Shown here: positions 1 to 64,000 of the stretch, piece after piece | Numbering within the stretch: the stretch's first letter is position 1 | How the letters are laid out: every line of letters starts with the position of its first letter | Source: Dehalococcoidia bacterium | Lineage (GTDB): Bacteria; Chloroflexota; Dehalococcoidia; Lucifugimonadales; UBA2985 | Direction of reading: 5' to 3' | Length of the DNA: 64,000 nt | Assembly: GCA_965219025.1 (NCBI GenBank) | Contig: OZ244716.1 | Location: 327,812 to 391,811 of the forward strand | Notes under the pieces: model-generated | What the model was told of the DNA's origin: nothing | The model's database searches: none | Seen by the model: only the letters and a program-made list of their open reading frames with translations | Made by a program: the position numbers and the translations under genes

Positions 1-508
1 TCATCGCGCTCAGCAGCAGGAACTTCATTCCTGCCTCCGTGGAGCGCGAGTCCCTCTGGAAGGCGGCCAGCGCAGCCAGTGGCAGCGACGTCAGCTCCAG
101 CGCAATGTAGATGGAGATCAGGTCCGTGGTCGAGGCCAGCAGCATCATTCCGCTGGCTGAGAAAAGCATCAGGCCGTGGTACTCGCCCGGGAAGAACCGA
201 ATGTTCGACGCGTAGCCAACGGAAGCCATCACGATCAGGCCCACCACGCCCAAGATCAGGAACTTGAAGAACAGGCTGAACTTGTCAACGGCCAGCGTGC
301 CGAAGATTCCGGCCATCTGTGCGTCCGGCCCGCTGCCCAGGTCAGACCAGAGGATAATGCTGAACGCAAGCGGTACCGCCAGGCCCACCACCGAAACGAG
401 GGCCAGCAAGCCCTTGTTTCGAAAGGCCATGTCCACCAGGATGACAACCAACCCCAGAGCCGCCAGTGACAGCTCGGGAGAGAGCAGATATACGTCGTGA
501 AGCGTCAT
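1..508 (-). CDS. nuoN: NADH-quinone oxidoreductase subunit N, N-terminal part (3' end runs off the window)
   Basis: Minus-strand ATG at 508..506 reads MTLHDVYLLSPELSLAALGLVVILVDMAF...SIYIALELTSLPL, a typical NuoN/ND2 N-terminus. It lies 12 nt after the nuoM stop, with no stop before position 1. Confidence 0.85.
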   Translation of the reverse strand, partial: MTLHDVYLLSPELSLAALGLVVILVDMAFRNKGLLALVSVVGLAVPLAFSIILWSDLGSGPDAQMAGIFGTLAVDKFSLFFKFLILGVVGLIVMASVGYASNIRFFPGEYHGLMLFSASGMMLLASTTDLISIYIALELTSLPLAALAAFQRDSRSTEAGMKFLLLSAM

Positions 509-520
509 ATCGATACCCCG

Positions 521-2014
521 CTAGGGGGCTGCCCCCTGCTGAAGCGACGTGACTATGGGCTCCAGGCCCTGGGCGAATACGTCGGACACCAATGCGGGAT
601 ACACGCCCACCACCATGATGGCCGCCACGAGGGCAACCATGGGAACGGCCTCCAGTACGCTGGTATCCCCGACTCCGTCGAAACGGGGCAGCCGCGGGCC
701 GAAGAACGCGCGTTGCAGCATCCACAGTATGTATCCGGCCGTCAGCACAATTGCGAATACAGCAAGCGCGGTGATCCAACCCCAGACCTCGAAGGTACCG
801 AGGAACACGAGAAGCTCAGACACAAAGCCGCTCGTGCCGGGCAACCCAAGCGAGGCCAGGCCGGCGAGAAGGAATACCACGGCGATCACTGGCATGTTGG
901 AGGCCAGCCCTCCCATGTCCGGGATGTGACGCGTGTGCGCCTTCTCGTAAACTAAGCCGACGACAAGGAACAGGAGGCCGGTGATGGTGCCGTGCGTGAA
1001 CATCTGCATGGCTGCGCCCGTCAGCCCCACCGCGTTCACCACTCCACCGGCTCCCACAACGGACGCAATGCCCAGCAGTACGTACCCCATGTGGCTTATG
1101 CTGCTGAATGCCACCAGACGTTTCAGATCGGTCTGGCGAATGGTCACCACAGCGCCGTATAGAATGCTGATGATTGCCAGTCCTGCCAGCACCCAGGCGT
1201 ACTCCTGCGCCCGGCCCGGGAAAATGCCCACCGCCAGCCGGATCATGCCGTATCCGCCCATCTTCAGCAGAACGCCTGCGAGCATTACGCTGACGGCGGT
1301 CGGCGCGTCCGTATGGGCGTCTGGCAGCCACGTGTGAACGGGCCACACCGGCAGCTTGACCGCGAACCCAATGAAGAGGAACGCGAATATCGCGCCGGCC
1401 GGCAGCAGCATCCGCGCGCCCTCCACTCCCTGCAGCTCCACGATGTTGAACGTGCCCGTCGAGAAGTACAGCGCAAGGATGCCCACGAGCATGAAGGCGC
1501 TGCCCAACAGCGTGAAGATGATGAACTTCATGGCGGAGTACTCCCGCCGTCCGCTTCCCCAAAGCGAGATGAGGAAGTACATAGGCAAGAGTTCCAGCTC
1601 CCAGAAAATGAAGAACAGGACGGCGTCCATGGAAACGAACACGCCGGTAACCGCCGTCTGGAGCACCAAGAGCCAGACGAAGTACTCCTTCACGCGCACC
1701 TGGATGTTCCAGGACGCGAAGGCGGCGCACATGCCTAGCAGCGCCGTGAGGAGTACCAGGGGCACGCTCAGTCCGTCCACGCCCAGGTGATAGCGAATGT
1801 CCAGAGCTGCAATCCAGCTCACGTCCTCTACCAGCTCCATGTCGCCCACGCGGTTGAAGTCCTCCACGCGGAACACCACGAAGATGGCGATCGCCAGCGC
1901 AAGCTCCAGTACCGTGACTGCCAAGGCAAACACCTTTATCTGCCTGGCGTCCCTGAGTAGCACCAGGATTATGCCCGCAGCGATTAGAGGAAAGAAGACT
2001 ATCGCAGAAAGCAC
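521..2014 (-). CDS. nuoM: NADH-quinone oxidoreductase subunit M
   Basis: 497-aa polytopic ORF with ND4/NuoM-like sequence (WLPDAHTDAPTAVSVMLAGVLLKMGGYG). Lies between nuoL and nuoN. Confidence 0.95.
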   Translation of the reverse strand: MLSAIVFFPLIAAGIILVLLRDARQIKVFALAVTVLELALAIAIFVVFRVEDFNRVGDMELVEDVSWIAALDIRYHLGVDGLSVPLVLLTALLGMCAAFASWNIQVRVKEYFVWLLVLQTAVTGVFVSMDAVLFFIFWELELLPMYFLISLWGSGRREYSAMKFIIFTLLGSAFMLVGILALYFSTGTFNIVELQGVEGARMLLPAGAIFAFLFIGFAVKLPVWPVHTWLPDAHTDAPTAVSVMLAGVLLKMGGYGMIRLAVGIFPGRAQEYAWVLAGLAIISILYGAVVTIRQTDLKRLVAFSSISHMGYVLLGIASVVGAGGVVNAVGLTGAAMQMFTHGTITGLLFLVVGLVYEKAHTRHIPDMGGLASNMPVIAVVFLLAGLASLGLPGTSGFVSELLVFLGTFEVWGWITALAVFAIVLTAGYILWMLQRAFFGPRLPRFDGVGDTSVLEAVPMVALVAAIMVVGVYPALVSDVFAQGLEPIVTSLQQGAAP

Positions 2015-2036
2015 TCAGCTACCCTCTGTATCGTTC

Positions 2037-4064
2037 TCAATTCCACACCACGAACGCAACAACGATAAGCACGAGGCCCGCGGATATTCCCGCTCCGTAG
2101 GCCTGCACCTGACCCGTCTCCAGCTTGCCAATTGCTCGCCCCAGGTTCCTCCCAAACCATGCTACCACCGTACCTGCCATGTCCACGACGTTCCGGTCTA
2201 TCCAGTCCGTTGCCAGCGCCAGCCCTCGATAGAAGAGCCCGCGGGTGACCACGTCCTCGTAGAGGTTGTCGAAGTAGTACTTGTGCACCGCGGCGGTGTA
2301 CCCCGGCCCCATGCCGGCGGCGACGTCGTCAGGGTCAACGCTGCGCCGGTAGTACATCAGGTACGCCAGACCGATGCCTGCGAGCGCCACCGCGGTCCCC
2401 AGAGCGGCCACCAGCAGGTTGAAATTCGCAGCGTGCAGGGATACCAGCTCCACGTGGTCCAGGAAATCGACGAACCAGTGCGCCGGAATCACTCCCAAGC
2501 CCCACAGCGAGTTCAGAGGATTGGCCACGAAGCCGGATACGACGGACAGGACAGCGAGCACGGCCATTGGGGCCACCATCACCATCGGCGACTCCGCAAG
2601 GTGTACGCCGTGGCCTCCGCCGTTGTGGCCGCCGTGCTCCGCCTCGACGCCGCCCTGGAACTCGCCGTGAAACGTCATGAAGAGCGCCCGGAATATGTAG
2701 AATGCGGTCATGAACGCGGTCACCAGCGCCAAGTAGAACACAATCTGGCCCTGTGCGCCGCCAAAGTTCCATGCGGCGACCAGAATCTCGTCCTTACTCC
2801 AGAAGCCCGCCAGCGGGAAGATGCCACAGATACTCAGCGCGGCAATCAGGAAGGTCACGTAGGTCCAGGGCATTTGCCTCCTCAACCCGCCCATGTACCG
2901 CATGTCGAACGTTCCGGTGGCGTGGTTCACGCTACCGGAGCCAAGGAACAGGAGCGCCTTGAAGAAGGCATGGTTGAACAAGTGGAAGATCGCCGCCTCG
3001 TATGCGCCAACGCCCAACGCCAGCATCATGTACCCCAGCTGGCTCACGGTGGAGTACGCGAGGACGCGCTTGATGTCGAACATAACAAGGCCCATCGTGG
3101 CCGCGAAGAACGCCGTGAATGCTCCGATCGCCGCCACAACTCCCATCGCCGTGGTGGAGGCCTCGAAGAGCGGGAAGAAGCGCGCCACCAGGAACACGCC
3201 CGCAACCACCATGGTGGCCGCGTGGATGAGCGCGCTGACCGGCGTGGGGCCTTCCATGGCGTCCGGGAGCCAGACGTGCAGCGGGAATTGCGCCGACTTG
3301 CCCACCGCGCCGGCGAATATGCCCAGCGCAACCCACGTCGCGACTCCGCTGCCCATGGCCACTATCTGCGCGCCTGCAAGTTCGCCTCCCTGGGCCAGCA
3401 GGTTGATGTGCCCGATCTCGAACGGGTTGAGGCCCTGGCTCAGGAACGCCTCCCGGTTGAAGAACAGGTACAGAATGGCCAGCATGAAGCCCACGTCTCC
3501 CACTCTTGTGACCAGGAAGGCCTTCTTTGCCGCTGCAGCGGCGGACGGCCTGTCGTGCCAGAAGCCGATGAGCAAGTAGGAGGAGAGACCCACGAGCTCC
3601 CAGAATACGTACACCTGTATGATGTTGCGGGACAGAACCAGCCCCAGCATGGACGCCGTGAACAGCGACATGAAGGCGAAGTAACGGGAGTACCCTGAGT
3701 CGCGTTGCTTCTTCCCGTCGATTACGGGCTCCAGATAAGCCTGCGAGTAGATCTGCACGGCAAGGCTGACGCCGCTGACCACAACCAGCATGATGGCCGT
3801 GAGCGGGTCCATGAGGATGCCGAGGCTTATGTCCAGGTTGCCGACTACAATCCAGGAGTGAGCCGCCCACCCGATCTCGCCCTCGCCGCTTGCGACCTCG
3901 GCCAGTGCCACGAGGGAGAGCACGAACGCGGCGCCGATCGCCAGGATCGTCACGTAGCCGCTCAGGCTGTCGTGGCGGTTCAGGAACGGCCTGATCACGA
4001 GCGCGATGACAAGGAATGAGGCCAAAGGAAGAAACAGGATGGCCCATGCTGCTCCTTCGGTCAT
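2037..4064 (-). CDS. nuoL: NADH-quinone oxidoreductase subunit L
   Basis: 675-aa ORF with ND5/NuoL-like sequence (WLPDAMEGPTPVSALIHAATMVVAGVFL) and long C-terminal helices. Confidence 0.95.
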   Translation of the reverse strand: MTEGAAWAILFLPLASFLVIALVIRPFLNRHDSLSGYVTILAIGAAFVLSLVALAEVASGEGEIGWAAHSWIVVGNLDISLGILMDPLTAIMLVVVSGVSLAVQIYSQAYLEPVIDGKKQRDSGYSRYFAFMSLFTASMLGLVLSRNIIQVYVFWELVGLSSYLLIGFWHDRPSAAAAAKKAFLVTRVGDVGFMLAILYLFFNREAFLSQGLNPFEIGHINLLAQGGELAGAQIVAMGSGVATWVALGIFAGAVGKSAQFPLHVWLPDAMEGPTPVSALIHAATMVVAGVFLVARFFPLFEASTTAMGVVAAIGAFTAFFAATMGLVMFDIKRVLAYSTVSQLGYMMLALGVGAYEAAIFHLFNHAFFKALLFLGSGSVNHATGTFDMRYMGGLRRQMPWTYVTFLIAALSICGIFPLAGFWSKDEILVAAWNFGGAQGQIVFYLALVTAFMTAFYIFRALFMTFHGEFQGGVEAEHGGHNGGGHGVHLAESPMVMVAPMAVLAVLSVVSGFVANPLNSLWGLGVIPAHWFVDFLDHVELVSLHAANFNLLVAALGTAVALAGIGLAYLMYYRRSVDPDDVAAGMGPGYTAAVHKYYFDNLYEDVVTRGLFYRGLALATDWIDRNVVDMAGTVVAWFGRNLGRAIGKLETGQVQAYGAGISAGLVLIVVAFVVWN

Positions 4065-4122
4065 GATGCTGCTATGCCGCTCCCTTGATCATTATCAGAC
4101 GTCACTCCGCAAGAATCGCGCC

Positions 4123-4317
4123 CTAGAGCTTGCGCAGAATCTCCTCTGCAACGTGTTCCCTGCCCCGCGGCACCATGACCCGGTAGGGAACTCGCTCGCC
4201 CCAGGAGAGGATGTCGCCCTCGGGCAGAATCTGCGCGGGCAAGCCCTCTCCCTCCAGGAGCTCCTTCCACATCTCCGCGATCATCAGGTTTGGCGCCTTC
4301 TTGAAATCAACCCACAT
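4123..4317 (-). CDS. small DUF2007-like (putative signal-transducing) protein inserted in the nuo operon
   Basis: 64-aa ORF MWVDFKKAPNLMIAEMWKELLEGEGLPAQILPEG...YRVMVPRGREHVAEEILRKL. The pattern resembles DUF2007 small proteins. It is tightly packed between nuoK and nuoL on the same strand. Confidence 0.5.
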   Translation of the reverse strand: MWVDFKKAPNLMIAEMWKELLEGEGLPAQILPEGDILSWGERVPYRVMVPRGREHVAEEILRKL

Positions 4318-4323
4318 TGCGTA

Positions 4324-4722
4324 CTAACCACTCATCATATTTGCCTGCGTAACATCAACCGTGGAGCGGTTGCGGTACATGGCGATAACGATACCCAGAC
4401 CAAGCGCCACCTCCGCGGCGGCTATGGTAATGATGAACACAGCGAATATGTGCCCGGTTAGCAGGCTGCTCAGCACCGTCTCGCCGAGCGCGACTCCCTC
4501 CGTCATCATAGCGTTCGCCACCTCAGCCTCGGCGCCGGCCGGGTCGACCGCTATCCTCTGCGGCACCACATACCGGCTGAACGCCAGCAGCGCAATGTTG
4601 ACGGCGTTGAACATCAGCTCAATGGACATGAGGACCGTAATCACGTTCCTCTTCGAAAGCGCCCCGTACAGCCCGATGCTGAAGATGACGGCCGATACCA
4701 GAAGGAAGTTCTCCAGGCTCAG
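4324..4722 (-). CDS. nuoK: NADH-quinone oxidoreductase subunit K (CTG start inferred)
   Basis: The track ORF starts at GTG 4644, but the same frame is open upstream and encodes LSLENFLLVSAVIFSIGLYGALSKRN, which is NuoK TM1. The only start-like codon after the upstream in-frame TGA is CTG 4722..4720, which overlaps the nuoJ stop (cCTGA). GGAGG lies 7 nt upstream. Confidence 0.85.
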   Translation of the reverse strand: MSLENFLLVSAVIFSIGLYGALSKRNVITVLMSIELMFNAVNIALLAFSRYVVPQRIAVDPAGAEAEVANAMMTEGVALGETVLSSLLTGHIFAVFIITIAAAEVALGLGIVIAMYRNRSTVDVTQANMMSG

Positions 4723-5285
4723 GACTCACCCTCCCTCTCCCGCACCAGGGCAAGCGCGCCTATCACCGCCGCCAGCAGCACCACGGAGGCCGCCTCCATG
4801 GGCAGTACGAAGTCCTGTAGGAGAAGCCTTGCGATGACCTGCGTGGTGTCGCCGAACACGTCCCGGATGCCCTCTTCCGTGTGGCTGGGATCGACCGCCG
4901 CTGACTCGCCGGGCGCAACTGCGAAGCCCAGGTCGCCCCACTCGTTCCAGTCGGTGACCACAACGGCAAAGGCAATGGCCGCGAACACCAGCCCCGATAG
5001 CAGCAGCGCCGGCAACTGGAATCGGTTGGATGGATTGCCATCCTGCGAATTCCGCGTGAGCATTATGGCGAAGATGATGAGGACCGAAATGGCGCCCACG
5101 TACACCAGCACCTGCACCACGGCAAGGAACTCGGCGTTGAGCAGGACGAACAGCCCTGCAACCACCAGAAAGGAAACAACCAGGAACAGGGCCGCCCTGA
5201 AGATGTCCCTCTCAGATACCACGGCCAGCGCGGAGATTGTCCCCACCGCGGCCAGGCCCCAGAAGGCAATGTCCAGGGGAAACAT
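4719..5285 (-). CDS. nuoJ: NADH-quinone oxidoreductase subunit J
   Basis: 188-aa membrane ORF, ND6/NuoJ-like, in operon position between nuoI and nuoK. Confidence 0.9.
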   Translation of the reverse strand: MFPLDIAFWGLAAVGTISALAVVSERDIFRAALFLVVSFLVVAGLFVLLNAEFLAVVQVLVYVGAISVLIIFAIMLTRNSQDGNPSNRFQLPALLLSGLVFAAIAFAVVVTDWNEWGDLGFAVAPGESAAVDPSHTEEGIRDVFGDTTQVIARLLLQDFVLPMEAASVVLLAAVIGALALVREREGES

Positions 5286-5786
5286 CTAGCGGCCAACCTC
5301 TTCCCATGAGAGGGGCTCCCCGCCCTGAGGGCGGTAGTCACGCTCTTCCAGCTGGGGCCGGAACCAGGTGCTGGGTCGCTTTTCGGCACTTCGAAGTTCG
5401 TCCACCGTGATGATCAGATCGTCGCGGCGGTACTGCCCACGCTCGAAGCCGCTGCCCATGAACAGCGCGTCGTAGGGGCAGGCTTCCACGCACAGGCCGC
5501 AGAACATGCACCGCCCGATGTCGATGTCGAATACGTCGATGGCGTAGGACTCGCCCTCCTGCACGTTGGTGCCGCCCGGATGCGTCTCGATCCGTATGAT
5601 TCCTAGCGGGCAGTACTTGGCGCAGCTTGCGCAACCCGTGCACCTCTCTTCGTACCACACGAACTCCTCGCCTCGGAAGCGGGGCGACTGCGGCACCGCC
5701 TCCTCCGGGTACTGGACCGTGAACGGCTTTCTGAACAGGTTGGTCATCGTGACCATGAGTCCCTTTGCGATTCCTAGACCATACAT
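5286..5786 (-). CDS. nuoI: NADH-quinone oxidoreductase subunit I (2x[4Fe-4S] ferredoxin)
   Basis: Two CxxCxxCxxxCP motifs (CTGCASCAKYCP, CMFCGLCVEACP) and operon position. Confidence 0.95.
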   Translation of the reverse strand: MYGLGIAKGLMVTMTNLFRKPFTVQYPEEAVPQSPRFRGEEFVWYEERCTGCASCAKYCPLGIIRIETHPGGTNVQEGESYAIDVFDIDIGRCMFCGLCVEACPYDALFMGSGFERGQYRRDDLIITVDELRSAEKRPSTWFRPQLEERDYRPQGGEPLSWEEVGR

Positions 5787-5787
5787 G

Positions 5788-7005
5788 TCATCTGGCCTCC
5801 TGCGCTCGACCGCTAGATCTTCCAGGCACCGGAGCCAGCGGCGCTCGAGTGCTGAGCTTGTCTGAAATCAGGTGCGAGGACGCAACCAGGCACGCCAGAG
5901 CGACCACCCAGTTGATGCCTCCCATCAGCCACAGCTGAGCGATGGTGGGCTCTTCCCAGATCAACAGCTGACCCGCCGTAATGAACAGGTTGATGAGCCC
6001 CAGAGGGAACAGGAACTTCCACGCCAGTGCCATTATCTGGTCCACTCGCAGCCTTGGCAGCGTGGCCCTGACCCAGAGCAGCACGAACCATACGGCCCAC
6101 ACCTTGATGAAGAACCACAGTTCCGAGGGCAGTACCGGTCCATCCCAGCCCTTGAGGAACAGCGTGGTTACGATGGACGCAGCGCCGAACGGGGCGATGA
6201 ACTCCGCCAGCTGGAACGTGCCCCACTTCATGCCGCTGTACTCCGTGTGGAACCCCGCCACCAGCTCCGAGTCCGCCTCCACGATGTCGAACGGCGAGCG
6301 GTTCATCTCCGCCGAAATCGCCACCATGAAGATGAAGAACCCCAGCGGCTGGATCAGTATGAAGGGCACTCGCTGGCTATCGACTATGTCCACGAGCGAA
6401 AGCGAGCCGGCCAGCAGCAGAACGCCGACGATCGACAGCACCAGCGGCACCTCGTAGCTGACCAGCTGCGCGACTCCGCGCATGGCGCCAAACAGCGAGT
6501 ACCGGTTGCCAGAGCCCCAGCCGGCCATGAACATGGCGATCGTTGGCACGGTGGTCACGGCGATAATGTAGAGAATGCCGATGTTGAGGTTGGCGATGTA
6601 GGTGTTCTCGCCGAACGGGATGACGGCGAAGACCAGGAGAGGACCCAGTATGAAGACGAGGGGCGCGAGGTTGAACACCCAGCCGTCCACGCCCTCCGGC
6701 CTGGTGTCCTCCTTGGTGAGCAGCTTCAGCGCGTCCGCAATGGGAGTGAATAGACCAAACGGGCCCCACCGGTTGGGGCCGAGCCTCGACTGGAACCGCC
6801 CAATGACCCGGCGCTCCACCCAGGTGCCCAAGGTGGTCACAAGAACCACTATGTTTATCACGATGAATATTATCAGGAAGCCCGCGATGCAGTACGCGAG
6901 CCACTGCGGAATCAGTGACACGCCAAAGACGTTCAACCCCGCGAAGAAGTCGTAGAGGTTGCCGAAGAAGGCGTTGGCCTCTCTGAATGGGGTGTAGCCT
7001 CCCAT
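5788..7005 (-). CDS. nuoH: NADH-quinone oxidoreductase subunit H
   Basis: 405-aa polytopic ORF, ND1/NuoH-like (RRVIGRFQSRLGPNRWGPFGL; EYSGMKW). Confidence 0.95.
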   Translation of the reverse strand: MGGYTPFREANAFFGNLYDFFAGLNVFGVSLIPQWLAYCIAGFLIIFIVINIVVLVTTLGTWVERRVIGRFQSRLGPNRWGPFGLFTPIADALKLLTKEDTRPEGVDGWVFNLAPLVFILGPLLVFAVIPFGENTYIANLNIGILYIIAVTTVPTIAMFMAGWGSGNRYSLFGAMRGVAQLVSYEVPLVLSIVGVLLLAGSLSLVDIVDSQRVPFILIQPLGFFIFMVAISAEMNRSPFDIVEADSELVAGFHTEYSGMKWGTFQLAEFIAPFGAASIVTTLFLKGWDGPVLPSELWFFIKVWAVWFVLLWVRATLPRLRVDQIMALAWKFLFPLGLINLFITAGQLLIWEEPTIAQLWLMGGINWVVALACLVASSHLISDKLSTRAPLAPVPGRSSGRAQEAR

Positions 7006-7007
7006 GT

Positions 7008-8111
7008 CTACCGGTCCACCTCACCCATGTTGATGTCGATGCTGCCGAACGTGACGATCATGTCGGCCAGCTTCCAGCCAATGAGGATGTCCCGCAGCAC
7101 GGTCAGGTTGATGAGCGACGGCGACCGAATCTTGCACCTGTAAGGAGCGATGCTTCCGTCGCTCACCAGGTAGAAGCCCAGCTCGCCTTTGGGCGATTCC
7201 ACGTGGGCGTAGGCGTCGCCCGCGGGAGGCCGCACCAGATTGGGAATCCTCTCGCGGACCGGGCCTTCCGGTATCTGGTCCACGCACTGCTGGATGATGC
7301 GCAGCGATTGCCTCATCTCCGCGATGCGAAGCAGGTAGCGGTCGTAGTTGTCGCCGAAAGTGCCAACCGGTATGTCGAAATCCAGCCGGTCGTATATGTC
7401 GTAGGGGTCCGCCTTGCGCAGGTCCCAGTTCACGCCGGCGGAGCGGAGCACGGGGCCGCTGGCGGAGCAGTTGATGGCCGTCTCGCCGGTCAGCACGCCG
7501 ATGTTCTTGGTGCGGGACAGGAGTATCTCGTTACCCGTGAGCAGCTTCTCGTACTCGTCGATGTACTCGGGCATGAAGACCAGGAAGTCACGAATGGCGG
7601 TCCAGAACTCCGCCGGCGCGTCCTGGAACACGCCGCCAACGCGCATGTAGGTCAGCGTGATGCGTGCGCCGCAGAGCATCTCGAACATGTCGAGTATCTT
7701 CTCCCGCTCCCGGAAGCAGTACATGAGAGGCGTTGCCAGAGCGCCCAGGTCGTTCAGGAAGAACCCCGTGGCCACCAGGTGGCTCGCAATGCGTTGAAGC
7801 TCCGCGGCGATGACTCGGAGGTACATGGCACGTTCAGGCGGGCGTATGCCGGACAGCTTCTCCACGGCCAGCACGTAGGCCAGGTTGTTGGACATGGAGG
7901 CAACGTAGTCCAGTCGGTCGGTCAGGGTGACCACCTGGGCGTAGGTACGCTCCTCGGCCAGCTTCTCCGAGCCCCGGTGCAGGTAGCCGACTACGGGCTC
8001 CACGTCCAGGATGATCTCACCGTCGAATGTTATGCGCATTCGAAAAACGCCGTGAGTGCTGGGGTGCTGTGGCCCCAGATTAAGGGTTACCGGCTCGGTG
8101 CGAATCGTCAT
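7008..8111 (-). CDS. nuoD: NADH-quinone oxidoreductase subunit D
   Basis: NLGPQHPSTHGVFRMRI...GYLHRGSEKL signature, 367 aa. Confidence 0.95.
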   Translation of the reverse strand: MTIRTEPVTLNLGPQHPSTHGVFRMRITFDGEIILDVEPVVGYLHRGSEKLAEERTYAQVVTLTDRLDYVASMSNNLAYVLAVEKLSGIRPPERAMYLRVIAAELQRIASHLVATGFFLNDLGALATPLMYCFREREKILDMFEMLCGARITLTYMRVGGVFQDAPAEFWTAIRDFLVFMPEYIDEYEKLLTGNEILLSRTKNIGVLTGETAINCSASGPVLRSAGVNWDLRKADPYDIYDRLDFDIPVGTFGDNYDRYLLRIAEMRQSLRIIQQCVDQIPEGPVRERIPNLVRPPAGDAYAHVESPKGELGFYLVSDGSIAPYRCKIRSPSLINLTVLRDILIGWKLADMIVTFGSIDINMGEVDR

Positions 8112-8148
8112 CTGTCGCTTCTGCTCCGGGAATGTAGCTCCGGGGATG

Positions 8149-8601
8149 CTACCTGGGAGCCTCCAGATAGTCCTTGCGCTGGGGATGGCCGGGATAGCCC
8201 TCCCACAGCATCAATCGCTTGAGGTTTATGTGGCCCGTAAAGCGGACGCCCATCAGATCGTAGACCTCCCGTTCCTGGAAGTCCGCGCCCTGCCACAGGC
8301 CCGTCACCGAGGGCACGTTCGGATCCTCCCTGCCCCAGCACCTGGCCTTCACCACCGCGCCGTGGTTGTGGGCAGTCGACACCAGGTGGTACACCACCTC
8401 GAAGTGCTCAATGTAGTCAACGGCGGAGACGGAGATCAAGTAGTCGAACTTGAGGTCCGGGTCGTCCTTCAGGAAGCTGCACACGTCCGCCACGGACTCG
8501 GCCCTGACCCAGACGTCCCGCTCGTTGGACTCCTCCACCGCGCCCGGGACGGAGTCAGCCAGGCGGCTCGCAAGCAGGTCTGCGCTCAGGGTCACTGTCA
8601 T
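8149..8601 (-). CDS. nuoC: NADH-quinone oxidoreductase subunit C
   Basis: 150-aa ORF between nuoB and nuoD with a 30-kDa-subunit-like core (FDYLISVSAVDY, FEVVYHL). Confidence 0.9.
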   Translation of the reverse strand: MTVTLSADLLASRLADSVPGAVEESNERDVWVRAESVADVCSFLKDDPDLKFDYLISVSAVDYIEHFEVVYHLVSTAHNHGAVVKARCWGREDPNVPSVTGLWQGADFQEREVYDLMGVRFTGHINLKRLMLWEGYPGHPQRKDYLEAPR

Positions 8602-9249
8602 CTACGCACCCGCGGCATTGCCGAACAGGCTGTACTTCTTAATCTTCTCGTGGAGCTGCATGATGCCGTACAGGAGAGCGTCCGGCCTCGGCGGGCAGCC
8701 CGGGACGTAGACGTCCACCGGCACGATGCGGTTGACACCAGGCACAACGCTGTAACCCTGGTAGTACGGACCGCCGCTGGTGGCGCAGACGCCCATGGAG
8801 ATCACCCACTTGGGCTCCGGCATCTGGTCGTAGAGTCGACGGATGGCCGGCGCCATCTTCCACGTCACCGTGCCTGCCACAATCATCAGGTCGGCCTGCC
8901 TGGGCGAGGCGCGCATGGCCTCCATGCCGAAGCGCGAGATGTCGAACCTGGACATCGCGCTCGCGATCATCTCGAAGGCGCAGCACGCAAGCCCGAACGT
9001 CATCGGAAACACGGACGACTTGCGGCTCCAGTTCAGGAGGGCGTCCACGGAGGTGACGACCACGTTCCGCTCGAATTCCGGATCAACCTGGATGGAGTCG
9101 CGGGCGAACGGCTCAAGGTGCGTGGCCTTCATGTCGTTGATGACCGCTCCCTCCTCGCGGTCAATGTCCCAGGTGGTTGCGTACAGGGGCACGGTCACTC
9201 CGGGCACCTGCGCCCCGGAAGCGCTCCCAGGCTGCATATCAAGCGACAT
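8602..9249 (-). CDS. nuoB: NADH-quinone oxidoreductase subunit B
   Basis: [13 protein letters not shown]...[10 protein letters not shown]...[11 protein letters not shown], the N2 cluster ligands. The N-terminal extension is longer than usual. Confidence 0.95.
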
Positions 9250-9252
9250 GTG

Positions 9253-9636
9253 CTACCTCCACTCCAGAGCCTTGTACCTCCACGCGTAGGCCCAACCCAC
9301 CACCAGGATCAGGATAAAGACCAGCATCTCCACGAAGGCGAACAGTCCAAGCTGTTTGAAGTGAACGGCCCAGGGATAGATGAATATCGTCTCAACGTCA
9401 AAGATTACGAAAAGAATGGCGAACATGTAGTAGCGGAAGTTGAACTGCGGCCAGCGGTCTCCTATGAGTTCCATGCCGCACTCGTAGGGGCTCCTCTTGG
9501 TCTCGGTGGGCTTGTGGGGACGAACGCGAATGTAGGAGAACAGCCAAGATACCACGAGCAGCGTGCCCGGCAGCACCACCGCTACAACGGTGAAGACGGC
9601 GATGAGGCCGTACTGGCGGAAATAGTCCTCAAGCAC
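9253..9636 (-). CDS. nuoA: NADH-quinone oxidoreductase subunit A
   Basis: SPYECGME motif. The track start at 9678 overlaps the promoter. GTG 9636 ([15 protein letters not shown]...) has GGAGG 9 nt upstream and gives the usual ~127 aa. Confidence 0.85.
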
Positions 9637-9668
9637 AGGCCATTGCCTCCGCGTCAAACATCGGAAGG

Positions 9669-9697
9669 AATATAGCACAGGGCAAGCCTGTTATCAA
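9669..9697 (-). promoter_or_regulatory. sigma-70-type promoter of the nuo operon
   Basis: Minus strand reads TTGATA (9697..9692), then a 17-nt spacer ending in TGTGc, then TATATT (9674..9669). This lies about 30 nt upstream of the nuoA GTG. Confidence 0.6.
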
Positions 9698-9821
9698 GTG
9701 AAAATCACCACAATCGCCCGCAGTTTGAGACAAAGACAAGTGCGGGCTTCCACTCGGACGCCGTCCGGAAACCCGGAACAGCTAGGCGGGTCGGGGCGCC
9801 CCGGCCTGGGTATGCTAGAAT

Positions 9822-9832
9822 TGTGGTATCAC
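9822..9832 (+). promoter_or_regulatory. candidate extended -10 element (TGTGGTATCAC)
   Basis: Matches the window-wide TGTGnTAnnnT motif and lies just upstream of the likely start of the S41 protease. The -35 is poor. Confidence 0.3.
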
Positions 9833-9850
9833 CCTATTCGAGAACATCCT

Positions 9851-11173
9851 GTGCGTAGTAGCCATTTGATATCCGTCCTCCTTGCAGCCGTGGCCGTGCT
9901 GGCCTTGGCGGTGGTGCTGCCGGCGTGCGCGTCGCAGGGGGAGCCCACGCCCACGCCGCCGGCCGGCATCGCCGACGTGGTGGGTGTGTGGGAGGAGCTG
10001 TCGGGCGGAGACGCGTCCTCCGACAACAGCTCCATCGTGGAGGTGTGGAACATCCTGTCCGGCGGCTTCGTGGAAAAGGAGTTGCTGGACGCGGGAGCCA
10101 TGGGCCTTGCCGCCATTGAGGCCATGAACGCCGAGGCCGCGACGATGGACCAGCCGGATCCCGAGCACCTGTCGCTCGTGGCCATCGAGGCCATGCTGGA
10201 CGTCCTTGACGACCCGTACACCACCTTCCTGTCTCCCGAGGAGTTCGCCCTCTACTCCCAGGACAGCGAGGGCAAGTTCGGAGGCATAGGAGCTACGGTG
10301 AGCCTCGACGAGGAGCGAATTACCATCACCGCGCCGCTCCCGGGTACACCGGCGGAGCGCGCGGGGATCATGCCGGGCGACGTGATCCTGGAAGTCGACG
10401 GAGAGAGCACGGAGGGCTGGAGCGTTCTGGAGTCGGTGATCCGCATCCGCGGGCCGGAGGGTACGTCCGTGCGGCTCCTGGTGTTGCACGAGGGCGCGGA
10501 GGATCCCGTCGAAGTCGAGATCGTGCGCGCCACCATCCAGCTAGCGAGCGTGGAGTGGGAGATGCTGCCCGATAGCATCGCTCACCTCCAAATCTCGTCC
10601 TTCTCCGCAAACACCGACGAGCAGGTGACCGCGATCATCGAGGAGGCCCAGGAGATGGGCGCACGAGCAATGATCATTGACCTGAGGAACAACCCCGGCG
10701 GCCTCCTGTCCACCACTGTGAACATTGCAAGCCAGTTTCTGAAGGACGGCATCGTGCTGTACTCCGTGGACGGCAACGACCACCGGGTCGAATACCCAGT
10801 GAATCTCGAAGGACTTGCCCCGGACCTTCCCCTCGCGGTGCTGGTCAACAAGGGAAGCGCGAGCGGCAGTGAGGTGCTTGCCGGAGCGCTCCGCGACCAC
10901 GAAAGGGCCGTCCTCATCGGCGAGAACACGTTTGGCAAGGGCAGCGTGAACCTGCCGCAGGGCCTGGCCGACGGCTCCGGGCTGTACTACACCATCGGCC
11001 GGTGGTACTCGCCAAACGGCCACCTCATTGAGGGCGAGGGGTTGGCGCCGGACATCGAGGTCGAGCAGCCAACGGAAATCGAAGTTGAGCTGGGCCTGGA
11101 GGAAGACCGGGACCTCCAGCTGGAACGCGCAGTCGAATACCTGCTGTCTGAGGTGGCGGCCAACGCGCCATAG
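9851..11173 (+). CDS. S41-family carboxy-terminal processing protease with PDZ domain (lipoprotein signal)
   Basis: PDZ-like GIGATV...GTPAERAGIMPGDVILEVDG; S41 core IIDLRNNPGGLL and NKGSASGSEVLAGAL. The start is uncertain: the track ORF begins at 9698, while GTG 9851 gives MRSSHLISVLLAAVAVLALAVVLPAC, a signal peptide with lipobox. Confidence 0.85.
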   Translation: MRSSHLISVLLAAVAVLALAVVLPACASQGEPTPTPPAGIADVVGVWEELSGGDASSDNSSIVEVWNILSGGFVEKELLDAGAMGLAAIEAMNAEAATMDQPDPEHLSLVAIEAMLDVLDDPYTTFLSPEEFALYSQDSEGKFGGIGATVSLDEERITITAPLPGTPAERAGIMPGDVILEVDGESTEGWSVLESVIRIRGPEGTSVRLLVLHEGAEDPVEVEIVRATIQLASVEWEMLPDSIAHLQISSFSANTDEQVTAIIEEAQEMGARAMIIDLRNNPGGLLSTTVNIASQFLKDGIVLYSVDGNDHRVEYPVNLEGLAPDLPLAVLVNKGSASGSEVLAGALRDHERAVLIGENTFGKGSVNLPQGLADGSGLYYTIGRWYSPNGHLIEGEGLAPDIEVEQPTEIEVELGLEEDRDLQLERAVEYLLSEVAANAP

Positions 11174-11197
11174 GGACTATCGAGAGAGACTACCACG

Positions 11198-11704
11198 ATG
11201 CCAAAGTCCAATACAAAACGAGCCAAGCCAAAGGCCAAGCCTAAGAGCCAGACCGGCGCGGTCACTATGAACCGCCGCGCCTATCACGACTACGACATCC
11301 TGGAGACGGTGGAGGCCGGCCTCGCGCTCACGGGAACCGAGATCAAGTCCGTACGCTCAGGGAAGATGAACATCCAGCACGCCTTCGCCAAGGCAGAGGC
11401 CGGAGAGGTCTGGCTGGTGAACTCCCACATCGCCCCGTACGAGCAGGGCAACATCCACAACCACGAGCCGACGCGGCCGCGCAAGCTCCTGCTGCACGCA
11501 AAGGAGATCGGCCATCTGTCCGGCGCCACGGCACAGAAGGGCCTGACACTCGTGCCCCTGCGAGTGTACATCAAGGGCCACTACGCCAAGGTGCAGGTCG
11601 GCCTTGCCCGAGGGCGCAGGCTCTACGACAAGCGTCGCGCCATCATCGACCGGGACCAGGAGCGGGAGGCCGGCCGCGCCATAAGCGCAGCAGCCCGCGG
11701 CTGA
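11198..11704 (+). CDS. smpB: SsrA-binding protein
   Basis: NRRAYHDYDILETVEAGLALTGTEIKSVR... is canonical SmpB. It lies directly upstream of the tmRNA. Confidence 0.95.
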   Translation: MPKSNTKRAKPKAKPKSQTGAVTMNRRAYHDYDILETVEAGLALTGTEIKSVRSGKMNIQHAFAKAEAGEVWLVNSHIAPYEQGNIHNHEPTRPRKLLLHAKEIGHLSGATAQKGLTLVPLRVYIKGHYAKVQVGLARGRRLYDKRRAIIDRDQEREAGRAISAAARG

Positions 11705-11784
11705 ACCCGGCGCCCTGCCGGCGCGATCCTGCTCGTCGCGAAACGGCCTGCACTGCGGACCGGAAGCCTCTCGATGGGTCGCCG

Positions 11785-11795
11785 TGTGCTATAAT
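11785..11795 (+). promoter_or_regulatory. extended -10 element TGTGCTATAAT upstream of ssrA
   Basis: Perfect TATAAT at 11790..11795 preceded by TGTGc, 21 nt before the mature tmRNA 5' end. Confidence 0.5.
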
Positions 11796-11816
11796 TGCAG
11801 TGTTGGATCATCACAT

Positions 11817-12169
11817 GGGGACGCGTGGTCTCGACAGGGGGTGGTTTCGCGGGATTGCAGGCCGGGGTGCCGTCCACCTCGTCAACAAGGCGGCAAAAAA
11901 GTAACTGGCGAAAATAAAGTAGCCCTGGCAGCCTAACACGGCTGCCACGTCCACCCTAACCTCTCCTCGAAGGTGAGGAGTGGGCGCCATAAGTCGAGGT
12001 GCAGCCCGCGCAACGCCGGTAGCGAGGGCCCAAGACCACCGGCTGGCTCCCAAAGAATCCCTGCCGGCAGGGGACCTTGAGAGCGAGAACCAATTACCGG
12101 ACAAGCCTGTAGCACATTCCAGCGGGAAGCTCTCTGGACGGGGAGTTCGACTCTCCCCCGTCTCCACCA
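11817..12169 (+). ncRNA. ssrA: tmRNA (SsrA)
   Basis: 5' GGGGACG pairs with 3' CGUCUCC-ACCA, including a G3:U70 wobble (the Ala identity element). T-arm GGAGUUCGACUCUCC is present. Internal tag ORF GGC GAA AAT AAA GTA GCC CTG GCA GCC TAA (11907..11936) encodes GENKVALAA. Confidence 0.95.
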
Positions 12170-12370
12170 ACCTATCACTACACAAGTCCGCGACCGTCCG
12201 GGCACGCCAAGGTCCCGTCGCACTCAGTCAACGAACCCGCGCCGTCAAGCGGGATGCCCGGCCGCCGTAAGCAAATGTTAAGGAATGTTGACCGTGCGAC
12301 AGCTTGCAGGCGGTCACTCGGATGGTATCATTACGCGCGGGTTAGCCATTAGCTAGGAGGACAACCGAGC

Positions 12371-13129
12371 TTGAGCCAGCGAGCAGTGAACGGCCGGCGC
12401 AACTCAGCCATCAGCGCCCTTGCACTGGGCGCAGTGCTCCTGTTCGCTGTGAGTTCAGCGTGCAGTTCCGAGCCGGATCCCACTGCGACCCAACCGGCAA
12501 TGGCCACCTCCGCGCCTTCGGCGACCCCCGCTCCGACGCCAACCGCGCCCCAGGCCGCTGAGCCAACGGAAGCGAGCATGGCTCATGCCGAGACGCCTAC
12601 CGTCGCCTCCGCCACGACCGCCGCTCCCACCGCGACCGCTGTGCCTTCGGCGACGGCCAATGAGGAGCCCGCCGATGCCCCGCCCGTCGGGACCAACGTC
12701 GGCAACACCCTGCCGCACTTCGAAATGACGCTTGCAGACGGATCGAGGGTGTCAACGGATGTGCTAGCGGCTCAGGGACAGCCCGTCTTTCTCTACTTCT
12801 TCGCAACGTGGTGACCGGTATGTCGCGCCGAGTTGCGGCGCCTGAAGCAGGACTACCCCGAATACGCAGATAGCGTTGAACTATACGCCATCGGACAGGA
12901 CGTGACTGAGGGCGTCGGCAGGCTGGAGGACTACCGGGCCAGCGAAGATCTCCCCTTCCCGGTTGCCGAAGTCAGCAACAACGTTCTGCGAAGCCTGGAG
13001 ATAATCAGGCAGTCCACCAAGGTCGCCGTCGATCACAACGGAGTCATCACCTATCGCGCCGGCATCGGCGAAGGCGAGGGTGACTGGCCCAAGGTGTTCT
13101 CCGAGCTGGCGAGCGGCGCCGGGGGCTAG
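12371..13129 (+). CDS. TlpA/ResA-like thiol:disulfide oxidoreductase lipoprotein with in-frame TGA (candidate selenocysteine, U-P-V-C)
   Basis: Track ORFs 12371..12814 and 12833..13129 share one frame. Joined, they read ...QPVFLYFFATW-[TGA 12812..12814]-PVCRAELRRLKQ..., a redoxin WCxxC motif with TGA at Cys1. Lipobox signal LFAVSSAC. AGGAGG lies upstream of the TTG start. Confidence 0.7.
12464..12690 (+). repeat. low-complexity Thr/Pro/Ala-rich linker coding region
   Basis: Encodes PTATQPAMATSAPSATPAPTPTAPQAAEPTE...TTAAPTATAVPSATA between the lipobox and the redoxin domain. Confidence 0.8.
12812..12841 (+). promoter_or_regulatory. UGA plus downstream hairpin (bacterial SECIS candidate)
   Basis: UGA, 10 nt, then GCGCCG-AGUUG-CGGCGC (12825..12841): a 6-bp GC stem and a 5-nt loop with G at loop position 2. 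Confidence 0.5.
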
Positions 13130-13228
13130 CCCCTAAGGCTCCACACCTGCGCCCTCACCCTCCGACAACACAATCCGACAAGACTCCCCTTGCTCACCCG
13201 CGCTGTACCCTATTGCACCCTTTGGAGC

Positions 13229-13258
13229 TTGACAACGCCAGCACACTTGTTCTATACT
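13229..13258 (+). promoter_or_regulatory. sigma-70-type promoter
   Basis: TTGACA (13229..13234), 18-nt spacer, TATACT (13253..13258). Downstream hairpin CCCTTT-gaagtcg-AAAGGG overlaps the AGGGAGG Shine-Dalgarno sequence. Confidence 0.5.
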
Positions 13259-13289
13259 TCCCTTTGAAGTCGAAAGGGAGGTGACGGCA

Positions 13290-13529
13290 ATGGTGGGAAG
13301 CGCTCTACTCATACCCGAAAGCGAAATTGAAACCGTTCACGTGCCCGTGGCCATTCCGGCGGCTGAGCGGGTGGTGATCAAGCTCCACGGCCGTTTTGAC
13401 GACGTGAGGTCAGCGGCCGCTCGCTTCCGCATTGACCTCAACTGGGACCGCTCGGAACGCCTGCCCGGCGACGTCTGCTCCGTAGAGGGCAGGCTCACAG
13501 TTGCGGAATCGCAGCGGCTCTTCCTGTAG
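13290..13529 (+). CDS. hypothetical protein (79 aa)
   Basis: ATG 13290 lies 8 nt after AGGGAGG and has its own promoter and a downstream hairpin. No family recognised. Confidence 0.4.
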   Translation: MVGSALLIPESEIETVHVPVAIPAAERVVIKLHGRFDDVRSAAARFRIDLNWDRSERLPGDVCSVEGRLTVAESQRLFL

Positions 13530-13542
13530 CATCCGATTCTGA

Positions 13543-13585
13543 AACGCGTTCGCCGGCGCAGGCGGTAAGCCCCGGCGAACGCGTT
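13543..13585. terminator. 14-bp inverted repeat (possible terminator without U-tract)
   Basis: AACGCGTTCGCCGG (13543..13556) pairs with CCGGCGAACGCGTT (13572..13585), directly after the 79-aa ORF. Confidence 0.35.
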
Positions 13586-13781
13586 CCGGCTGCCCAGAGC
13601 GTATGTCGGCCGCTGCCGGCTCCTGACTCAGCACGTCGGCCCCACCCCATCAAGCGGCCTCCCCCACTGCGGTTGACCTCGCACGTCCCAAGGCATAATA
13701 TGCCAATGGCACTGCCATGACCCGGCCCGGCCGCAGGCTGCACCGGAGGCGTTTCCCCATCCCGTGTGGCGGAGCAGAGGG

Positions 13782-15092
13782 ATGGCCACTTTCGTCGAAA
13801 ACATCCCCGGCGTCAGGCGCGTATTCTACGGCTGGTGGATCGTTGCCGTCGGCATCACCATCGCCATACTGAACGGCGCCTTCTACACCTACGGCTTCGG
13901 CGTTTACTTCATTCCGCTTCTCAATGAGCTTGGCGCCAGCCGCGCGGCCCTTGGCGGCGTGGTCGGCCTTGCGAGACTTGAAGGCGGCCTGATCGCGCCC
14001 CTCGCGGGCTGGCTCATCGACAAATACGGCCCCCGCCGACTGCTCTACTTCGGCATCATCACGATGGGCTTTGCGTTTCTTCTTCTTAGCATGATTACCT
14101 CCCTCTGGATGCTGTACGCCGTCTTCATGCTCATTGCCACGGCGTCCAGCTTTGGTGGCGGGCGGCCCATCAACGTCGCCGTTGCAAACTGGTTTGTGCG
14201 CAAGCGGGCCAGGGCGCTGGGCATACTCCTGGCCGGCATAGGCCTGGGCGGCAGCGCCGTTGTCGTCGTCGGCTGGCTCACGCAAACCTACGGATGGAGA
14301 GCGTCCGCCGTCATGGCCGCCCTTGCCTACTGGGTGATCTGCATCCCGCTGGTCTCTCTGGTCCACCACCGGCCGGAGCAGGTCGGCATGCACCCGGACG
14401 GCGAGCCGCTCCCGGTCGAGAACACCAGCCGCGGGGGCTCCCGCAACAACGAGCCGCTGGAGATAGAACTCACTCCGCGGCAGGCTCTCAGGTCGCTGTC
14501 CTTCTGGATGCTTGCCATTGCGTTTGCAAGCTGGTCTGTCACCGTCACCGTTGCCGCCATCTACCACGTTCCGTTCCTCATCGAGGAGATGGGCGCAAGT
14601 CCCGTGAAGGCCGCTACACTGGCCTCGATCACGCTTCTCATCTCGGTGCCGGGTCGCGTATTCTTCGGATGGATCGGCGACATGCTGAACATCCGCGTCC
14701 TGCTGGCAGTGCTCCTGCTAGTGCAGGGAGTTGGTGTGCTGGCGATGTCGATGATTCCGAGCCTCGGCTGGGCGCCGCTCTACATCGCGCTCCTTGGCCC
14801 AGCCTACGGCGGCTCCGCCGCGCTGCGACAGGCCATCGTCGCCCACTTCTACGGCCGGCGCAACTTTGGCACCATCAGCGGACTGCTGCAGTTCGTTGAC
14901 CTGCCAGGCACGGTAGCGGGGCCCATATTCGTGGGATGGATGGTGGACTCGTTCGACAGCTACCGCCTGGGGTTCCAGACGGTGGCGCTGTTCCTGGCAT
15001 TGGGGTCAGCAGCATTGTTCGTCGCTCGGCGCCCCAGCGTACCAATGGAGCCTGCTGGGGAGACTGCGACGCCCGAAGAACGTGGCTCCTGA
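13782..15092 (+). CDS. MFS transporter
   Basis: 12-TM-like hydrophobic profile. The N-terminus RRVFYGWWIVAVGITIA is typical of the oxalate/formate-antiporter-like MFS clade. The start is either 13764 or 13782. Confidence 0.85.
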   Translation: MATFVENIPGVRRVFYGWWIVAVGITIAILNGAFYTYGFGVYFIPLLNELGASRAALGGVVGLARLEGGLIAPLAGWLIDKYGPRRLLYFGIITMGFAFLLLSMITSLWMLYAVFMLIATASSFGGGRPINVAVANWFVRKRARALGILLAGIGLGGSAVVVVGWLTQTYGWRASAVMAALAYWVICIPLVSLVHHRPEQVGMHPDGEPLPVENTSRGGSRNNEPLEIELTPRQALRSLSFWMLAIAFASWSVTVTVAAIYHVPFLIEEMGASPVKAATLASITLLISVPGRVFFGWIGDMLNIRVLLAVLLLVQGVGVLAMSMIPSLGWAPLYIALLGPAYGGSAALRQAIVAHFYGRRNFGTISGLLQFVDLPGTVAGPIFVGWMVDSFDSYRLGFQTVALFLALGSAALFVARRPSVPMEPAGETATPEERGS

Positions 15093-15176
15093 GCAGGAGC
15101 GAGGCTTGGCGGATTGTGTCCCCCTGGCCCCGTGGGTAAAGTTGAACGCGCAGTACACCGACCGAAGGGAGACCCA

Positions 15177-16535
15177 ATGCCGAACCTGGCCGGCCTGCTA
15201 ACCCAAATAGGCGCCAACCGAGACGAGATCATCGCCTTGGAGCAAGAGCTGGTGCGGATTCCCTCGGTGAACAGCGGCGTCATGCCCACGGGAAACGAGA
15301 CTGCGGTGTGCGACGTCGTCCAGCAGCGCCTGGCACTGGAGGGCATTCCGTCCGAGATACTGGAATCTGCCCCGCGCCGCGGAAACCTCGTGGCCAGGCT
15401 GGAGGGGCGGTCCGGCAGAGCAGGTCTAATGTTCATGTCCCACACGGACGTGGTGCCGGTGGAGGACGAAGGCAAGTGGAAGCACCCCCCATTCAGCGCC
15501 ACCATTGATGGCGACCGCATCTACGGACGTGGCGCCTCCGACTGCAAGGGCCTTCTCACGGCCCAGATCATGGCCCTGATACTGCTGAAGCGCAGCGGCG
15601 TGGAGCTCGCCGACGGCTTGGTGCTGGCCTCGGGCGCCGACGAGGAGCACGGCGGCCGGTACGGGTTCGGCTGGCTGGCCCAGCATCACCCGGAGAAGAT
15701 CGCAGCGCCCTTTGCGGTGAACGAGGGCGGCGGCGTGCCCGTCAGAGTTGGGTCCGGCTTTGCATACGTCCTTGGCACGGGCGAGAAGGGGCGCCTCCAG
15801 GTGGAGATAGACATACGCGGGGCCAGCGCTCACGCCTCCGTTCCCTGGCGAGGCGCCAACGCCCTCTACGCTCTGACGCAGGTGCTGGGGCGCATCGAGG
15901 AGTACGAACCGGAGCGGGACACCTCCGCCGAGGTCTTCCGCCATCTGTCCGACCTGGCCATCGAGCACCTGGCCTCCGCCTCCAACGTGGACGAGATAAT
16001 TGCCGAACTGGAGCCTCAGAACCCGCCCCTGGCCAGCGTGCTCAGGGCGCTCTCCCGCATGACACTGACGCCCACGATGGTCCGGGGCGGCGTCAAGTCC
16101 AACAGCGTGCCGGAGTCCGTACGGCTGACCTGCGACGTGCGGACCCTGCCCCACCAGGACGAGGCGCATCTCCGCGAGGAGCTTGGCCGGCTGCTGGAGG
16201 GCATCCCGGGCGTGGACTTCCAGGTGGACTACATGGCGGTGCCCAACTCCTCGCCATTCGAGACGGACTTCGCTCGGCGAATCAGGCTCGCAACCGCCAA
16301 CGCGCTCGGCCTGGAGGACGTCCAGATGATCCCCTCCATCAGCACTGGCTTCACGGACTCACGCTTCACCCGTCCGCTCGGCACCATCACCTACGGCTTC
16401 ACCGGAGCGCACCCAGAGGACGACCCGCAGCTCACCTTCGCCCACGGGACCAACGAGTCCATAGGCATCAAGAGCCTCCTCAACGGCACAAGGGTCATGC
16501 TCGCCCTGGCCTACGACATGCTGGCTGCGCGGTAG
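15177..16535 (+). CDS. M20-family metallopeptidase/deacylase (ArgE/DapE/ACY1/CPG2-like)
   Basis: MFMSHTDVVPVEDEGKWKHPPFSATIDGDRIYGRGASDCKG signature. The ATG is preceded by AAGGGAG. Confidence 0.85.
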   Translation: MPNLAGLLTQIGANRDEIIALEQELVRIPSVNSGVMPTGNETAVCDVVQQRLALEGIPSEILESAPRRGNLVARLEGRSGRAGLMFMSHTDVVPVEDEGKWKHPPFSATIDGDRIYGRGASDCKGLLTAQIMALILLKRSGVELADGLVLASGADEEHGGRYGFGWLAQHHPEKIAAPFAVNEGGGVPVRVGSGFAYVLGTGEKGRLQVEIDIRGASAHASVPWRGANALYALTQVLGRIEEYEPERDTSAEVFRHLSDLAIEHLASASNVDEIIAELEPQNPPLASVLRALSRMTLTPTMVRGGVKSNSVPESVRLTCDVRTLPHQDEAHLREELGRLLEGIPGVDFQVDYMAVPNSSPFETDFARRIRLATANALGLEDVQMIPSISTGFTDSRFTRPLGTITYGFTGAHPEDDPQLTFAHGTNESIGIKSLLNGTRVMLALAYDMLAAR

Positions 16536-16673
16536 CTGGGGCCGAGCGGCGGCGCGCCCCAACGGTTGACAACACTCCGCCATCAAACTACGATTGCACT
16601 CGCGGCGCAAACCCCCTCTCCCGCATGGCGCCGCCTCGTCTCTACCACGGCTCAGGATGAAAGGAGGGAAGCC

Positions 16674-17219
16674 ATGACCAGCCAGGAAGGACCACCCATT
16701 GGACCCCTGGGTACGCAGGCGACGGTGCTGGGCGGAGCTGCCGCCGCCCTCATCGGCGACGCGGAACACCTGTATCACTCCACCATGGGACCGTACAACG
16801 TGGTGCCAGTGCCCACCCCGGATAACCAGCCCTACTGGGACGGCGCCAATGAGGGCAAGCTGGTTCTCCAGAGGTGCCAGGGATGCGAGAAGTACAACCA
16901 CCCGCCCGTGGCTCTCTGCAACTACTGCGGCAACCGCAGCGCGGATCTGAAGTGGGAGGAAGTCAGCGGCCGGGGCACGCTCTACTGCTACTACATCTGC
17001 TACGACACCTCCGTTTCAGGCTTCGAGGAGAAGGTCCCGTATGCCGTCATCATGGTGGAGCTTGAGGAACAGCCGGACCTGCTCCTGATGAGCAATATCC
17101 TCAACCACGAATACGATGCAATGGGCGGCGGGTTGGAAACCGGGATGCCTCTCGAGGCAGTCTTCGACAAAGTGAACGACGAACAGAACATCCTGCAGTT
17201 CCAGCCGCGCTCCTCATAG
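16674..17219 (+). CDS. DUF35 Zn-ribbon/OB-fold protein
   Basis: PYWDGANEGKLVLQRCQGCEKYNHPPVALCNYCGN...WEEVSGRGTLY. AAGGAGGG lies before ATG 16674. Confidence 0.85.
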   Translation: MTSQEGPPIGPLGTQATVLGGAAAALIGDAEHLYHSTMGPYNVVPVPTPDNQPYWDGANEGKLVLQRCQGCEKYNHPPVALCNYCGNRSADLKWEEVSGRGTLYCYYICYDTSVSGFEEKVPYAVIMVELEEQPDLLLMSNILNHEYDAMGGGLETGMPLEAVFDKVNDEQNILQFQPRSS

Positions 17220-17297
17220 CCGCGCCGCCGCAAAGACGCCGGGGCGCGAGACTCGCAGAGCAGCCGCTCAACGGCTGACAAAGAAAAGGGAGGCATC

Positions 17298-18515
17298 ATG
17301 CCTATCGAATGGCCCAAGGGCAAGAGACCCGTATTCGTGGGATCCGGAAGCACCATGTGCCGTCGCTACTTCGACGGCACCAAGTCCCATCGCGCCAACG
17401 AGGCGGCCCTCATGGCGATCGAGGACGCCGGCCTATCTGTCGACGACATCGACGGCATCTACATCTGGGCGGACCCCAACTGGGGCCCCAACCAACGCGG
17501 CGACATCAAGGTGTGGCTGGACGTGCCCCACATGATGTCCGTGGTCAACTGGAACAACATAAAGCACTGGATCCAGACGGACAGCCCGGCCGCCGGCTCC
17601 TGCGCGGGGCCCCAGCTTGCAGCGATGGCCCTGGGCGCAGGCGTGTGCAACTACGCGCTCGTCATCCGCACGGGCCACCACCCTGCGGGCGTTCGGTACC
17701 GGCAGGTCAGCGGCAGGATGGCCAGCGGCGCCGCCTCCATGACCACCGTGTATGGTCACGGCGTGGGCGGGTCCGGCCAGGCCATCACCTACCAGCGGTA
17801 TCTGGCCAAGTACGGGGCCAAGCGCGAGGAGATGGCCGGCTACGTGCTGAACGCCCATCGCAACGCCCAGCTGAACCCGTACGCCGTCTGGAATGGCCGC
17901 CAGATCACGCACGACGACTACATCAACTCACGCCTCATCGCCTATCCCATGTGCGTCTTCGACAACGACATGCCGGTTGACGGCGTGCAGGCGGTCGTTA
18001 TGACCACCGAGGACCGAGCGAAGGACACGCCGCACCCCGGCGGCTACATTTCCGGTATTGCGGCCATCCCCATGCACCGGGGCAGGGGCGGCGTCACCGA
18101 CTCGCTGGAAGGCCTCGAGGAGATGAACGACTGGCAGGCCAAGAACCTCTACGAGAGCGCAGGCCTGAGGCCGGAGGACATCGACCTGAAGCACGTGTAC
18201 GACGGCTTCAGCCCGATGGTCTGGATGTGGCTGGAGGCGTTCGGTTTCGCCCCGCGCGGCGAGGCTCATTCGTGGTGCCAGCCCGAGAACATCGCGCTAG
18301 AAGGCCCCCACCCGCTGAACACGGCAGGCGGCAACCTGGGCAACGGCCGCATTCACGGCATGACCAACGTGTGGGAGACGGCCAATCAGATGATGGGCAC
18401 CGCGGGCGTCAGGCAGCTGCCTCGCCCGGACGGCGAGCTGAAGAAGCTGGACGTGGCCCTCTGCGAGACCGGCCCATTCGGCAGCGCATCAAGCTTCATC
18501 TGCACCCGCGAGTAG
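17298..18515 (+). CDS. thiolase-like (SCP-x/lipid-transfer type) protein, DUF35 partner
   Basis: 405 aa with a thiolase-fold C-terminus (NTAGGNLGNGRIHGM). Lies immediately downstream of the DUF35 gene. Confidence 0.75.
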   Translation: MPIEWPKGKRPVFVGSGSTMCRRYFDGTKSHRANEAALMAIEDAGLSVDDIDGIYIWADPNWGPNQRGDIKVWLDVPHMMSVVNWNNIKHWIQTDSPAAGSCAGPQLAAMALGAGVCNYALVIRTGHHPAGVRYRQVSGRMASGAASMTTVYGHGVGGSGQAITYQRYLAKYGAKREEMAGYVLNAHRNAQLNPYAVWNGRQITHDDYINSRLIAYPMCVFDNDMPVDGVQAVVMTTEDRAKDTPHPGGYISGIAAIPMHRGRGGVTDSLEGLEEMNDWQAKNLYESAGLRPEDIDLKHVYDGFSPMVWMWLEAFGFAPRGEAHSWCQPENIALEGPHPLNTAGGNLGNGRIHGMTNVWETANQMMGTAGVRQLPRPDGELKKLDVALCETGPFGSASSFICTRE

Positions 18516-18596
18516 CAGCAGTGTGAGGGCCGGACTCGCTGTGCCAATACGGCGGGCCCGGCCCTCACATAATCCAATGGTATTGGAGAAGGTGTC

Positions 18597-19313
18597 TTGA
18601 AGATCGGGATCATATCGGACCTTCACTGCGACGTGCAGGCCCTCGAGACGGCGCTAAAAGAGCTGAGAGGTGTCGACCAAGTCATCTGCGCCGGCGACCT
18701 CAACCTCCAGTACCGGTTCTCCAACGAGATTTCGGAGCTGATGCAGAGGTATCGCATTCCGGTGGTCCGAGGCAACCATGACACGGCCATACTCTCTTCC
18801 GCCGGGCTCATGCTGCGAAACTCCGGCCAGATCAAGCCCGAGAACCTGTCACACCTTCGACAGATGCCACTCATGCTTGAGTGGCCCATCGAAGGCAAGC
18901 GCGTGATGATGATGCACACAAGCCCGCTGGACCCGACCGGCGGCGAGCACGGCGGACGCGCAGGCGTATTCCTGCCCGGCGAGGGCGACCGCCTGGCGCC
19001 ACCGCCCGTCTCAGATGGCAGCCCCGACGGCGTGGTGGCAGGCGGAGGTACGGACGACAACAGCGCTTCTGGACGCCTGGCCAAGATTCCCAACCACCTG
19101 CTGCCGGAGGCCAAGGCGGACGTCCTAATCGTGGGCCACACCCACCGCACTATGGTGACGCACGTGGACAACACGCTGATAGTCAACCCGGGTTCACTGG
19201 GGCAGCCTCGCGACCCCAAGAGGTCGACGCTGCGCACCTACGCAATACTGGATACCTCCACCTGGGAGGCGTCAATCCACGGCTTCGAGCAGGCGCGGGA
19301 CACCTGGGGCTAA
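18597..19313 (+). CDS. metallophosphoesterase (YfcE-like) with internal Gly/Pro-rich insertion
   Basis: MKIGIISDLHCD, ICAGDL, RGNHD and VGHTH motifs. TTG start with GGAGAAGG upstream. Confidence 0.8.
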   Translation: MKIGIISDLHCDVQALETALKELRGVDQVICAGDLNLQYRFSNEISELMQRYRIPVVRGNHDTAILSSAGLMLRNSGQIKPENLSHLRQMPLMLEWPIEGKRVMMMHTSPLDPTGGEHGGRAGVFLPGEGDRLAPPPVSDGSPDGVVAGGGTDDNSASGRLAKIPNHLLPEAKADVLIVGHTHRTMVTHVDNTLIVNPGSLGQPRDPKRSTLRTYAILDTSTWEASIHGFEQARDTWG

Positions 19314-19328
19314 CGGCGGCAGCGCCGT
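19313..19328. terminator. short hairpin between convergent genes
   Basis: ACGGCG-gcag-CGCCGT spans both stop codons. Confidence 0.3.
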
Positions 19329-20344
19329 CAGCTCAGGCGCGCTATCAGCTCATCCTCCGACGAGAAGTCGTACTCGCGCTGCTTGTCCAGCCCCTGCGAC
19401 GTGAACCACTCGTATGTCTGCTCCACCGCCGACTCGAACGTATACTCCGGCTCGTAGCCGATGTGGTTGCGCAGCTTGCTCATGCCGAACACCGTGCTCT
19501 CGTCCCAGCGATGTATGTACGGCGCCAGCCGCTGGATCAGGGGACGGCGCTGGTTGGCGGAGATCTCGTCCATCACCTCGGCCGGCACGAAGAGCTTGTC
19601 CGCCTCCACGCCCGAAGCCCGCGCGCAGGTTTCCACGTAGCCCTCGTCGCTGAAGTAGTCCTTGCCGGTGACGTTGTAGATCTCGCCGTAGGTGCGCGGG
19701 TTGAGCGCCATCAAGCGCATCGCCCTCGCCTCGTCGTCAACGTGGCCTATCTGGCTCAGCGTGGTGCCGCGGCCAGGCACAAGAATCTTGCGTCCCTGCA
19801 GCAGCCGCACGAACATTCGCTGCTCGCGGTCGACGATGCCGTTGTCCGGCCCGAACACCATGGAGAAGCGTGCCACCGACATCGGGAAGCGCCGCTCCCT
19901 GAACGCCTTTGTCAGGAAGTCTTCACAGATGAGCTTGTTGCGCCCGTAGTCCGACTGCCGAGGTGTGCTGTCCACGGCAAAGTCCTCGTCGATGGGCAGG
20001 ACGTTGCTTGCAGCGTAGACCACAGTGGAGCTGGCGAAAATGTAGTGCCCCGTCCGTCCTTCGAAGATGTCGACCATGCTCTGCACGTCTTCCAGCACGT
20101 AGGCGCTGATATCGAAGACCACGTCGAAGTCTTCGGAGCTCAGCACTTCACTCAATTGCGCATGGTCCTTCCGGTCGGCGTAGAGGCGGCGCACCTCCCT
20201 TGGCAGCTTTGCCTCGGTCATGCCGCGGTTGAGCGTGGTGACCCGGTGGCCGCAGCGCACCAGCTCATGCACCAGGTGAAGCCCGTTGAAACGTGTGCCT
20301 CCCATTACCAGCGTGTTCATTCTCGACCTCCTGTATGGGTCCAA
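19328..20344 (-). CDS. NAD-dependent epimerase/dehydratase (extended SDR)
   Basis: MNTLVMGGTRFNGLHLVHELV Rossmann motif, 338 aa. Confidence 0.85.
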   Translation of the reverse strand: MDPYRRSRMNTLVMGGTRFNGLHLVHELVRCGHRVTTLNRGMTEAKLPREVRRLYADRKDHAQLSEVLSSEDFDVVFDISAYVLEDVQSMVDIFEGRTGHYIFASSTVVYAASNVLPIDEDFAVDSTPRQSDYGRNKLICEDFLTKAFRERRFPMSVARFSMVFGPDNGIVDREQRMFVRLLQGRKILVPGRGTTLSQIGHVDDEARAMRLMALNPRTYGEIYNVTGKDYFSDEGYVETCARASGVEADKLFVPAEVMDEISANQRRPLIQRLAPYIHRWDESTVFGMSKLRNHIGYEPEYTFESAVEQTYEWFTSQGLDKQREYDFSSEDELIARLS

Positions 20345-20521
20345 CTGCGTGGCATCGCCAACCTGCTGCCGCCCGCCCGTATGCGATTGAGCGGCAGGCC
20401 TTGAACGGATCGGACAGCTCCATTCTAGTCTCCTGATGTTGCGCAGTCGATAGGAGACATGCCGCAGAAGACGGCAAAGCCGCTAGAATGGACGTCAGTC
20501 ACAACGCGGGAGGGCCGCCGA

Positions 20522-21469
20522 ATGAACATAATCGTCCCGGACGACGCAGCGGGCATAGTAGCCGATTCCGGCCTGGCGCCGCTTCTGAGGGAGTTGGGGG
20601 AGCTACGGGTCCACGCTTCGCCGGCGAACTCCGAGGCGATGCTGGTCGAGCGTCTGGCGGACACCGACGTGGCGCTGACCCTGGCGGCCGCTCCATTCAC
20701 AGCAGACGTGCTGGCATCTTGCCCGCGGCTGAAGCACATTGCGGTGTTCGGGATAGGCGTGGACAACATCGACCTTGACGCCTGCCGTCGCCGAGGCATC
20801 GTCGTGACCAACACGCCCGCGTACTCCGCGGCGGTGGTGGCCGAGAAGGCTCTTGCGCTGGCCCTCGCCGTCGCCCACCGCGTACCATTGCTGGACGCTT
20901 CGGTGCGCCGCGGCGAGTGGCCTCAGGAACCGGTCGGGCAGCTGCACGGCGGAACGTTGGGCGTCGTGGGCACCGGCCCCATAGGGCAACGCCTCATCGC
21001 ACTGGGCGTGGGCCTCGGCATGGACACGCTCGCCTGGACGTTCAACCCGTCGGAGGAGCGAGCGCGGGCGTACGGCACAACTTTCGTGGCCCTGGACGAT
21101 CTGCTGGCCCGCTCAGACGTGGTGTCGCTTCAGCTGCCGCTGAGCGCGGAAACCGAAGGCCTGATCGGAGCGCGCGAGCTGGCGCTGATGAAGGCGACCG
21201 CTATACTGGTCAACGTGGGCCGCGGAGCCGTTGTGGACGAGGACGCGCTGGTAGCGGCGCTGCGAGACGGCCAAATAGGCGGCGCAGGTCTGGACGTGTT
21301 CGCGACGGAGCCGCTGGCCGCCGGCCACCCGCTAACCACGATGGACAACGTGGCGCTCTCCCCTCACAACGCGGCCAACACCCCGCAGGCCAACCGGGCT
21401 GGCCTGGAACTCGCGATACTCAACATCCGAGGCTGGCAGCAAGGACTGTCGCTCAACTCCGTTTCGTGA
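20522..21469 (+). CDS. D-isomer-specific 2-hydroxyacid dehydrogenase
   Basis: GTLGVVGTGPIGQRL...VNVGRGAVVDEDALVAALRDGQIGGAGLDVF. GGGAGGG lies before ATG 20522. Confidence 0.85.
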   Translation: MNIIVPDDAAGIVADSGLAPLLRELGELRVHASPANSEAMLVERLADTDVALTLAAAPFTADVLASCPRLKHIAVFGIGVDNIDLDACRRRGIVVTNTPAYSAAVVAEKALALALAVAHRVPLLDASVRRGEWPQEPVGQLHGGTLGVVGTGPIGQRLIALGVGLGMDTLAWTFNPSEERARAYGTTFVALDDLLARSDVVSLQLPLSAETEGLIGARELALMKATAILVNVGRGAVVDEDALVAALRDGQIGGAGLDVFATEPLAAGHPLTTMDNVALSPHNAANTPQANRAGLELAILNIRGWQQGLSLNSVS

Positions 21470-21523
21470 GCACGCTCCCCCCGGGTCGCTCGCCCGCGCG
21501 GAGCCCTAGCCCCGGAGATGCAT

Positions 21524-21901
21524 CTAGTCCTTCCCCGCCGGCACGAACCTGAGCGAGAGGGAGTTGACGCAGTGTCGCGTGTTCTTGTCCGTCAGTCGCT
21601 CGCCGAGAAAAACGTGGCCGAGGTGGCCGCCGCAGTTGACGCACTCGATCTCGATGCGCATGCCGTCCGGGTCCGGCAGACGCCTCACAGCGCCCGGGAT
21701 CTCGTCGTCGAACGCGGGCCAGCCGCAGAGGGCGTCGAACTTGTCCTCGGAGCGATAGAGGACCGCGTTGCAGCGCCGACAGACGTACCTGCCTTCATCG
21801 TAAAAGTCGTCGTACTCGCCGGAGAAGGGCCGCTCAGTGCCCTTCATCTCGATGACGAAGCGCTCCTCCGGAGTGAGGGTATTGTATGCGGTTTCGGTCA
21901 T
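21524..21901 (-). CDS. msrB: peptide-methionine (R)-S-oxide reductase
   Basis: CxxC...CxxC zinc site and GHLGHVF...RHCVNS catalytic region. Confidence 0.9.
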
Positions 21902-21946
21902 AATCCAACCTCCATGCGATGGTAAGCCGCAGCGTTCCGGGAGCAG

Positions 21947-22225
21947 CTAGTCCGTATACCGCTCCACCTCTGCGGGACTGGCCCTCAGCGACGCCAGGTC
22001 AACGCCCCGCTCTCGCAGCACCTGGCCGTGAACGGTGAGGGCGTCCTGGTCCGTCCACCGCTCCATGAGCGCGAACTGGTCTGGATGCTCCGTGCTCTGG
22101 TAGAGCTCGTACTGCTCGCATCCCGGCTCCTCGCGGACGCTGGGGCTCAGATCAGCGAACGTGGCAATGAGCTCCTCGCGCTTGCCCGGAGCGGCCTCCA
22201 TGTTTACTATAAGCCTGACCGTCAT
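21947..22225 (-). CDS. ABM-domain (antibiotic biosynthesis monooxygenase-like) protein
   Basis: MTVRLIVNMEAAPGKREELIATF...CEQYELYQS...MERWTDQDAL. AGGAGGG lies before ATG 22225. Confidence 0.7.
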   Translation of the reverse strand: MTVRLIVNMEAAPGKREELIATFADLSPSVREEPGCEQYELYQSTEHPDQFALMERWTDQDALTVHGQVLRERGVDLASLRASPAEVERYTD

Positions 22226-22251
22226 CGGTTCCCTCCTATATTGGATGCGGC

Positions 22252-23556
22252 TTGCCGCGAATTGGACCGGTGATACGTTCCAAGTATCCGACATATGGAG
22301 CCGCCAATGCAATCCTGCCCTCGCACATCATGAGCAGTCCCACCGAGGCCACCGCCTTTGTGCCGAGCGCCAGCCCGCAGCGCTGGCTCATGCTGGCCCT
22401 GGTGTGGCTGCTGTACGTCTCGTTCGGCGTGACTGCCGGCACCATTGCCCCGCTCGTGGACCCCATCGTCAAGGACCTCGACATGACCTACAGCCAGATG
22501 GGGCTGGTGCTTGGCGCGTGGCAGCTGGTCTACATCGGTACGGCGTACCCGCTCGGCGCGCTCATAGACCGGCTCGGCGTCAGACGCTCTCTCGGCATAG
22601 GCATATTCGTTGTCTGGCTCTCGCTCGTGCTACGAGGCCTGGCCGTGGACTTCCCCACGCTATTCCTGGCAGTCGCTCTGTTCGGCGTGGGCGGCCCCAT
22701 CATATCCGTCGGCGCGCCGAAGGTTGTCTCCCTGTGGTTTCAGGGCAACCAGCGGGGGCTTGCGGCCGGGATCTACACCACGGGCCCGATCTCCGGCATG
22801 GCCATTGCGCTGTCCACCGCGGCCGGCGTGGTGATGCCACTCACCGGCTCATGGCGGGGCATATCGCTCGTGTACGGCTCAGTGGTGCTGGTCATCATGC
22901 TGCTGTGGTGGGCGCTCGCCCGCGACGTCCGGCCCCCGGAGGACACCGAGAGCCGCCCGGACTCGGCGCCCGTCTCAGCGTTCGGTTTGCTGGGCGAGCT
23001 GCTTCGCATCCGCAACGTCCAGATCATCGTCGTGCTGGCCGTGACCACATTCCTGCTGAACCACGCCTTGAACAACTGGCTGCCCACCCTGCTTCAGGAC
23101 CGCGGCATGACCCTGTCGCAGGCCGGCTTCTGGACCGCGGCGTCCACGCTGGCGGGAGCGGTTGGCCTGTTGGCGATTCCGGCAGTCGCGCGGCAGGGCC
23201 GCAGGGCGCTCGCCATGGCGGTTATGCTCCTGGTGGCCGCCGGCGCCGCGCTAGGGCTGGCGACGCTCGCGGATGCGCCGCTCGTGGTCGTTCTCGTACT
23301 GTCGGGCGTGGTCAGAGCGCCCATGATGCCGGTCCTCACCCTAATTCTCATGGAGACGCGAGGCGTGGGCGCAGTGCGGATGGGCGCGGCCGGCGGGTTA
23401 TTCTTCGCGGCCGCGGAGATCGGCGGATTCGGCGGGCCGTTCCTGCTCGGCGTGATCCGTGACGCCACGGGCATGCTGGAACCGGGCGTGCTGTTCCTGG
23501 CCGGGCTGTCGGCTGTGCTCGCGCTGACCCTGCCGTTCATCAGGGAGCAACGCTGA
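22252..23556 (+). CDS. MFS transporter
   Basis: Polytopic 434-aa ORF with an MFS loop motif (LIDRLGVRRSL). The start is uncertain (22252 or 22330). Confidence 0.8.
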   Translation: MPRIGPVIRSKYPTYGAANAILPSHIMSSPTEATAFVPSASPQRWLMLALVWLLYVSFGVTAGTIAPLVDPIVKDLDMTYSQMGLVLGAWQLVYIGTAYPLGALIDRLGVRRSLGIGIFVVWLSLVLRGLAVDFPTLFLAVALFGVGGPIISVGAPKVVSLWFQGNQRGLAAGIYTTGPISGMAIALSTAAGVVMPLTGSWRGISLVYGSVVLVIMLLWWALARDVRPPEDTESRPDSAPVSAFGLLGELLRIRNVQIIVVLAVTTFLLNHALNNWLPTLLQDRGMTLSQAGFWTAASTLAGAVGLLAIPAVARQGRRALAMAVMLLVAAGAALGLATLADAPLVVVLVLSGVVRAPMMPVLTLILMETRGVGAVRMGAAGGLFFAAAEIGGFGGPFLLGVIRDATGMLEPGVLFLAGLSAVLALTLPFIREQR

Positions 23557-23565
23557 GGAGCGCTG

Positions 23566-24864
23566 CTACAGCCGCGTCTGCTGGGCGGGCGGCTTGGCGA
23601 GAATGAGCAGAAAGCTCGCGATCATGACGAAGGCGGCGAACAACAGAAATATCACGGTGTAGCTCCCCAGAGTGTCGAATGCGACGGACGCTACGAACGG
23701 GCCGGACGCATTGAACACCATCTGAATCGGCCACACCACCCCGCGGATGGCTCCCACGTTGTCCCTGCCGTAGAAGTCGGCGAAGATGATCTGCTGGAGT
23801 ATGAACATGCCCCCGAAGGACAGGCCGTAGTAGATGCCCCACAGCATTGCCTGCCACGCCTCCTGCACGAACAACAGGCCGACGAAGCCCACGCTCATCA
23901 TCGCCAGGATGCCCACCAGAGTGGTCCTGGCAGTGATGCGCTCCGAAAGGAATCCGGTCAGTATTGAGCCTGCTCCGGCGCACGCGGACAACAGCGCCAC
24001 CGCAAGCACGGCGTAACCCTCGGTTATGCCCTGGTCTGTCATGTACGGGAGCATGTGCAGGTTCAGGGCCGGCGCCGCCACAAACACGAGCGAGAACGCC
24101 ACCACCAAAAAATAGAAGGAGGGATGCCTCAGAGCCTGCTCCCTGGTCATCGACGTCTCTTCGCGTGGGGCGCTCACCGTACCTGCGGCGACCGCCTCTT
24201 GCCGCCTCCTCGCCTCCTCCGGGTCCGCCCCGTCCGGCAGCAGACCCATGTCCTCGGGCCTTCGCCTCAGGAAGATAGCGATCGGCACCATGGACACCAC
24301 CCACATGAGGATCCCGGCTACGGCCGTGGCCTGCCTCCAGCTGCCTTGCGACACCAGGTGTTGGACGTATAGCGGAGTGACCGCGTTGCCAATTCGCTGC
24401 CCAAGCCCGCCAAAGGCCACGGCACGACCCCGCTTGTCCACGAACCACTTGGGCACGACAACTCCCAGCGCGAGCGCCAGGACACCCATCGTCAAGGCTC
24501 GACCCACTATCTGAAGGATATAGAATTGCCACAGTGTCTGAATGAGGGCCAACAGGACCAGGGTGCTTCCCAGCACCGCGAAGGACGCGGTGAGCGTCCA
24601 GCGGGCGCCCAGCCGGTCGATCATGGGGCCGACCTTCAACGCCAGTAGGCCGCCCATGAGCGTACCCAACATTGTCGACCCGGCGAAATCCGTGCGCGTC
24701 CAGCCAAACTCCTCAGTCATCGGCTTGAGTAATACCCCAAGAACCGGGTAGGACTCCGCGCTCTGCGTGAAGCCGCCGAGTCCAATGACGGCTACAATCA
24801 CCCACCCGTAGTAGAGCCGGGGCTTTCCGGTTCCAGGGGTTGAGGGCGCCTTGTTTTCACGCAT
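23566..24864 (-). CDS. MFS transporter
   Basis: RLYYGWVIVAVIGLGGF N-terminus and MIDRLGARW loop, 432 aa. Confidence 0.85.
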   Translation of the reverse strand: MRENKAPSTPGTGKPRLYYGWVIVAVIGLGGFTQSAESYPVLGVLLKPMTEEFGWTRTDFAGSTMLGTLMGGLLALKVGPMIDRLGARWTLTASFAVLGSTLVLLALIQTLWQFYILQIVGRALTMGVLALALGVVVPKWFVDKRGRAVAFGGLGQRIGNAVTPLYVQHLVSQGSWRQATAVAGILMWVVSMVPIAIFLRRRPEDMGLLPDGADPEEARRRQEAVAAGTVSAPREETSMTREQALRHPSFYFLVVAFSLVFVAAPALNLHMLPYMTDQGITEGYAVLAVALLSACAGAGSILTGFLSERITARTTLVGILAMMSVGFVGLLFVQEAWQAMLWGIYYGLSFGGMFILQQIIFADFYGRDNVGAIRGVVWPIQMVFNASGPFVASVAFDTLGSYTVIFLLFAAFVMIASFLLILAKPPAQQTRL

Positions 24865-24967
24865 GTTGACGCATAGGTGTAACTCTCAAAGAAACGGACG
24901 GGCTCGCAGGCAACGCATGCCATGCTATTATCAACGACAGGCGGTGTCAACCTGATTTGCACGACCA

Positions 24968-25588
24968 TTGACCACGTTGCTCGCCGGTGCTAGGCTGCCA
25001 CCCATCGTTCTCCCTTCGCGCCGGCCATATCAGGGACCACACTTGCAGAACACCCATTTCCGATATTCGTGGCTCTCCACGGCCGACTTGCACCATATCG
25101 GCGACATCGACCGCTCCGAGGAGGTGCGCGTGGGCTACGAGATGCGGGACGGCTCGCTCCGGCGCATCGACGTCCACTGGGACGTGCCTCCGTGGCGCCC
25201 GGACGGTGAAGGCGACCACACCGTTCCGGCCAAGATCGCATTCTGCCGCGACCACATGGACAGAGGCGCCGTGGCCTATGGCGCATTCGACGGGGAGAAG
25301 CTGGCGGGCATCGGCGTACTGCTTCCGGAGCTTCGCGAGGGAATGGCTCAGCTCTCGTTTCTCCACGTGTCCCGGCCCCACCGGCGCGCGGGCATAGCCG
25401 CCGTGCTCGTGGCCGAGCTGTTCCGCGTCGCGGGCGAGCAGGGTGCGGCCACCGTATACGTATCATCCGCGCCCACGGAGTCCGCAGTCGGCTTCTACCT
25501 GCGCCTGGGATTCCTCGTCGCCGATGAACCGGACCCCGAACTGTTCGCGCTGGAGCCGGAGGACATCCACATGGTCAAGCGGCTATGA
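24968..25588 (+). CDS. GNAT-family N-acetyltransferase
   Basis: LSFLHVSRPHRRAGIAAVLVAELFRVAGEQGAATVYV...FYLRLGF is the acetyl-CoA binding motif A/B. The start is uncertain. Confidence 0.75.
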   Translation: MTTLLAGARLPPIVLPSRRPYQGPHLQNTHFRYSWLSTADLHHIGDIDRSEEVRVGYEMRDGSLRRIDVHWDVPPWRPDGEGDHTVPAKIAFCRDHMDRGAVAYGAFDGEKLAGIGVLLPELREGMAQLSFLHVSRPHRRAGIAAVLVAELFRVAGEQGAATVYVSSAPTESAVGFYLRLGFLVADEPDPELFALEPEDIHMVKRL

Positions 25589-25603
25589 CGAATAACCTGC
25601 AAG

Positions 25604-25644
25604 GCGGCTCTATAGCCCGCCAAGCCAACTTTGTGTCATACTCC
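25604..25644 (+). repeat. 41-bp intergenic module, copy 1 (contains TGTGTCATACT extended -10)
   Basis: GCGGCTCTATAGCCCGCCAAGCCAACTTTGTGTCATACTCC. Matches 26683..26723 at 38 of 41 positions. Confidence 0.85.
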
Positions 25645-25713
25645 GCTAGCGCCATCGGCGTGGCCATATGCGGCTGACGGGCCAGCCTGGATAGATTGGA
25701 GGCGGAGCGACAC

Positions 25714-26694
25714 GTGAAGGTTAGCATCGGGTTGGTTGGCTATGGCAACTGGGCGAGGGAGGCGTACGTTCCAGCGCTCCTCGATGATGGCGATGTGGCG
25801 ATAGGGGCCGTTGCGGCTCGATCCGAGGAGACGCTGCGGCTGGCGTCGGAGCGCTTTGGTGAAGGGACGGCCCTGTTCGACGACCCCTTCCGGCTCGTCC
25901 GGGAGGCCGACGTGGACGCCGTCATGATCGGCCTGCCATCGGTGCTCGTGTCCGATGTCGCCATCGCCGCTATCGAGGCTGGAAAGCACGTCTTTCTCGA
26001 GCCTCCGCAACCGGGCGATGCGCGGATCGCAGGGCTGCTGGAACTCGCAGGGCGGTCGGGCCTGGTATTCCATGCGGACATGGAGCTGCGGTACCACCCC
26101 GTCGTTGAGACGATCGCCGGGCTGCTGAAAGACCGGCTGGGGCCAGCCCTGTCAGTCAGGGTGGTGCAGCGCTGCGACTGGGCGCTGACGTGGGGCCAGG
26201 ACGCGGTGGAGAGGGGCGAGATGGCCTCAGAACTGAGCACCTGTTACCTGGACCCAATCGACGCACTGATAGACTGCAAGCCCCGTCGCGTCAGCGTGTT
26301 CGGCGCGCGGCCGAGATTCGAGCGGGCTGTGGAGGCCGGCTCGGCCCTTGTCGAGTACGACGAGGCCGTAGGAGAGTGGGCGTTCAACCTGCGCGGTCCG
26401 GAGGAGATGTCGCTGCGGCTGGAGGTCGCCGCCCTGGAGGGCGAGGCTGAGGCGGACATGATGACGGGCCGGTACAGGTACCGCGCGGGCTCCTCCGACT
26501 GGATAGAGGCCGAGGCGCCCCCTGCCCTGCCGGCGTACGGCTTCGCGGGGATGCGGGAGTGCGTCGCGGCCTTCCTGGGTGCGGTCAGGGGCGAGAGCCT
26601 CAGCCTGACGGGACCCGACGTGCTGCGGCGCGTGCATGCTGCGGCTACGGCGTTCGACGAGAGTGTGCGAAGCGGGGGCCCAGCGGCTCTATAG
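25714..26694 (+). CDS. Gfo/Idh/MocA-family oxidoreductase
   Basis: MKVSIGLVGYGNWAREAYVPAL Rossmann N-terminus. GTG 25714 is more plausible than the track start at 25696. Confidence 0.8.
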   Translation: MKVSIGLVGYGNWAREAYVPALLDDGDVAIGAVAARSEETLRLASERFGEGTALFDDPFRLVREADVDAVMIGLPSVLVSDVAIAAIEAGKHVFLEPPQPGDARIAGLLELAGRSGLVFHADMELRYHPVVETIAGLLKDRLGPALSVRVVQRCDWALTWGQDAVERGEMASELSTCYLDPIDALIDCKPRRVSVFGARPRFERAVEAGSALVEYDEAVGEWAFNLRGPEEMSLRLEVAALEGEAEADMMTGRYRYRAGSSDWIEAEAPPALPAYGFAGMRECVAAFLGAVRGESLSLTGPDVLRRVHAAATAFDESVRSGGPAAL

Positions 26695-26723
26695 CCCGCC
26701 ATGCCGATTTTGTGTCATACTCC
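26683..26723 (+). repeat. 41-bp intergenic module, copy 2
   Basis: GCGGCTCTATAGCCCGCCATGCCGATTTTGTGTCATACTCC. It overlaps the oxidoreductase stop codon. A second shared block GCTGACGGGC follows 28-29 nt later in both copies. Confidence 0.85.
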
Positions 26724-26775
26724 ACCCAAGTGTACCGTCAGGGCACAAAGGCGCTGACGGGCTAGGTCGAGATCG

Positions 26776-28047
26776 ATGAACGGCACACTCGCGCAGGTCA
26801 TTCAATTCAGGACAAGATCCACCGGTTACGGCTGGGTGGTCATGGGGTTCCTCTGGGCAGTGAACCTGTTGATTCCACTGGCGGCCGTTTCCCTGGGCAT
26901 CATGCTGCCCCCCATGACGGAGGAGCTGGGAATCTCGCCGATTCAGGCGGGCTTGCTGGGCGCATCCTGGTTCCTGGGCTCGGCGCTTGTGTCGTTGCCC
27001 GCCAGCATCTGGCTGTCACGATTCAGTCCCAAGTGGGTGACTTTCTACTCCACCTTCCTGGCCGGAGTTCTGCTGCTGGTTCAAGGGTGGGCTCCCAGCT
27101 TTGGCGTGCTGCTGTTTGCCCGGTTCATATTCGTCATAGTCGTGGTTTGTCGGGTGCAGGCGGAGGTGCTTCTGGTCCACCAGTGGTTCACGCAGGCACG
27201 AGTGGCGGTTGTGATGAGCCTGACCATCGGCATCATGTCCATAGGGCAGCTGGCGGCCGTGGGGCTGATCCCCATACTGATGGACATGTTTTCCGGCTGG
27301 CGGAACGTCTACATGGGCCTGGGCGGCGGCCTGCTGGTGGGCGCCGCGCTTTGGATGGTCGTGGGCCGTGAGCGCGTGACGCCGACCGCGCCGGAAACTG
27401 AACGCGCCCGCGGCGCTTCCCCGCTGCGTGTGCTTCGCCGGTACAGGTTTCTGTGGGTGCTGGCGGCCGCGCCATCGGGAGCTGCGCTGGCGTGGGGAGC
27501 CCTAATGACCTTCTGGCCCACGCTTGCGCTCGACAACCTGGGACTCTCGCTGAAGGGCGTGGGCGCCCTCATGATGCTGTTTCCCGCGGGCGGCATCGCC
27601 GCCTCTTTCCTGGCGGGGCCTCTCTCCGACCTCGCGGGGCGCCGCAAGCCCTTCCTGTGGGTGCCCGGATTACTCCTGCCGCCCATCTACATCGCGCTCT
27701 ACACTACCGAGATCGCCGTTGTTGCCGGTATCCTGCTGCTGGTTGCCGGGTGGAACGCCATGATTTGGGTGCCCATCATCCGAATCATTCCGTTCGACCT
27801 CCACCTCTCGCCGAGGGAGACGGCCGTAGCCACTGGCCTTGGCATGACCGTCCTGCCTATCGTAGGCGCAATGGGCCCTCCGCTCGTGGGCGCCATCCAG
27901 GAGGCGACCGGCTCCTTGCAGTTGGGACTGCTGAGCATAGTCGGGTTTCCGCTCACGCTGGTCGTCGGCGGGCTGCTAATACCGGAGACAAGCCCGCGTC
28001 GCAGGCACCGGGCAGCTCCAACCGCCGCCAAGCAGCCGGTCACATGA
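26776..28047 (+). CDS. MFS transporter
   Basis: 423-aa polytopic ORF, paralogous in its N-terminus to the MFS gene at 36774. Confidence 0.85.
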   Translation: MNGTLAQVIQFRTRSTGYGWVVMGFLWAVNLLIPLAAVSLGIMLPPMTEELGISPIQAGLLGASWFLGSALVSLPASIWLSRFSPKWVTFYSTFLAGVLLLVQGWAPSFGVLLFARFIFVIVVVCRVQAEVLLVHQWFTQARVAVVMSLTIGIMSIGQLAAVGLIPILMDMFSGWRNVYMGLGGGLLVGAALWMVVGRERVTPTAPETERARGASPLRVLRRYRFLWVLAAAPSGAALAWGALMTFWPTLALDNLGLSLKGVGALMMLFPAGGIAASFLAGPLSDLAGRRKPFLWVPGLLLPPIYIALYTTEIAVVAGILLLVAGWNAMIWVPIIRIIPFDLHLSPRETAVATGLGMTVLPIVGAMGPPLVGAIQEATGSLQLGLLSIVGFPLTLVVGGLLIPETSPRRRHRAAPTAAKQPVT

Positions 28048-28059
28048 CAAACGCGAACC

Positions 28060-28092
28060 ACCCCGCGCGTCAGAGGTGACGACGCGGGGTGG
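28060..28092. terminator. bidirectional hairpin between convergent genes
   Basis: CACCCCGCG (28060..28068) pairs with CGCGGGGTG (28084..28092), with a 15-nt loop. Confidence 0.45.
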
Positions 28093-28121
28093 GTATCAGG
28101 TTTCCTTGCCGGTGTAAGGGG

Positions 28122-28709
28122 CTACGCGCCAAGCGTCTGGGACAGTAGAGAGCGGATGTCCTTGACGGTGTCCTTCTGCCACTCGGGGAAGCGAGCGTTC
28201 ACGCGGTCCCTGCGGGCGTCGCGCACGGCGTCCTCGCCCTGCCCGGCCAGCTCGGTCTCCACGGCCTTGGTTATGTCGGCCATTTCCTGCGTTACCGACT
28301 CCGGCCTCTCGATCCAGTGGCACAGGTACTCCTGGTCGGCGTTGTAGAAGACCAGCGTGGGGATGGAGCGGAACTCGCCCCTGTTCAGGAACTCGTCGGC
28401 GATGTCGAGGTTCTCGTCCCTGGGGAACACCCGCATCTCCATGCCGGACACCGCCGCAATGCGCCCGATGACGGGCATGCCGCGATAGACGTCCGGGCAC
28501 CAGTCCTCGCCGACCACCACCACGCGGGAGCAGCCTTTCTCCACGGCCGCCTTGAAGAAGCCGGCGTCATCGTCCGACACGGCCTCCACTGCGGTCTCGT
28601 CATACATGGCGAATCGGTCCTGGTTGACCTTGATCTGCGCCAGGTAGTCGCTGTAGTCAAAGCCCTGGGCAAACCTTTCCGACGATACTACGGTTGTTTT
28701 CTCAGCCAT
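28122..28709 (-). CDS. thioredoxin-fold protein (Thioredoxin_9-like), single-Cys WCPDV motif
   Basis: VVVVGEDWCPDVYRGMPVIGRIA...IPTLVFY. AAGGAGGAG lies before the ATG. Confidence 0.7.
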   Translation of the reverse strand: MAEKTTVVSSERFAQGFDYSDYLAQIKVNQDRFAMYDETAVEAVSDDDAGFFKAAVEKGCSRVVVVGEDWCPDVYRGMPVIGRIAAVSGMEMRVFPRDENLDIADEFLNRGEFRSIPTLVFYNADQEYLCHWIERPESVTQEMADITKAVETELAGQGEDAVRDARRDRVNARFPEWQKDTVKDIRSLLSQTLGA

Positions 28710-28758
28710 ATCTCCTCCTTACTATTCTCTTCAAGCAGCTTACCGACTTGCCGGCCGG

Positions 28759-28989
28759 CTAGCCGATGAAGCAGCCTATTCCGCCCTCGAAGCCCTCCTC
28801 CACTCTGCCGTCCGGGTAGCGCACGATCGGGACAACATCCCCGTACTTCCGCGCCTCCTCCATGATGTCCTGGCTGAGGTCGGCCCGGCGCTCCTCGAAC
28901 ACCACACCGTCAGCGTTCCACTTGTCGAGCAGCTTGACGCAGGCGTCGCAACCCTGGATTGTGTACACGATCGGCATAGACGAAACCAT
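28759..28989 (-). CDS. glutaredoxin/NrdH-like small redoxin
   Basis: MVSSMPIVYTIQGCDACVKL...VVPIV has CxxC in a glutaredoxin-like context. GGAGGAG lies before ATG 28989. Confidence 0.7.
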   Translation of the reverse strand: MVSSMPIVYTIQGCDACVKLLDKWNADGVVFEERRADLSQDIMEEARKYGDVVPIVRYPDGRVEEGFEGGIGCFIG

Positions 28990-29136
28990 GGTGCTCCTCC
29001 AATTGGAAGATCGACGCCGCGCACGGCGCCCGGCAGCCAGATTATACAGCCACCGCAGGCGAGGCCGCAACCTGAGCAGGGTCTACGACGTTCGGATCCC
29101 GCCTCGAGTCGGCTGTGCTCACCGGCCGAATTGGAC

Positions 29137-30498
29137 CTAGGACTGCGACGCCCCCTCACCGCGAGCCGCGGCTGCGGCCTCAAGCTCGGCCCTCATCGAC
29201 TCCGTCGGCTTCGGCGGCTTGAAGAAGAAGAACATGATTCCCGCGGCCAGCATCATCCATAGCCCGATCTGCCAGATGACTCCCGCGCCCACGCCCGAGT
29301 CCACAAGGTAGGCCGTAGCCGGTGCGCCCAGCGCGCCCGCGGCGATCATCAGCGGCAGGGATATGCCTCTGATCTTACCCTGAGCGGTACGGCCGTAGTA
29401 GTTCGGGATGAGCAGGTTCTGCGAAGCCGCGAAGGCCCCGGAGCCTATACCCCACGTCACGTTGTGTATATACACGTTCGCCGCGTGGGTACCTCCAAGG
29501 GCCAGTGGCACCATCGAAAGCGCGCGCCAGACCCCGCCGATCACCGCCATGAACCGCACCGGATAGCGCTCTGCCAGGAACCCGAAAAAGAGCATGGCAA
29601 AGATCACCGTGAAGGGGTCCATCGCCACTCCGAAGGCGATGGCCGCGGCGGATATGCCCTGCTCGTTCCAAAAGGGCACTCGGAGGAACAGCACGCCCGA
29701 CGACGAGAACATGTATATTGTCAGCGAAAGCAGCATGAACCACAGAACAGGCGTACGAACAGCCTGTCCAAGCGTCCAGTTCACTTCCTCCACCGGCGCG
29801 GCCTGCGCGAGAACGGGGCCGGATTCGCCAGACGCGTCCGGTGCAGCCTCCGCGGGCTGCGGGATCCTCCCGTCCGGCAGCAGGCCCAGGTCCTCCGGCC
29901 GGCGGCGCATCAGGAAGGCGTAGCCTGGTAGGATGACCAACCAGATCGCCAGCCCGAACGCCACCCAAGCCCATCGCCATCCCACGGTGTTGATGAGGAA
30001 CAGGCCCAGGGGTACGCCGAGAGCGGTGCCAACACCCAGCCCCGTTGCGGCGATGGAGGTGGCCCGGCCGCGCATCGCCACGAACCAGTTGGCCACCGGC
30101 ACGATGGTGAGCAGCTGGCCGCCGAACGAACCCAGGCCCGAAATGCCGCTAATGGCGAACAGCACGTAGATGAGCCAGATGTTGTCCACGAAGTAGAGGC
30201 TCAGGAGGACAGCGCCGGAGATCAGCCCGCCCAAAAAGCCCAGCCATCGCGCCCCGTAGCTGTCAATGAGTCGCCCCATGAAGGGAGCCACCACTCCTCC
30301 CGTCAGCAAACGAATGGCAATGGCCCAGGCCATGTGGCTGAGGCTCAGGCCCAGCTCCTCCCTCATCGGGTCGATGAAGATGGAGAAGACCACGGGGTTC
30401 ATAGTTGCGGCCACCATGTTGGCCAGCCACGCAACGGCCACGATGACCCACCCGTAGTACATACCGGATGGCAACGGGATCGGAAGCGTTGGCCGCAT
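29137..30498 (-). CDS. MFS transporter
   Basis: GMYYGWVIVAVAWLANMV N-terminus and RLIDSYGARW loop. Likely start is ATG 30498. Confidence 0.85.
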   Translation of the reverse strand: MRPTLPIPLPSGMYYGWVIVAVAWLANMVAATMNPVVFSIFIDPMREELGLSLSHMAWAIAIRLLTGGVVAPFMGRLIDSYGARWLGFLGGLISGAVLLSLYFVDNIWLIYVLFAISGISGLGSFGGQLLTIVPVANWFVAMRGRATSIAATGLGVGTALGVPLGLFLINTVGWRWAWVAFGLAIWLVILPGYAFLMRRRPEDLGLLPDGRIPQPAEAAPDASGESGPVLAQAAPVEEVNWTLGQAVRTPVLWFMLLSLTIYMFSSSGVLFLRVPFWNEQGISAAAIAFGVAMDPFTVIFAMLFFGFLAERYPVRFMAVIGGVWRALSMVPLALGGTHAANVYIHNVTWGIGSGAFAASQNLLIPNYYGRTAQGKIRGISLPLMIAAGALGAPATAYLVDSGVGAGVIWQIGLWMMLAAGIMFFFFKPPKPTESMRAELEAAAAARGEGASQS

Positions 30499-30778
30499 CA
30501 ACGGACGGCCTTGAGAATCATGCAATCTGGCTCCATCAGAGTGGCGCGCTGCCCGGAATTCGCCGACCTGCGCGGTTCCAACAAGGATAGGCCCATCCCG
30601 AATATGCGTCAAGGCGAGGTATGCAATGGTTCCCGTAGCCTCTTGCAGCCCTGCGTCGCACTGGGGTGAGTCCGGCTATGGCGGCAATGCCATATGCGTG
30701 ATATATTATGGCACGATTCATCACAGCAAGCCGCCACGCGGCAGGCCTTCCACATAGCAGTTGTCCGGAGGACGTAGC

Positions 30779-32455
30779 ATGTTCGAACACGATGTCCTGG
30801 TTATCGGCGCCGGTCTCGCAGGACTGCGCGCTGCCCTGGCTGCCAACGACGCCGGGGCTGACGCTGCGGTCATCACCAAGGTGCACCCTGTACGCAGCCA
30901 CTCCAACGCCGCCCAGGGCGGCATCAACGCTGCCCTCACGGACCGGGGTGACACCTGGGAGGAGCACGCGTTCGAGACCGTCAAGGGCAGCGATTACCTC
31001 GGCGACCAGGACGCGATCGAGGTCCTCTGCAGCGAAGCCGGCCGCGCCATAATCGAGCAGGAGCACTTCGGCGTGATCTTCAGCCGTGACGACACCGGCC
31101 GCCTCGGCGCTCGCAACTTCGGCGGCCAGCAGAGGGCACGCACGTTCTTCGTGGCGGACTTCACCGGACAGGCCATGCTCCACGTCATGTACGAGCAGCT
31201 GGTCAAGTCCGGCACACGCGTATACGAGGAGTGGTTCGTGACGTCCCTGGTGATTGAGGACGGTCGTTGCCAGGGCGTGGTCGCCATGGACATGATGAGC
31301 GGGGAGTTGCACGTCATCAAGGCCGGGGCCGTCATCCTGGCGGCCGGTGGTCTTGGCCGCCTGTACGAGCCTACAACCAACGCCCTGATCTGCACGGGCG
31401 ACGGGATGGCGCTCGCATATCGAGCCGGGGCACCTCTGATGGACATGGAGATGGTCCAGTACCACCCCACCACGCTCAAGAGCAACGGCGTGCTCATCAC
31501 CGAGGCCGCCCGCGGCGAAGGCGCATACCTGATCAACGCCGACGGAGAGCGCTTCATGGAAAGGTACGCCCCCAACATGATGGAGCTGGCCTCGCGTGAC
31601 GTGGTCTCCCGTGCGGAGCAGACGGAGATCAACGAAGGCAGAGGCCTGGACGGCTGCGTTCTCCTGGACCTGCGCCACCTTGGGCGGGAGAAGATTCACG
31701 AGCGCCTTCAGTACATCAATGAGGTGTCCATGGACTTCCTGGGCATCGACCTGGCGGAGCAGCCCGTGCCCGTTCGCCCCGGTATGCACTACCAGATGGG
31801 CGGCGTCAAGACGGACGTGGACGGCGCGACGCCAGTGCCAGGGCTCTACGCCGCGGGCGAGTGCGCCTGCGTGAGCGTACACGGCGGCAACCGTCTCGGC
31901 GCGAACTCGCTGCTGGACACCATCGTGTTCGGGCGCCGGTCGGGCGAGGCCGCCGCCATCTACTCGCGCGAAACGGCCCGTGCAGACGTGTCGGACTCCC
32001 GCCTGTCCCTGGACGAAGACCTCATCAAGGCGCTCCTGGACCGGCAGGACAACGGCGACACGCCGGCCGCGATCCGGCTGGAGCTTGGCACCGCCATGAA
32101 CGACTACGTCGCAGTCTTCCGCACAATCGAGGGAATGCAGACGGCTCGCGAGAAGATACGCAGCCTCAGCGAGCGGTACGAGACGGTTCCCGTTCAGGAC
32201 AAGGGCCACGTCTTCAACACCAACCTTATCGCTACACTGGAGCTCGGTTTCATGCTTGAGTGTGCGGAGACCATCGTGGTGAGCGCGCTTGAGCGCAAGG
32301 AGAGCCGGGGCGCACACTTCATGACGGAGTTTCCTCAGCGGGACGACGAGAACTGGCTGAAGCACATCATGGTGCGACAGTCACCGGACGGGCCACAGCT
32401 GGACTACGTCCCGGTAACCATAACCCAGTGGGAGCCCCAGGTCAGGTCGTACTAG
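30779..32455 (+). CDS. succinate dehydrogenase/fumarate reductase flavoprotein-subunit homolog (no sdhB/C/D adjacent)
   Basis: DVLVIGAGLAGLRAAL; RSHSNAAQGGINAAL (covalent-FAD His); HYQMGGV; GECACVSVHGGNRLGANSLLD. GGAGG lies 7 nt before ATG 30779. Confidence 0.85.
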   Translation: MFEHDVLVIGAGLAGLRAALAANDAGADAAVITKVHPVRSHSNAAQGGINAALTDRGDTWEEHAFETVKGSDYLGDQDAIEVLCSEAGRAIIEQEHFGVIFSRDDTGRLGARNFGGQQRARTFFVADFTGQAMLHVMYEQLVKSGTRVYEEWFVTSLVIEDGRCQGVVAMDMMSGELHVIKAGAVILAAGGLGRLYEPTTNALICTGDGMALAYRAGAPLMDMEMVQYHPTTLKSNGVLITEAARGEGAYLINADGERFMERYAPNMMELASRDVVSRAEQTEINEGRGLDGCVLLDLRHLGREKIHERLQYINEVSMDFLGIDLAEQPVPVRPGMHYQMGGVKTDVDGATPVPGLYAAGECACVSVHGGNRLGANSLLDTIVFGRRSGEAAAIYSRETARADVSDSRLSLDEDLIKALLDRQDNGDTPAAIRLELGTAMNDYVAVFRTIEGMQTAREKIRSLSERYETVPVQDKGHVFNTNLIATLELGFMLECAETIVVSALERKESRGAHFMTEFPQRDDENWLKHIMVRQSPDGPQLDYVPVTITQWEPQVRSY

Positions 32456-32486
32456 AGCGCAACGCTGCTTCCACAGGAGGCGCCGC

Positions 32487-32792
32487 GTGAACAAGTTCAT
32501 CGTGCTGGCCGCCATGAAGGGGGAGTTCCTGGCCCACGGGGGCAACGTCTACGAGAACTTCCAGATGATGGGCTACGTGGAGGCGGCCTCCCCATTCGAC
32601 GCTGTCCGCACGTTCTTCGACAACCCTCAGTTCCCGCTCGACTGGCGGGACATACGCTACATGTGGGCGGAGCCGTTGCAGGACGACGAGAGCAGCGGCC
32701 ACTACGGGGAATTCGACCGCATCTACATCGAGGATCTTGCGGAGCAGGCAAAGCGCGGGGAGCGCGCGGACTCCCGCGAGCGCGGAGCCTAA
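32487..32792 (+). CDS. hypothetical protein (101 aa), probably co-transcribed with the SdhA homolog
   Basis: GTG start 6 nt after AGGAGG. No family recognised. Confidence 0.45.
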   Translation: MNKFIVLAAMKGEFLAHGGNVYENFQMMGYVEAASPFDAVRTFFDNPQFPLDWRDIRYMWAEPLQDDESSGHYGEFDRIYIEDLAEQAKRGERADSRERGA

Positions 32793-32834
32793 GCGTCGGA
32801 CTCACCGCCAGCGCAGCGGAAAGGAGGCAGAGGC

Positions 32835-33509
32835 ATGGCTATCGTTACCATCAACGGGCAGCGAGGCAGTGGAGCGCCGGAGATTGGCATGGAGGTTGCC
32901 GCACGGCTCGGCTATACGTACCTTGACCGCCAGGTGCTCGGCGAGGCAGCCAAACGCCTTGGCACCACCGAAGAGGTCATTGAGGCCAAGGAATCCCCTA
33001 CCCAGTCGGGCCCGCGCGTTCTCACGGCCCTCACCAGGATCATCAACCGCATGGGCGCATCGGGCGCCCTGGGCGACCCATTCTCTCCGTTCGGACTCAG
33101 CCAGGACTACCGCGAGCTGATGGCCGGGAGCGCCGCGGGAGGCTTGCACATCGATGATGACCAGTTCCTGGAGGCCACTGTGGAGGTCATACGCGACCTG
33201 GCAGACTCAGGCGATGTTGTCATAGTGGGGAGGGCCGGCAACGTCATACTGAGAGACCACCCGGAGGCGCTTCACGTCGGGCTGGTGTCGGAGAACGAGT
33301 CGCGCGCCGACGTTGTTGCGAAGCGCGAGGGAATCACGCCCGAGGAGGCCAAGCTCCTGATGGAGGGAGCCGAGCAGGCGCGGCTTGAGTACTTCCGGAG
33401 GTACTTCAACGTGGAAGCCGACGACCCGATCGGCTTCCACCTGATGCTCAACACGCACCTGCTGCCCCGGAATCGCATCGTGGAGATCATAGCCGACTCC
33501 ATACAGTAG
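32835..33509 (+). CDS. cytidylate-kinase-like family P-loop protein
   Basis: MAIVTINGQRGSGAPEIGMEVAARLGYTYLDRQVL. AGGAGG lies upstream. Confidence 0.75.
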   Translation: MAIVTINGQRGSGAPEIGMEVAARLGYTYLDRQVLGEAAKRLGTTEEVIEAKESPTQSGPRVLTALTRIINRMGASGALGDPFSPFGLSQDYRELMAGSAAGGLHIDDDQFLEATVEVIRDLADSGDVVIVGRAGNVILRDHPEALHVGLVSENESRADVVAKREGITPEEAKLLMEGAEQARLEYFRRYFNVEADDPIGFHLMLNTHLLPRNRIVEIIADSIQ

Positions 33510-33568
33510 GCGGGGGCCACCGTCCGCCCAAGCGCCCGCTCGTGCTGAGCCTTGTATCTTAGAATAAG

Positions 33569-33710
33569 GACGTGACAGACCGAGTGAGCCTTGGTCCCAG
33601 TTTCTGGTAGACCGTTCGACAGCAGGGTCGTCACGTCACTCTCTGGGAGAGCCCGAACAGTTGCTTGGGCATAGCAGCCCGAATTTGCAAGGCGGGGCCG
33701 GTGCAGAGAG
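33569..33710 (+). ncRNA. structured leader of the IS110 element (bridge-RNA-like candidate)
   Basis: Stem-loop 1: 33569..33581 pairs with 33626..33637 (12 bp plus 1 bulge) and encloses a nested GGTC-CCAG-ttt-CTGG-ta-GACC hairpin. Stem-loop 2: CTCTCTG 33639..33645 pairs with CAGAGAG 33704..33710. Confidence 0.35.
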
Positions 33711-33718
33711 CAATGTAG

Positions 33719-34678
<960 letters not shown>

Positions 34679-34730
34679 CATCCAAGACAGTTGCTGTCGA
34701 AGTGCGAGCGTGACCGAGGAAGGCACGAGC

Positions 34731-35645
34731 TCACACGGCGACCAGGTCCTTCACCAACTGGATCACCACCGTAAGCGTCAATGTGCTCAGAAACGTGCTG
34801 GTCACCACCGCGTTGGTCACGAACCGCGGATTCGTCTTGAACTCGGTGGCCAGGATGATGGTGAACACCGCGACCGGCATCGCGTACACGGTCATCACCA
34901 CGCCGCGCGCCAGGTCGTCCAGCCCAAGAAGCGTAGCTGACAGGTAGGCCAGCGGCACGGACGCCAGAAGTCGCACCATCACTGCCGCGGTCAGGCTCGC
35001 CGCGCTCTCCAGCCGAATCTCGCCTCCCAACTGGAACCCGAGCACCACAAGCATCATGGGTATCGAGGCCTGTGCCAGCAGCTCGATGGGGCTCTCAACC
35101 ACGTGCGGCAGCTCCAGGCCGGCCGCCCTCACCGCCAGCGCGGCGATGATGGCGTAGATCGCCGGCAGCTTAAAGATCTGCTTCAGCGACTCCAGCATGT
35201 TCAAACTGCTTCCAGCTGCTATGAACACGCCAAGCGACTGCCCCATGATCGCCATCGTGACGAACACGATGACCCCCACCGCCAGACCCTCCTCCCCGAA
35301 GGCCAGTAGCAGCACGGGCAGCGCCATGTTGCCGGCATTCGGGAAGCCGGTCGAGAGCACGAACGCGCTTCGCATGGCGCGGTCGTGCCGGAGCGCGAAG
35401 CTCACAATCAGGCTGGTCGCGATGATGAAAGTGTTGGCAACGAGCAGCGTTGCCACAATCCTGAAGGTAGCCGAGGGAGGAATCTCCTGCTGCACCAGAG
35501 ACGTGAAAATGAGCGCAGGAGTGAGCAGGTATAGCGTGACCTGGCTCAGGGGCCCTACGGACGATTTCCTCCAGCGCTGGAACGCAGCGGCAAGAATGGC
35601 CACCAGGAACACCGGCATGATTACGTTGATGAAGACGTCCAGCAT
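34731..35645 (-). CDS. AEC-family (auxin efflux carrier-like) transporter
   Basis: MLDVFINVIMPVFLVAILAAAF..., 304 aa, about 10 TM segments. Confidence 0.8.
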   Translation of the reverse strand: MLDVFINVIMPVFLVAILAAAFQRWRKSSVGPLSQVTLYLLTPALIFTSLVQQEIPPSATFRIVATLLVANTFIIATSLIVSFALRHDRAMRSAFVLSTGFPNAGNMALPVLLLAFGEEGLAVGVIVFVTMAIMGQSLGVFIAAGSSLNMLESLKQIFKLPAIYAIIAALAVRAAGLELPHVVESPIELLAQASIPMMLVVLGFQLGGEIRLESAASLTAAVMVRLLASVPLAYLSATLLGLDDLARGVVMTVYAMPVAVFTIILATEFKTNPRFVTNAVVTSTFLSTLTLTVVIQLVKDLVAV

Positions 35646-35681
35646 TGCGGTGGTCCCGGCGATTTGGTGCCTCTCGGCCCG

Positions 35682-36644
35682 CTACCCGCCGAAGAAGCGC
35701 CTGGGCGCGTCCGCCATCATCGTGGTTATCGCGTCGTCGCTGACGCCGAGCTCCCGCAGCCTGGGAAGCACACGACGGCTGACGAAGCAGTAACCGTCCG
35801 GGTTGTTCTCGCTCCTCCGGCCGGCGTTCTCCGGCAGGATCGGCTTCCAGCTGCCGAAGTCGTGGGACATGGTCACCTGCGCGGCGTGCCCGAGGTCGAC
35901 TAGCCGCTTGATCACCTGTGTCCGCTCCTCCCAGCTCAGGCCTCCGCGCGCGCCGCCGGGAAAGTGGTCCATACCCAGGAAGCACCCCCTGGACACGATT
36001 CCCACCAGGTAGTCCATGTCATCGGTATCGTTGCTGTGGCCGATGCACACCCGCCCCATGTCCACGCCCTCCTCCTCGAACACGGCAATCTGCAGGTTGC
36101 CGGTCTGGGCGATTGACGAAGTGTGAGTTGAGATCGGCACGCCCGTCCGGTTGCACGCTCGCGCAGCCGCCCGCAGGATAAGCTCGTTCGACGGAGCAAG
36201 CCTGCCGTCCTCCACGTTGCCCACGTCGGTTGCCACCTTGATCACGCCGGCGCGGATTCCCGTACCCTCGATGCCCTCCTCTATCTCACGCACGAACGAT
36301 CCCGCAAGCTGGTCTGCCGTTACGCCGTTCGCGATGGCGCGGGGTATGTCCAGCCAGACGCCCGTGCATATCACGATGTGGAGGTTGGCCTCATCCGCAA
36401 CGTCCTTCAGCAGCCGCATGTCCCGGCCCAGGTCCATCGTGGTCACGTCCACGATTGTCCCCACGCCCTCCGCGGCCGCCTCGTTGAGCGCGGCGGCGCG
36501 CTCCTCTACGTCTGCATCGTGGTCGAACAGGTCCGGAAAGGTGTACGACACCCCGGCCGAGCTCTCCCGCACGTGCTCGTGCATCAGCGTGAAGCCCAGG
36601 TCACCGGCATCCACCGGTCCGAGAATCGTGTTCACAGTTGCCAT
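35682..36644 (-). CDS. phosphotriesterase-family (PTE/PHP) amidohydrolase-fold hydrolase
   Basis: GFTLMHEHV...HTS...IGHSND... metal-ligand pattern. GGAGG lies before ATG 36644. Confidence 0.8.
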   Translation of the reverse strand: MATVNTILGPVDAGDLGFTLMHEHVRESSAGVSYTFPDLFDHDADVEERAAALNEAAAEGVGTIVDVTTMDLGRDMRLLKDVADEANLHIVICTGVWLDIPRAIANGVTADQLAGSFVREIEEGIEGTGIRAGVIKVATDVGNVEDGRLAPSNELILRAAARACNRTGVPISTHTSSIAQTGNLQIAVFEEEGVDMGRVCIGHSNDTDDMDYLVGIVSRGCFLGMDHFPGGARGGLSWEERTQVIKRLVDLGHAAQVTMSHDFGSWKPILPENAGRRSENNPDGYCFVSRRVLPRLRELGVSDDAITTMMADAPRRFFGG

Positions 36645-36773
36645 TACAACCTCCGGGCGATCGAGTTGGGACGCGGCTCGTTCCGCTCCGTGCAAGTGTA
36701 GCTTTGGTGAATCAGCGGCGCAAGGAGCGTCTCCGACGTGCTGCTCGGACGACGGAGACGGTTCGCGTCTCCG

Positions 36774-37991
36774 TCAGCTCGCGATTGGAAGCCGCCTCCG
36801 CGCTCGGTGCCCGGTCTCCGGCAGGCTGCGTGCCGCGATGGCTGCCGTCAACGGCATGGCCGCCAGCACGGCCAGACTCGGCACGTAAGAGCCCACCGCG
36901 TCCGTGACCACGCCGACCATGAACGGCGAAATCACGGTGGACGCGTTGCCTATGGTCAGCACGGCCGCCGTAACCAGAGCCACCCGCTCCATGTCCACGC
37001 CCGGAAGCTCCATGGCGATTGTGAACACGGTGGGCAGGAATAGCCAGAAGCTGAAGCCCAGCAGGACTATTGATGCAAGAATGATACCCGTGTTATTGAA
37101 GTAGAACGCGCCAAACGCCCCGATGGGAAAGAGCAAGCCAGGGATGGCCAGCATCGGCCTGTGCAGTCCCAGGCGCGCCAGAAGGAAACCGGACAGCAGG
37201 TTGACCACGACACCCATCAGGGGTAGCAGCGCTAGTATCGCCGTCGCCTGCTGCAGGGGCATGTCGAACACCTCGTTGTAGTAGGTGGGCAGCCATGAGC
37301 TGTAGCCAATGAACATCGCGAACGGCCCCACCAGCGCAAACGACAGCAGGAGGGTGTTCCGCTCGCGCAGGGCGGCCAGCACGGACTTCGCGGTCATGGT
37401 CTGCGGGGCTGACCCTGCTGTGCGGCCTCCCCTGCCGAGGGCCAGCCATCCCAGCGTGGCCAAGAACGCGAAGCATGCGTAGATCATGAGCACGACTCGC
37501 CACTCCAGCGCCTCCGCCAGCGGCACGCTCAGGAACATGGCGGAGGCCACGCCCGTGCCCTGCGCCGCCAGCATCAGCGCGTTCATCACCCCTCGCTCCG
37601 TGGGCCTGAACCACTCTACTATGATGGATGCCGTGGCAGGCAGCAGGATGGCCCCACCAATGCCGAACGTCATTCTCAGGGGCAGCAGAGTAGCGATGTC
37701 TGTCGTTAGGGGCGCCAGCACACCAGCCGACATTAGCAGTCCGCTCACCAGGACCGCTCGCCTGGTCCCCAGCTTGGAAGATACGATGCCGCCCGGTATC
37801 AGACAGAGCGTGAACGCCAGGAAGACCAGCACCATGAGGAGGCTGACAGAGCTTCTCGATACGCCGTAGTCATCGATGATGATGGGAAAGAGAGGCGCTG
37901 CCGAGAACAGGTTGAGGCCAATGGCAACATGCAGGGGTAAGATGGCCCCCGCTATGACCCAGCGATAGGAGCTAGCCTCTGGGCGCTGTAT
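36774..37991 (-). CDS. MFS transporter (non-canonical start inferred: ATA 37991 or CTG 38012)
   Basis: The first ATG/GTG/TTG is at 37835. The frame stays open upstream to TAG 38021..38019 and encodes ...SSYRWVIAGAILPLHVAIGLNLFSAAPLFPIIIDDYGVSRSS, which aligns with TM1-TM2 of the paralog at 26776. GGGGAG lies 6 nt before ATA 37991. Confidence 0.75.
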   Translation of the reverse strand: MQRPEASSYRWVIAGAILPLHVAIGLNLFSAAPLFPIIIDDYGVSRSSVSLLMVLVFLAFTLCLIPGGIVSSKLGTRRAVLVSGLLMSAGVLAPLTTDIATLLPLRMTFGIGGAILLPATASIIVEWFRPTERGVMNALMLAAQGTGVASAMFLSVPLAEALEWRVVLMIYACFAFLATLGWLALGRGGRTAGSAPQTMTAKSVLAALRERNTLLLSFALVGPFAMFIGYSSWLPTYYNEVFDMPLQQATAILALLPLMGVVVNLLSGFLLARLGLHRPMLAIPGLLFPIGAFGAFYFNNTGIILASIVLLGFSFWLFLPTVFTIAMELPGVDMERVALVTAAVLTIGNASTVISPFMVGVVTDAVGSYVPSLAVLAAMPLTAAIAARSLPETGHRARRRLPIAS

Positions 37992-38150
37992 GTTGCTCTC
38001 CCCTGCCCGCAGTCCAGCCTACGTTGACGACATGCCCCCACAAAGGGGTGCGAAAGTGTCGTATTCTAACCGTAAACGACCTGCCTCCGAACGCTGACGC
38101 TCGGAGGCAGGAGCTTCATGTGTACCTTAGTTGCCGATCGTGTCCCTGGA

Positions 38151-39473
38151 CTAGCCGGGCGTCGAACTCCAGACGGTGAAGTTGCCGCCCGTGGGCGTGG
38201 GACCGCCGGACACGCCGATCTCCGCCGGCTTGCTGATCTGGCGATCACCCGCTCTGCCCTGGATCTGCTGAATCGAATCGGTGTGCATCCAGAAGCGGGT
38301 GCGCCCGGCCCCTGCGTTACCGCCGCTGGGCGACGCGGGGTTCGGCCCCTCGATGGTGATGTCCGTGCCGTAGAAGTCCAGCGCCTCGCCTCGCTGCACG
38401 CCGGCGAACCGGATGCCCTCCAGGTGGAACTGGTGGAACAGCGTGAAGCCGTCGTACATGTTCTCGAACGTCAGGTCGCTTGGGCTTAGGCCGGAGCCCT
38501 CGTAGATCTTGCGGCCGGTCTCGTCCGTGGCGGCCTCGGCCTCCTCCAGCGAGGGGCCGAAGCTCCGCACGCGGGTCCTGTCCGATGCTACGTTGAGGAT
38601 GTAGACCGGCTTCTGCTTCATGTCCTTGGCACGCTCAGGGGTGGTGAAGAGGTAGGCGGCCGAGGACATTATCGGAATGTCGTTGTCGAAGAGGTTGGCG
38701 GGCTTGGCAATCCAGCGGGCCGCCAGGTAGTCCTCGACTGTCAGCATTTCTGGGCGGTGCTGAGCCCAAAAGCCCTCAGGGAACATCAGGCCGTTGCGCT
38801 TCTCGTTGACAACGAAGGGCGCCATCATGTCATGGTTCTTGCCGTACTTGCGGCAGTAGGCCTCAAACTGCATGGCCGTGGTGTAGCAGGCCACGGTTCC
38901 CCACAGGGTGGAATACTTGGCCGGCCCGGTGACGGTGTCGCCGCCGGCGGCGCCCTGTCCAACGTAATACCGCCCGCCAAAGTTGTGCCAGCCCTTGAGG
39001 ACCAGGCAGACCTCAGTCAGACCTTCTCCTACGGCCTGCGCCGCAGTTACGACTGCGTTGGACATGCAGCCGGGGCCGTACATGGTGAAGTTCACGTTGC
39101 TAAGCTCGGGCATGTTCATCAGGAGCCAGTCGGCGCTGAGCCGGGCGATGCCGTCGAGCGGGTTGTCCGTGGACTTGTAGGTGTTGAGGAAATCCTCGGG
39201 AATGGGTCTGTCCGAAGGCCAGGGCGACCCGGTGGAGGTCTCCTGGGCCATCACCAGCCCGTCGACCTCATCCGGCCGGACGCCCGCGTCCTCGATGGCC
39301 CTGCGCAGCGCAAGGATGCTCCAAGCGCCCAAGCTCGTGTCGGTGGTCTCGTCCCAGCGTCGCGCTGTCGGCGAGTGGCCTATGCCGACGGCCGCCACCT
39401 TGCCCTTGTGCTCCCACACCCCCAACCCCTCTGTGCTTCGGTACATGGAAGCCGGTGCGTTCTGCGTTGGCAT
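38151..39473 (-). CDS. thiolase-like (SCP-x type) protein, DUF35 partner
   Basis: 440 aa, thiolase-fold. Lies downstream of the DUF35 gene. AAGGGAGG lies upstream. Confidence 0.75.
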   Translation of the reverse strand: MPTQNAPASMYRSTEGLGVWEHKGKVAAVGIGHSPTARRWDETTDTSLGAWSILALRRAIEDAGVRPDEVDGLVMAQETSTGSPWPSDRPIPEDFLNTYKSTDNPLDGIARLSADWLLMNMPELSNVNFTMYGPGCMSNAVVTAAQAVGEGLTEVCLVLKGWHNFGGRYYVGQGAAGGDTVTGPAKYSTLWGTVACYTTAMQFEAYCRKYGKNHDMMAPFVVNEKRNGLMFPEGFWAQHRPEMLTVEDYLAARWIAKPANLFDNDIPIMSSAAYLFTTPERAKDMKQKPVYILNVASDRTRVRSFGPSLEEAEAATDETGRKIYEGSGLSPSDLTFENMYDGFTLFHQFHLEGIRFAGVQRGEALDFYGTDITIEGPNPASPSGGNAGAGRTRFWMHTDSIQQIQGRAGDRQISKPAEIGVSGGPTPTGGNFTVWSSTPG

Positions 39474-39520
39474 CCCTCACCTCCCTTTATTTCAGTGAGA
39501 ATAGATCGAGAGTGAGGTGA

Positions 39521-39934
39521 TCAGCCGACCACTCGCCACTCGGGGACCTTCTGGCCGGTGGTGGGCGTGACCTCGAACTCCACCTGGACGGGGGCGCCCA
39601 CGGGCACGTCGTCCACGGGTGTGCCAGGCAGATGCGAGAGCATCTTGATTCCGGCATCCTCCTCCAGCTCCACCACAGCTATGTTGAAGGGCTGGTCCTC
39701 GGCCAGGATCGTGACCGGGCAGTCGTACATGACGCCATAGCCGTAGACCTTGCCGCGCCCGCTCATCTCCTTCCACTCCAGGTTGTCACCGGAGTTGCAC
39801 TCCGAGCAGGATGCGGCGGGCGGGTGCTGCAGCCTGTCGCAGGCCGTGCAGTTCTGGACCACGAGTCGGTCCTCGTTTGCGGCGTCCCAAAAGGGCTGGT
39901 CCACCTCGTCGGGTACCGGGGACTGCTTGGGCAT
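39521..39934 (-). CDS. DUF35 Zn-ribbon/OB-fold protein
   Basis: PFWDAANEDRLVVQNCTACDRLQHPPAASCSECNS...WKEMSGRGKVY. Confidence 0.85.
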   Translation of the reverse strand: MPKQSPVPDEVDQPFWDAANEDRLVVQNCTACDRLQHPPAASCSECNSGDNLEWKEMSGRGKVYGYGVMYDCPVTILAEDQPFNIAVVELEEDAGIKMLSHLPGTPVDDVPVGAPVQVEFEVTPTTGQKVPEWRVVG

Positions 39935-40156
39935 AGTTCACCTCCGCTGCGGATTAGTTGAAGTCGAAGGAATCATAGGCCAAACGCCGGGTGTAGTCAA
40001 GCGTAGTTCGTAGCTGCAAGCGCCGGCGAGCCGCCTCGTCGACACCCGCGGAGTGGATTGCCGCCCGCATTCATCACACCGACCGTTAAGCCGGTACGAA
40101 TTCGGGCGTTGTCGCGCGCGAGCATGCCTGGACGCAAACGTCCCCCAGCACGCGCG

Positions 40157-41299
40157 CTACCGGCCTGGCGGTGCGTGCAGGCCGCGCGGCCCCTCGTACT
40201 GCACGCGGGGCCTGAAGAGCCGGTTCTCTTCCTGCTGCTCGATCACGTGGGCCACCAGTCCCGCAATTCGAGCGCACTGGAATATCGGCGTGTCCAGGGG
40301 AACCGGGATGTCCAGCAGGTAGAAGAGGAGCGCAATGGGGTAGTCGGCGTTGGGGTACAGGCCTCTCTCCCGGAGCATCACCCCCTCCACCGTGCGGTAG
40401 ATGGCGTGAAGCTCGCGGCCCTCCGGCCTGCGGTCGGCCAGCGCCTCGATGTAGTCGCGCAGGAACAGGGCGCGGGGGTCGTAGCGTCGCATATACACGC
40501 GGTGGCCGAACCCCATGATGCGAGCCCGCTGCTGGAGCTTGTCCATCACGTACTCCTCGGCCGCGGCCTCGCCGCCGTTGTGGTAGATGTCCAGCAGCAT
40601 AGAAATCGCGGCCTCGTTGGCGCCTCCGTGCAGAGGCCCCTTCAGCGAAGCCACAGCACCCGTCAGCGCCCCGTACACGTCCGCAAGGGTGGAGCCGATC
40701 ACACGAGCGGCGAACGTGGAGTTCGCCATCTCGTGCTCCACGTAGCAAGTGAGTATGCGATCGAACCCCTCCAGCGACTCGGCGTCCGGCCTCTCCCCTC
40801 GAATCATGTACAGGAAGTTCTCTGCGAAGCCCATCGAGGGGTCCGGCCTCACTACCGGCATGTCATTCAGTATTCGATGAGCGTTCACCGCGATCGCGGG
40901 AGCTCGCGCGAGCAGTCTGACGCCCTTGGCCAGGTTGGCCTCACGCGAGGTGTCCGTCAGCAGGTCCGGTTCCTCGTAGCCGGCCATGAACGAGATCCCC
41001 GTGCGCAGGGCGTCCATCACCACCGTGTTCCTCGGCAACAGCTCCAGCAGGCGGTAGGCTTCCTCAGGCACCTCGCACTGGGACATGAGTGCGTCGCACA
41101 GGGCTTGGGCGTCGGATTCGTCGGGCAGCTCGCCGTACATGACCAGGTGCGCCACGTCCACGTATTTCAGGCTTCGCGCCAGGTCGATCAGGTCGTATCC
41201 CCGTATCAGGATCACCTCTTCGTCCACGTCCAGGTATGATAGCCGAGTGACGTTGGAGATGACGCCCTCCAGGCCCGGGCTGTATTGCGGTGTCACCAT
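40157..41299 (-). CDS. citrate synthase / 2-methylcitrate synthase (380-aa type)
   Basis: SPGLEGVISNVTRLSYLD...GPLHGGANE...GFGHRVY catalytic motifs. Adjacent to a PrpD-family gene. Confidence 0.9.
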   Translation of the reverse strand: MVTPQYSPGLEGVISNVTRLSYLDVDEEVILIRGYDLIDLARSLKYVDVAHLVMYGELPDESDAQALCDALMSQCEVPEEAYRLLELLPRNTVVMDALRTGISFMAGYEEPDLLTDTSREANLAKGVRLLARAPAIAVNAHRILNDMPVVRPDPSMGFAENFLYMIRGERPDAESLEGFDRILTCYVEHEMANSTFAARVIGSTLADVYGALTGAVASLKGPLHGGANEAAISMLLDIYHNGGEAAAEEYVMDKLQQRARIMGFGHRVYMRRYDPRALFLRDYIEALADRRPEGRELHAIYRTVEGVMLRERGLYPNADYPIALLFYLLDIPVPLDTPIFQCARIAGLVAHVIEQQEENRLFRPRVQYEGPRGLHAPPGR

Positions 41300-41318
41300 A
41301 CCATCCCCCTACCAGAGT

Positions 41319-42740
41319 CTAGTCGGCAAGGTTGCCGGCCATCGCCGACAGGAGCGCATCGAGGCTCGGCTGCCGCTCCAGCTCCCATATCAGGTCAATC
41401 ACGCGCCGCGACTGGGCCTCGCTCCAGCGGCCCTCCACGTTCGAAAGCAACTTGGCCTCCACCTCCCCGTCGCTCATGGGATTGTGGAAGTGACCCCGCG
41501 GGTAGCTCTGCTCGCCCACCAGTTGCCGGCCGTCGGCAGTTGTAAGTGTAATGCGATTGGGTATGCCCTCAGGGTATCCCTTGTCCAGCTCCGGGTCCAT
41601 TCGCAGCGTGGTCCGATCCAGGATAGACCGCACCAGCGGGTCTACCAGCCGCTCGTCGGAGAACGACCCGCTGTCCACGGAGCCGTCCAGAAGAGCGACG
41701 GCCACGATGTAGGGCATGGAGTGGTCCGCCGTCTCTCTTGTCCTGGGAGCCCACTTCTCCGGGTCCATGGCGATTATCTCGTACGCGGCGCCGAATGTGT
41801 CAATGTGGACGGATTCCACTGCGCTCACCACGGCGTCCGCCGAGTCCGCAGCTCCAAGCTGCTGCCTCAAGTCCACCGCAATGTCCACTGCGCTCTGGGC
41901 GTGATACTCCACCGGCCACCTCTTGATGTACGTGTCCATTATGCGGGACGGCGGAGCGCCTTCGTCCAGCGGACGGAAGGGCGCGCTGTCGAAGTCCTCC
42001 AGCCCCAGAAGCTGGCGAAGGAATCCCATCTCGCCCTGGAACGGCTGAAACGGCCCGGTGAACCCCTTCTCCGCCAGCAGTGCGGCGAAGACCGCGTTGC
42101 GCGTGGAGTTTGCAGCCGCGGCCCCCTTCCACATCGAAAGCTCGCCGGCCCTGGTCTGGCGCATGGAGGCGTGTGGCACGGTTGCGATGGATATGGCATG
42201 CTCGATCTGCGACGGCGAGAGGCCAAGGAGCGTCCCTGCGCCGCACGCCGCGGCCACGGCGATGTAGTTCACGTGGTCCCAGCCGCGGGCTCGAAGGCTC
42301 GCGGAGTCGCACAGGTCCACGCCGATCTCGTACGCCACCGCAACACCGGCGATGAGGTCGCGCACGGGGCGGTTCCGCCACTGGCACAGCGCCATCAGGC
42401 CGGGGATCACGTCGCTGGGGTGCAGCGGCTCCCTCGACAGGTAGGTGTCGTTGAAGTCCAGGTATCGCACCATCACGCCGTTGGCCAGCGAAGCGGCCTC
42501 CGGCGCAACGCGGGATTCCGTGCCCCAGAGAGTGGCGCCTGCGGCGTGAGGCAGCTCGAGCGCATACGCCCTGGCCGCCGTGGGGGCGTCATCGTCGAAG
42601 GCGGCCATCGCCACGCCGATGCTGTCCAGCACCCGTCGCTTGACCTCGTGGACTGTGGGCTGGGGCAGATGCTCCCAGCGCGTGGTGTGGGCGTAGGATG
42701 CGAACAGCGATGCGTATCGGTCTCCCTGCGACTCCGCCAT
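41319..42740 (-). CDS. MmgE/PrpD-family dehydratase
   Basis: PrpD-like sequence throughout. ATG 42740 (MAESQGDRY...) is preceded by GGGGAGG at 7 nt. The longer track ORF extending to 43100 is an upstream-extension artefact. Confidence 0.85.
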   Translation of the reverse strand: MAESQGDRYASLFASYAHTTRWEHLPQPTVHEVKRRVLDSIGVAMAAFDDDAPTAARAYALELPHAAGATLWGTESRVAPEAASLANGVMVRYLDFNDTYLSREPLHPSDVIPGLMALCQWRNRPVRDLIAGVAVAYEIGVDLCDSASLRARGWDHVNYIAVAAACGAGTLLGLSPSQIEHAISIATVPHASMRQTRAGELSMWKGAAAANSTRNAVFAALLAEKGFTGPFQPFQGEMGFLRQLLGLEDFDSAPFRPLDEGAPPSRIMDTYIKRWPVEYHAQSAVDIAVDLRQQLGAADSADAVVSAVESVHIDTFGAAYEIIAMDPEKWAPRTRETADHSMPYIVAVALLDGSVDSGSFSDERLVDPLVRSILDRTTLRMDPELDKGYPEGIPNRITLTTADGRQLVGEQSYPRGHFHNPMSDGEVEAKLLSNVEGRWSEAQSRRVIDLIWELERQPSLDALLSAMAGNLAD

Positions 42741-42963
42741 GCAATGACCTCCCCGTGAGGCCTGCGCCGACTGCGCCCGGCTCTCGCGGGCCATTCTAGC
42801 GGCCAACGGAGTGATGGGCAAGAAGGCGCTCGGGCGTAGCGTGTGGGGCTTGCGTCCGCCTCCCAGTCTTCCGCTCATGGTGAGCTTGTCGAACCATTTG
42901 AGCGGAAAGAGCCACATGCGCCGCTCAGGCAGACGCATCGGATTAGCGTGGTATACTTTAGGC

Positions 42964-43851
42964 ATGCGTACGCATGCCGTCCTGCTGATTGGCCTCGTTT
43001 GTTTGTGCCTCGCCGCCTGCGGCGCTGAGGACACGCCTCGCCCTCCGGCCAACACTCCCACGGACGCCCACGCCGAGCCGACACCCTCGCCCGCAGCCAC
43101 GGATACCCCTCAGCCCACAGCTACACCGGCTCCGACCTCCACACCCAGCCCGACGCCGACCCCCTCTCCGACTGACACCCCGCCGCCGACCGACTCTCCG
43201 ACACCCCGCCTTACCGCGACGCCGACGGCCGAGCCAACTGAGACCGCAGAACTCACGTCCACGCCTGCTCCGACCGCGACCTCCGTTCCCACTCCCACGC
43301 CGCAGCCCACGGCTACTCTTACGCCCACGCCAACCGCGACGTCCGAGCCCACGGCCACGCCTACGCCGGAGGCAACGCCCATGCCCGCTCGTACTATCGG
43401 CACGAATGTCGGCGACCAGGCGCCCAACTTCAGCCTTCCCGCCGCTTCCGGGCAGTCCCAGTCGCTTGTGTCGTACAGGGGCGACAAGCAGGTCGTAGTC
43501 GTGTTCTATAGGGCGTTCTGGTGACCGTACTGCAGAGGTCAGCTCGGCGAGCTGACAGGAGTGTACGGACGGATCCAGGAGCTGGACGCCGAGGTGCTTG
43601 CCATCAGCGTGGACAACCTCAGCGGAGCGGAGGACGTGGTGAATACCATTGGCATTCCCTTCCCGGTCTTGTACGACGTATCGAGACAGGTTCCCAGGAC
43701 CTATGGGGTCTACAACCTGCTTGGCGACAACCTGGCCGCGCCCGCCACCTTCATCGTTGACCGGGACGGTGAAATCGTGTGGAAGTACGTCGCCGGTTCC
43801 AAGGGAGACAGGCCGTCCGTGTCGATGATCCTGTCCAGGCTGGGCGGCTGA
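42964..43851 (+). CDS. AhpC/TSA (peroxiredoxin-like) redoxin lipoprotein with in-frame TGA (candidate selenocysteine, U-P-Y-C)
   Basis: Track ORFs 42811..43524 and 43561..43851 share one frame. Joined, they read ...KQVVVVFYRAFW-[TGA 43522..43524]-PYCRGQLGELTGVYGRIQELDAEVLAISVD... Signal MRTHAVLLIGLVCLCLAAC includes a lipobox. Confidence 0.7.
43021..43394 (+). repeat. low-complexity Thr/Pro-rich linker coding region
   Basis: Encodes about 125 aa of PTPSPAATDTPQPTATPAPTSTPSPTPTPSPTDTPPPTDSPTP... Confidence 0.8.
43522..43556 (+). promoter_or_regulatory. UGA plus downstream hairpin (bacterial SECIS candidate)
   Basis: UGA, 13 nt, then GUCAGCU-CGGCG-AGCUGAC (43538..43556): a 7-8 bp stem with G at loop position 2. 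Confidence 0.5.
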
Positions 43852-43857
43852 GGTGGT

Positions 43858-44535
43858 ATGTTGAAGCGCATCAGGCAATTGGGATTGATTTCAATCATTC
43901 TGGGAATAACTGTTGTTGGGCTGCTTTATGCTTTCGGGGCTAGAACAGTGCCTCACTCAGAGACCGGGAATCTGATTGGAGAAGGTGAAACCTATATTAT
44001 GAGCAGCCCGGGTCTATATCCAGACTTTAGCGTCGAAGAGGTGGCGCGCGTTTCATTGCTCACCGTAATGGGGAGAGTTGGTTCTGGTAGATTCTTGAAA
44101 AAGAACGCGGCCGGTGAGGAAGTGACAGGCACTCAGGATGTTCCAGTCCATCTGTGGTACTTTGCTCAATTCCATGTGGCAGAGTACCTGAAGGGTTCAG
44201 GGCCGGATCAGATAACGATTGCCCTTCCCGCAGGGCCGGATGGAAGCTCAGCAGTCGTAAGGGAAGACAGCCGGTTGGAGCAGGATGGCACGTACGTCCT
44301 GCAACTCTCCAACAAGGAAGGCTACGACGAGTGGTATCTGGGGCCGAACGTCTACAGGGTGTATGAGGGTTCGTATGGGAGGTGGAAGGTGGAGGGGGAC
44401 ACCCTGGTTTCCGACGATGGGAGAGATTTGGCAATGTCCCTCAGTGAAATGCGTGGCAAGGTAGATGCCTCTTGCAGTTCGCAAGTCCAGCCTCAGTTTG
44501 CCACCGCTATTTTGGCATATCAGCACTGCCCCTAG
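43858..44535 (+). CDS. hypothetical N-terminally membrane-anchored protein (low-GC ORF)
   Basis: 225 aa. MLKRIRQLGLISIILGITVVGLLYAF is a signal/anchor sequence. Composition is visibly more AT-rich than the neighbours. No family recognised. Confidence 0.5.
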   Translation: MLKRIRQLGLISIILGITVVGLLYAFGARTVPHSETGNLIGEGETYIMSSPGLYPDFSVEEVARVSLLTVMGRVGSGRFLKKNAAGEEVTGTQDVPVHLWYFAQFHVAEYLKGSGPDQITIALPAGPDGSSAVVREDSRLEQDGTYVLQLSNKEGYDEWYLGPNVYRVYEGSYGRWKVEGDTLVSDDGRDLAMSLSEMRGKVDASCSSQVQPQFATAILAYQHCP

Positions 44536-44715
44536 TCTGTTGGCCGACGTCCTGTGCCGGCTGAACGGCTGAGGCTTTCCTTCAAGCGCGCAACGATTCC
44601 CGCCTTAGAGTGGGAATTCGCGACGGAATGCATGCCCGCGCATATTGACTTTCCGCCCGCCGTACCCTTATATTCCCTTAGTTACGGTCCCAGGCTGTGG
44701 CTAATCGAGGCTGGT

Positions 44716-44726
44716 TGTGCTAATAT
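44716..44726 (+). promoter_or_regulatory. extended -10 element TGTGCTAATAT upstream of the tRNA cluster
   Basis: Matches the window motif. Followed by a CTTCCC-UUCG-GGGAAG tetraloop hairpin (44736..44751), then tRNA-Thr. Confidence 0.4.
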
Positions 44727-44776
44727 TGAGTACAGCTTCCCTTCGGGGAAGTTGTGTTCTTATGCCAGCACACAGT

Positions 44777-44849
44777 GCCCGAGTGGCGCAAGGGCAGCGC
44801 AACCGATTTGTAATCGGTAGGTTAGTGGGTTCGAATCCCCTCTCGGGCT
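44777..44849 (+). tRNA. tRNA-Thr (anticodon UGU)
   Basis: Acceptor GCCCGAG/CTCGGGC; D-arm GCGC-AAGGGCA-GCGC; anticodon arm ACCGA-TTTGTAA-TCGGT; GGTTCGAATCC T-loop. One irregular pair in the T-stem. No encoded CCA. Confidence 0.85.
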
Positions 44850-44932
44850 GTAACGGGACAAAGACGCGCGGAGGTGGGAACGGAAATAGGGGTCTTGGCC
44901 TGCCCCCACACGAATGATACACTAGCACCCGC

Positions 44933-45020
44933 GGAGGGGTGGGTGAGCGGCTAATACCACCAGACTGTAAATCTGGCGCCCGGAAGGGCTTCGTAGGTTC
45001 GAATCCTACCCCCTCCACCA
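44933..45020 (+). tRNA. tRNA-Tyr (anticodon GUA), type II with long variable arm, CCA encoded
   Basis: Acceptor GGAGGGG/CCCCTCC; anticodon arm CCAGA-CTGTAAA-TCTGG; variable arm GCCC-ggaa-GGGC; T-arm GTAGG-TTCGAAT-CCTAC. Confidence 0.95.
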
Positions 45021-45055
45021 GGCAGAGAGCAAGCAAGGACATCAAAAAGCGAAAA

Positions 45056-45130
45056 GCCCACATAGCTCAGAGGTAGAGCACGTTCTTGGTAAGAACGGGG
45101 TCACCGGTTCGACTCCGGTTGTGGGCTCCA
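45056..45130 (+). tRNA. tRNA-Thr (anticodon GGU), CCA encoded
   Basis: Acceptor GCCCACA/TGTGGGC; D-arm GCTC-AGAGGTA-GAGC; anticodon arm CGTTC-TTGGTAA-GAACG; T-arm ACCGG-TTCGACT-CCGGT. Confidence 0.95.
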
Positions 45131-45166
45131 CGCCAAACGGGCAAACGTAAGGAGGTAATCAAAGGA

Positions 45167-46369
45167 ATGGCTAAGAGGAGGTTTGAGCGAACCAAGCCCC
45201 ACCTTAACGTGGGGACAATAGGCCACGTGGACCACGGCAAGACCACGCTCACGTCGGCAATCACCATGGTTCTGAACAAGCAGGGCACCGGCGGCACCGC
45301 GTTTCGCAGCTTCGACTCCATCGACAACGCACCGGAGGAGAAGGCGCGCGGCGTGACCATCGCCATCCAGCACGTGGAGTACGAAACGCCCAACAGGCAC
45401 TACGCCCACGTGGACTGTCCCGGCCACGCAGACTACATCAAGAATATGATCACCGGCGCTGCACAGATGGATGGCGCCATCCTGGTGGTCAGCGCCCCGG
45501 ACGGCCCCATGCCGCAGACCCGTGAGCACATTCTCCTGGCTCGCCAGGTGCAGGTGCCCAGCATGGTCGTGGCGCTAAACAAGGTGGACGCCATGGACGA
45601 TCCGGAGCTCCTGGAGCTCGTGGAGCTTGAGCTTCGCGACCTCCTCAGCAGCTACGGCTTCCCCGGCGAAGACATACCTATCGTTCGCGTCAGCGCCCTC
45701 AAGGCCCTGGAGGACGAGGGAAACACCGACTCCGAATGGACCCAGGGCATAATCGACCTCATGCAGGCCGTGGACGACTACATCCCGGTCCCGCAGCGTC
45801 CCAAGGACCAGCCATTCCTGATGCCCGTCGAGGACGTGTTTGGCATCAAGGGCAGGGGCACCGTGGTAACCGGACGCGTGGAGCGCGGCATGGTCAAGAC
45901 CGGGGACGAGGTTGAGATCGTCGGCTTCGGTGAGCCTCGCAGGATCGTGGTCACCGGCGTGGAGATGTTCCACAAGACCCTGGACGAGGGCGAGCCGGGC
46001 GATGCCGTGGGCTGCCTTCTCCGCGGCGTGGAGCGCACGGACATCGAACGCGGTCAGGTGCTCGCCAAGGTGGGCTCCATGAAGGCCAGGACCGAGGCCA
46101 ACGCCGAGGTCTACGTGCTGGGCCGCGACGAGGGAGGCCGGCACACCCCCTTCTTCAACGGGTACAAGCCTCAGTTCTACATCCGAACCACCGACGTCAC
46201 CGGCGAGATTTACCTGCCCGAGGGCGTGGAAATGGTCATGCCCGGCGACAACGTGACCATGCAGATCAAGCTCATCAGCCCGGTTGCCCTTGAGGAGCAG
46301 CTCCGCTTTGCCATCCGGGAGGGCGGCCGCACCGTGGGTTCCGGCGTAATCACTGAGGTTAAGGACTAA
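45167..46369 (+). CDS. tuf: elongation factor Tu
   Basis: [28 protein letters not shown]...DCPGHADY...NKVD. AAGGAGG lies upstream. The track start at 45086 would overlap the tRNA. Confidence 0.98.
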
Positions 46370-46373
46370 GATC

Positions 46374-46544
46374 ATGGCCAAGCGAAGAGGCGAAGTCAGA
46401 CCGATCATCACCCTGGCGTGCAGTGACTGCCGCGAGCGTAACTACACGACGGTGAAGAACCAGCGCAGCGATCCGCAGCGTCTGGAGCTCACCAAGTACT
46501 GCCCACGCTGCCGGTCACACAGGGCGCATAGGGAGATCAGGTAG
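46374..46544 (+). CDS. rpmG: 50S ribosomal protein L33
   Basis: 56-aa ORF, below the track length cut-off: [56 protein letters not shown]. Has two CxxC pairs and the conserved position before secE. Confidence 0.9.
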
Positions 46545-46549
46545 CAGTC

Positions 46550-46789
46550 ATGGCCCGTGTACCTGCCGGGCGATCCCTACGCGCGGGAGGCGCGGACTCA
46601 GCGCGCCGCGGATCCGGCGGACTGCAGTTCTTCCGCGAGACCGTCGGCGAGCTCAGGCGCGTTGTGTGGCCCACGCGGGAGCAGGCCACGCGGTTGACCA
46701 TTCTGGTCATCATCATATCCGTGTTTGTGGGACTGCTGCTGGGCGCCGTGGACATGGGCTTCGGAAGACTGTTCAGGTTCCTGGTATAG
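46550..46789 (+). CDS. secE: preprotein translocase subunit SecE
   Basis: FFRETVGELRRVVWPTREQATRLTILVIIISVFVGLLLG, a single C-terminal TM. Synteny rpmG-secE-nusG. Confidence 0.9.
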   Translation: MARVPAGRSLRAGGADSARRGSGGLQFFRETVGELRRVVWPTREQATRLTILVIIISVFVGLLLGAVDMGFGRLFRFLV

Positions 46790-46807
46790 AAGGGAACGCC
46801 ATTCGTC

Positions 46808-47380
46808 ATGGAAGCTGAAATCACCACTGTACGCGACGAGAGAGGTCGCTGGTACATCATCCACACCTACTCCGGGCAGGAGGAGCGGGTCAAGAAGAAC
46901 CTGACCCAGCGGGTGGAGTCCATGGACTTCCACGACCGGATATTCAACGTGGTGGTCCCCACTGAGGAAGAGATCGAGATCAAGGGCGGACGTCGCCGCT
47001 CGGTGCGCCGGAAGGTGTTCCCCGGCTACATCCTGGTCCAGATGGAGATGGATGACGACAGCTGGCACGTGGTGCGAAATACGCCGGGCGTGACCGGTTT
47101 CGTTTCCGCAGAGGACGAGAGGGAGCGCAGACCCAAGCCGGTTCCCCTGGAGGAAAGGGAGGTCGACCGGATCCTCAAGCAGATGGAGTCGGAGGCCCCC
47201 AGGGTGAAGGTCGGATTCATCACCGGCCAGAGCGTACGAATCACCGATGGCCCATTCACTGACTTCATCGGCATTGTGGACACGGTGATGACGGACCGAG
47301 GCAAGATGAGTGTGCTGGTCTCCTTCTTCGGCAGGGAAACCCCCGTGGAGCTCGACTTCCTCCAGGTGGAGAAGCTGTAG
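46808..47380 (+). CDS. nusG: transcription termination/antitermination factor NusG
   Basis: RWYIIHTYSGQEERVKKNL NGN domain and C-terminal KOW (VRITDGPFTDFIGIV). Confidence 0.95.
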   Translation: MEAEITTVRDERGRWYIIHTYSGQEERVKKNLTQRVESMDFHDRIFNVVVPTEEEIEIKGGRRRSVRRKVFPGYILVQMEMDDDSWHVVRNTPGVTGFVSAEDERERRPKPVPLEEREVDRILKQMESEAPRVKVGFITGQSVRITDGPFTDFIGIVDTVMTDRGKMSVLVSFFGRETPVELDFLQVEKL

Positions 47381-47390
47381 GAGACCGCGA

Positions 47391-47978
47391 ATGGCAAGTG
47401 TCGAATACCAAGGCCATAAGTTCGCTAGCTCCCATGAAGCGACCTGTGCAGCCCTATTCGACCTATATGGGTGGGAATGGGTCTCACAGCCACCTGCCAT
47501 ACGCGGCTGGAAGCCTGACTTTCGCCTTACGGGAGAGGAACTCTCTGTATTTGTTGAATGCAAGGGCAGTCTCAAATGGGAAGATGCCCCGCAATTCGTT
47601 ATGGAGTTGAAAAGACTCCAGGATGCAGTCAAAGGATCTTCCGATGAAGTTCTCCTGATCCCTCACTCCCCAAGGCGTGAAGAAAACCCCAAAGGTTATC
47701 CCGCGAACCTCTTGGGGTTCCTGTTGTACGGGAATATCTGGTCCAACGCTGAATTAGGCCGGTGGTCAGGAAAGGTTGGATTCTGCCATAGTGGCAATTC
47801 TTGGAAGGATCGGATTTCCGGAGAATATATCAACGGGCAGTTGGGAGATGGACAACCACCGGACGTTGTAAATGATTGGCGCTTCGCAAAGCACGTGGCA
47901 GAAGGTAAGACAGTAGCTCTCTTCAAGCCGTATAGCGGCTCAGACGTAGTGGTGTGGGAACCGTCGTCTCGCGAGTAG
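47391..47978 (+). CDS. PD-(D/E)xK nuclease-fold-like protein (putative), inserted between nusG and rplK
   Basis: 195 aa. The N-terminal ~60 aa read FASSHEATCAALFDLYGWEWVSQP...WKPDF...VFVECKG, giving E16, D43 and E56-x-K58 with the spacing of restriction-endonuclease-like folds. AGGAG lies 7 nt before the ATG. Composition is visibly AT-richer than the flanks. Confidence 0.45.
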   Translation: MASVEYQGHKFASSHEATCAALFDLYGWEWVSQPPAIRGWKPDFRLTGEELSVFVECKGSLKWEDAPQFVMELKRLQDAVKGSSDEVLLIPHSPRREENPKGYPANLLGFLLYGNIWSNAELGRWSGKVGFCHSGNSWKDRISGEYINGQLGDGQPPDVVNDWRFAKHVAEGKTVALFKPYSGSDVVVWEPSSRE

Positions 47979-48010
47979 GAACACTTCCACAATAGCGGTC
48001 AGGTAAGGTA

Positions 48011-48436
48011 ATGGCAAAGAAAGTTAGAGCCGTAGTCAAGCTCCAGATCGCCGCCGGCAAGGCCACTCCCGCGCCGCCCGTTGGGCCCGCGCTCGGCCAG
48101 CACGGGGTGAACATCATGGCGTTCGTGAAGGAGTACAACGAGCAGACCTCCACGCGTGAGGGCTCCATTGTGCCTGTACACATCACGGTCTTCGAGGACA
48201 GGTCCTTCACCTTCGTGACACGCACGCCCCCCGCATCCGACCTCATACGCAGGTCGGCGGGCGTAGAGAAGGGCAGCTCGGCCGCCAGCACCGAGAGCGT
48301 GGGAAGCATCTCCCGGGACGAGGTGAGAGAGATCGCCCGGACGAAACTGGCGGACCTGAACGCCCCGGACCTTGAGGCCGCAATGAAGATAATCGAAGGC
48401 ACCGCTCGCAGCATGGGCGTTGAGGTGGCCGACTAG
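48011..48436 (+). CDS. rplK: 50S ribosomal protein L11
   Basis: [43 protein letters not shown]. Confidence 0.98.
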
Positions 48437-48456
48437 TCCAGTCGAGGAAGCATAGA

Positions 48457-49167
48457 ATGGCAAAGCAAGGCAAGAATCACCAGGAAGCCCTCAAGGCGGT
48501 GGACCGCAACCACAACTACTCGCCGGACGAGGCCGTTGAACTCGCAAAGGAGACGGCCAGGGCCAAGTTCGACGAGACGTTGGAGATTCACCTCCGCACC
48601 GGCTCCGACCCGCGCCACGCCGACCAGCTGATCCGGGGAGTGGCGCTCCTGCCCCACGGCCTCGGCAAGGAGGTACGCGTGCTGGTGTTCGCCGCGGGTG
48701 AGGCTGCGACGGCAGCCCGGCAGGCCGGCGCAGACCACGTCGGAGACGACGACCTGGTCCAGCGCATCGAGGGCGGCTGGCTGGATTTCGACGTTGCCAT
48801 CGCCACGCCGGACATGATGGGCAAGATCGGCCGGCTCGGCCGTGTGCTGGGACGCCGAGGGCTGATGCCCAACCCGCGCGCCGGCACGGTGGTGCAGCCC
48901 CAGGACTTCGGGCGGGCCGTGCAGGAGGCTAAGCAGGGCCGCATCGAGTTCCGGCTGGACCGGTCCGGCATAATCCACGCGCCCCTGGGCAAGGTCAGCT
49001 TCGAAAAAGAAATGCTCATGGAGAATTTGAATTCTCTTGTGGACACGGTTGTGAGGGCACGTCCTTCCGCCGTCAAGGGGCAGTTCATCAGGACTGCATA
49101 CATCACCACGACCATGGGGCCCAGCATCAGGCTGGACGTACCGAGATTGCTGGCGATGAACAACTAG
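48457..49167 (+). CDS. rplA: 50S ribosomal protein L1
   Basis: Canonical L1 sequence (ETLEIHLRTGSDPRHADQLIRG...MPNPRAGTV). Confidence 0.98.
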   Translation: MAKQGKNHQEALKAVDRNHNYSPDEAVELAKETARAKFDETLEIHLRTGSDPRHADQLIRGVALLPHGLGKEVRVLVFAAGEAATAARQAGADHVGDDDLVQRIEGGWLDFDVAIATPDMMGKIGRLGRVLGRRGLMPNPRAGTVVQPQDFGRAVQEAKQGRIEFRLDRSGIIHAPLGKVSFEKEMLMENLNSLVDTVVRARPSAVKGQFIRTAYITTTMGPSIRLDVPRLLAMNN

Positions 49168-49270
49168 CGGCACAGATTTGCCGTAGAAAGCGGGTGGCTC
49201 CAGGGCCATAATCTGCAAAACGGACCCGCCGAGGCAGGACAGAGGGAAAGCTGAACGCAGCAACATCTGC

Positions 49271-49303
49271 GGGGCTCCCCGGTGTTCCGGCCCGGGGAGC
49301 CCC
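49271..49303 (+). promoter_or_regulatory. 12-bp GC hairpin in the rplJ leader
   Basis: GGGGCTCCCCGG-tgttccggc-CCGGGGAGCCCC, 20 nt before the rplJ ATG. No U-tract. Confidence 0.35.
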
Positions 49304-49322
49304 GATCGTTAAGAGGAGCGCA

Positions 49323-50069
49323 ATGCCAACGCCAAAGAAGGAAAGCCAGGTAGAGGACATCAAGTCCCGGCTCAGCCGGAGCTCAATAGCCATTGCAACC
49401 GGCTACCAGGGCATGTCCGCGTCCAACATGACGGACCTGCGAGCGCGGCTGCGAGAGCAGGGTATCGAGTACCGCGTCATCAAGAACACGCTGGCCCTGC
49501 GCGCCGCATCCGAGCTAGGCAATGAGGGGGTTGATCGCGTCCTGCTGGGCCCAACCGCCATCGCATTCGGATACGGGGAGGCAACGGACGCAGCGAAGGG
49601 CCTCAACACCTACATCATCACCAGCCGTCTCCCCCTGGTCATCCACGGCGCGGTGATGGACGGGCAGGTCCTGAGCGGAGACCAGGTGGTCAGCTTGGCG
49701 ACTCTGCCTCCGAGGGACGAGCTCCTCGCACGGCTGCTCGGGCAGATGCAGGCGCCCATAACCGGGCTGGCCACGGTGCTCAGCGCGCCCCTGCGAGGTC
49801 TCGTAACGGTGCTTCAGCGAGTCTCGGAGCAGAGCGACGGCGCCACGGCCGAAGCGGTCGCGGAAGAGCAGCCCGTCGCGGAGGCCGCCGAATCTACCAC
49901 GGAGGAGGAGCCAGCTGAAGCCGCCGAGACTACCGCGGAGGCGGAGCCCGTCGCGGAGGCCGCCGAAACCACCGCGGAGGAGGAGCCAGCCGAAGAGACC
50001 GGAGAGAACGCGGAAGCGGAGTCCGCCACGGAGGAGGCTGAAGCCTCCGAGTCCGACGACCCCGCGTAA
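49323..50069 (+). CDS. rplJ: 50S ribosomal protein L10 with ~70-aa acidic repeat tail
   Basis: L10 core ([36 protein letters not shown]) followed by an [23 protein letters not shown]... tail. Confidence 0.95.
49872..50021 (+). repeat. 2 x 75-bp tandem repeat inside the rplJ 3' region
   Basis: Copy 1 at 49872..49946 and copy 2 at 49947..50021 both begin CCCGTCGCGGAGGCCGCCGAA...GAGGAGGAGCCAGC. They encode PVAEAAE(S/T)T(T/A)EEEPAE... Confidence 0.8.
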
Positions 50070-50115
50070 CACACTCGCAAATCCCAAACACAAGTCATCG
50101 AGGAGGATGAGACCA

Positions 50116-50499
50116 ATGGACAAGGACCAGGTGCTAGAGGCAGTGAAGGGCATGTCGGTGCTGGAGCTGGCGGAGCTCGTCAAGATGCTGGAGGAGGAGT
50201 TTGGTGTCAGCGCAGCGGCTCCAATGGCAATGGTCGCCGCCCCCGTCGCGGGCGTGCAGGCCGTAGCCGCCTCCGACGCAGAGGAGCAGACGGAGTTCGA
50301 CGTAGTCCTCAGGGAGATCGGCCCCAACAAGATCAACGTCATCAAGGGCGTGCGCGAAGTGACCACCCTGGGCCTCAAGGAGGCCAAGGACCTGGTGGAG
50401 GGCGCGCCCCAGGCGGTGAAGGAGGGAATCTCCAAGGAGGACGCTCAGCAGATCAAGGTCAAGCTGGAAGAGGCCGGCGCCGTAGTGGCGGTCCAGTAG
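50116..50499 (+). CDS. rplL: 50S ribosomal protein L7/L12
   Basis: [31 protein letters not shown]...[16 protein letters not shown] 50116 lies 9 nt after AGGAGG. Confidence 0.97.
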
Positions 50500-50637
50500 C
50501 AGCTACTCCTCCACGTTTCCACCTCACCCGCCGGAGTTGCCCGCCTGCTGGGGCAGTGCACTGTTGCCTTCTCCCACACGATGTGGAAGGCACGACACTA
50601 GTACGTACTTGACGCGGGGACGGGAGCACGAACAGCC

Positions 50638-50898
50638 ATGAGTCGTCGCAGGGACAGGGAGCGCTACGAGGCGATGCGCCGCTTGGACCCCGCCTATCGC
50701 GGGTTCCGAGGCCACACCTCCGAGCCCAGCGCGGTGGTTGAGCCGTTGGAGCCGGTCGCCTGCATCGTTTGCGGGCGCACTCGCAACGTGCCTCAAAGCG
50801 TCGCCACCCAACAGCGAGACTCGTTCGTCTGCTCCCGCTGCCAGGAACCGGGAAGCGAGGATCCGGAGAGCGCCGTAGCCGAAGCGCAGACGGAATGA
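50638..50898 (+). CDS. small zinc-ribbon protein (CxxC...CxxC), hypothetical
   Basis: 86 aa with CIVCGR...CSRCQE. Its TGA overlaps the radC ATG (ATGA). Confidence 0.4.
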
Positions 50899-51605
50899 CC
50901 AACGAGAACGTAACGCCGGGATACGAGACCAGAATCCGTGATCTCCCCGCCGGCGAGAGACCAAGGGAGCGACTCCGCAACTACGGCGCATCTCGCCTGA
51001 GCAACGCCGAGCTTCTGGCCATCATACTGCGCACCGGCCTCAAGTCGGAGAGCGTGCTAAGCCTGAGCACTCGCCTTCTGTTCCAGTTCAAGGGGCTGTC
51101 CGGCCTGGCCCGTTCCAGCTTCGAGGACCTGAGGAGCGTTAGAGGTCTGGGCGAAGCGAAGGCCGCGGAGCTGCAGGCAGCCCTGGAGCTCGGACGGCGG
51201 TTGCTCACCGTACCGGAAGTCGAGCGTCCAACCATTCAGGGCCCGCAGAACGTGGCAGACCTCGTGCAGGCGGAGATGGCCTTCCTGGCGCAGGAGCACC
51301 TGCGGGTTCTTGCGCTCAACACCAGGAACCAGGTGGTTTCCACGGAGGAGGTCTACAAGGGGAACGTCGGCTCGGCAGTGGTGCGCTCCAGCGAGATCTT
51401 TCGGGAAGCCGTGCGCTCCAACGCACCCTCCATCATCATCGTGCACAACCATCCCTCCGGCGACCCCACGCCAAGCACCGACGACGTACGGGTCACAAGG
51501 CAACTGGTGGAAGCCGGCCGGCTGCTGGAAATTGAGGTGCTCGACCACGTGGTAGTGGCCGAACGGGGATTTGTCAGCCTGAAGGACAGGGGACTCATGT
51601 CCTGA
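50895..51605 (+). CDS. radC: RadC-family JAB/MPN-domain protein
   Basis: [28 protein letters not shown] (HhH) and [14 protein letters not shown] (JAMM motif). Confidence 0.9.
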
Positions 51606-51669
51606 GCGTGCGGCTCCCCTGCCGTACCAGCGCAGGGACACGTCCGGACTCACGCCGAGGGACTTAGCG

Positions 51670-52347
51670 ATGGAAGAGAAGGTCTGTGCCGGGTGCGGCC
51701 AGGTGAACCCGGCTAACGCCAACTTCTGCACCGGCTGCAGGAGTCAAGCCTTTGTGCAGGCGCCGCCCGAATCGGGGGAGCCTGCTCCCGGCCAGCCTCT
51801 GCTGACTGAAGGCTACGCCCTTCAAATCGGCGCCGTCCGCATCATCGTACTGTCCATCGTCACGTCCGGCGTCTACGTGCTCTACTGGCTGTACAGGACG
51901 TGGAAGCAGCTGCAGCCTGAGACCGGTGACGCACACTACCCCATCTGGCACGCCGCAACCCTGTTTGTGCCCGTCTACGGTCTGTTCCGCATACATCGGC
52001 ACCTGTCGGTGATTCAGGATCTGGCGCAAAAGAGAGGGGTTGAGTCCCTCATGCCGCCGGCACTTGGCGTGACCGTCATGGCCCTCTACTGGCTGCTCGC
52101 GCTTGTTACGGGCAATCAGGAGGACCCCATTGCCGTCATGGTGCTGTCCCTTATCGGGTTGGCCCTGATTACTACGCTGATGGTGCGAGCGCAAAAGACC
52201 CTGAACGCGTACTGGACGAGCCTCCACGGCAGCCGCGCCATCCGAGTTCCCCTTGGGACAGCCGAGGTTCGGTTCCTGATTGTAGTGCTGGCTGCCCAAC
52301 TCATGATCCTCGCGTTTCTGGGCAGCCCAAGCGGCGCTACCACCTAG
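51670..52347 (+). CDS. membrane protein with N-terminal zinc ribbon and DUF4234-like TM region
   Basis: CAGCGQVNPANANFCTGC followed by 4 TM segments including YVLYWLYRTWKQL. Confidence 0.55.
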   Translation: MEEKVCAGCGQVNPANANFCTGCRSQAFVQAPPESGEPAPGQPLLTEGYALQIGAVRIIVLSIVTSGVYVLYWLYRTWKQLQPETGDAHYPIWHAATLFVPVYGLFRIHRHLSVIQDLAQKRGVESLMPPALGVTVMALYWLLALVTGNQEDPIAVMVLSLIGLALITTLMVRAQKTLNAYWTSLHGSRAIRVPLGTAEVRFLIVVLAAQLMILAFLGSPSGATT

Positions 52348-53134
52348 ACAATCGCCACGGCATACGGCGAAAGTCCGGCCACACCTCCTGCCCCGTCGCC
52401 TTCAGGTACAGCGCAGACGCCGCCGCGCCCGCCACGAACCCGCCGACGTGCGCCCAGTACGCCACGCCGCCGCCCGTTGAGCCGAGAGAGCCCAGCGCAG
52501 GCAGGATGTTCTGCAGGACGAACCAGAACCCCAGCAGAAACAGCGCCGGCACTCGAATAACCATGATGAAGTAGGCGAACACGAGCGTATTGATCCGGTG
52601 GTAGGGGTAGACCATGATGTACGCTCCGAGGATTCCCGCTATGGCGCCGCTGGCTCCGATCATCGGCACCGTGCTGTCGGAGTCTATGGCCACCTGCGCC
52701 CAGGCCGCGGCCACGCCGCAAGCAAGGTAGAACGCCAGGAACCCGGCGTGTCCCATCCTGGCCTCAATGTTGTCGCCGAAGACCCACAGGTACAGCATGT
52801 TGCCGGCAATGTGCATGATTCCGCCGTGGATGAACATAGACGTGAACATGGTCAACCACGGATGATTCGGCGCCTCCAGGACAATCACCGTCCCCTCGCA
52901 AGCCAACCTGCCGGAGAACGTGCGGTACACAGTCCCGTCGCACACCGCCCCGAACTCTGCCAATCCCTGCGTCATTCTCGCGGGAATCAGCCCCCACTCG
53001 TGGTAGAAGAGGGTCTGGCCGAGGTTTCCAAGCGTCAGCTCGTACAGGAACACCATGGCGTTCACGACGATCAGCGCCATCGTTACGTAGGGCGTTCCGT
53101 GACGTTCAACCTCGGGGTCCGAGAGGGGAATCAA
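52337..53134 (-). CDS. rhomboid-family intramembrane serine protease
   Basis: FIHGGIMHIAGNMLYLWVFG...GASGAIAGILGAY...AHVGGFVAG. TTG 53134 (MIPLSDPEVERH...) has GGAGG 7 nt upstream. The track start at 53263 is probably too long. Confidence 0.85.
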   Translation of the reverse strand: MIPLSDPEVERHGTPYVTMALIVVNAMVFLYELTLGNLGQTLFYHEWGLIPARMTQGLAEFGAVCDGTVYRTFSGRLACEGTVIVLEAPNHPWLTMFTSMFIHGGIMHIAGNMLYLWVFGDNIEARMGHAGFLAFYLACGVAAAWAQVAIDSDSTVPMIGASGAIAGILGAYIMVYPYHRINTLVFAYFIMVIRVPALFLLGFWFVLQNILPALGSLGSTGGGVAYWAHVGGFVAGAAASALYLKATGQEVWPDFRRMPWRLSRW

Positions 53135-53557
53135 GTGGCGGCCTCCTGGCGCCGTCGCCGCTGCCACTCGCGCCGGCGGGCGGCAAAGCCTTGCCCGTCC
53201 GCCTGGCTGCTGCGGCGCTTTGCTCCACCGCATGATAGCACACCCCCCTCTCGCAACCTCCAAGCCGCAAGCTCCTTACAATCGACGGCAGGCCTATTGA
53301 CAAGCACCGCAATCCGGCCTTAGCATCTTGCGCGGAATGCTTCAATGTTCCGGCGCCGCTTAGTGACCCGCGACCTCAATGCGGGATACGGCTCACCCGA
53401 GTCCCTCAACCGGGGGCTCGGGCTTATTTATTGCCAAGCGGCGCGCCACGGAGCCGGAGATACTGCAATGGCCTCTCTCCGGACGAGCCCTTGCCCAGGG
53501 AGCGAAGAAGTTGCCGGCATACCGGCGGGACCGGCAACGCCTTAGGAAGGAGTCACG

Positions 53558-54874
53558 ATGCTGACCCAGGTTGCCACATCTCCAAAGTCCTTCGAGGACT
53601 ATCGGCCGCTTGTTGGCGATGAAGCGATCGACGAGATTTACCAGCTCGTCGAGCCTCTCCGCGGCGCGCGCATGCTTCACATCAATGCCACGGCACGCGG
53701 CGGGGGCGTCGCCGAGATCCTTACGTCCCTGGTGCCCCTCATGAACGACATTGGCATTCCAACCGAGTGGCACATCATGGAAGGCAGCGGCGAGTTCTAC
53801 CAGGTTACAAAGGCGCTCCACAACAGCCTGCAAGGCATGCAGATAGAGTGGACGCCCGAGATGTGGGCAACGTGGGAGCTTTACAACCAGCGCACCGCCG
53901 AGCTCATGGAGGGCGACTACGAATTCGTCGTAGTTCACGACCCGCAGCCCGCCGGAGTGCTCCACTATCTCAAGGAGGCCGGCTCGGTTTCAGACGGCTC
54001 CAAGTGGACCTGGCGCTGCCATATTGATACCACCAACGCCCAGCAGGAGGCCTGGAGCCTGCTTCTGCCCTACCTGCATGACTACGGCACGGCCATTTTC
54101 ACTCTCAAGCAGTTCGTCAAGCGAGACCTCGCCGGGCCGCGCATCCGAGTGATTCCTCCGGCCATAGATCCCCTCAGCGAGAAGAACGTCCCCGCCTCCG
54201 GTGACACAATCCGACAGGTGCTCACACGCTTCAACGTGGACCCGGACAGGCCATTCATGCTTCAGGCCTCACGCATGGACGCGTGGAAGGACCCGATCGG
54301 CGTGCTGGAGTCCTATCACATCATCAAGCCGAGCATTCCCTCTCTGCAGCTCGTGTTCCTCGTGGCAATCGCCGACGACGACCCGGAGGGTTGGGCCTAC
54401 CTGGACCAGGTCAAGGCCTCGGCGGGAAGCGACCCCGACGTACACATCCTGCCCGACATCCTGAACGGCATAGGCGATCCGGAGGTAAACGCATTCCAGA
54501 CCGGAGCGCAGGTGGTACTGCAGAAGTCACTCCGAGAGGGCTTCGGCCTTGCGGTGTCCGAGGCGCTTTGGAAGGGCCGGCCGGTTGTGGGCGGAAGGGC
54601 GGGTGGCATCCCGCTCCAGGTACTCCACGGCAAGACGGGCTACCTGGTCAGTTCGCCGGAGGAGTGCGCCCAGTGGGCGCAGCACCTGCTACAGGACCCG
54701 GAGAAGGCGGACCGACTTGGAATGCAGGGAAGGGAGCTTGTGCGGGAGAAGTTTCTGATAACGCGCTACCTGAGGGACTACCTGAAGGTGTACCGCTCCC
54801 TGGACCGCCGCAGAAACAGGCTGCACAGTGCGTCCTACTCGCCCAGCGTTGCGGGGGCCGCCGGAGGAGCGTAG
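53558..54874 (+). CDS. GT4 glycosyltransferase, trehalose-synthase (TreT)-like
   Basis: N-terminus FEDYRPLVGDEAIDEIYQLVEPLRGARMLHINATARGGGVAEILTSLVPLMNDIGIPTEWHIMEG resembles TreT-type enzymes. The C-terminus has the GT1 motif SLREGFGLAVSEALWKGRPVV. Confidence 0.6.
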   Translation: MLTQVATSPKSFEDYRPLVGDEAIDEIYQLVEPLRGARMLHINATARGGGVAEILTSLVPLMNDIGIPTEWHIMEGSGEFYQVTKALHNSLQGMQIEWTPEMWATWELYNQRTAELMEGDYEFVVVHDPQPAGVLHYLKEAGSVSDGSKWTWRCHIDTTNAQQEAWSLLLPYLHDYGTAIFTLKQFVKRDLAGPRIRVIPPAIDPLSEKNVPASGDTIRQVLTRFNVDPDRPFMLQASRMDAWKDPIGVLESYHIIKPSIPSLQLVFLVAIADDDPEGWAYLDQVKASAGSDPDVHILPDILNGIGDPEVNAFQTGAQVVLQKSLREGFGLAVSEALWKGRPVVGGRAGGIPLQVLHGKTGYLVSSPEECAQWAQHLLQDPEKADRLGMQGRELVREKFLITRYLRDYLKVYRSLDRRRNRLHSASYSPSVAGAAGGA

Positions 54875-54904
54875 GAAAGGCGGCGCGCCGGAGCGGCGGC
54901 CCTG

Positions 54905-54933
54905 TTGGGACAAATCCGATTTTGTGGTATGAT
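54905..54933 (+). promoter_or_regulatory. candidate promoter of hflKC
   Basis: TTGGGA (54905..54910), 17-nt spacer, then extended -10 TGTGGTATGAT (54923..54933). Confidence 0.4.
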
Positions 54934-55000
54934 TGTCCGGATTGCTATTGGAGCGCCCGGTTCCGAATGAAGGGCGCAGGAAAGACAGAGCGACAGAAGT

Positions 55001-56062
55001 ATGTTCGAACCAGGTGGCCAGCGTCAGCGGCCCGAGGTACAGGTTGAAGAGGTCCTCCGGGGCATCGGCTCTGGATTCAACAATCTAGTCCAGCGTCTCG
55101 GCGGAGGCGGCGTCCGGCTCATCATCCTTGGTGTGCTGGCGCTTCTTGCCATAGCGTGGATCGCCAGCGGGCTATACCAGGTGGGTCCCCGAGAGCGGGC
55201 CGCACTCCAGTTCTTCGGCGATTTCCAGAGCACCGAGGGCCCCGGTCTGCACTGGTACTTCCCGCAGCCCGTGGGCGCGCGCACAATCATTGACGTGGAC
55301 GTCACGCGCAACATGGAGCTTGGCTTCCTCACCACCGCCACGGGCACGATAACCGATCAGGCCGTTGAGGCGCTCATGATCACCGGCGACCTGAACATCG
55401 TCAACCTTCAGATGGTGGTCCAGTATCAGATTTCGAGCCTCGAAAGCTACCTCTTCCGCGTCGACGACCCCGGCGAGGTTCTTCGCGGCATCGAGCAGGG
55501 GAACCCGGAGGGCCGCACCCTGAAGGACGCCACCGAGGCCGCGCTTCGTCAGGTGGTGGGACAACGCAGCATAGACGACATCCTGGTGGTCAACAGGCCG
55601 GCTGTTGAGGCCGAGACTAGGGACGAGCTCCAAAAGATCCTGGACCTCTACGAGACTGGCATCCAGATCAACACCGTGGCGCTCCAGACCATACGTCCGC
55701 CTGACCAGGTGCGCGCCGCGTTCGACGACGTGGTAAACGCACGCGTGGACAGGGAGAGCCGCATCAACGAAGCCAGGGCCTTCGAGCAGGACCGCATCCC
55801 GAGAGCCGAGGGTGACGCTGCGCAGGTGGTGCAGGCCGCAGAGGCCTTCAAGACAGAGCGCATTGCCAGGGCCACCGGTGAGGTTAACCGCTTCCGCTCG
55901 GTCCTCGAAGAGTACCTGAGCGCCCCGGACGTCACGCGGCAGCGCCTCTACCTCGAGGCCATGGAGACCATCTTGCCAGACCTCACCAAGTTTGTGCTGA
56001 CTGAGGACAGCAGCGGCAACCTGCTCCAATTCCTTCCGCTGACCCAGGAAGGGACGCCATAG
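55001..56062 (+). CDS. hflK: SPFH/band-7 protease modulator HflK
   Basis: N-terminal TM, then GLYQVGPRERAALQFFG... SPFH domain. Followed by hflC. Confidence 0.85.
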   Translation: MFEPGGQRQRPEVQVEEVLRGIGSGFNNLVQRLGGGGVRLIILGVLALLAIAWIASGLYQVGPRERAALQFFGDFQSTEGPGLHWYFPQPVGARTIIDVDVTRNMELGFLTTATGTITDQAVEALMITGDLNIVNLQMVVQYQISSLESYLFRVDDPGEVLRGIEQGNPEGRTLKDATEAALRQVVGQRSIDDILVVNRPAVEAETRDELQKILDLYETGIQINTVALQTIRPPDQVRAAFDDVVNARVDRESRINEARAFEQDRIPRAEGDAAQVVQAAEAFKTERIARATGEVNRFRSVLEEYLSAPDVTRQRLYLEAMETILPDLTKFVLTEDSSGNLLQFLPLTQEGTP

Positions 56063-56064
56063 CC

Positions 56065-57342
56065 ATGTTCAAGATATTTGGAATATTCCTCCTGGTTGTC
56101 GCCCTCGTTGCGGTGCTCGCGCAAGCTGCCGGTTATGGCGTTGCCTACACTGTCGATGAGCGCGAGTACGTTGTCATCACCCGCTTCGGACAGGTACAGC
56201 AAGCGGTCCTCAACCCAGGTCTGAAGTTCAAGTCACCGATTGAGACGGTAGTGCGATTCGACAGGAGGCTGCTCCGCATCGACGTACCCGTGGCATCCAT
56301 GCCCGACAGGGACAGCCAGTTCCTTGATATCGACGCCTACGTTCGATACAAGATCACAGACCCCACACTGTTCCTCGAGAGCCTGAGAGATGAGACCAAC
56401 GCCAACCGACGCATAGGCGACCTGGCCGTCTCCGCCATACGAGACGAGGTCGGCGTACGCGATCGGCGTGACATCATAGGCGGAGACCCCATCACCCAGG
56501 ACGACGGCACAATCCTCGTAAGGCCCAGGCAGACCGACGCCGGCGTCCCCAGCCGCGAAGCCATGATGCAGCTTGCGCTGAACAGCGTAAAGGAGGACAC
56601 CCAGGGACAGCAGTGGGGTGTCGAGGTCGTGGACATTCGTATCAAGCGCGCCGACTTCCCCGCCGCGGCGGAGGCCAGCGTGTATGACAGGATGCGCTCC
56701 GAGCGGTCCGTTCAGGCGCAGCGCCTCCGGGCCGAGGGTGAAGAGCAGTACCTAACTATCACTGCCGACGTCAACCGCAGGGTGCGCGTCATCCGGGTTG
56801 AAGCCGAACGAGATGCCAACATCCTCTCCGGCGAAGGTGAAGCTCAGGCCGTCCAGATCTTCGCCAGAGTGCTGGGCACTTCCGCCCTCTCGCCCGCCGC
56901 GCTGGACGCGCTGGGCGCGCTGGAGTCGCTGGAGCCGTCCGTGCTTGACCAGCTCAACGAACTCAACGACGACCTCCTCTCCGGCAGCACTGAGGCGCAG
57001 CTGAGGGCAGGAAACATCCTCGGAGCCGGCGCGCTCCCGGAAGTCATTGAAGCCATGCAGGACATGTCCGACGCGGACTTCTCAACGCTCGAGGAGGCAC
57101 TTGGCTTCGAGCGTGCCGATGCGCTGCGCGGCCTGAGAGCCGCAGGTGAAGGCGCACTCGAGCCCCTGGACATCGAAGCGCTGGCAGAGGCGCTGGAGTT
57201 CTTCGCATTCCGGCGCAGCCTGGAAGCCTACGCCAACTTCCTGAATGAACAGACCACGTTGGTGCTCTCCGCAGACAGCGACCTGTTCCGCTACCTGGAG
57301 GGCTACGGCAGAGTACTGCCGGACTCCGAAGCCAGCCCCTAG
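56065..57342 (+). CDS. hflC: SPFH/band-7 protease modulator HflC with ~110-aa C-terminal extension
   Basis: YTVDEREYVVITRFGQVQQAV...VVDIRIKRADFP, then an extra Ala/Leu/Glu-rich tail. Confidence 0.85.
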   Translation: MFKIFGIFLLVVALVAVLAQAAGYGVAYTVDEREYVVITRFGQVQQAVLNPGLKFKSPIETVVRFDRRLLRIDVPVASMPDRDSQFLDIDAYVRYKITDPTLFLESLRDETNANRRIGDLAVSAIRDEVGVRDRRDIIGGDPITQDDGTILVRPRQTDAGVPSREAMMQLALNSVKEDTQGQQWGVEVVDIRIKRADFPAAAEASVYDRMRSERSVQAQRLRAEGEEQYLTITADVNRRVRVIRVEAERDANILSGEGEAQAVQIFARVLGTSALSPAALDALGALESLEPSVLDQLNELNDDLLSGSTEAQLRAGNILGAGALPEVIEAMQDMSDADFSTLEEALGFERADALRGLRAAGEGALEPLDIEALAEALEFFAFRRSLEAYANFLNEQTTLVLSADSDLFRYLEGYGRVLPDSEASP

Positions 57343-57391
57343 CCAGGCGACGCCGTTCGCTAAGCTACGCGTGCTGAGGTAGCAGGCGGGG

Positions 57392-58516
57392 CTACAGCCC
57401 GTGAGCCGGGAAGATGAGCCTCTCGATCTCCCCTACCGTTCTCTCAGCGAAACGTCGTCCATTCTCCGGCATTGCTGCGTCCACGGACGGCCCCTGCGCA
57501 TCTCGCAGCGCCGTCAGGCCGTATCGCTCGCGGTAGGATTCCGGTATCTCGTCCGGCCACTCAGTCTCCAGCATCACGCCGAAGTCCAGCGTCCAGCCCC
57601 GCGCCACCGCGGACAGGTCGTATCCGCCGCCGCCGAAGGCCAGCCAGCGCGGGCACAGCCGGCCAAGCTCCTTCACCAACCGAGCGTGTCCCTGCACCGT
57701 CAGGCTCAGGTGAGTGATGGGATCGCGGAAGTAGGGGTCCATGCCCAGCTGCGTCGCTAGGACGTCCGGCTTGAACGCCTCCACTAGCGGAATGACCGCC
57801 GCACGCAGGGCCCAGAGGTACGTCTCATCGCCAGTGTAGGGAAAGAGCGGAACGTTCACGGAAAAGCCGCGGCCAACGCCCTCCCCCACCTCCTCCACGA
57901 AGCCTGTGCCCGGGAAGATGTACTCGCCTGACTCGTGCATCGACACGGTGAGCACGCGGTCCGAGTCGTAGAAGGCGCTCTGCACTCCGTCGCCGTGGTG
58001 CGCGTCGATGTCCACGTAGGCCACGCGCAGCCCTCGCTCCAGCAGGGCATTGATGGCGACTACCGGATCGTTGAATATGCAGAAACCGGACGCACGGCCC
58101 GACATAGCGTGGTGGAGACCACCGGAGCAGTTGAAGGCCACGTCCGCCCTGCCGCCGGCCAGCATCTCGGCGGCCGTCAGCGATGCGCCCGTTGACCAGA
58201 GAGCCGCCTCGTACATGGCCGGATACACAGGATTGTCACCGTGGTCGCTGAAGCCGTAGGAAGCGGCGTCTTGCCTCACCTCGCCACCACTCAGACCCCG
58301 CACGGCGTCCACGTACTCACGGGTGTGGAATGTGAGAAGCTCCTCCTCAGAGGCCTGACGCGGCTCCACCAACATAGCGTTGGGCATCTCGAAAGCCCCG
58401 TACGACTCCAGCAGCTCGTACGTGTAGCGCAGGCGTGTGGGCACCATCACGTGGTCCTCGCGAAGCACGTGGCGGGACAGGCGATCATGGTAGATGAAGG
58501 CTGCGTTTCTGCTCAA
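57392..58516 (-). CDS. histone-deacetylase-family (AcuC/AphA-like) deacetylase
   Basis: GGLHHAMSGRASGFCIFND...DIDAHHGDGVQ. TTG 58516 lies 9 nt after GGAGG and overlaps the upstream stop (TTGA). Confidence 0.85.
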   Translation of the reverse strand: MSRNAAFIYHDRLSRHVLREDHVMVPTRLRYTYELLESYGAFEMPNAMLVEPRQASEEELLTFHTREYVDAVRGLSGGEVRQDAASYGFSDHGDNPVYPAMYEAALWSTGASLTAAEMLAGGRADVAFNCSGGLHHAMSGRASGFCIFNDPVVAINALLERGLRVAYVDIDAHHGDGVQSAFYDSDRVLTVSMHESGEYIFPGTGFVEEVGEGVGRGFSVNVPLFPYTGDETYLWALRAAVIPLVEAFKPDVLATQLGMDPYFRDPITHLSLTVQGHARLVKELGRLCPRWLAFGGGGYDLSAVARGWTLDFGVMLETEWPDEIPESYRERYGLTALRDAQGPSVDAAMPENGRRFAERTVGEIERLIFPAHGL

Positions 58517-59007
58517 TTCCGGTCGCCTCCCACCGTCGCTAGCTCCCTGACCATGTTGCGCCAGTGCGTGCCGCGCCAGTACATCCGAGTACAGGCAGGG
58601 CACTCGACGAACGCCTCCTGCGTCTCGAACACGTAGGCCGGCACTCTGCTCCGCGCCGCCTCCCGTTCCACCGCCCTCAGCGGCTCGTTGCACTCCACGC
58701 AGCGGGAAAACCCACCTGAAGCGTCCAGCCCGTAGGCCTCGACGACCTGTCGCAGCTGCTCGCCCAGCCTGTCACCGACTATGAGCAACGCGCTCATCCG
58801 GCCTGAGGCGATCGGGCGGCGCCGCATGACGAGCCTGTCGCGCGTCAGAATCGCCCGGCCCTCCGCCAGGGCCAGCCTCACCAGTTCTGCGTCTTCAACC
58901 TCCGGGATGAACAGGGCATCGTAGCCCATGATCCTCAGCCACTTTGCGAGACGTCCCACGTTGTCATCGACAATGAACCTGTAGCTCTTCACGGCTCCTC
59001 CCGGCAC
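58513..59007 (-). CDS. Mut7-C/DUF82 PIN-like RNase-domain protein with C-terminal zinc ribbon
   Basis: FIVDDNVGRLAKWLRIMGYDALF...CVECNEPL...CPACTRMYWRGTHW. Confidence 0.8.
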   Translation of the reverse strand: MPGGAVKSYRFIVDDNVGRLAKWLRIMGYDALFIPEVEDAELVRLALAEGRAILTRDRLVMRRRPIASGRMSALLIVGDRLGEQLRQVVEAYGLDASGGFSRCVECNEPLRAVEREAARSRVPAYVFETQEAFVECPACTRMYWRGTHWRNMVRELATVGGDRN

Positions 59008-59182
59008 AATGATAAGCGCACCATCCTGCTAGTGCAAACCACGGGGGTACGACGGGAGCGAACCGTAGTACAATGCCTGAGACGAACACCGACCGGCAGA
59101 GCGGCCTCCAACTGCCGCTTGCCTGCGCCGGACATGGGAGGCGGTCATAGACACGCAGCGTCTGGAGCACATCCTGCAGCAG

Positions 59183-59929
59183 GTGCAGCAGGGCAGCCTG
59201 AGCGTTCGGGATGCGATGGGCACGCTCCGCACGCTCCCCTTCGAGGACCTGGAGTTCGCAAAGGTGGACCACCACCGCGAGCTGCGTACGGGGTTCCCGG
59301 AGGTGGTATACGCCCCCGGCAAGACGCACGACCAGCTCGCCGAGATTGCACGGAGGCTGGCCGGGGCATCGTCCCGCGTGCTAATCACGCGCGCATCGCC
59401 CGAGGCGTTTGAGTCGGTCCGCCTGGCCGTGCCGGAAGCCCGTTACAACGAGACTGCACGCGTAATCATAGCCGGGCCGGAGCAGTCCGAACCGCCGCGC
59501 CCCGGCGTGCTGGTGGTAGCGGCAGGCACGTCAGACCTGCCTGTGGCCGAGGAGGCGGCGGTCACCGCGGAGGTAATGGGCAACAGAGTCGAGCGGTTGT
59601 GGGACGTGGGCGTTGCCGGCGTTCACAGACTGCTGGCGCGCCTGCCATTGCTGCACGAGGCGAGGGTCATCGTGGCAGTGGCCGGCATGGAGGGCGCGCT
59701 GCCCAGCCTTGTGGGCGGTCTGGTATCGGCGCCGGTCATCGCCGTGCCCACGAGCGTCGGTTACGGAGCGAACTTCCAGGGGCTGGCGGCGCTGCTGGCG
59801 ATGCTGAACGCCTGCAGCCCGGGAATCGCGGTCGTCAACATAGACAACGGCTTTGGGGCCGGCTACATGGCCGGCACAATAAACCTCGCCGCCCACGGGG
59901 TAAGCGGCGAGGTGAATGGTCCGAGCTAG
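59183..59929 (+). CDS. larB: nickel-pincer cofactor biosynthesis protein LarB (AIR-carboxylase-like)
   Basis: FAKVDHHRELRTGFPEVVYAPGKT...VVAAGTSDLPVAEEA...VAGMEGALPSLVGG...VIAVPTSVGYG. The start may lie upstream (see findings). Confidence 0.85.
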   Translation: MQQGSLSVRDAMGTLRTLPFEDLEFAKVDHHRELRTGFPEVVYAPGKTHDQLAEIARRLAGASSRVLITRASPEAFESVRLAVPEARYNETARVIIAGPEQSEPPRPGVLVVAAGTSDLPVAEEAAVTAEVMGNRVERLWDVGVAGVHRLLARLPLLHEARVIVAVAGMEGALPSLVGGLVSAPVIAVPTSVGYGANFQGLAALLAMLNACSPGIAVVNIDNGFGAGYMAGTINLAAHGVSGEVNGPS

Positions 59930-59971
59930 CAGGCCTCCAGGCTCCGAGCTCACTGAAGGCGGGCGCTGAGC

Positions 59972-60481
59972 CTACTGGAGCGACTTGATCAGTGCGATGA
60001 TGTGCACTATCTCCTGGTCGGTCAGAGGCAGGATGGGCATGGTGTCGGGAGGAAAGCCGACCTCGATCCTCAGGTTGGGCTCCCTGATGGACTCCTTCAC
60101 AAAAGCCTCGTCCACAAGCGCACTGCCGCCGTCCTCGAACTGTCTGTTTGTGCCCCATAATCCCATCCAGGTGGGGCCGACGATTTCGGTGCCGTCCCAG
60201 CTGTGGCAGGCAACGCATCCCTGGTTGGTGGCAATCTCCTTGCCGACCTCCGGGTCGCCCTCACCCGTGGGAGCCGGGTCGCCGTTTGACGCAGGCTCGG
60301 TGGGGTCGGGCATCGCATCCGAAGTGGCCGTTGGCTGCTCAGCAGGCGCCATTGTGGCAGTAGGAGCAGTGGTTGCAGTGGGCGCACTGGTGTTGGCGGG
60401 CTCTGCGCCCCCACCGCCGCACGCCAGTCCGATTGCTGCGACAAGCAGCACTACAATTGTCAGAACCCAGGCCTGCCTCAC
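59972..60481 (-). CDS. class-I c-type cytochrome lipoprotein
   Basis: CVACH haem-binding motif. GTG 60481 (MRQAWVLTIVVLLVAAIGLAC) gives a lipobox signal after GGAGG. A Thr/Pro/Ala linker precedes the domain. Confidence 0.8.
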   Translation of the reverse strand: MRQAWVLTIVVLLVAAIGLACGGGGAEPANTSAPTATTAPTATMAPAEQPTATSDAMPDPTEPASNGDPAPTGEGDPEVGKEIATNQGCVACHSWDGTEIVGPTWMGLWGTNRQFEDGGSALVDEAFVKESIREPNLRIEVGFPPDTMPILPLTDQEIVHIIALIKSLQ

Positions 60482-60655
60482 TTTGCCTCCTCTGGAACAC
60501 GGACGTGATCTGCACGCCTCGACAATGGAGGCCGCCGTCCTTGTCCAAATGCAAACTCTATCACAGTCCGTCGGAATGTGCAATGCTTCACAATGGCAGC
60601 GAAGCGTGCTGAACTGCAAACTCTCCATGGAGTGGCATTACTTCACATGAGCAGC

Positions 60656-63600
60656 TTATCTTCGGCGTATCAGGATTCCGACGCCCAATAGCCCCACCGC
60701 GAGGACGGCAAAGGCCAAGAGAGCCCAAATCAGAGGTGGAAGCCCTTCTTCGGCTGGAAGCTCAGGCGTGGGCGTTGCAGTGGACGTCGGTGTGGGAATG
60801 GGCGCAGGTATCGGCGTTGGAGTCGGAGTGGCCGGTGGTGTCGGTGACGACTCTGAAGTAGGAGCAATTGCTGATGTTGGCAACGGTTCCGCGGTAAATG
60901 TGGCTACTGGTGTTGGCGATGGCACCGTAGTAGGGATGGCTGTTGGCGTGGGGGATGGCGCCGCAGTAGGAGTGGCCGACGGTGTGGGAGTTAGTGTCGC
61001 TGTGGGCGTTGGTATCGGCGTAGGGGTTGGTGTCGGAATGGGCGTTGGCGTCGGCGTGGGCGTCGGGAGAGCAATGCCGCAAGCAACCGCGTCGTTGGCC
61101 AACAGGAAGGCCGGTGACCAATTGGAGATGGGAGTGCCATTGTTTCCACCTTCAAGAATTCTAACGGTTAGCGTCACCTTGTCTATGTGCGGCCACAGGC
61201 GCTGCCAGAACCATTGCTGGTCTAAAGTGATGCGCGATCCGCCTTCCTCGATGCGGGCCTGACCAATATCCAAGTGCGCTCTATGCAGCGAGATCATCTT
61301 GCGAAATTCAAAAGTGAGGTTGTGCAGCCTCGGCAGACCATCGACCGCGAGTTGCAGCGTGGTCTCGTATTCCCTTGCCGAACTGCGTGACAAGCAGAAG
61401 GGTGGACCGGGGCTGACGGCCTCAATCTTGACTGGATATTTCGGTAGTGGCGGTGGGTCTTGGGCAGGGATCTCGGTTGGTGGTGAGGGAGGGTTGTTGA
61501 AAGGATTGTAGTACACGAGCACCCTTCCGCGATTGATGTCGCCCACGTACAGGTTATCGTTATCATCGAAGGTTGCCGTGTAGGGCATTGAGCCGAAGTC
61601 ATACAGGAAGGAGTTGGGAATCTCGTCCGGTCCGAGCGGATCGTCGTAGACGCCGACGAACCTGGGACTCACATAGGCGTTGTATCCGACCACCATTCTA
61701 TTGGTGCTGTCGAAGGCCGGCTCCCAGGTTGCTGCCGCCCAGAAAGTTCTTTCGTGTTTCTGAATAACTGCTCTTTGTTCCCATGGGTCTGCCCACAGGT
61801 CGGTGACACCTACAGCCGATCGTTTGAAGACCTTTGTCGCGGGCGGCGCAAAGATTGTTTCGGTATTGGTCGCAGGCGTTGACTTTGACGAAAAGACAAG
61901 CAAGCGCAGATTGCCGTTAACCTCCAGCGCGTGGTCGGAAACATAGAGATTTCCCATACGGTCAATGGACAGCGCACCGGGATAGCATAGCTCGTCCAAG
62001 GCAGCCCCCGAGGGTCGTCCTTGATTGCATTCGCTACCTGCGGCATCATCCTGTCCAAGTATGATGTCCACCACGGGATCGTTGAGGGGATCGCGAATGC
62101 GGATAACTCGATGGTTGTCGGTATCGCTCAGCCATAGGAATTCCCCACGGTTGACGGGTACTATGCCGTGGATACCGCTTCCCAGCGTGATTCTCTCACC
62201 AGTCCCAAGCACCGAAAACTCGGCCTCCTGTTTCCATATGGTATGTATGGGCACGGAGTCCTCGGTTAAGGGCAGCTGATATACGTCCAAGAAATGAGTG
62301 CCCTGGAAGGACAGCACCCACAGCCTGCCGGCGGAGTCCGCTTTGACTCGGCCGCAGCAGAATTGCCACTCCCCTACGGCGTACTCGTCCCCAATCACAC
62401 CGTCCGCGGGCTGACCGTTGGACACCGAGTCCAACCCGTTCCAGAACATCAGCCTCTTCATGTCGGATACTATTAGCTGGTCCTGCCAAGTTGCTATACC
62501 CCTCGCGGAATGGATCCCCTTACTGTCCCTGAAATTGTCCTCAAATGGCGGGAAGAATAGCCTCCCGTCCGGGTTGCTTGTCTCGTGGTCGTTGGTCTGT
62601 TCTCTTGTCGACGGAAAACGAAAGACGTCAGCCGCGTCGTGATATGCTGGAACGAGGACCCTGCCGCCGCTGTCAATTCCAATGCTCCCACCTATGAAGC
62701 ACATGTACGCCCGGCTGGGCACCCCGGTCAACGAAGGATCTAACGAAGGATCGCACCTGCGATCAGGCCGATATGAGTCCTTCCACAACACATGGAGCAC
62801 TGAGGTACCCTGATCGTCCCAGAGCTCAATCATCCTGTTCCCAGCATCCACGACCCAGACCCCACGGCCAAGGGGGTCAATCTCAAGTGAGGATGGATGA
62901 TGATATTGGGAACCGAACGTCATCGCCGCATGCTGGCCATTTCTGAAGGGCGGACTGTAGACGAGAACTCTGTCGTTGGCGGTGTCGGCCACATACAGTT
63001 GTCCATTTGAGTCGAACCGGACCGCAGAAGGGGCATGCAGCTTTGTGAGGGAGCTGCCAGGCTGAGCACTTTGGAAGTCATTCTGGCCGAGTACCAAGTC
63101 GGCACGCTTGCCAATTGTGCCTGTGACCGCATCGAACGGAAATCGCAGAACCCGATTATTGCCCGCGTCAGCGACCCACAAATTCCCGTGCGTGTCGACC
63201 TCAACTCCGGCCCCATACCGATTCAAAGTGAATCGCACTGAGTTTGAGTGGAAACACAATGACTCCGCGGTTGGCTTGTGCAAGGCTCCTCTGTTGCACA
63301 CCATTTCAGAAAAGTCGGCCTGTCCCCAGACTTGATCGGCAATTGAGTCTCGCTCGAAGGGACTCTCGAACTTCAGGATCCTGTGATTGAAGGAGTCGGG
63401 AACATACAAGTTGCCATCACCGTCCACTGCCATCGACACGATCGAATACGCCTCCCACGGACTGAGGGAATGGTCGGGGATGCCACACAGGGTTGCAGCC
63501 GTGGGTCGCGCCCGCACCGGAAATCTCTGTAAGCCATTGTCTCCATTGCAGGCTGAGTGATCATAACCAGATGGCTGGCCAATAACGATGTCCGCGGAAC

Positions 63601-64000
63601 AGGGGCCGCTACCCTCGTAGCACTTCGCGAGGTCAATGCCCAGGATACGGCTGTTGCCGGAGTCCCAAACATATGCTCTTCCGGGCTCGACGGACCGATC
63701 CACTATGACTCCGGTGGGGTTATTGACCTTGAAGGGCACAACGCTCTTTGGAGCTACCTGCGAGAAGTCCGGTTTGCCGATGATCACGTCCGCCCACAAA
63801 TCACCTGCAACGCCCCTGACTGGCGACGTGGGAGGAAATGGACCGGGAGTGGGAGCCGGAGTTGGGGTCGGCATCACTGCACCGCAAAACCTCGCACTTC
63901 TTGCAACGTTGAAGTGATCCGACCAGTCGGAGAGACCCCGCCCCTCGGCGTCGGAAATGCGTACCTGATATCGCAGTATCGAGAAGTACTCTATGTGTTC
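60656..64000 (-). CDS. large surface protein: FN3-like module, Thr/Pro linker, NHL-repeat beta-propeller region, Thr/Pro stalk, C-terminal TM anchor (5' end outside the window)
   Basis: The frame is open upstream of the track start to position 64000 (...[22 protein letters not shown] is an FN3-like end). Repeated NHL-type motifs: [54 protein letters not shown]. The C-terminus is [25 protein letters not shown]. Confidence 0.8.
60750..61075 (-). repeat. low-complexity Thr/Pro-rich stalk coding region
   Basis: Encodes [47 protein letters not shown]... Confidence 0.8.

Follow-up and report, generated by a model that had tools for sequence, protein, structure and literature searches.

Selenoproteins that carry a single selenocysteine (Sec) in the first position of a UxxC motif within a TlpA-like thioredoxin-fold domain (cd02966) were predicted from the Sargasso Sea metagenome as 'thiol-disulfide isomerase-like proteins' (Zhang et al. 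2005, PMC1088965), and a 2026 review of prokaryotic selenoproteomes lists the family under the same name (PMC13188914). A second family, 'Prx-like thiol:disulfide oxidoreductase', is described in PMC1794560 and PMC13188914 as combining the Pfam domain PF00578 with a UxxC or UxxU motif. The use of Sec and the presence of tRNA-Sec, including an 8/4 form, are documented in the Chloroflexi, and Dehalococcoidia MAGs with 46–49 selenoprotein genes have been recorded. An earlier reading of the present locus, made from the letters of the DNA without database searches (the sequence-only reading), had named UxxC redoxins as a known find of metagenomic selenoproteome surveys, which agrees with the listing of the TlpA-like UxxC family since 2005 (PMC1088965, PMC13188914). 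Here we analysed a stretch of 64,000 nucleotides from a Dehalococcoidia bacterium (the window; contig OZ244716.1), and we consider it very probable that positions 12371..13129 of its forward strand form one gene, whose product is a TlpA/ResA-type thiol-disulfide oxidoreductase anchored in the membrane with its domain outside the cytoplasm, with a thioredoxin fold and with selenocysteine as the nucleophile (W-U-P-V-C). The protein is a new, mis-annotated member of the TlpA-like UxxC selenoproteins; the protein type itself and the use of selenium in Dehalococcoidia were already known.

Translation of 12371..13129 (+) gave one frame of 252 codons from a TTG start to a TAG stop (13127..13129), with one internal TGA at codon 148 (12812..12814) in the peptide context FFATW-[TGA]-PVC-RAELRR. 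The Shine-Dalgarno sequence AGGAGG was read on the same strand at 12355..12360, 10 nt 5' of the TTG. The predicted protein, all of whose features lie on the forward strand, begins with a lipoprotein-type signal peptide (12371..12463) consisting of a basic n-region (R4, R9 and R10), a hydrophobic core and the lipobox V-S-S-A-C, which ends at Cys31. This is followed by a low-complexity linker rich in Thr, Pro and Ala (12464..12697), which we read from the translation as tethering the domain to its lipid anchor, and by a TlpA/ResA-like redoxin domain of the thioredoxin fold (12698..13054). Residues 110–228, which lie on both sides of the stop, were matched by Pfam AhpC-TSA (E = 1.5e-15) and Redoxin (1.1e-09). 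The TGA, read as U148, would supply the attacking residue of W-U-P-V-C and is aligned with the TGT/TGC of Cys homologs; the TGT at 12821..12823 encodes Cys151, which is predicted to be the resolving partner in UxxC and occupies the invariant column C51 of alignment A1.

The sequence-only reading had described two same-frame ORF pieces, 12371..12814 and 12833..13129, neither of which would fold alone, and had seen in their joint translation a TlpA/ResA-like lipoprotein with a signal, a Thr/Pro linker and a domain running across the TGA. Our results agreed on each point: the single TGA divides the two pieces, no piece holds a complete thioredoxin fold, and the assignment as a TlpA/ResA-like lipoprotein was supported by Pfam, the lipobox and the fold comparison given below. 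The expectation that gene callers split such genes also proved correct, since the public records call the N-terminal piece (P0014) and the C-terminal part (P0001) separately. P0001 (12833..13129, +) is a spurious 98-aa 'gene' that starts at a TTG inside the hairpin described below, and inspection of the sequence upstream of this TTG revealed no Shine-Dalgarno site comparable to that of the selenoprotein gene. The two public calls would be expected if a nonsense mutation had hit a former Cys-type TlpA gene, leaving two remnants, or if the ORFs encoded independent small proteins, and the result that Sec machinery was not found within the 64-kb window (see below) points the same way. However, a downstream piece without a Shine-Dalgarno site and with its 'start' in a hairpin, together with the lack of a complete thioredoxin fold in either piece, argues against both versions of this explanation, and so does the pattern of conservation.

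In the homolog collection, all 44 stop-form loci had TGA at this position and none had TAA or TAG. The TGA was kept in six distinct species-level Dehalococcoidia/Chloroflexota genomes (the window and five others, whose proteins show 70–96% amino acid identity to that of the window) as well as in metagenome contigs, and it was identical in every ortholog down to 46–55% identity and in a second clade, with no frameshifts. The same position was TGT or TGC in 50 Cys homologs, where it corresponds to the first Cys of W-C-x-x-C. The alignment with Cys homologs proposed in the sequence-only reading placed the TGT/TGC of full-length homologs exactly opposite the TGA; random disruptions among orthologs, which that reading had named as counter-evidence, were not found, and the TGA and the hairpin were conserved instead. 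The dN/dS values 3' of the TGA were 0.07–0.3 among close orthologs, similar to those of the 5' part and below 1 on both sides, and the part downstream of the TGA is under purifying selection. The length of the linker differed among orthologs, and in a 94% identical variant (L090) 36 of the 40 differences lay in the linker. An identical TGA that is never replaced by TAA or TAG, the absence of frameshifts and the low downstream dN/dS make a pseudogene or a pair of genes extremely improbable, and we retain the reading of a single gene.

The sequence-only reading had also pointed to nuoJ and smpB as genes of the window in which TGA acts as an ordinary stop, and had taken the recoding to be local. 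Both genes do end in TGA, as do 12 of the 42 Pfam-supported genes of the window overall. This usage speaks against a reassignment of TGA throughout the genome (code 4 or 25), and the recurrence of the identical TGA in assemblies and samples of independent origin, one of them a population variant that is 94–95% identical, speaks against a sequencing or assembly error. Either explanation has nothing in its favour beyond the in-frame stop itself, and we regard both as practically impossible. A single gene with one locally recoded TGA is again the reading to which these data point.

The SECIS-like hairpin GCGCCG-AGUUG-CGGCGC lies at 12825..12841 (+), 10 nt 3' of the TGA, and is formed by a stem of 12825–12830 and 12836–12841 and the loop AGUUG at 12831–12835. 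Its folding energy was calculated as −10.5 kcal/mol. Folding energy alone is not exceptional at this place, where the sequence has 64% GC and a 65-nt segment around the TGA gave z = −0.17 against shuffles; it was therefore dropped as evidence and comparative tests were used instead, and the significance attached to the hairpin comes from these comparative data. Of 33 distinct Sec-form sequences, 31 had the 6-bp stem with the loop AGUU(G/A) in a fixed register; of 50 Cys-form sequences, none did. Pairing was observed in 96.5% of the cells, compared to 36–55% in slid controls, and the covariation score was 0.844, a value reached by none of 500 shuffles, versus 0.14–0.23. Compensatory changes on both sides were detected for five of the six stem pairs; the compensatory cells come mostly from the split between two clades, and the independent events number approximately 5 to 8. 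Independent events inside the clade of the window were found in L038 (C-G to U-A), L041 (G-C to U-A) and L044 (C-G to U-G). The covariance analysis on orthologs that had been suggested from the sequence thus came out in favour of the hairpin. When no structure was supplied, RNAalifold recovered the same hairpin, and synonymous sites were frozen within it. The nearest Cys forms retained the peptide C-R-A-E-L and had lost the hairpin, with two of the six pairs left and the loop G gone. The same loop, AGUU(G/A), with the same spacing was carried on two unrelated stems. A search of Rfam returned no family, whether the gathering threshold was applied or E values of up to 10 were allowed, a result that is uninformative for SECIS; to our knowledge Rfam holds no bacterial SECIS model.

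The criteria for bSECIS elements given in PMC13188914 include an energy limit of −7.5 kcal/mol, a spacing of 16–37 nt and a small loop with G followed by U. The hairpin agreed with all four of the criteria found there: its loop counts 5 nt and has G in position 2 with U next to it, its stem is 6 bp long, the loop lies 16 nt from the UGA and the energy is −10.5 kcal/mol. The bacterial SECIS geometry invoked in the sequence-only reading was thus supported by the published description. With the E. coli fdhF-type SECIS and the bSECIS consensus (PMC13188914), the window hairpin shares its nature as a coding-region stem-loop immediately 3' of the UGA, the small G-then-U loop and a spacing within the range. 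It differs from the fdhF-type element in that its stem is minimal (6 bp), its spacing of 16 nt is the shortest allowed, and neither a bulged U nor an extended lower stem is conserved; we refer to it as a putative SelB element. The sequence-only reading was right on the coordinates of the hairpin and on its 10-nt offset and inexact on one detail: it had placed the loop G about 16 nt from the UGA, where in fact the loop starts, and the G (12832) lies at 17 nt.

The reading frame and its conservation do not by themselves identify the inserted residue. They would also be compatible with SelB-independent read-through, in which a near-cognate Trp or Cys tRNA is helped by the hairpin, or with a regulated choice between a truncated lipoprotein of 147 aa and the full-length one. 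Downstream structures do stimulate read-through in some systems, and the JGI product of L038 has W at the TGA codon, which is probably a mere translation convention. However, the TGA stands exactly in the column of the catalytic Cys of WCxxC, a site at which Trp would abolish activity, and the hairpin fits the bSECIS geometry and has the conserved G-U loop signature. Two unrelated stems with the same loop and spacing are what is expected of a protein-binding (SelB) element and not of a generic roadblock. We find read-through of this kind hardly credible and favour SelB-dependent insertion at a bacterial SECIS.

From the sequence evidence we infer that the residue inserted at the UGA is Sec, which would require sel genes and selenium. 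ARAGORN and Rfam detected only the tmRNA and three tRNAs in the 64-kb window, with no tRNA-Sec, and ARAGORN detected no tRNA-Sec in 24 related loci. When E. coli SelA, SelB and SelD were searched by tblastn against the window and the related loci, EF-Tu alone was matched, and no SelA, SelB-wing or AIRS domains were found by Pfam among the approximately 60 ORFs of the window. The product of a second gene, candidate 2 (42964..43851, +), is a lipoprotein that has both a T/P linker and a Prx-like AhpC/TSA domain (AhpC-TSA, 7e-32); the gene contains W-[TGA]-P-Y-C with the TGA at 43522..43524 and a hairpin at 43538..43556. Relatives, among them the L004 genome, share both the TGA and the hairpin of candidate 2, and this conservation is indirect evidence for the Sec trait. 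Candidate 2 and the protein of 12371..13129 (candidate 1) are paralogous at best.

A bacterial system is known in which a Sec-type UGA is decoded as Cys by selC*, a tRNA(Cys)UCA, with dedicated selB*/cysS*. If such a tRNA acted with a SelB paralog on the hairpin of the window gene, or if the Sec pathway mis-inserted Cys at low selenium, the conserved TGA, the SECIS hairpin and the U/C column would be equally well accounted for. On the other hand, selC* has been reported from Firmicutes, Thermodesulfobacteria, Nitrospirae and Deltaproteobacteria, not from Chloroflexi, and always beside a complete Sec system, and Dehalococcoidia are recorded as Sec users. Moreover, unless Sec were advantageous, nothing would favour the retention of TGA and a hairpin, across many species, over the TGT of the Cys-form relatives. 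We consider the recoding of this UGA to Cys very unlikely, and Sec is the residue that we assign to position 148 in what follows.

A PROSITE-style lipobox rule was matched by the window protein, by seven Sec-form orthologs and by two Cys-form homologs, and the export signal and anchor predict that the domain sits outside the cytoplasm. The n-region contains a conserved RR with no match to S/T-R-R-x-F-L-K, and Tat export, considered as a candidate route, was not adopted. The best sequence matches of the protein were ResA (4nmu, 2e-09), DsbE/CcmG (2g0f/2b1k) and StoA (3erw). For the fold we used an AF2 model of the Cys homolog P0008, which is 49% identical to the window protein; the domain was modelled with moderate confidence (pLDDT 60–87, from a 5-sequence alignment), a helix at 105–117 follows C104-C107, and the region equivalent to the linker is disordered. 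Foldseek with this model returned ResA (TM 0.76), Etrx1/2, SdbA and MPT53, the top matches lying at TM 0.7–0.76. The model suggests the thioredoxin fold of TlpA/ResA-type proteins, which has an N-terminal beta-hairpin, a central insertion and a CxxC where helix 1 begins. The scores against NCBIfam equivalogs were 50.6 for ResA (cutoff 170), 32.3 for DsbE (359), 31.8 for StoA (210) and 30.1 for dsbE TIGR00385 (123). Because these scores are far below the cutoffs, the protein is not an ortholog of ResA, DsbE or TlpA, and its sequence identifies it as a generic TlpA-like redoxin. The best Pfam match, PF00578, suggested a peroxiredoxin as another candidate, which was rejected by inspection: the active site T-W-U-x-x-C has the Thr at −2 of the thioredoxin type and no PxxxTxxC, and the strand before the G-x-I turn reads Q-S-T-K-V-A-V-D, without the conserved Arg.

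In the alignment the canonical cis-Pro loop (x-P-T) was absent from the window protein, where the 'PT' of ResA 4nmu is aligned to 'ST'. This column reads [S/T]-T-K throughout the clade of the window and its archaeal Cys homologs, and T-P-T in Sec clade B. We see a small chance that the clade of the window is a distinct functional class that unites the Sec forms of marine Dehalococcoidia with Cys forms found in bacteria and in several lineages of archaea, all of them without the cis-Pro and with the invariant [S/T]-T-K. The domain of this clade has in these bacteria a long, fast-evolving Thr/Pro linker as its surface tether. If such a class did exist, its substrate chemistry would be unlike classical disulfide reduction, and switching between Sec and Cys would track habitat.

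The gene order smpB, tmRNA, selenoprotein gene was kept in four of five orthologous loci and is uninformative on function. Pfam detected no genes for CcdA/DsbD, ResB/C, Ccm, cytochrome c maturation or Sco in the window. A gene for MsrB is located at 21524..21901 on the opposite strand, 8 kb from the selenoprotein gene.

In the mechanism that we propose, the UGA at 12812 would not be taken as a stop in translation. The mRNA hairpin at 12825..12841, with its loop AGUUG 10 nt 3' of the UGA, would serve as a bacterial SECIS and bring SelB-GTP-Sec-tRNA(Sec), and Sec would be inserted. After export the protein would be lipidated at Cys31, its domain tethered to the membrane by the Thr/Pro-rich linker, and the U148-C151 selenenylsulfide may exchange with substrate disulfides or oxidised partners. 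What is known of Sec decoding itself is unchanged by this finding. Its consequence lies in annotation: in the public records of this genome and its relatives the gene appears as two anonymous ORFs (P0014 and P0001) or with the TGA rendered as Trp, and the same mis-annotation affects the second gene, 31 kb off, and multi-domain relatives. With a corrected annotation, genomes that rank among the richest in selenoproteins of all known bacteria regain complete redox enzymes. The finding also provides a covariation-supported minimal bacterial SECIS with a 6-bp stem, an AGUU(G/A) loop and the shortest allowed spacing. The shared loop on two unrelated stems and the loss of the hairpin in close Cys forms would together make it a good training or test case for predictors of bacterial selenoproteins.

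Among the systems described so far, the 'thiol-disulfide isomerase-like' family shares with the window protein the TlpA-like thioredoxin-fold domain, the single Sec in the first position of UxxC, the marine metagenomic origin and the logic of prediction by Sec/Cys pairs and bSECIS. The motif and the domain class agree with those of this family, whose reference entry is MGB1650493.1, and the window protein is a candidate member of it. The lipobox, the T/P linker and the lack of a cis-Pro in the clade of the window are features absent from the accessible descriptions of that family (PMC1088965, PMC13188914). The Prx-like family resembles candidate 1 in PF00578 and UxxC, but the nearest relatives of candidate 1 are TlpA/ResA-like and not Prx-like, and it is candidate 2, with its TGA at 43522, that fits the Prx-like family well (AhpC-TSA 7e-32). 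A curated precedent for thioredoxin-like selenolipoproteins is NCBIfam NF041057, 'Rcas_1661 family thioredoxin-like (seleno)lipoprotein', named with a locus-tag prefix that we take to be that of Roseiflexus castenholzii, of the Chloroflexi; it gave a marginal match to candidate 2 (20.6 bits against a cutoff of 190) and none to candidate 1, and is therefore a different family.

ResA of Bacillus, CcmG/DsbE of E. coli and M. tuberculosis (MPT53), TlpA of Bradyrhizobium and StoA are similar to the window protein in the W-C-x-x-C at the N-terminus of helix 1, in membrane anchoring and in the extracytoplasmic position of the domain. The window protein differs from them in having Sec in place of Cys and S-T-K in place of the cis-Pro loop, and no cytochrome c maturation genes lie near its gene. 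Pneumococcal Etrx1 and Etrx2 (PDB 4hqs and 4hqz) and SdbA (5um7), which were among the top structural matches, are likewise TlpA-like thioredoxins anchored as lipoproteins outside the cytoplasmic membrane; they differ in being Cys proteins without a long T/P linker, and the window gene has no adjoining CcdA or exported Msr. In the defence against oxidative stress, Etrx1 and Etrx2 relay electrons that come from CcdA to a methionine sulfoxide reductase outside the cell. An electron relay of the Etrx type is the most plausible functional analogy for the window protein. The role of the protein is proposed by analogy, the direction of electron flow and the physiological substrate being inferred, and it would most likely be that of a reductase supplied with electrons by a shuttle in the membrane.

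The two ORFs at 12371..12814 and 12833..13129 (+), which a sequence-only reading had taken for parts of one TlpA/ResA-like lipoprotein gene, share a common frame. When 12371..13129 was read through, the sole internal stop was the TGA at 12812..12814 (codon 148), which falls as proposed at the first Cys of the W-C-x-x-C motif, in the context FLYFFATW-[TGA]-PVC-RAELRR. With Cys put at the stop, Pfam detected AhpC-TSA (E = 1.5e-15) and Redoxin (1.1e-09) at residues 110-228, and because this match covers both sides of codon 148 a single domain runs across it. Judged by the Pfam span and the AlphaFold model of a homolog, a complete thioredoxin fold is absent from each half, in line with the expectation that neither would fold alone. 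AGGAGG lies upstream of TTG 12371 at a spacing of 10 nt. The downstream piece lacks any plausible start: no ribosome-binding site was found before TTG 12833, where that ORF begins, and this TTG is inside a hairpin loop. TGA is also a normal stop elsewhere, as had been stated, terminating both smpB (11198..11704) and nuoJ (4719..5285, -), and it is the stop codon in 12 of the 42 Pfam-supported genes of the window.

A scan of species-representative genomes yielded orthologs in five Dehalococcoidia/Chloroflexota MAGs (70-96% protein identity); in each of them the corresponding codon is TGA and the protein is conserved on either side. Among the matches listed from public protein collections the gene was present only as fragments, the N-terminal ones stopping at ...FATW and the C-terminal ones (97-98 aa) starting MRRLKQ... 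A full-length JGI product, P0007 (Ga0643534_0328822), has W at this position and TGA in its DNA (L038:459..461), so that the Sec (selenocysteine) position is silently given as Trp in the database. Full-length relatives at 46-49% identity carry W-C-P-T-C, encoded with TGT in all three for which DNA was examined. A further 49 loci came from a metagenome scan that used the family alignment. Alignment with Cys homologs, proposed earlier as a check of the U/C column, gave TGA at 44 loci and TGT/TGC at 50; TAA or TAG was found at the first-Cys column in none of the 44 stop-form loci. The TGA forms belong chiefly to two clades, clade A (that of the window; marine, peptide C-R-A-E-L-R-R) and clade B (P-Y-C-[TA]-R-E-L-P-S, on contigs that we take to be soil-derived), with a few outliers (L026, L074 and L089). 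At L026, a Krumholzibacteriia MAG contig (JAUUYW010000026.1), three TlpA-like paralogs stand side by side at 1603, 2441 and 3109, one with W-[TGA]-P-V-C and a hairpin of its own, GGUCCG...CGGACC, and the other two with Cys (TGC).

Over the 96 codons after the TGA, dN/dS among close orthologs was 0.07-0.3 (Nei-Gojobori), so selection acts on the downstream part as protein, read in this frame; for these ortholog pairs the upstream values were 0-0.45. Random disruptions among orthologs had been named as an argument against recoding, and the TGA and hairpin were instead conserved. The TGA and hairpin recur in a population variant 94-95% identical to the window (L090); the two sequences differ at 40 nucleotides of their overlap, about 36 of them in the linker, many non-synonymous, and just one, synonymous, downstream of the TGA.

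The predicted hairpin GCGCCG-AGUUG-CGGCGC is present at 12825..12841, 10 nt past the TGA. When this register was held fixed (TGA, 10 nt, 6-bp stem, 5-nt loop), all six pairs formed in 31 of 33 distinct TGA-form sequences and in 0 of 50 Cys-form sequences, for which the mode was 1-2 pairs. The loop AGUU(G/A) is constant while the stem varies, from GCGCCG/CGGCGC in the window to GCGCUG/CAGCGC (L038), GCUCCG/CGGAGC (L041), GUGCCG/CGGCGC (L044-48) and CGAGGG/CCCUCG (clade B). Covariance analysis of the orthologs, also suggested earlier, found 96.5% of cells paired, against 36-55% with the 3' arm slid by 1 to 3 columns; the covariation score was 0.844, against 0.14-0.23, and was reached by none of 500 shuffles. 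Five of the six stem pairs showed change on both sides, in few independent compensatory events since most compensatory cells stem from the split between clades A and B. RNAalifold returned the identical six pairs without a supplied structure. Synonymous sites in the clade A hairpin codons are nearly frozen: the six-fold Arg codons +8 and +9 each use one codon in the 13 sequences retaining Arg, and at four-fold codons farther downstream all four choices occur. Identity to the Sec forms L043 and L044 is 58-63% for the three closest Cys forms, higher than that of L043 and L044 themselves to the window. These Cys forms encode the same C-R-A-E-L peptide with other codons, form 2 of the 6 pairs, lose the loop G and fold at 0 to -3.9 kcal/mol versus -10.5 for the window hairpin, which argues that the structure tracks the TGA and not the protein sequence. 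By folding energy alone the region around the TGA is unremarkable, and no Rfam family matched the hairpin region, even at a permissive threshold. The published bSECIS criteria (PMC13188914) specify a loop of 3-9 nt with G within its first two positions and then usually G or U, a stem of 4-16 bp, a UGA distance of 16-37 nt and an MFE of -7.5 or lower. The hairpin had been described as having this geometry, and its values (5 nt, A-G-U, 6 bp, 16 nt and -10.5 kcal/mol) lie within those ranges. The feature is one gene whose UGA, conserved at the catalytic residue, is tied to a covarying SECIS-type hairpin, and it is very probably a UGA-recoded gene of selenoprotein type.

Neither tRNA-Sec nor SelA, SelB or SelD was found within the 64-kb window or the related loci examined. 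The indirect case for Sec decoding in this lineage is good: the window contains a second candidate with conserved TGA and hairpin (described below), in BSepDB the ten bacteria richest in selenoprotein genes include two Dehalococcoidia MAGs, which have 49 and 46 (PMC13326102), and Chloroflexi selenoproteins and 8/4 tRNA-Sec are on record (PMC1794560, PMC5389517). Sponge-symbiont bins are reported to be enriched in SelA and SelB (PMC5649159), and from MAG names only we suspect that some related genomes are sponge-associated.

The protein carries an export and lipidation signal and has a TlpA-like fold. Its N-terminus (basic residues, a hydrophobic core, V-S-S-A-C) matches the lipoprotein signal rule, as do those of seven Sec-form orthologs and two Cys-form homologs. 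A twin arginine (12395..12400) in the n-region, a poor Tat consensus, is conserved in most orthologs. The Thr/Pro/Ala-rich linker (12464..12697, +; residues 32-109) is between about 30 and 130 residues long in the orthologs and, between the window and L090, evolves far faster than the folded domain. The best PDB sequence matches of the domain were ResA (4nmu, 2e-09), DsbE/CcmG, StoA and tryparedoxins, with WCxxC aligned. Modelled with AlphaFold, the Cys homolog P0008 (domain pLDDT about 60-87, linker disordered) has a thioredoxin fold whose helix 1 begins at the CxxC, and the top Foldseek matches of this model were ResA (TM 0.76), the pneumococcal surface lipoproteins Etrx1 and Etrx2, SdbA and MPT53. 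NCBIfam scores far under cutoff indicate that the window protein is the ortholog of no named enzyme.

Reduction of oxidised partners is the established role of the ResA, TlpA and Etrx families, and Sec would bring a lower pKa than Cys and be more nucleophilic. SelB with Sec-tRNA(Sec) would bind the hairpin, so that Sec is inserted at codon 148; the mature lipoprotein would lie outside the membrane, held on its linker, and, if it works as ResA, TlpA and Etrx do, would cycle between selenol/thiol and a U148-C151 selenenylsulfide as it reduces oxidised partners. On this analogy, the chance that its specific role is that of a surface disulfide reductase is slightly better than even. No electron-donor or client genes were detected near the feature by Pfam among the window ORFs. 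MsrB (21524..21901, -; Pfam SelR, 3e-39) and a Thioredoxin_9 protein (28122..28709, -), 8 kb and 15 kb downstream, could be redox partners or unrelated.

Directly upstream, after smpB, lies tmRNA (11817..12169, +; tag peptide GENKVALAA), and the arrangement smpB-tmRNA-selenoprotein gene recurs at four of the five orthologous loci (L001, L002, L003 and L005); in relatives the tag is GEKQVALAA. Just past the gene is a near-consensus sigma-70-like promoter (13229..13258, +; TTGACA, 18 nt, TATACT, 11/12), followed by an 82-aa ORF (13281..13529) with no Pfam match. The nuo operon (521..9678, -) has the order nuoA-B-C-D-H-I-J-K-L-M, with nuoE/F/G absent between nuoD and nuoH, and is a complex I without the NADH-oxidising module. 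The window also holds an IS110-family transposase (33731..34678, +; DEDD_Tnp_IS110 and Transposase_20) and an MFS transporter ORF (36774..37835, -) whose Pfam profile is matched only from position 39 and which is preceded by an ORF-free gap of 316 nt (37836..38150); its start may be mis-placed or its N-terminus disrupted.

A second candidate at about 42964..43851 (+) has the same architecture as the feature, with a lipobox, a long T/P linker and a Prx-like AhpC/TSA domain (7e-32). Its TGA (43522..43524, +) is in the motif W-[TGA]-P-Y-C and is followed by the hairpin GUCAGCUC-GGC-GAGCUGAC (43538..43556, +). Nearly all of the 95 related protein clusters listed are fragments starting past the TGA, and in the L004 genome the ortholog of this candidate retains both TGA and hairpin and stands in the same gene order (PrpD, gene, tRNAs, tuf). 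A relative, L092 (about 1580..3421, +; ENA ERZ25072076, ctg245925_16x_c), encodes in one frame a lipoprotein signal and three tandem Prx-like domains separated by T/P linkers, each with an in-frame TGA (F-U-G-I-C once, W-U-T-Y-C twice). Hairpins were seen downstream of the TGA in the second and third domains, the two inspected, and differ from each other by compensatory changes. Gene callers cut this frame into four ORFs, and many database 'proteins', P0022, P0040, P0043 and P0060 among them, are artefacts of such genes, each made up of a C-half, a linker and an N-half.

UxxC redoxins had been said to be known from surveys, and TlpA-like and Prx-like UxxC proteins do appear in the current selenoprotein family list (PMC13188914). 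Because TlpA-like UxxC proteins are listed and Dehalococcoidia are known to be selenoprotein-rich, we regard the feature as belonging to a known kind, of which it is a new and mis-annotated member. ResA has the cis-Pro 'PT', whereas in the alignment of the L001-L089 homologs the window's clade and archaeal Cys homologs (MAGs labelled Thaumarchaeota/Nitrosopumilales, Nanoarchaeota, Woesearchaeota and Methanosarcinales) have an invariant [S/T]-T-K at that place; in the window, S-T-K (13037..13045, +; ...RQSTKVAVD...) replaces the canonical cis-proline loop. Clade B, in contrast, keeps T-P-T, an x-P-T loop as in ResA. Less ordinary points are that the window's clade lacks the cis-Pro, that the domain would be tethered at the surface, and that relatives of the second candidate include tandem multi-Sec genes.

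Follow-up and report, generated by a model that had tools for sequence, protein, structure and literature searches.

The segment 42964..43851 on the forward strand is very probably a single gene of 295 codons, neither two ORFs nor a pseudogene, in which the UGA at 43522-43524 would be recoded as selenocysteine (Sec), the stem-loop at 43538-43556 would act as a bacterial SECIS, and the product would be an exported thiol:disulfide oxidoreductase of the TlpA/ResA type. As far as can be judged from sequence comparison, the selenoprotein reading is strongly supported: the TGA is conserved throughout the family, coincides with the first position of a redox motif, and is followed by a hairpin whose stem is maintained by compensatory changes.

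Gene organization

The gene joins two ORFs lying in the same frame, 42811..43524 and 43561..43851, with the in-frame TGA between them. The positions of the ORFs, the TGA, the hairpin and the terminator (Table 1) are those given in the first-pass annotation of the window, i.e. the whole 64-kb stretch of DNA analyzed, and the lipobox signal described there is present. The annotation was also right in placing a hairpin with the 5-nt loop CGGCG 13 nt past the in-frame TGA, a structure that also admits a 3-nt loop, and in describing the true terminator as a TGA devoid of such a hairpin. The Thr/Pro linker, put at about 125 aa, is present and slightly shorter.

Table 1. Features of the candidate selenoprotein gene and of its distant paralog in the window.
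Feature	Position	Strand	Basis and remarks
Distant paralog (signal, linker and redoxin), 31% identity	12371..13129	+	W-TGA-P-V-C at 12812-12814; hairpin 12825-12841
Extended -10-like box TGGTATACT	42949..42957	+	Read from sequence; 6 nt upstream of ATG 42964
Start codon and predicted lipoprotein signal peptide MRTHAVLLIGLVCLCLAAC	42964..43020	+	Lipobox L-A-A-C; Cys19 = 43018-43020
Pro/Thr-rich linker, ~122 aa, putative lipid anchor to catalytic domain	43021..43386	+	Translation
AhpC/TSA-redoxin (thioredoxin-fold) catalytic domain, 154 aa, Sec codon inside	43387..43848	+	Pfam, PDB match
TGA predicted to be read as Sec, residue 187, first position of U-P-Y-C in W-U-P-Y-C	43522..43524	+	Conservation, 3HDC alignment
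TGC, Cys190, second residue of U-x-x-C, presumed resolving cysteine	43531..43533	+	Alignment
Bacterial SECIS-type stem-loop, 8-bp stem GUCAGCUC/GAGCUGAC, loop GGC	43538..43556	+	Fold, covariation, codon usage
CCC, Pro260, thioredoxin-fold cis-Pro position	43741..43743	+	Invariant P119 of domain
Terminator TGA	43849..43851	+	No SECIS-like structure downstream (-8.2 kcal/mol, z = +0.99)

By pattern inspection, the N-terminal signal MRTH-AVLLIGLVCLC-LAAC fits the lipobox [LVI][ASTVI][GAS]C, and features a positive n-region and a hydrophobic h-region. Equivalent signals, ending in AAC, VGC or VAC and followed by G, are found in all the relatives, as are linkers, which vary in both length and sequence. 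Cys19 would be the lipidated residue of a protein that is presumably exported. When Sec is written as Cys, the catalytic domain matches PF00578 (E=1.2e-32; 112.8 bits, above the gathering score of 26) and PF08534 (E=7.8e-24). In most of 20 relatives examined, a box similar to the -10-like one of Table 1 precedes the start codon by 5-7 nt; the box of the window was not detected by a two-hexamer scan. It points to a leaderless mRNA whose 5' end would be at or close to ATG 42964, the box being a putative functional element.

Translation might in principle continue through the terminator into the ORF 43858-44535, which lies in frame; this was rejected, there being no hairpin at the TGA 43849. The downstream ORF possesses a start codon and a membrane anchor of its own, shows an atypical GC3, and is missing in three related loci (L004, L006 and L007).

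Conservation of the in-frame TGA

The family set is made up by the window and 82 related loci from Dehalococcoidia, other Chloroflexota and Spirochaetia, over a range of 43-95% identity. The redox codon is TGA in 83/83 sequences, and never TAA or TAG; the genuine terminators of the same 83 genes are mixed (TGA 38, TAG 31, TAA 14). Protein conservation runs unbroken across the TGA in the 82 loci, and the Cys encoded at 43531-43533 is found in the window and in all of them. In the alignment at the redox motif, columns 16-17 do not vary, and column 18 hardly does. A conserved start codon is lacking after the TGA, gene callers choosing Met positions that differ from case to case, and the best 120 database matches all cover either the post-TGA part or segments between TGAs only. 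Full-length Cys forms were found at 35-50% identity (P0152, P0146, P0147, P0166, P0207 and P0228), and have TGT or TGC at the Sec column, as confirmed in six for which DNA was fetched. Cys is the usual substitute among the more distant full-length homologues, Ser replacing Sec rarely. Conservation of the TGA, and its replacement by Cys rather than by other sense codons in relatives, had been put forward in the first-pass annotation as a check of the selenoprotein reading, and the pattern found is the one expected.

None of selA, selB, selC and selD was found within the 64-kb window or in about 650 kb of fetched related loci. In tblastn searches of the window and related loci with E. coli SelA, SelB and SelD, SelB matched EF-Tu only. 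An ORF in one locus (L022), resembling SelD at 28%, was discarded as it reads as ThiL (EFGLI...GIGDDAA...TTD). With ARAGORN, neither the window nor the first 60 loci yielded a tRNA-Sec. Since the search was confined to the window and to related loci, the Sec machinery is assumed; Sec use is on record for Chloroflexi as well as for marine Dehalococcoidia (PMC1794560, PMC5736913).

Supporting evidence that the genome may decode Sec comes from the distant paralog at 12371..13129, where the TGA is followed by the hairpin GCGCCG-AGUUG-CGGCGC. All the database homologues of the paralog are split at the same point, and both TGA and hairpin are kept, the latter with compensatory change, in family members at 43% and 56% identity. 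It had been argued that a second paralog with the same signature speaks against sequencing error; the argument holds, as the paralog family conserves the TGA independently.

The SECIS-type hairpin

The hairpin overlies the codons (G)-Q-L-G-E-L-(T), and the onset of the loop is 21 nt after the UGA. According to the bSECIS model, the apical loop spans 3-9 nt and the upper stem 4-16 bp, a G is found in the first two loop positions, the distance from the UGA is 16-37 nt, and the MFE is <= -7.5 kcal/mol (PMC13188914). The window hairpin conforms to the model, with 8 bp, a 3-nt loop with G first and a spacing of 21 nt; its energy is -11.3 kcal/mol when folded alone, that of the 60-nt fold -22.4 kcal/mol. 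The model fits 74/75 distinct family sequences. The loop opens with GG or GU in 64/74 hairpin-forming sequences, and the first loop G is invariant though the encoded residue varies (Gly, Val, Asp). In-register pairing was observed in 84.3% of cells, vs. <=45% in slid controls; with the TGA kept in 83/83 sequences, the signature exceeds what chance would produce. Covariation, in counts that ignore kinship (three CG-to-AU changes at pair 28:36, for example, fall in related lineages), was 0.243, vs. 0.097 in shuffles (0/500), and RNAalifold independently predicts the same stem. Conservation of the hairpin with compensatory changes was another check proposed in the first-pass annotation, and the stem-loop is indeed kept in register with such changes.

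Part of the stem comes free from the GC-biased codons of the conserved peptide Q-L-x-E-L. Cys forms, used as a control, gave a mixed picture: the register hairpin is absent from L087, L089 and L090, partial in L088, represented by five register pairs in L085, and complete in L086. As this control is only partly clean, codon usage was analyzed in addition. At the Glu/Gln/Lys position, no codon has A in third place (20.9 expected), CUC is used for Leu+7 in 71% of cases vs. 23% in the background and never for Leu+10, and the Gln codon CAA occurs only together with the Leu codon UUG (16/16). Synonymous sites are under selection for pairing, the compensatory and synonymous changes going beyond codon bias.

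An extended lower stem (CCGUAC.UG / CA.GUACGG) accounts for the very stable local fold of the window; being paired in 45% across the family, no better than slid controls, it was dropped, and only the upper stem-loop is conserved. At the gathering threshold, Rfam returned tmRNA and tRNAs only, no family matching the hairpin.

Identity of the catalytic domain

The best PDB match of the domain is 3HDC (E=1.2e-17), in which Cys1 of WCPYC is aligned with Sec187 and Cys2 of the CxxC with Cys190. In the peroxiredoxin BCP, Sec187 is aligned with the Ser of SxxC, and Cys190 with the position of the peroxidatic Cys. Hence the TGA, assigned in the first-pass annotation to the peroxidatic or the first CxxC cysteine, corresponds to the latter and not to the former. 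The PxxxT/SxxC signature of peroxiredoxins is missing: the window features F-Y-R-A-F-W-U-P-Y-C, in which Arg takes the Pro column and Sec that of Thr/Ser, the final Cys alone matching the 2cx3 signature. The catalytic Arg of peroxiredoxins (R-x-x-F-I-I-D, before strand beta-5) is replaced by an invariant Pro in A-A-P-A-T-F-I-V-D: Pro260 is aligned with the Arg of ...kRAVFIV... in BCP 2cx3, the column of the conserved Arg. With Sec at the N-terminal Cys of the CxxC and the cis-Pro kept, the domain is therefore TlpA/ResA-like, and not a true peroxiredoxin. The AhpC/TSA domain reported in the first-pass annotation is complete.

The domain scores under the cutoff of every specific NCBIfam model. 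The top match is NF040769, 'SelL-related redox protein' (E=5.6e-18; 65.2 bits vs. a cutoff of 120); further scores are those of ResA NF002854 (E=9e-17; 61.5 vs. 170 bits), DsbE TIGR00385 (26.3 vs. 123 bits) and TlpA NF047696 (25.7 vs. 230 bits). The product probably works like ResA, TlpA and CcmG proteins, but is not an equivalog of any of them. The traits it shares with these proteins are the anchored thioredoxin fold, the W-C-x-x-C position, the cis-Pro and the lipobox, export being a likely corollary. No conserved neighbor gene pointing to a substrate or to a reductant was found among ORFs clustered from 79 loci; the two apparent clusters (32 and 17 loci) consist of ORFs antisense to the redoxin gene itself.

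Relationship to known selenoproteins and redoxins

Prx-like thiol:disulfide oxidoreductases (PF00578, UxxC/UxxU) are an accepted family of selenoproteins, 'predicted with high confidence' (PMC13188914), reported in Geobacter, Syntrophus and Desulfotalea (PMC1794560); Prx-like selenoproteins were named Prx-like 1 in the GOS survey (PMC2398784). By sequence criteria, 42964..43851 is a predicted member of this known class, here compared by its published description (family reference sequence WP_010940744.1). Shared traits are the PF00578 domain, a U-x-x-C placed where thioredoxins have their CxxC, and a bSECIS just downstream. Cys homologues of the Prx-like selenoproteins are abundant, and the function of the family is a predicted one. 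In contrast to the Deltaproteobacteria of the Prx-like family, the clade of the window gene includes Chloroflexota (mostly Dehalococcoidia) and some Spirochaetia; the product is a putative lipoprotein with a long Pro/Thr linker, and every member found within 43% identity is a Sec form. Tandem relatives carry two or three Sec-bearing domains, vs. 1-2 Sec in the Prx-like family (PMC13188914).

TlpA, ResA and CcmG proteins, along with 3HDC, are the best structural and sequence match, and share with the window gene the thioredoxin fold, the cis-Pro, the W-C-x-x-C position with which helix 1 begins, and an outward membrane anchor. The window gene differs in having Sec for the nucleophilic Cys, and lacks a conserved cytochrome c maturation, Sco or CcdA neighbor. 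SelL carries a UxxU motif. The similarity to SelL/NF040769, whose score is under cutoff as noted, involves the Prx-like fold and a redox motif at the CxxC position, SelL being a Prx-like selenoprotein of aquatic eukaryotes (PMC2398784). True peroxiredoxins (BCP/PrxQ, AhpC) belong to the same superfamily and Pfam family (2cx3, E=3e-13). Yet in Prx selenoproteins Sec is the peroxidatic Cys (TxxU), whereas in the window it is found three residues earlier, and the Pro, Thr and Arg residues of peroxiredoxins are lacking.

Proposed mechanism and alternative explanations

In the mechanism envisaged, the stem-loop would bring SelB, loaded with Sec-tRNA(Sec), to a ribosome that has halted at the UGA some 21 nt upstream. 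By its type-II (lipoprotein) signal the product would be exported, and it would be lipid-anchored via Cys19 on the outward-facing side of the membrane, the long Pro/Thr linker tethering the thioredoxin-fold domain with the active site W-U-P-Y-C. As the nucleophile, Sec187 in the exposed N-terminal position of the CxxC would react with the disulfide of a substrate or with an oxidant; Cys190 would then resolve this intermediate to give an intramolecular selenenylsulfide, to be re-reduced by some donor. Given this scheme, an extracytoplasmic TlpA/ResA-type thiol:disulfide oxidoreductase, in which Sec provides a more reactive nucleophile, is the most likely function.

The same recoding may serve a different chemistry. 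In an envelope peroxidase of the glutathione peroxidase kind, the selenolate would reduce H2O2 or organic hydroperoxides, and the resulting selenenic acid would be resolved by Cys190. In glutathione peroxidases, too, Sec lies where the first helix of a thioredoxin fold has its N-terminal end; moreover, AhpC/TSA is the best Pfam family, the significant matches in PDB and NCBIfam include peroxiredoxins (BCP, Rv2238c, PrxU), and a CcdA/DsbD-type or cytochrome c maturation neighbor that would suggest a TlpA/ResA-type role is not conserved. This chemistry is nonetheless unlikely, because the domain lacks the Pro and Thr of PxxxTxxC and has the thioredoxin cis-Pro in place of the conserved Arg, and because the closest structure and NCBIfam models (3HDC, ResA, SelL-related) are CxxC thiol-disulfide oxidoreductases.

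Two further explanations dispense with Sec altogether, and both could appeal to the sel genes, none of which was seen in the window or related loci. If UGA were decoded without the Sec machinery, by genome-wide reassignment (to Trp or Gly, codes 4 and 25) or by near-cognate read-through (Trp, Cys or Arg), the Trp found at the Sec position in the database entry P0174 would be accounted for; this Trp, however, stems from the use of code 4 by the gene caller, the underlying codon being TGA. In the window, TGA serves as a normal stop, closing 19/48 long ORFs, as it does in 38/83 homologous genes, and the in-frame, coding-like TGAs with a redox motif are only two in 64 kb, both at the Cys1 column of a CxxC. 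Trp, Gly or Arg as catalytic nucleophile would inactivate the enzyme, and the conserved SECIS-type hairpin would have no role; decoding of this sort is very improbable. Automatic gene callers annotate fragments, as would be expected if TGA were a real stop, whether in a pseudogene, through a sequencing or assembly error, or between separate genes for an N-terminal lipoprotein and a C-terminal fragment. Against this stand the presence of TGA in all of 83 independent assemblies, with protein conserved on both sides, the lack of a conserved start codon in the downstream part, the inability of either half alone to make a thioredoxin fold, and the location of the TGA exactly on the catalytic Cys column, ahead of a co-varying hairpin. 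The conservation pattern effectively refutes a real stop, which is improbable in the extreme.

Tandem relatives and significance

The genes of this group are present in public records as fragments only, and no NCBIfam selenoprotein model covers them. The window gene and many relatives have been deposited as pieces of 85-260 aa, labeled at best 'redoxin domain-containing protein', so that a real recoding event would have been missed by standard annotation, and the selenoproteomes of uncultured Dehalococcoidia, along with their dependence on selenium, are probably underestimated. To general biology the gene would be a modest addition, as UxxC Prx-like/Trx-like selenoproteins have been known for about two decades from computational surveys. 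The 75 distinct sequences also make a clean, naturally occurring data set from which bacterial SECIS rules may be worked out: the stem lies within a conserved peptide and is upheld through synonymous and paired amino-acid changes.

No Cys form was found among the 80 closest species-level loci. A tentative case can be made for a distinct, uncurated subfamily of exported, lipid-anchored redoxins, apparently Sec-only, with a Q-L-x-E-L in-ORF SECIS and tandem expansion in some genomes. If the case holds, it would provide an unusual bacterial example of an exported protein with several Sec insertions, and the tandem relatives could be used to study multiple SelB-dependent insertions in such a protein. 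Two of them (L020 and L030) encode 614 aa with 3 Sec, the Sec/SECIS units being arranged in tandem in one polypeptide.

Structure of the redoxin gene

Two ORFs, 42811..43524 and 43561..43851, lie in the same frame, an in-frame TGA being their sole separator. Read from its ATG, the gene is a 295-codon frame made up of four parts, and all the features named in the first-pass annotation (ORF pieces, lipobox, linker, full redoxin fold, TGA and hairpin) are present. The real terminator is followed, as that annotation had it, by no structure (-8.2 kcal/mol, z = +0.99). In most of 20 relatives examined, a box resembling an extended -10 element (TGGTAAACT, TATAGTAAC and similar) lies close to the start codon, ending 5-7 nt 5' of it, and inspection by eye shows no evident Shine-Dalgarno sequence at these starts. 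The arrangement suggests that the gene and its relatives are expressed from leaderless mRNAs.

Features of the two redoxin genes and their surroundings (window positions)
Feature	Position	Strand	Remarks
tmRNA gene	11817-12169		directly 5' of the second redoxin gene
Second redoxin gene	12371..13129	+	signal peptide, Ala/Pro/Thr-rich linker, redoxin domain with W-U-P-V-C
In-frame TGA, second gene	12812-12814	+	W-TGA-P-V-C
Hairpin, second gene	12825-12841	+	GCGCCG-AGUUG-CGGCGC
Extended -10-like box	42949-42957		TGGTATACT; ends 6 nt 5' of the ATG
Redoxin lipoprotein gene	42964..43851	+	start ATG 42964
Lipoprotein signal			MRTHAVLLIGLVCLCLAAC; N-terminus; positive n-region, hydrophobic core, lipobox L-A-A-C
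Pro/Thr-rich linker			~122 residues, after the signal; from translation
AhpC/TSA-redoxin domain			complete; PF00578 E=1.2e-32, PF08534 E=7.8e-24 (Sec written as Cys)
In-frame TGA	43522-43524	+	VVVVFYRAFW-[TGA]-PYCRGQLGEL
Hairpin	43538-43556	+	GUCAGCUC-GGC-GAGCUGAC; 13 nt past the TGA
Terminator TGA	43849-43851	+
Downstream ORF	43858-44535	+	225 aa, N-terminal membrane anchor, no Pfam hit
tRNA-Thr(TGT), tRNA-Tyr(GTA), tRNA-Thr(GGT), tuf (EF-Tu)	44777-46369

Conservation of the TGA

In the protein search the best 120 hits each cover just 52-69% of the domain, being either the C-terminal piece past the TGA, or the piece running from one TGA to the '...VVVFYRAFW' before the next. The DNA of 79 loci, 43-95% identical, was fetched from species-representative genomes of Dehalococcoidia, other Chloroflexota, Anaerolineae/Caldilineaceae, SAR202 and Spirochaetia, and three further loci were added for a 97%-identical relative. 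The codon aligned to position 43522 is TGA in all 83 genes (82 loci and the window), with no instance of TAA, TAG or any sense codon, and the protein is conserved on either side of it in the 82 loci. The same 83 genes terminate with TGA (38), TAG (31) or TAA (14). TGA is not reassigned genome-wide, because it ends 19 of the 48 long ORFs in the window. A scan of the window for coding-like in-frame TGAs associated with a redox motif returned the two redoxin genes only.

One public entry, P0174 (locus L091, 114-635), shows Trp at the Sec (selenocysteine) position; its DNA has TGA and the usual hairpin, the Trp resulting from a gene caller that read TGA as a sense codon under another genetic code. 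Sec forms can thus hide in protein databases as 'W' variants.

The hairpin as a probable bacterial SECIS element

Seventy-five distinct 63-nt segments were aligned without gaps, the TGA occupying columns 7-9. Columns 23-30 pair with 34-41 in 84.3% of cells, against 19-45% in all six slid controls, and the covariation score (0.243 vs. 0.097 in shuffles) was reached by none of 500 shuffles. RNAalifold independently paired columns 24-29 with 35-40. Pair 24:40 is GC in 23 sequences, UA in 21, AU in 6 and CG in 4; pair 27:37 is GC in 53, AU in 16 and GU in 6, with no mismatch; pair 30:34 is CG in 50 and GC in 5. At 28:36, three sequences have AU in place of CG, the paired amino-acid replacements being Leu-to-Ile and Glu-to-Asp (Q-I-V-D-L). 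The lower stem seen in the window adds to the stability of the fold there, yet is unconserved in relatives, and was not retained as part of the element.

The stem overlies the conserved peptide Q-L-x-E-L. Since its GC-rich codons are partly self-complementary, stem codons were compared with usage outside the stem in the same 75 genes. At +9, no Glu/Gln/Lys codon ends in A (0 vs. 20.9 expected); Leu +7 is CUC in 53 of the 75 genes (71%, background 23%), Leu +10 in none. Gln CAA occurs solely alongside Leu UUG (16/16; Fisher 9e-12, uncorrected for phylogeny). The loop always opens with G, although the encoded residue is Gly, Val or Asp. The published bacterial SECIS model (loop of 3-9 nt, stem of 4-16 bp, G in the first two loop positions, spacing of 16-37 nt, MFE <= -7.5 kcal/mol; PMC13188914) is passed by 74 of the 75 sequences; the window element has 8 bp, a GGC loop and a spacing of 21 nt. 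The hairpin is conserved with compensatory changes.

Selenocysteine/cysteine pairs

With the post-TGA part as query, an exhaustive HMMER search collected 1,088 relatives, the closest again truncated pieces. Full-length forms with Cys at the Sec column appear from ~50% identity downward, and include P0152 (FYRAWWCLYCRDQLIEL), the lipoprotein P0146 (FYRAFWCTNC), P0147, P0166, P0207 and P0228; the codon is TGT or TGC in the six for which DNA was fetched. Ser occupies the column in a few full-length relatives. Among Cys-form loci, the hairpin in register is lost in L087, L089 and L090, kept in part in L088 and L085, and whole in L086. The TGT forms L086 (452-898, P0166) and L085 (1501-1899, P0152) stand near the Sec clade and have the look of Sec forms recently converted to Cys, their hairpin a relic; for L086 this is the simplest reading, given its closeness to Sec forms. 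In L085 the gene comes after a CMD (AhpD-like) gene.

The second redoxin gene

The redoxin domains of the two window genes are only 31% identical, and the genes are therefore old paralogs. All database relatives of the second gene are split at the same point, the TGA. It is retained in members 43% and 56% identical (ATW-U-PDC and ATW-U-PVC), along with a hairpin at the same offset showing a compensatory change (GCGCCG/CGGCGC vs. GCUCCGC/GCGGAGC). The gene is a second candidate selenoprotein. Sequencing error, against which the second paralog had already been cited, and gene decay are both untenable, because two genes unrelated by recent descent share the signature within one 64-kb window.

Proposed decoding and enzyme type

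The invariant TGA, the Sec/Cys pairs and the covarying hairpin support the selenoprotein interpretation first proposed, and the gene very probably encodes a Sec-decoded exported redoxin. Transcription would probably start at or near the ATG, from the extended -10-like box. With the ribosome at UGA 43522, SelB carrying Sec-tRNA(Sec) would be met by the G-first loop of the stem-loop ~21 nt 3', leading to insertion of Sec. The preprotein would then be exported and lipidated at Cys19, the linker spacing it from the membrane; Sec187 would attack a disulfide or an oxidant, and the resulting intermediate would be resolved by Cys190 to a selenenylsulfide. No selA, selB or selD gene was found in the window or related loci, and no tRNA-Sec gene in the window or the 60 related loci scanned for it. 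For Sec use there is precedent, though not proof for the source genome: PMC1794560 documents three selenoprotein families in Chloroflexi, and PMC5736913 has Sec-containing formate dehydrogenases predicted from single-cell genomes of marine Dehalococcoidia.

The best solved relative is the thioredoxin-family protein 3HDC (E=1.2e-17), whose W-C-P-Y-C aligns with W-U-P-Y-C residue for residue, followed by ResA and DsbE structures. In the peroxiredoxin BCP (2cx3), in contrast, the Ser of S-P-V-C aligns with Sec and the peroxidatic Cys with the second Cys, and the catalytic Arg of peroxiredoxins aligns with the invariant Pro of A-A-P-A-T-F. Sec therefore takes the N-terminal, nucleophilic place in a CxxC of thioredoxin type, and the signature of peroxiredoxins is missing; of the two placements first offered, the first CxxC cysteine stands and the peroxidatic one does not. 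Among NCBIfam models the domain comes nearest to 'SelL-related redox protein' and ResA, though its scores stay under every cutoff. A TlpA/ResA-like disulfide reductase role is favoured over a glutathione-peroxidase-like one, and an envelope peroxidase of the latter type seems rather unlikely.

Architecture and neighbourhood of the family

The prokaryotic selenoprotein families predicted with high confidence include 'Prx-like thiol:disulfide oxidoreductase' (PF00578; UxxC or UxxU; 1-2 Sec) (PMC13188914), and 'Prx-like 1' (UxxC) ranks with the most abundant families of ocean metagenomes (PMC2398784). The window gene is thus an added member of an already known kind. Its clade appears to be Sec-only down to 43% identity, is publicly annotated as fragments only, and has no dedicated NCBIfam model. 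A lipoprotein signal and a Pro/Thr linker are found in all relatives. Sequences contain one Sec domain (75, the window gene being of this form), two (6) or three (2; L020 and L030, whole redoxin ORFs of 614 aa). In these tandem relatives (L020, L030, L016, L022, L024, L028, L034 and L035) the 2-3 domains are split by Pro/Thr linkers, with a separate in-frame TGA (U-x-x-C) in each; the database entries P0002 and P0025, for example, are inter-TGA segments of tandem proteins. For most of these loci the one Sec domain represented in alignment A3 fits the SECIS model; that of L016 does not, and L028 and L030 have no distinct rows. Less ordinary in the clade are the predicted export and lipid anchoring and the occasional tandem organization, which would give the tandem relatives, as exported bacterial proteins, up to three Sec residues each. 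Fusion forms were observed in three Caldilineaceae/Anaerolineae MAGs (L073, L075, L080), in the order signal anchor, ~250-aa N-terminal region, Cys-type W-C-P-x-C thioredoxin-like domain, Sec domain (FYRGxT-U-G-x-C); L075 and L080, not L073, carry the compensatory AUC/GAU (Ile/Asp) stem variant.

ORF clustering over the 79 loci found no conserved neighbour. In the window and in the relative L001 the gene is flanked upstream by a divergent prpD/citrate-synthase cluster, and downstream by the membrane-anchored ORF, three tRNAs and tuf, after which rpmG-nusG-rplKAJL continue in L001. The tRNA-tuf synteny, shared with the closest relatives, ties the locus to the core genome and not to a mobile element. 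The downstream ORF is in frame with the redoxin gene, TGA-GGT-GGT being the sole gap, and there is no sign of read-through into it. Its GC3 is 0.58 vs. ~0.8 in neighbouring genes; L001, L005 and L008 have it, L004, L006 and L007 lack it, and it is probably a separately acquired gene. In L010, ARAGORN reports an unusual 87-nt tRNA-Gly (anticodon ACC; 2580-2666, +) ~1.3 kb 5' of the redoxin domain, probably a false positive, because a long repetitive Pro/Thr-linker coding region is expected there. Among the records of L004-L082, some have names (e.g. RHO1_bin_9, Langseth_MAG_00127) suggestive of metagenomes from sponges or other hosts, many others are UUID-named ENA MAGs, and Spirochaetia, SAR202 and Caldilineaceae also occur; going by record titles alone, the family may be enriched in host-associated communities.

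What the first reader, a model, noticed from the sequence alone, without database searches (positions are those of the whole stretch)
47391..47978. Foreign-looking PD-(D/E)xK-like ORF inserted in the otherwise invariant nusG-rplK junction
secE-nusG-rplK-rplA is among the most conserved gene strings in bacteria, and nusG is normally followed directly by rplK. Here a 195-aa ORF sits between them, with its AGGAG overlapping the nusG stop and its stop 32 nt before rplK. Its composition is clearly AT-richer and it uses rare codons (TTA, ATA). Its N-terminal 60 aa carry the spacing of a restriction-endonuclease-like catalytic core (E16 … P-D43-F … E56-C-K58-G), preceded by the 'F-x-S-x-x-E-a-x-x-A-x-x-f-D-x-x-G-W-E-W' helix. 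That helix is seen in TnsA-N/DUF1064/Hjc-type nucleases. The C-terminal ~110 aa are unassigned. A free-standing nuclease parked inside an essential, highly expressed operon is the behaviour of a homing-endonuclease-like selfish gene. Alternatively it could be a domesticated factor co-expressed with NusG.
Basis: partly seen in the sequence, partly recalled or inferred. Interest (0 to 1): 0.6.

Follow-up and report, generated by a model that had tools for sequence, protein, structure and literature searches.

The report
Mobile nuclease gene splitting nusG-rplK
A 620-bp promoterless cassette carrying one restriction-enzyme-like nuclease gene has landed in the first codons of ribosomal protein gene rplK of an uncultivated Dehalococcoidia bacterium, and it comes, goes and is swapped at this exact spot like a selfish "homing" gene.

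Summary
A 195-aa ORF (47391-47978) lies between nusG and rplK, with GC3 of 0.54 against 0.78-0.86 for its operon neighbours. Ten related genomes have an empty junction with a 10-nt spacer. One of them has an identical NusG.

The protein has an invariant E16/D43/E56-x-K58 motif, and its confident model matches PD-(D/E)xK nucleases (Bax1, Hjc) over the first ~95 residues. The C-terminal half has no known fold. It belongs to no Pfam, NCBIfam or PADLOC family, only to phage family phrog_21138, whose function is unknown.

The insert takes over rplK's ribosome-binding site and ATGGCAA. It brings a 32-nt spacer with a new ribosome-binding site and a second ATGGCAA.

Genomes 95-100% identical in the flanks carry alleles only 66-82% identical. 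A host with only 67% NusG identity carries a 79%-identical allele at the same site. A sister clade sits between gcvPA and gcvPB, and other alleles sit after tRNA-Leu genes. Only about 2% of sampled genomes in the class carry the gene.

The best reading is a free-standing, homing-endonuclease-like selfish gene of a new nuclease family. Cleavage was not tested. Other agents in this scan noted analogous LAGLIDADG and HNH cases on other DNA.

The parts
46808..47380 (+). nusG, the left flank of the insertion. Its transcript presumably carries the cassette.
   Evidence: ORF and translation. Pfam NusG on the orthologues in L024, L026 and L027. The protein is 100% identical in G002, whose junction is empty.
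47381..47390 (+). Native 10-nt nusG-rplK spacer (GAGACCGCGA). With the preceding TAG it forms the AGGAG ribosome-binding site that originally served rplK and now serves the inserted ORF.
   Evidence: The sequence is identical to the spacer of the empty junctions L031, L036 and L037.
47390..47397 (+). Left copy of the 8-nt direct repeat AATGGCAA. This is rplK's original start, now the ORF's ATG-GCA-A.
   Evidence: the repeat finder D3 gives a spacing of 620 nt. The empty-site comparison shows a single copy there.
47398..48017 (+). The 620-bp insert. Its boundary is ambiguous within the 8-nt repeat, so it is equally 47390-48009.
   Evidence: Occupied versus empty junction alignment. Flanks are 95-100% identical and the insert is absent in L031.
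47391..47978 (+). The 195-aa nuclease-like ORF (P0001).
   Evidence: There are 68 close homologues. dN/dS against other alleles at this site is 0.27-0.38.
47391..47666 (+). N-terminal PD-(D/E)xK catalytic domain, residues 1-92. Codons: E16 at 47436-47438, D43 at 47517-47519, E56 at 47556-47558, K58 at 47562-47564.
   Evidence: Invariant columns. AF2 secondary structure. Foldseek matches to Bax1, Hjc and R2 RLE. The profile aligns with Bax1 across the LE...PDF...VE motifs.
47667..47975 (+). C-terminal Trp-rich beta/alpha half, residues 93-195, with the conserved GFCHS...W(K/R)DR(I/M)SG...GDG motifs. Its role is unknown. A DNA-recognition role is inferred only.
   Evidence: Conservation. Modelled alone it reaches only pLDDT 69 and has no PDB fold match. 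Full-length structural matches occur only to uncharacterised phage proteins.
47979..48010 (+). 32-nt spacer brought in with the cassette. It supplies a replacement ribosome-binding site (GGTAAGG) for rplK.
   Evidence: It is absent from empty junctions. It is homologous in all six occupied nusG-rplK sites, including the distant host L041.
48010..48017 (+). Right copy of AATGGCAA, which restores the rplK start.
48011..48436 (+). rplK (L11), the right flank, intact.
   Evidence: Pfam Ribosomal_L11 on the orthologues.

Best explanation
The ORF is the only gene of a ~620-bp promoterless mobile cassette. It encodes a two-part enzyme. The N-terminal part is a PD-(D/E)xK (restriction-endonuclease-like) catalytic core with E16, D43 and E56-x-K58. 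The C-terminal part is a Trp-rich half of unknown fold that probably reads DNA.

The cassette sits in the first codons of rplK. It uses rplK's old ribosome-binding site and ATG-GCA-A for itself. It brings a 32-nt spacer with a new ribosome-binding site plus a second ATGGCAA, so rplK stays intact. It is presumably transcribed by read-through from the secE-nusG operon.

It most likely spreads as a free-standing homing endonuclease gene. When DNA from an occupied genome meets an empty junction, the nuclease cuts the uninterrupted nusG/rplK junction, and repair from the occupied copy copies the cassette in. The window-type left junction looks like a microhomology join at ATG(G/C)CAA.

Shown here: the gene is foreign, the cassette boundaries, the presence/absence and allele polymorphism at one exact site, the decoupling of the gene tree from the host tree, purifying selection, and the nuclease fold and motif.

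Inferred only: nuclease activity, the target site, that cleavage drives the spread, the role of the C-terminal half, and the route of DNA entry.
For: Foreign composition: GC3 0.54 against 0.78-0.86 in the operon, below the 1st percentile of the genome. Every homologue in 23 other genomes also has lower GC than its flanks.

Empty junctions: ten relatives have an empty junction, including G002 with an identical NusG. The own genome has a single copy. Carriers are 3 of 41 relatives and 7 of 400 other genomes of the class.

Allele divergence at one site: window versus L024 and L026 gives flanks 95-100% identical and insert 66-82% identical. ORF dS is 0.57-0.74 against 0.02-0.26 in flanking genes. 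dN/dS is 0.27-0.38.

Host discordance: in L041 the host NusG and RplK are only 67% identical to the window's, below the 82-85% seen within the family. Its allele is nevertheless 79% identical to the L024 allele, at the same site and with the same 32-nt right spacer.

Site fidelity: the alleles at the nusG site form one clade (support 90/78). A sister group occupies the gcvPA-gcvPB junction in four or more genomes, and that junction is empty in the window's own genome.

Size of the mobile unit: alleles 85-91% identical in nucleotide sequence sit in unrelated contexts, and the homology is limited to the ORF plus ~13 nt upstream and 8-40 nt downstream.

Decay, as in a homing cycle: a frameshift in L027, an in-frame stop in L012 and in G242, and split cluster members.

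Fold and motif.
Against: No biochemical evidence exists for cleavage or for any target.

Relatives in phages (phrog_21138) lie in replication and recombination modules, not in obviously variable slots.

The best solved-structure neighbours are structure-specific nucleases (Bax1, Hjc), and only weakly (E ~1e-3, TM 0.2-0.3).

Several alleles lie in accessory or defence-island-like DNA or beside tRNA genes. A host-beneficial cargo gene would also fit that.

Nearly identical alleles at different sites (L005 versus L018) cannot both have arrived by homing to one target.

The rise in divergence toward the insert, a possible co-conversion footprint, is weak and confounded by gene-specific conservation.

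The window allele departs from the family consensus at 5 of 75 conserved columns, so it may be partly relaxed.
Confidence: 0.5

Rival explanations
1. Host-beneficial accessory gene, for example a solitary anti-phage nuclease. It moves passively by ordinary homologous recombination through conserved flanks and by island exchange. Divergent alleles are kept at the same slot by balancing or arms-race selection.
For: Some alleles sit next to defence-type genes: an AAA_21/AAA_15 ATPase and an Mrr_cat nuclease in L016, AAA_15+DUF3696 in L015, an HSDR_N protein in L005, and HicB in L006 and L142. Seven genomes carry the gene just downstream of tRNA-Leu(CAA), a typical island hotspot. Old alleles coexist within near-identical genomes.
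Against: No PADLOC, Pfam or NCBIfam hit. At nusG-rplK and gcvPA-gcvPB the slot holds only this one gene or nothing, inserted at nucleotide precision into an essential operon, which is not how defence islands look. Phage relatives sit in replication modules. No SRA-like or other reader domain was detected.
Confidence: 0.22
2. Phage-derived structure-specific or recombination nuclease (resolvase or flap type) that was left behind or domesticated for DNA repair. Its position in the operon is accidental.
For: The superfamily is phrog_21138, and 48 of 50 distant relatives match it. At least 96 relatives occur in viral contigs. Phage copies lie next to a helicase, exonuclease VIII, a Holliday-junction resolvase, Sak4 and a primase. 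The Foldseek neighbours are Bax1, Hjc and T7 endonuclease I-like proteins.
Against: No prophage surrounds the window copy, and the insert is the ORF alone. The recurrent exact site in distant hosts and the discordant trees need repeated site-specific acquisition. About 2% occurrence does not fit a housekeeping repair role.
Confidence: 0.13
3. Cassette moved by a trans-acting recombinase, such as integron-type secondary-site insertion or a tRNA-targeting integrase. The nuclease itself plays no part in mobility.
For: The unit is promoterless: ORF plus ribosome-binding site plus a short tail. Direct repeats of variable length flank it: 8 nt in the window, 11 nt of the tRNA 3' end in L010, and whole degenerate tRNA-Leu(TAG) copies in L016 and L021.
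Against: No attC-like hairpin lies at the 3' ends; fold z-scores were -2.5 (L024) and between -1.5 and +0.8 (the other four stretches), and no long hairpin was predicted. There are no terminal inverted repeats. No integrase or transposase lies next to the nusG or gcvP copies. The repeat beside L141 and L014 is a dispersed promoter-like element, not a recombination site.
Confidence: 0.07
4. Vertically inherited, fast-evolving gene functionally tied to NusG or L11, lost precisely in most lineages.
For: The window and L027 alleles diverge about as much as their flanks do. The 8-nt repeat would allow precise loss.
Against: Genomes with an identical NusG carry alleles with dS 0.57-0.74. A host at 67% NusG identity has a closer allele. 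G007 and G020 carry the gene at other loci, and their own nusG-rplK junction is empty.
Confidence: 0.03

Closest known systems
Free-standing homing endonuclease genes of T4-like phages (seg, mob; reviewed in PMC2988022; mobE in PMC2790892)
   Same: A single nuclease gene is inserted between conserved, co-oriented genes. It is present or absent among close relatives, has no intron or intein around it, and is compact.
   Different: Those enzymes are GIY-YIG or HNH, they live in phage genomes, and they usually carry their own promoters. This one is a PD-(D/E)xK enzyme in a bacterial chromosome, has no promoter, and captures the start codon and ribosome-binding site of an essential gene.
I-Ssp6803I, the characterised PD-(D/E)xK homing endonuclease of a cyanobacterial tRNA-fMet group I intron (from my own knowledge)
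   Same: Same catalytic superfamily, used for homing into a highly conserved target.
   Different: It is intron-encoded. No sequence match appeared in the PDB searches or among the top 50 Foldseek hits. It has no equivalent of the C-terminal half.
Nuclease domains of Bax1, Hjc and T7 endonuclease I
   Same: Shared core fold and the S-x-LE...PDF...(V/I)E(V/I) motif arrangement.
   Different: The similarity is weak (E ~1e-3 to 0.1). Those enzymes recognise DNA structure and are not mobile genes.
PHROG family phrog_21138 (phage proteins of unknown function)
   Same: The window protein matches it at E 5.6e-6 over its N-terminal half, and 48 of 50 distant relatives match. Full-length fold matches to two uncultured-phage proteins reach TM ~0.7.
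   Different: The phage members sit in replication and recombination modules. The Dehalococcoidia clade is chromosomal and has its own invariant residues H15 and C19.
Free-standing LAGLIDADG or HNH genes at operon junctions noted by other agents in this scan (e1-930261, e1-1225883, e1-1010668; AI notes that I did not check)
   Same: A nuclease gene parked between normally adjacent essential genes. In one note the gene invades the first codons of the downstream gene and carries a replacement start.
   Different: Different nuclease classes and different hosts (DPANN archaea, a WS5-like bacterium).

Membership tests
PD-(D/E)xK (restriction-endonuclease-like) superfamily | The alpha-beta-beta-beta-alpha-beta core fold | tested here: met
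   AF2 model with pLDDT 90 and pTM 0.86, with elements H14-26, E30-32, E44-47, E52-57, H63-79 and E86-90. Foldseek matches to Bax1, Hjc, R2 RLE, VRR-NUC and Cas4-like SSO0001 have probabilities up to 1.0 but weak E-values of about 1e-3.
PD-(D/E)xK (restriction-endonuclease-like) superfamily | Catalytic acidic residues and lysine in the order E...(P)D...(D/E)xK | tested here: met
   E16, P42-D43, E56 and K58 are invariant in 41 homologues. E16, D43, E56 and K58 are at least 90% conserved in 50 distant relatives, where P42 is invariant.
PD-(D/E)xK (restriction-endonuclease-like) superfamily | Metal-dependent phosphodiester cleavage | not testable with these tools
   Needs an enzyme assay.
Homing endonuclease gene (free-standing) | Presence/absence polymorphism at one exact site among close relatives | tested here: met
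   Six occupied and ten empty nusG-rplK junctions, with boundaries defined to within 8 nt.
Homing endonuclease gene (free-standing) | Horizontal spread to the same site, seen as a gene tree discordant with the host tree | tested here: met
   NusG is 100% identical while the alleles are 61-71% identical. NusG is 67% identical while the alleles are 79% identical. The alleles at this site form one clade with support 90/78.
Homing endonuclease gene (free-standing) | The enzyme cleaves the allele that lacks the gene, near the insertion point | not testable with these tools
   No assay was possible, and the target was not identified.
Homing endonuclease gene (free-standing) | Co-conversion of flanking markers | tested here: inconclusive
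   Between window and L026, identity falls from 100% in tuf to 93-97% within ~900 nt of the insert. The signal is small and is confounded by gene-specific conservation.
   Pfam gave no family at E <= 10 for the window protein and no nuclease family for 50 relatives. Hjc appears only as a weak fold neighbour with TM 0.2-0.3.
phrog_21138 | A match to the PHROG profile | tested here: met
   E 5.6e-6 over residues 5-87. 48 of 50 distant relatives match, with a best E of 3e-21.
Type II restriction-modification system | An adjacent cognate methyltransferase | tested here: not met
   The neighbours are nusG and rplK. No methyltransferase was found among the neighbours scanned in other loci.
Integron gene cassette | An attC imperfect hairpin of 57-141 nt at the 3' end | tested here: not met
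   The 3' tail is only 32 nt. Folds of the ORF end plus tail are not distinctly stable, and no long hairpin was predicted.
Known anti-phage defence systems (PADLOC) | A match to a defence protein model | tested here: not met
   No family at E <= 1 for four family members.

The most novel reading that the evidence does not exclude
This is the founding example of an uncharacterised family of site-specific (homing) endonucleases. The family has a PD-(D/E)xK core and a new DNA-reading C-terminal module. It spreads among uncultivated Dehalococcoidia as promoterless, ~600-bp 'operon-junction' cassettes. These cassettes invade the first codons or tight junctions of essential or conserved genes (rplK, gcvPB, the flanks of tRNA-Leu), capture the resident ribosome-binding site and start codon, and bring a replacement for the host gene.
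Probability: 0.42. Interest if true: 0.72.

Novelty: new variant of a known kind. Interest (0 to 1): 0.62.

Why it matters
Free-standing homing endonuclease genes are well documented in phages and organelles. A review of prokaryotic mobile elements (PMC8598171) lists homing endonucleases only within introns and inteins.

This case shows a single nuclease gene colonising one of the most conserved gene junctions in bacteria. The data include clean empty and occupied pairs, several divergent alleles, and a second and a third recurrent site. That makes homing in a cellular chromosome directly testable.

If the enzyme proves to be a rare cutter, it would add a second PD-(D/E)xK homing-endonuclease lineage with a new recognition module. 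It would also give a function to a widespread unannotated phage family, phrog_21138.

The case is also a warning for annotation and phylogenomics: the 'invariant' nusG-rplK string can be interrupted.

Tried and rejected
- Pfam, NCBIfam and PADLOC scans gave no family.
- PDB sequence searches gave only chance-level hits for the single protein. The family profile gave borderline Bax1 and T7 endonuclease I matches.
- The C-terminal half modelled alone reached only pLDDT 69, and Foldseek found nothing.
- The integron-cassette idea was rejected because no attC-like hairpin was found.
- The transposon idea was rejected because there are no terminal inverted repeats and only an 8-nt junction repeat. 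That repeat alone is not unusual within ±250 nt; it matters only because the empty-site alignment places it exactly at the boundaries.
- The repeat flanking the L141 allele turned out to be a dispersed ~90-nt promoter-like element (TTGACT-N18-TATGAT), not a recombination site.
- Rfam found no RNA family in the insert. No convincing terminator lies inside it.
- The search for an empty counterpart of the L005 site in relatives of G123 was uninformative, because synteny is lost.
- The co-conversion gradient is ambiguous.
- The scan of JGI metagenome contigs returned only one short locus.
- The cultured-phage and plasmid collections hold only weak N-terminal matches.
- Literature searches found no description of a nuclease gene at nusG-rplK.

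Full report
**1. Observation**

The window carries tuf, rpmG, secE, nusG (46808-47380), a 195-aa ORF (47391-47978), rplK (48011-48436), rplA, rplJ and rplL, all on the + strand. AGGAG overlaps the nusG stop. The ORF ends 32 nt before the rplK ATG.

GC in 300-nt windows drops to 0.49-0.53 inside the ORF, against 0.60-0.65 around it. ORF GC3 is 0.54, against 0.78-0.86 for the eight operon neighbours. The genome median for long ORFs is 0.76, so the ORF lies below the genome's 1st percentile.

**2. The protein**

Pfam, NCBIfam and PADLOC give no family. PHROGs gives phrog_21138, of unknown function, at E 5.6e-6 over residues 5-87.

The 5.8-billion-protein search found 68 close homologues of about 190-200 aa. 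None has a name in any source. In an alignment of 41 of them, H15, E16, C19, P42, D43, E56, K58, H133 and many tryptophans are invariant.

AlphaFold2 run on that alignment gives a confident single-body model (pLDDT 90, pTM 0.86) with the canonical alpha-beta-beta-beta-alpha-beta order in residues 14-90. Foldseek against the PDB aligns about the first 95 residues with PD-(D/E)xK nucleases: the Bax1 nuclease domain, Hjc, the R2 RLE domain, VRR-NUC and SSO0001. Probabilities are high but E-values are weak, about 1e-3. A profile of 50 distant relatives aligns with Bax1 across S-x-LE / PDF / VE.

Full-length fold matches exist only to uncharacterised proteins of uncultured tailed phages (E 6e-11, TM ~0.7). 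The C-terminal half modelled alone is only moderately confident (pLDDT 69) and has no solved-structure neighbour.

The exhaustive representative search found 792 clusters at E <= 1e-3, mostly 180-200 aa. Of 50 sampled, 48 match phrog_21138. At least 96 relatives lie in viral contigs. The phage copies I looked at lie in replication and recombination modules, next to a helicase, exonuclease VIII, a Holliday-junction resolvase, Sak4 and a primase.

**3. Anatomy of the insertion**

The window's genome (2.15 Mb, one contig) has one copy. Ten relatives of the same genus or family have nusG followed by rplK after a 10-13-nt spacer: TAG-GAGACCGCGA-ATGGCAAAGAAAGTT. One of them, G002, has a NusG 100% identical and an RplK 98.6% identical to the window's.

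Aligned with that empty site, the window has a 620-bp insert flanked by the 8-nt direct repeat AATGGCAA, at 47390-47397 and 48010-48017.

- On the left, the native spacer, its AGGAG and rplK's ATG-GCA-A now start the inserted ORF.
- On the right, the cassette brings 32 nt (...GGTCAGGTAAGGTA) with a weaker ribosome-binding site, plus the second ATGGCAA that restores rplK.

The insert contains no terminal inverted repeats, no Rfam RNA and no convincing terminator. It also lacks an obvious promoter, so expression must come from the operon. That last point is an inference.

**4. Polymorphism at the same site**

Five further occupied nusG-rplK junctions were found in public assemblies:

| Locus | Allele | Source call |
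|---|---|---|
| L027 | P0002 | 17 |
| L026 | P0003 | 16 |
| L024/L025 | P0007 | 15 |
| L042 | P0009 | 59 |
| L041 | P0004 | 58 |

Window versus L024 and L026 gives flanks 95-100% identical in nucleotide sequence, but the insert is only 66-82% identical, with a sharp step at the boundaries. ORF dS is 0.57-0.74, against 0.02-0.26 for tuf, nusG, rplK and rplA. ORF dN/dS is 0.27-0.38. So, within a cluster of genomes about 98% identical in these flanks, the site is either empty (G002) or holds one of at least three old, divergent alleles, all still under purifying selection.

The reverse pattern also occurs. The host of L041 has NusG and RplK only 67% identical to the window's, which is lower than the 82-85% seen in other genera of the same family. 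Its allele is nevertheless 79% identical to that of L024 and carries the same right-hand spacer. The gene tree is therefore decoupled from the host tree while the site stays the same.

In a 42-row maximum-likelihood tree, the five intact nusG-site alleles form one clade with support 90/78. In the larger tree they fall in an unresolved polytomy.

There are three kinds of left junction:
- the window type, which reuses the rplK leader;
- a 48-51-nt spacer in L024 and L042;
- a TAATG overlap in L041.

All right junctions are homologous. This fits a single original insertion that then spread, with the window-type left end formed by a microhomology join between rplK's ATGGCAA and the cassette's ATGCCAAAAGT. 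That is an inference.

**5. Other sites**

None of the 23 genome loci from GTDB species representatives lies at nusG-rplK. The contexts found are:

| Site | Loci |
|---|---|
| gcvPA-gcvPB junction; in the window's genome these two genes overlap by ATGA with no insert | L001, L043/L044, L126, L129-131 |
| Just downstream of tRNA-Leu(CAA), across several allele clades | L002, L006/L142, L008, L010, L013, L018, L020 |
| Between degenerate copies of tRNA-Leu(TAG) | L016, L021 |
| After tRNA-Met | L022 |
| 8-9 nt after fabF | L009, L011 |
| Accessory or defence-like neighbourhoods (AAA_21 ATPase, Mrr_cat, DUF3696, HSDR_N, HicB, rve) | L005, L006/L142, L014, L015, L016 |

Monophyly of the gcvP-site alleles is not rejected (p-AU 0.49).

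Alleles 85-91% identical in nucleotide sequence lie in unrelated contexts, for example L005 and L018, L014 and L015, and the two copies in one genome, L012 and L018. Their homology is confined to the ORF plus ~13 nt upstream, which holds its ribosome-binding site, and 8-40 nt downstream. The mobile unit is therefore essentially the gene alone.

In every genome the gene has lower GC and GC3 than its neighbours.

Occurrence is sparse: 3 of 41 relatives, and 7 of 400 evenly sampled further genomes of the class.

Broken copies exist: a 1-nt deletion in L027, an in-frame TAA in L012 and in G242, and split members of one protein cluster.

**6. Interpretation**

Several points are established:
- The gene is foreign and single.
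- It is inserted at nucleotide precision into tight junctions of conserved operons.
- It is polymorphic for presence and for allele at one site.
- It is horizontally exchanged into that same site across hosts.
- It is under purifying selection and occasionally decays.
- It has the fold and catalytic residues of a PD-(D/E)xK nuclease.

Together these are the comparative signature of a free-standing homing endonuclease gene. I put that reading at about 0.5, because cleavage and target are untested.

Four observations point elsewhere:
- The phage relatives sit in replication and recombination modules.
- The structural neighbours are structure-specific nucleases.
- Some alleles lie in defence-island-like DNA.
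- Near-identical alleles at different sites require at least some non-homing (ectopic) insertions.

The rivals are:
- a beneficial solitary nuclease carried passively (0.22);
- a phage-derived recombination or repair nuclease (0.13);
- recombinase-mediated cassette insertion (0.07), which lacks an attC, inverted repeats and an adjacent recombinase;
- a vertically inherited NusG or L11 partner (0.03), which contradicts.

**7. Comparison with what is known**

By behaviour, the closest things are the seg and mob free-standing endonuclease genes of T4-like phages (PMC2988022, PMC2790892). By catalytic class, the closest is I-Ssp6803I (from my own knowledge). No sequence or top-50 fold similarity to I-Ssp6803I was detected.

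A review of prokaryotic mobile elements lists homing endonucleases only inside introns and inteins (PMC8598171). Full-text searches found no report of a nuclease gene at nusG-rplK.

Other agents in this scan noted analogous LAGLIDADG and HNH genes at operon junctions in other genomes. Those are unchecked AI notes, which I used only as analogies.

I class this as a new variant of a known kind. The behaviour is familiar, but the nuclease family is unannotated and the setting is new: a bacterial chromosome, with no promoter and with capture of the host gene's start codon.

**8. Limits**

- All hosts are uncultivated MAGs.
- The co-conversion evidence is weak.
- The tree support for site-specific clades is moderate.
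- The role of the C-terminal half is inferred only.

Noticed in passing
L147:1016-1450 (genome G010, same family as the window): The gcvPA-gcvPB junction holds a different, unrelated 144-aa ORF whose stop overlaps the gcvPB start (ATGA). By eye it has a K-F-D...G-E-S-K motif, which is D...ExK-like. It has no Pfam or PDB sequence match and is unrelated to the family studied here (hhalign probability 0.1). This junction may be a slot visited by several small nuclease-like genes.
   Followed up: partly
L016:1742-1825, 3844-3924, 4611-4694 and L021:1772-1855, 3844-3924, 4604-4691: There are three tRNA-Leu(TAG) copies. The first is intact. The two that flank the nuclease gene have degenerate 5' halves but identical 3' halves, with a 38-nt exact repeat. 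This looks like repeated insertion with duplication of the whole tRNA target.
   Followed up: partly
L141:4-107, 1444-1547, 2446-2549, 2871-2974 and L014:3868-3994: A dispersed ~90-104-nt repeat containing TTGACT-N18-TATGAT and CCCAATATGGGAAATCCC precedes several small genes, including two divergent alleles of the nuclease gene. It appears to be a portable promoter and leader module in these Dehalococcoidia.
   Followed up: partly
window 47317-47324 and 47379-47386: A perfect 8-nt inverted repeat, GGTCTCCT / AGGAGACC, lies 54 nt apart. It pairs the end of nusG with the ribosome-binding site that originally served rplK and now serves the inserted ORF. It could be a translational-coupling hairpin. 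I did not test it.
   Followed up: no
L003 (OZ220089.1, labelled Candidatus Latescibacterota): A genome labelled as another phylum carries an allele 81% identical in nucleotide sequence to that of a Dehalococcoidia genome (L010). This is either cross-phylum transfer or a mislabelled MAG.
   Followed up: no
L046:3802-4341 and 4932-5582 (viral contig): Two members of phrog_21138 lie on one viral contig, separated by a 176-aa ORF with no PHROG match.
   Followed up: no
L145 and L146 (genomes G013, G023), gcvPA-gcvPB spacer: In relatives that lack the nuclease gene, this junction is still a 170-200-nt variable spacer, with REP-like hairpins such as CCCGCTCAT...ATGAGCGGG. In the window's genome the two genes overlap by ATGA.
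   Followed up: no
window 43858-45130: A stretch with lower GC (0.51-0.57) holds an orphan 225-aa ORF followed by three tRNA genes (44777-44849, 44933-45017, 45056-45127), just upstream of tuf. The same ORF is present in the syntenic loci L024 and L026, so it is not strain-specific.
   Followed up: no
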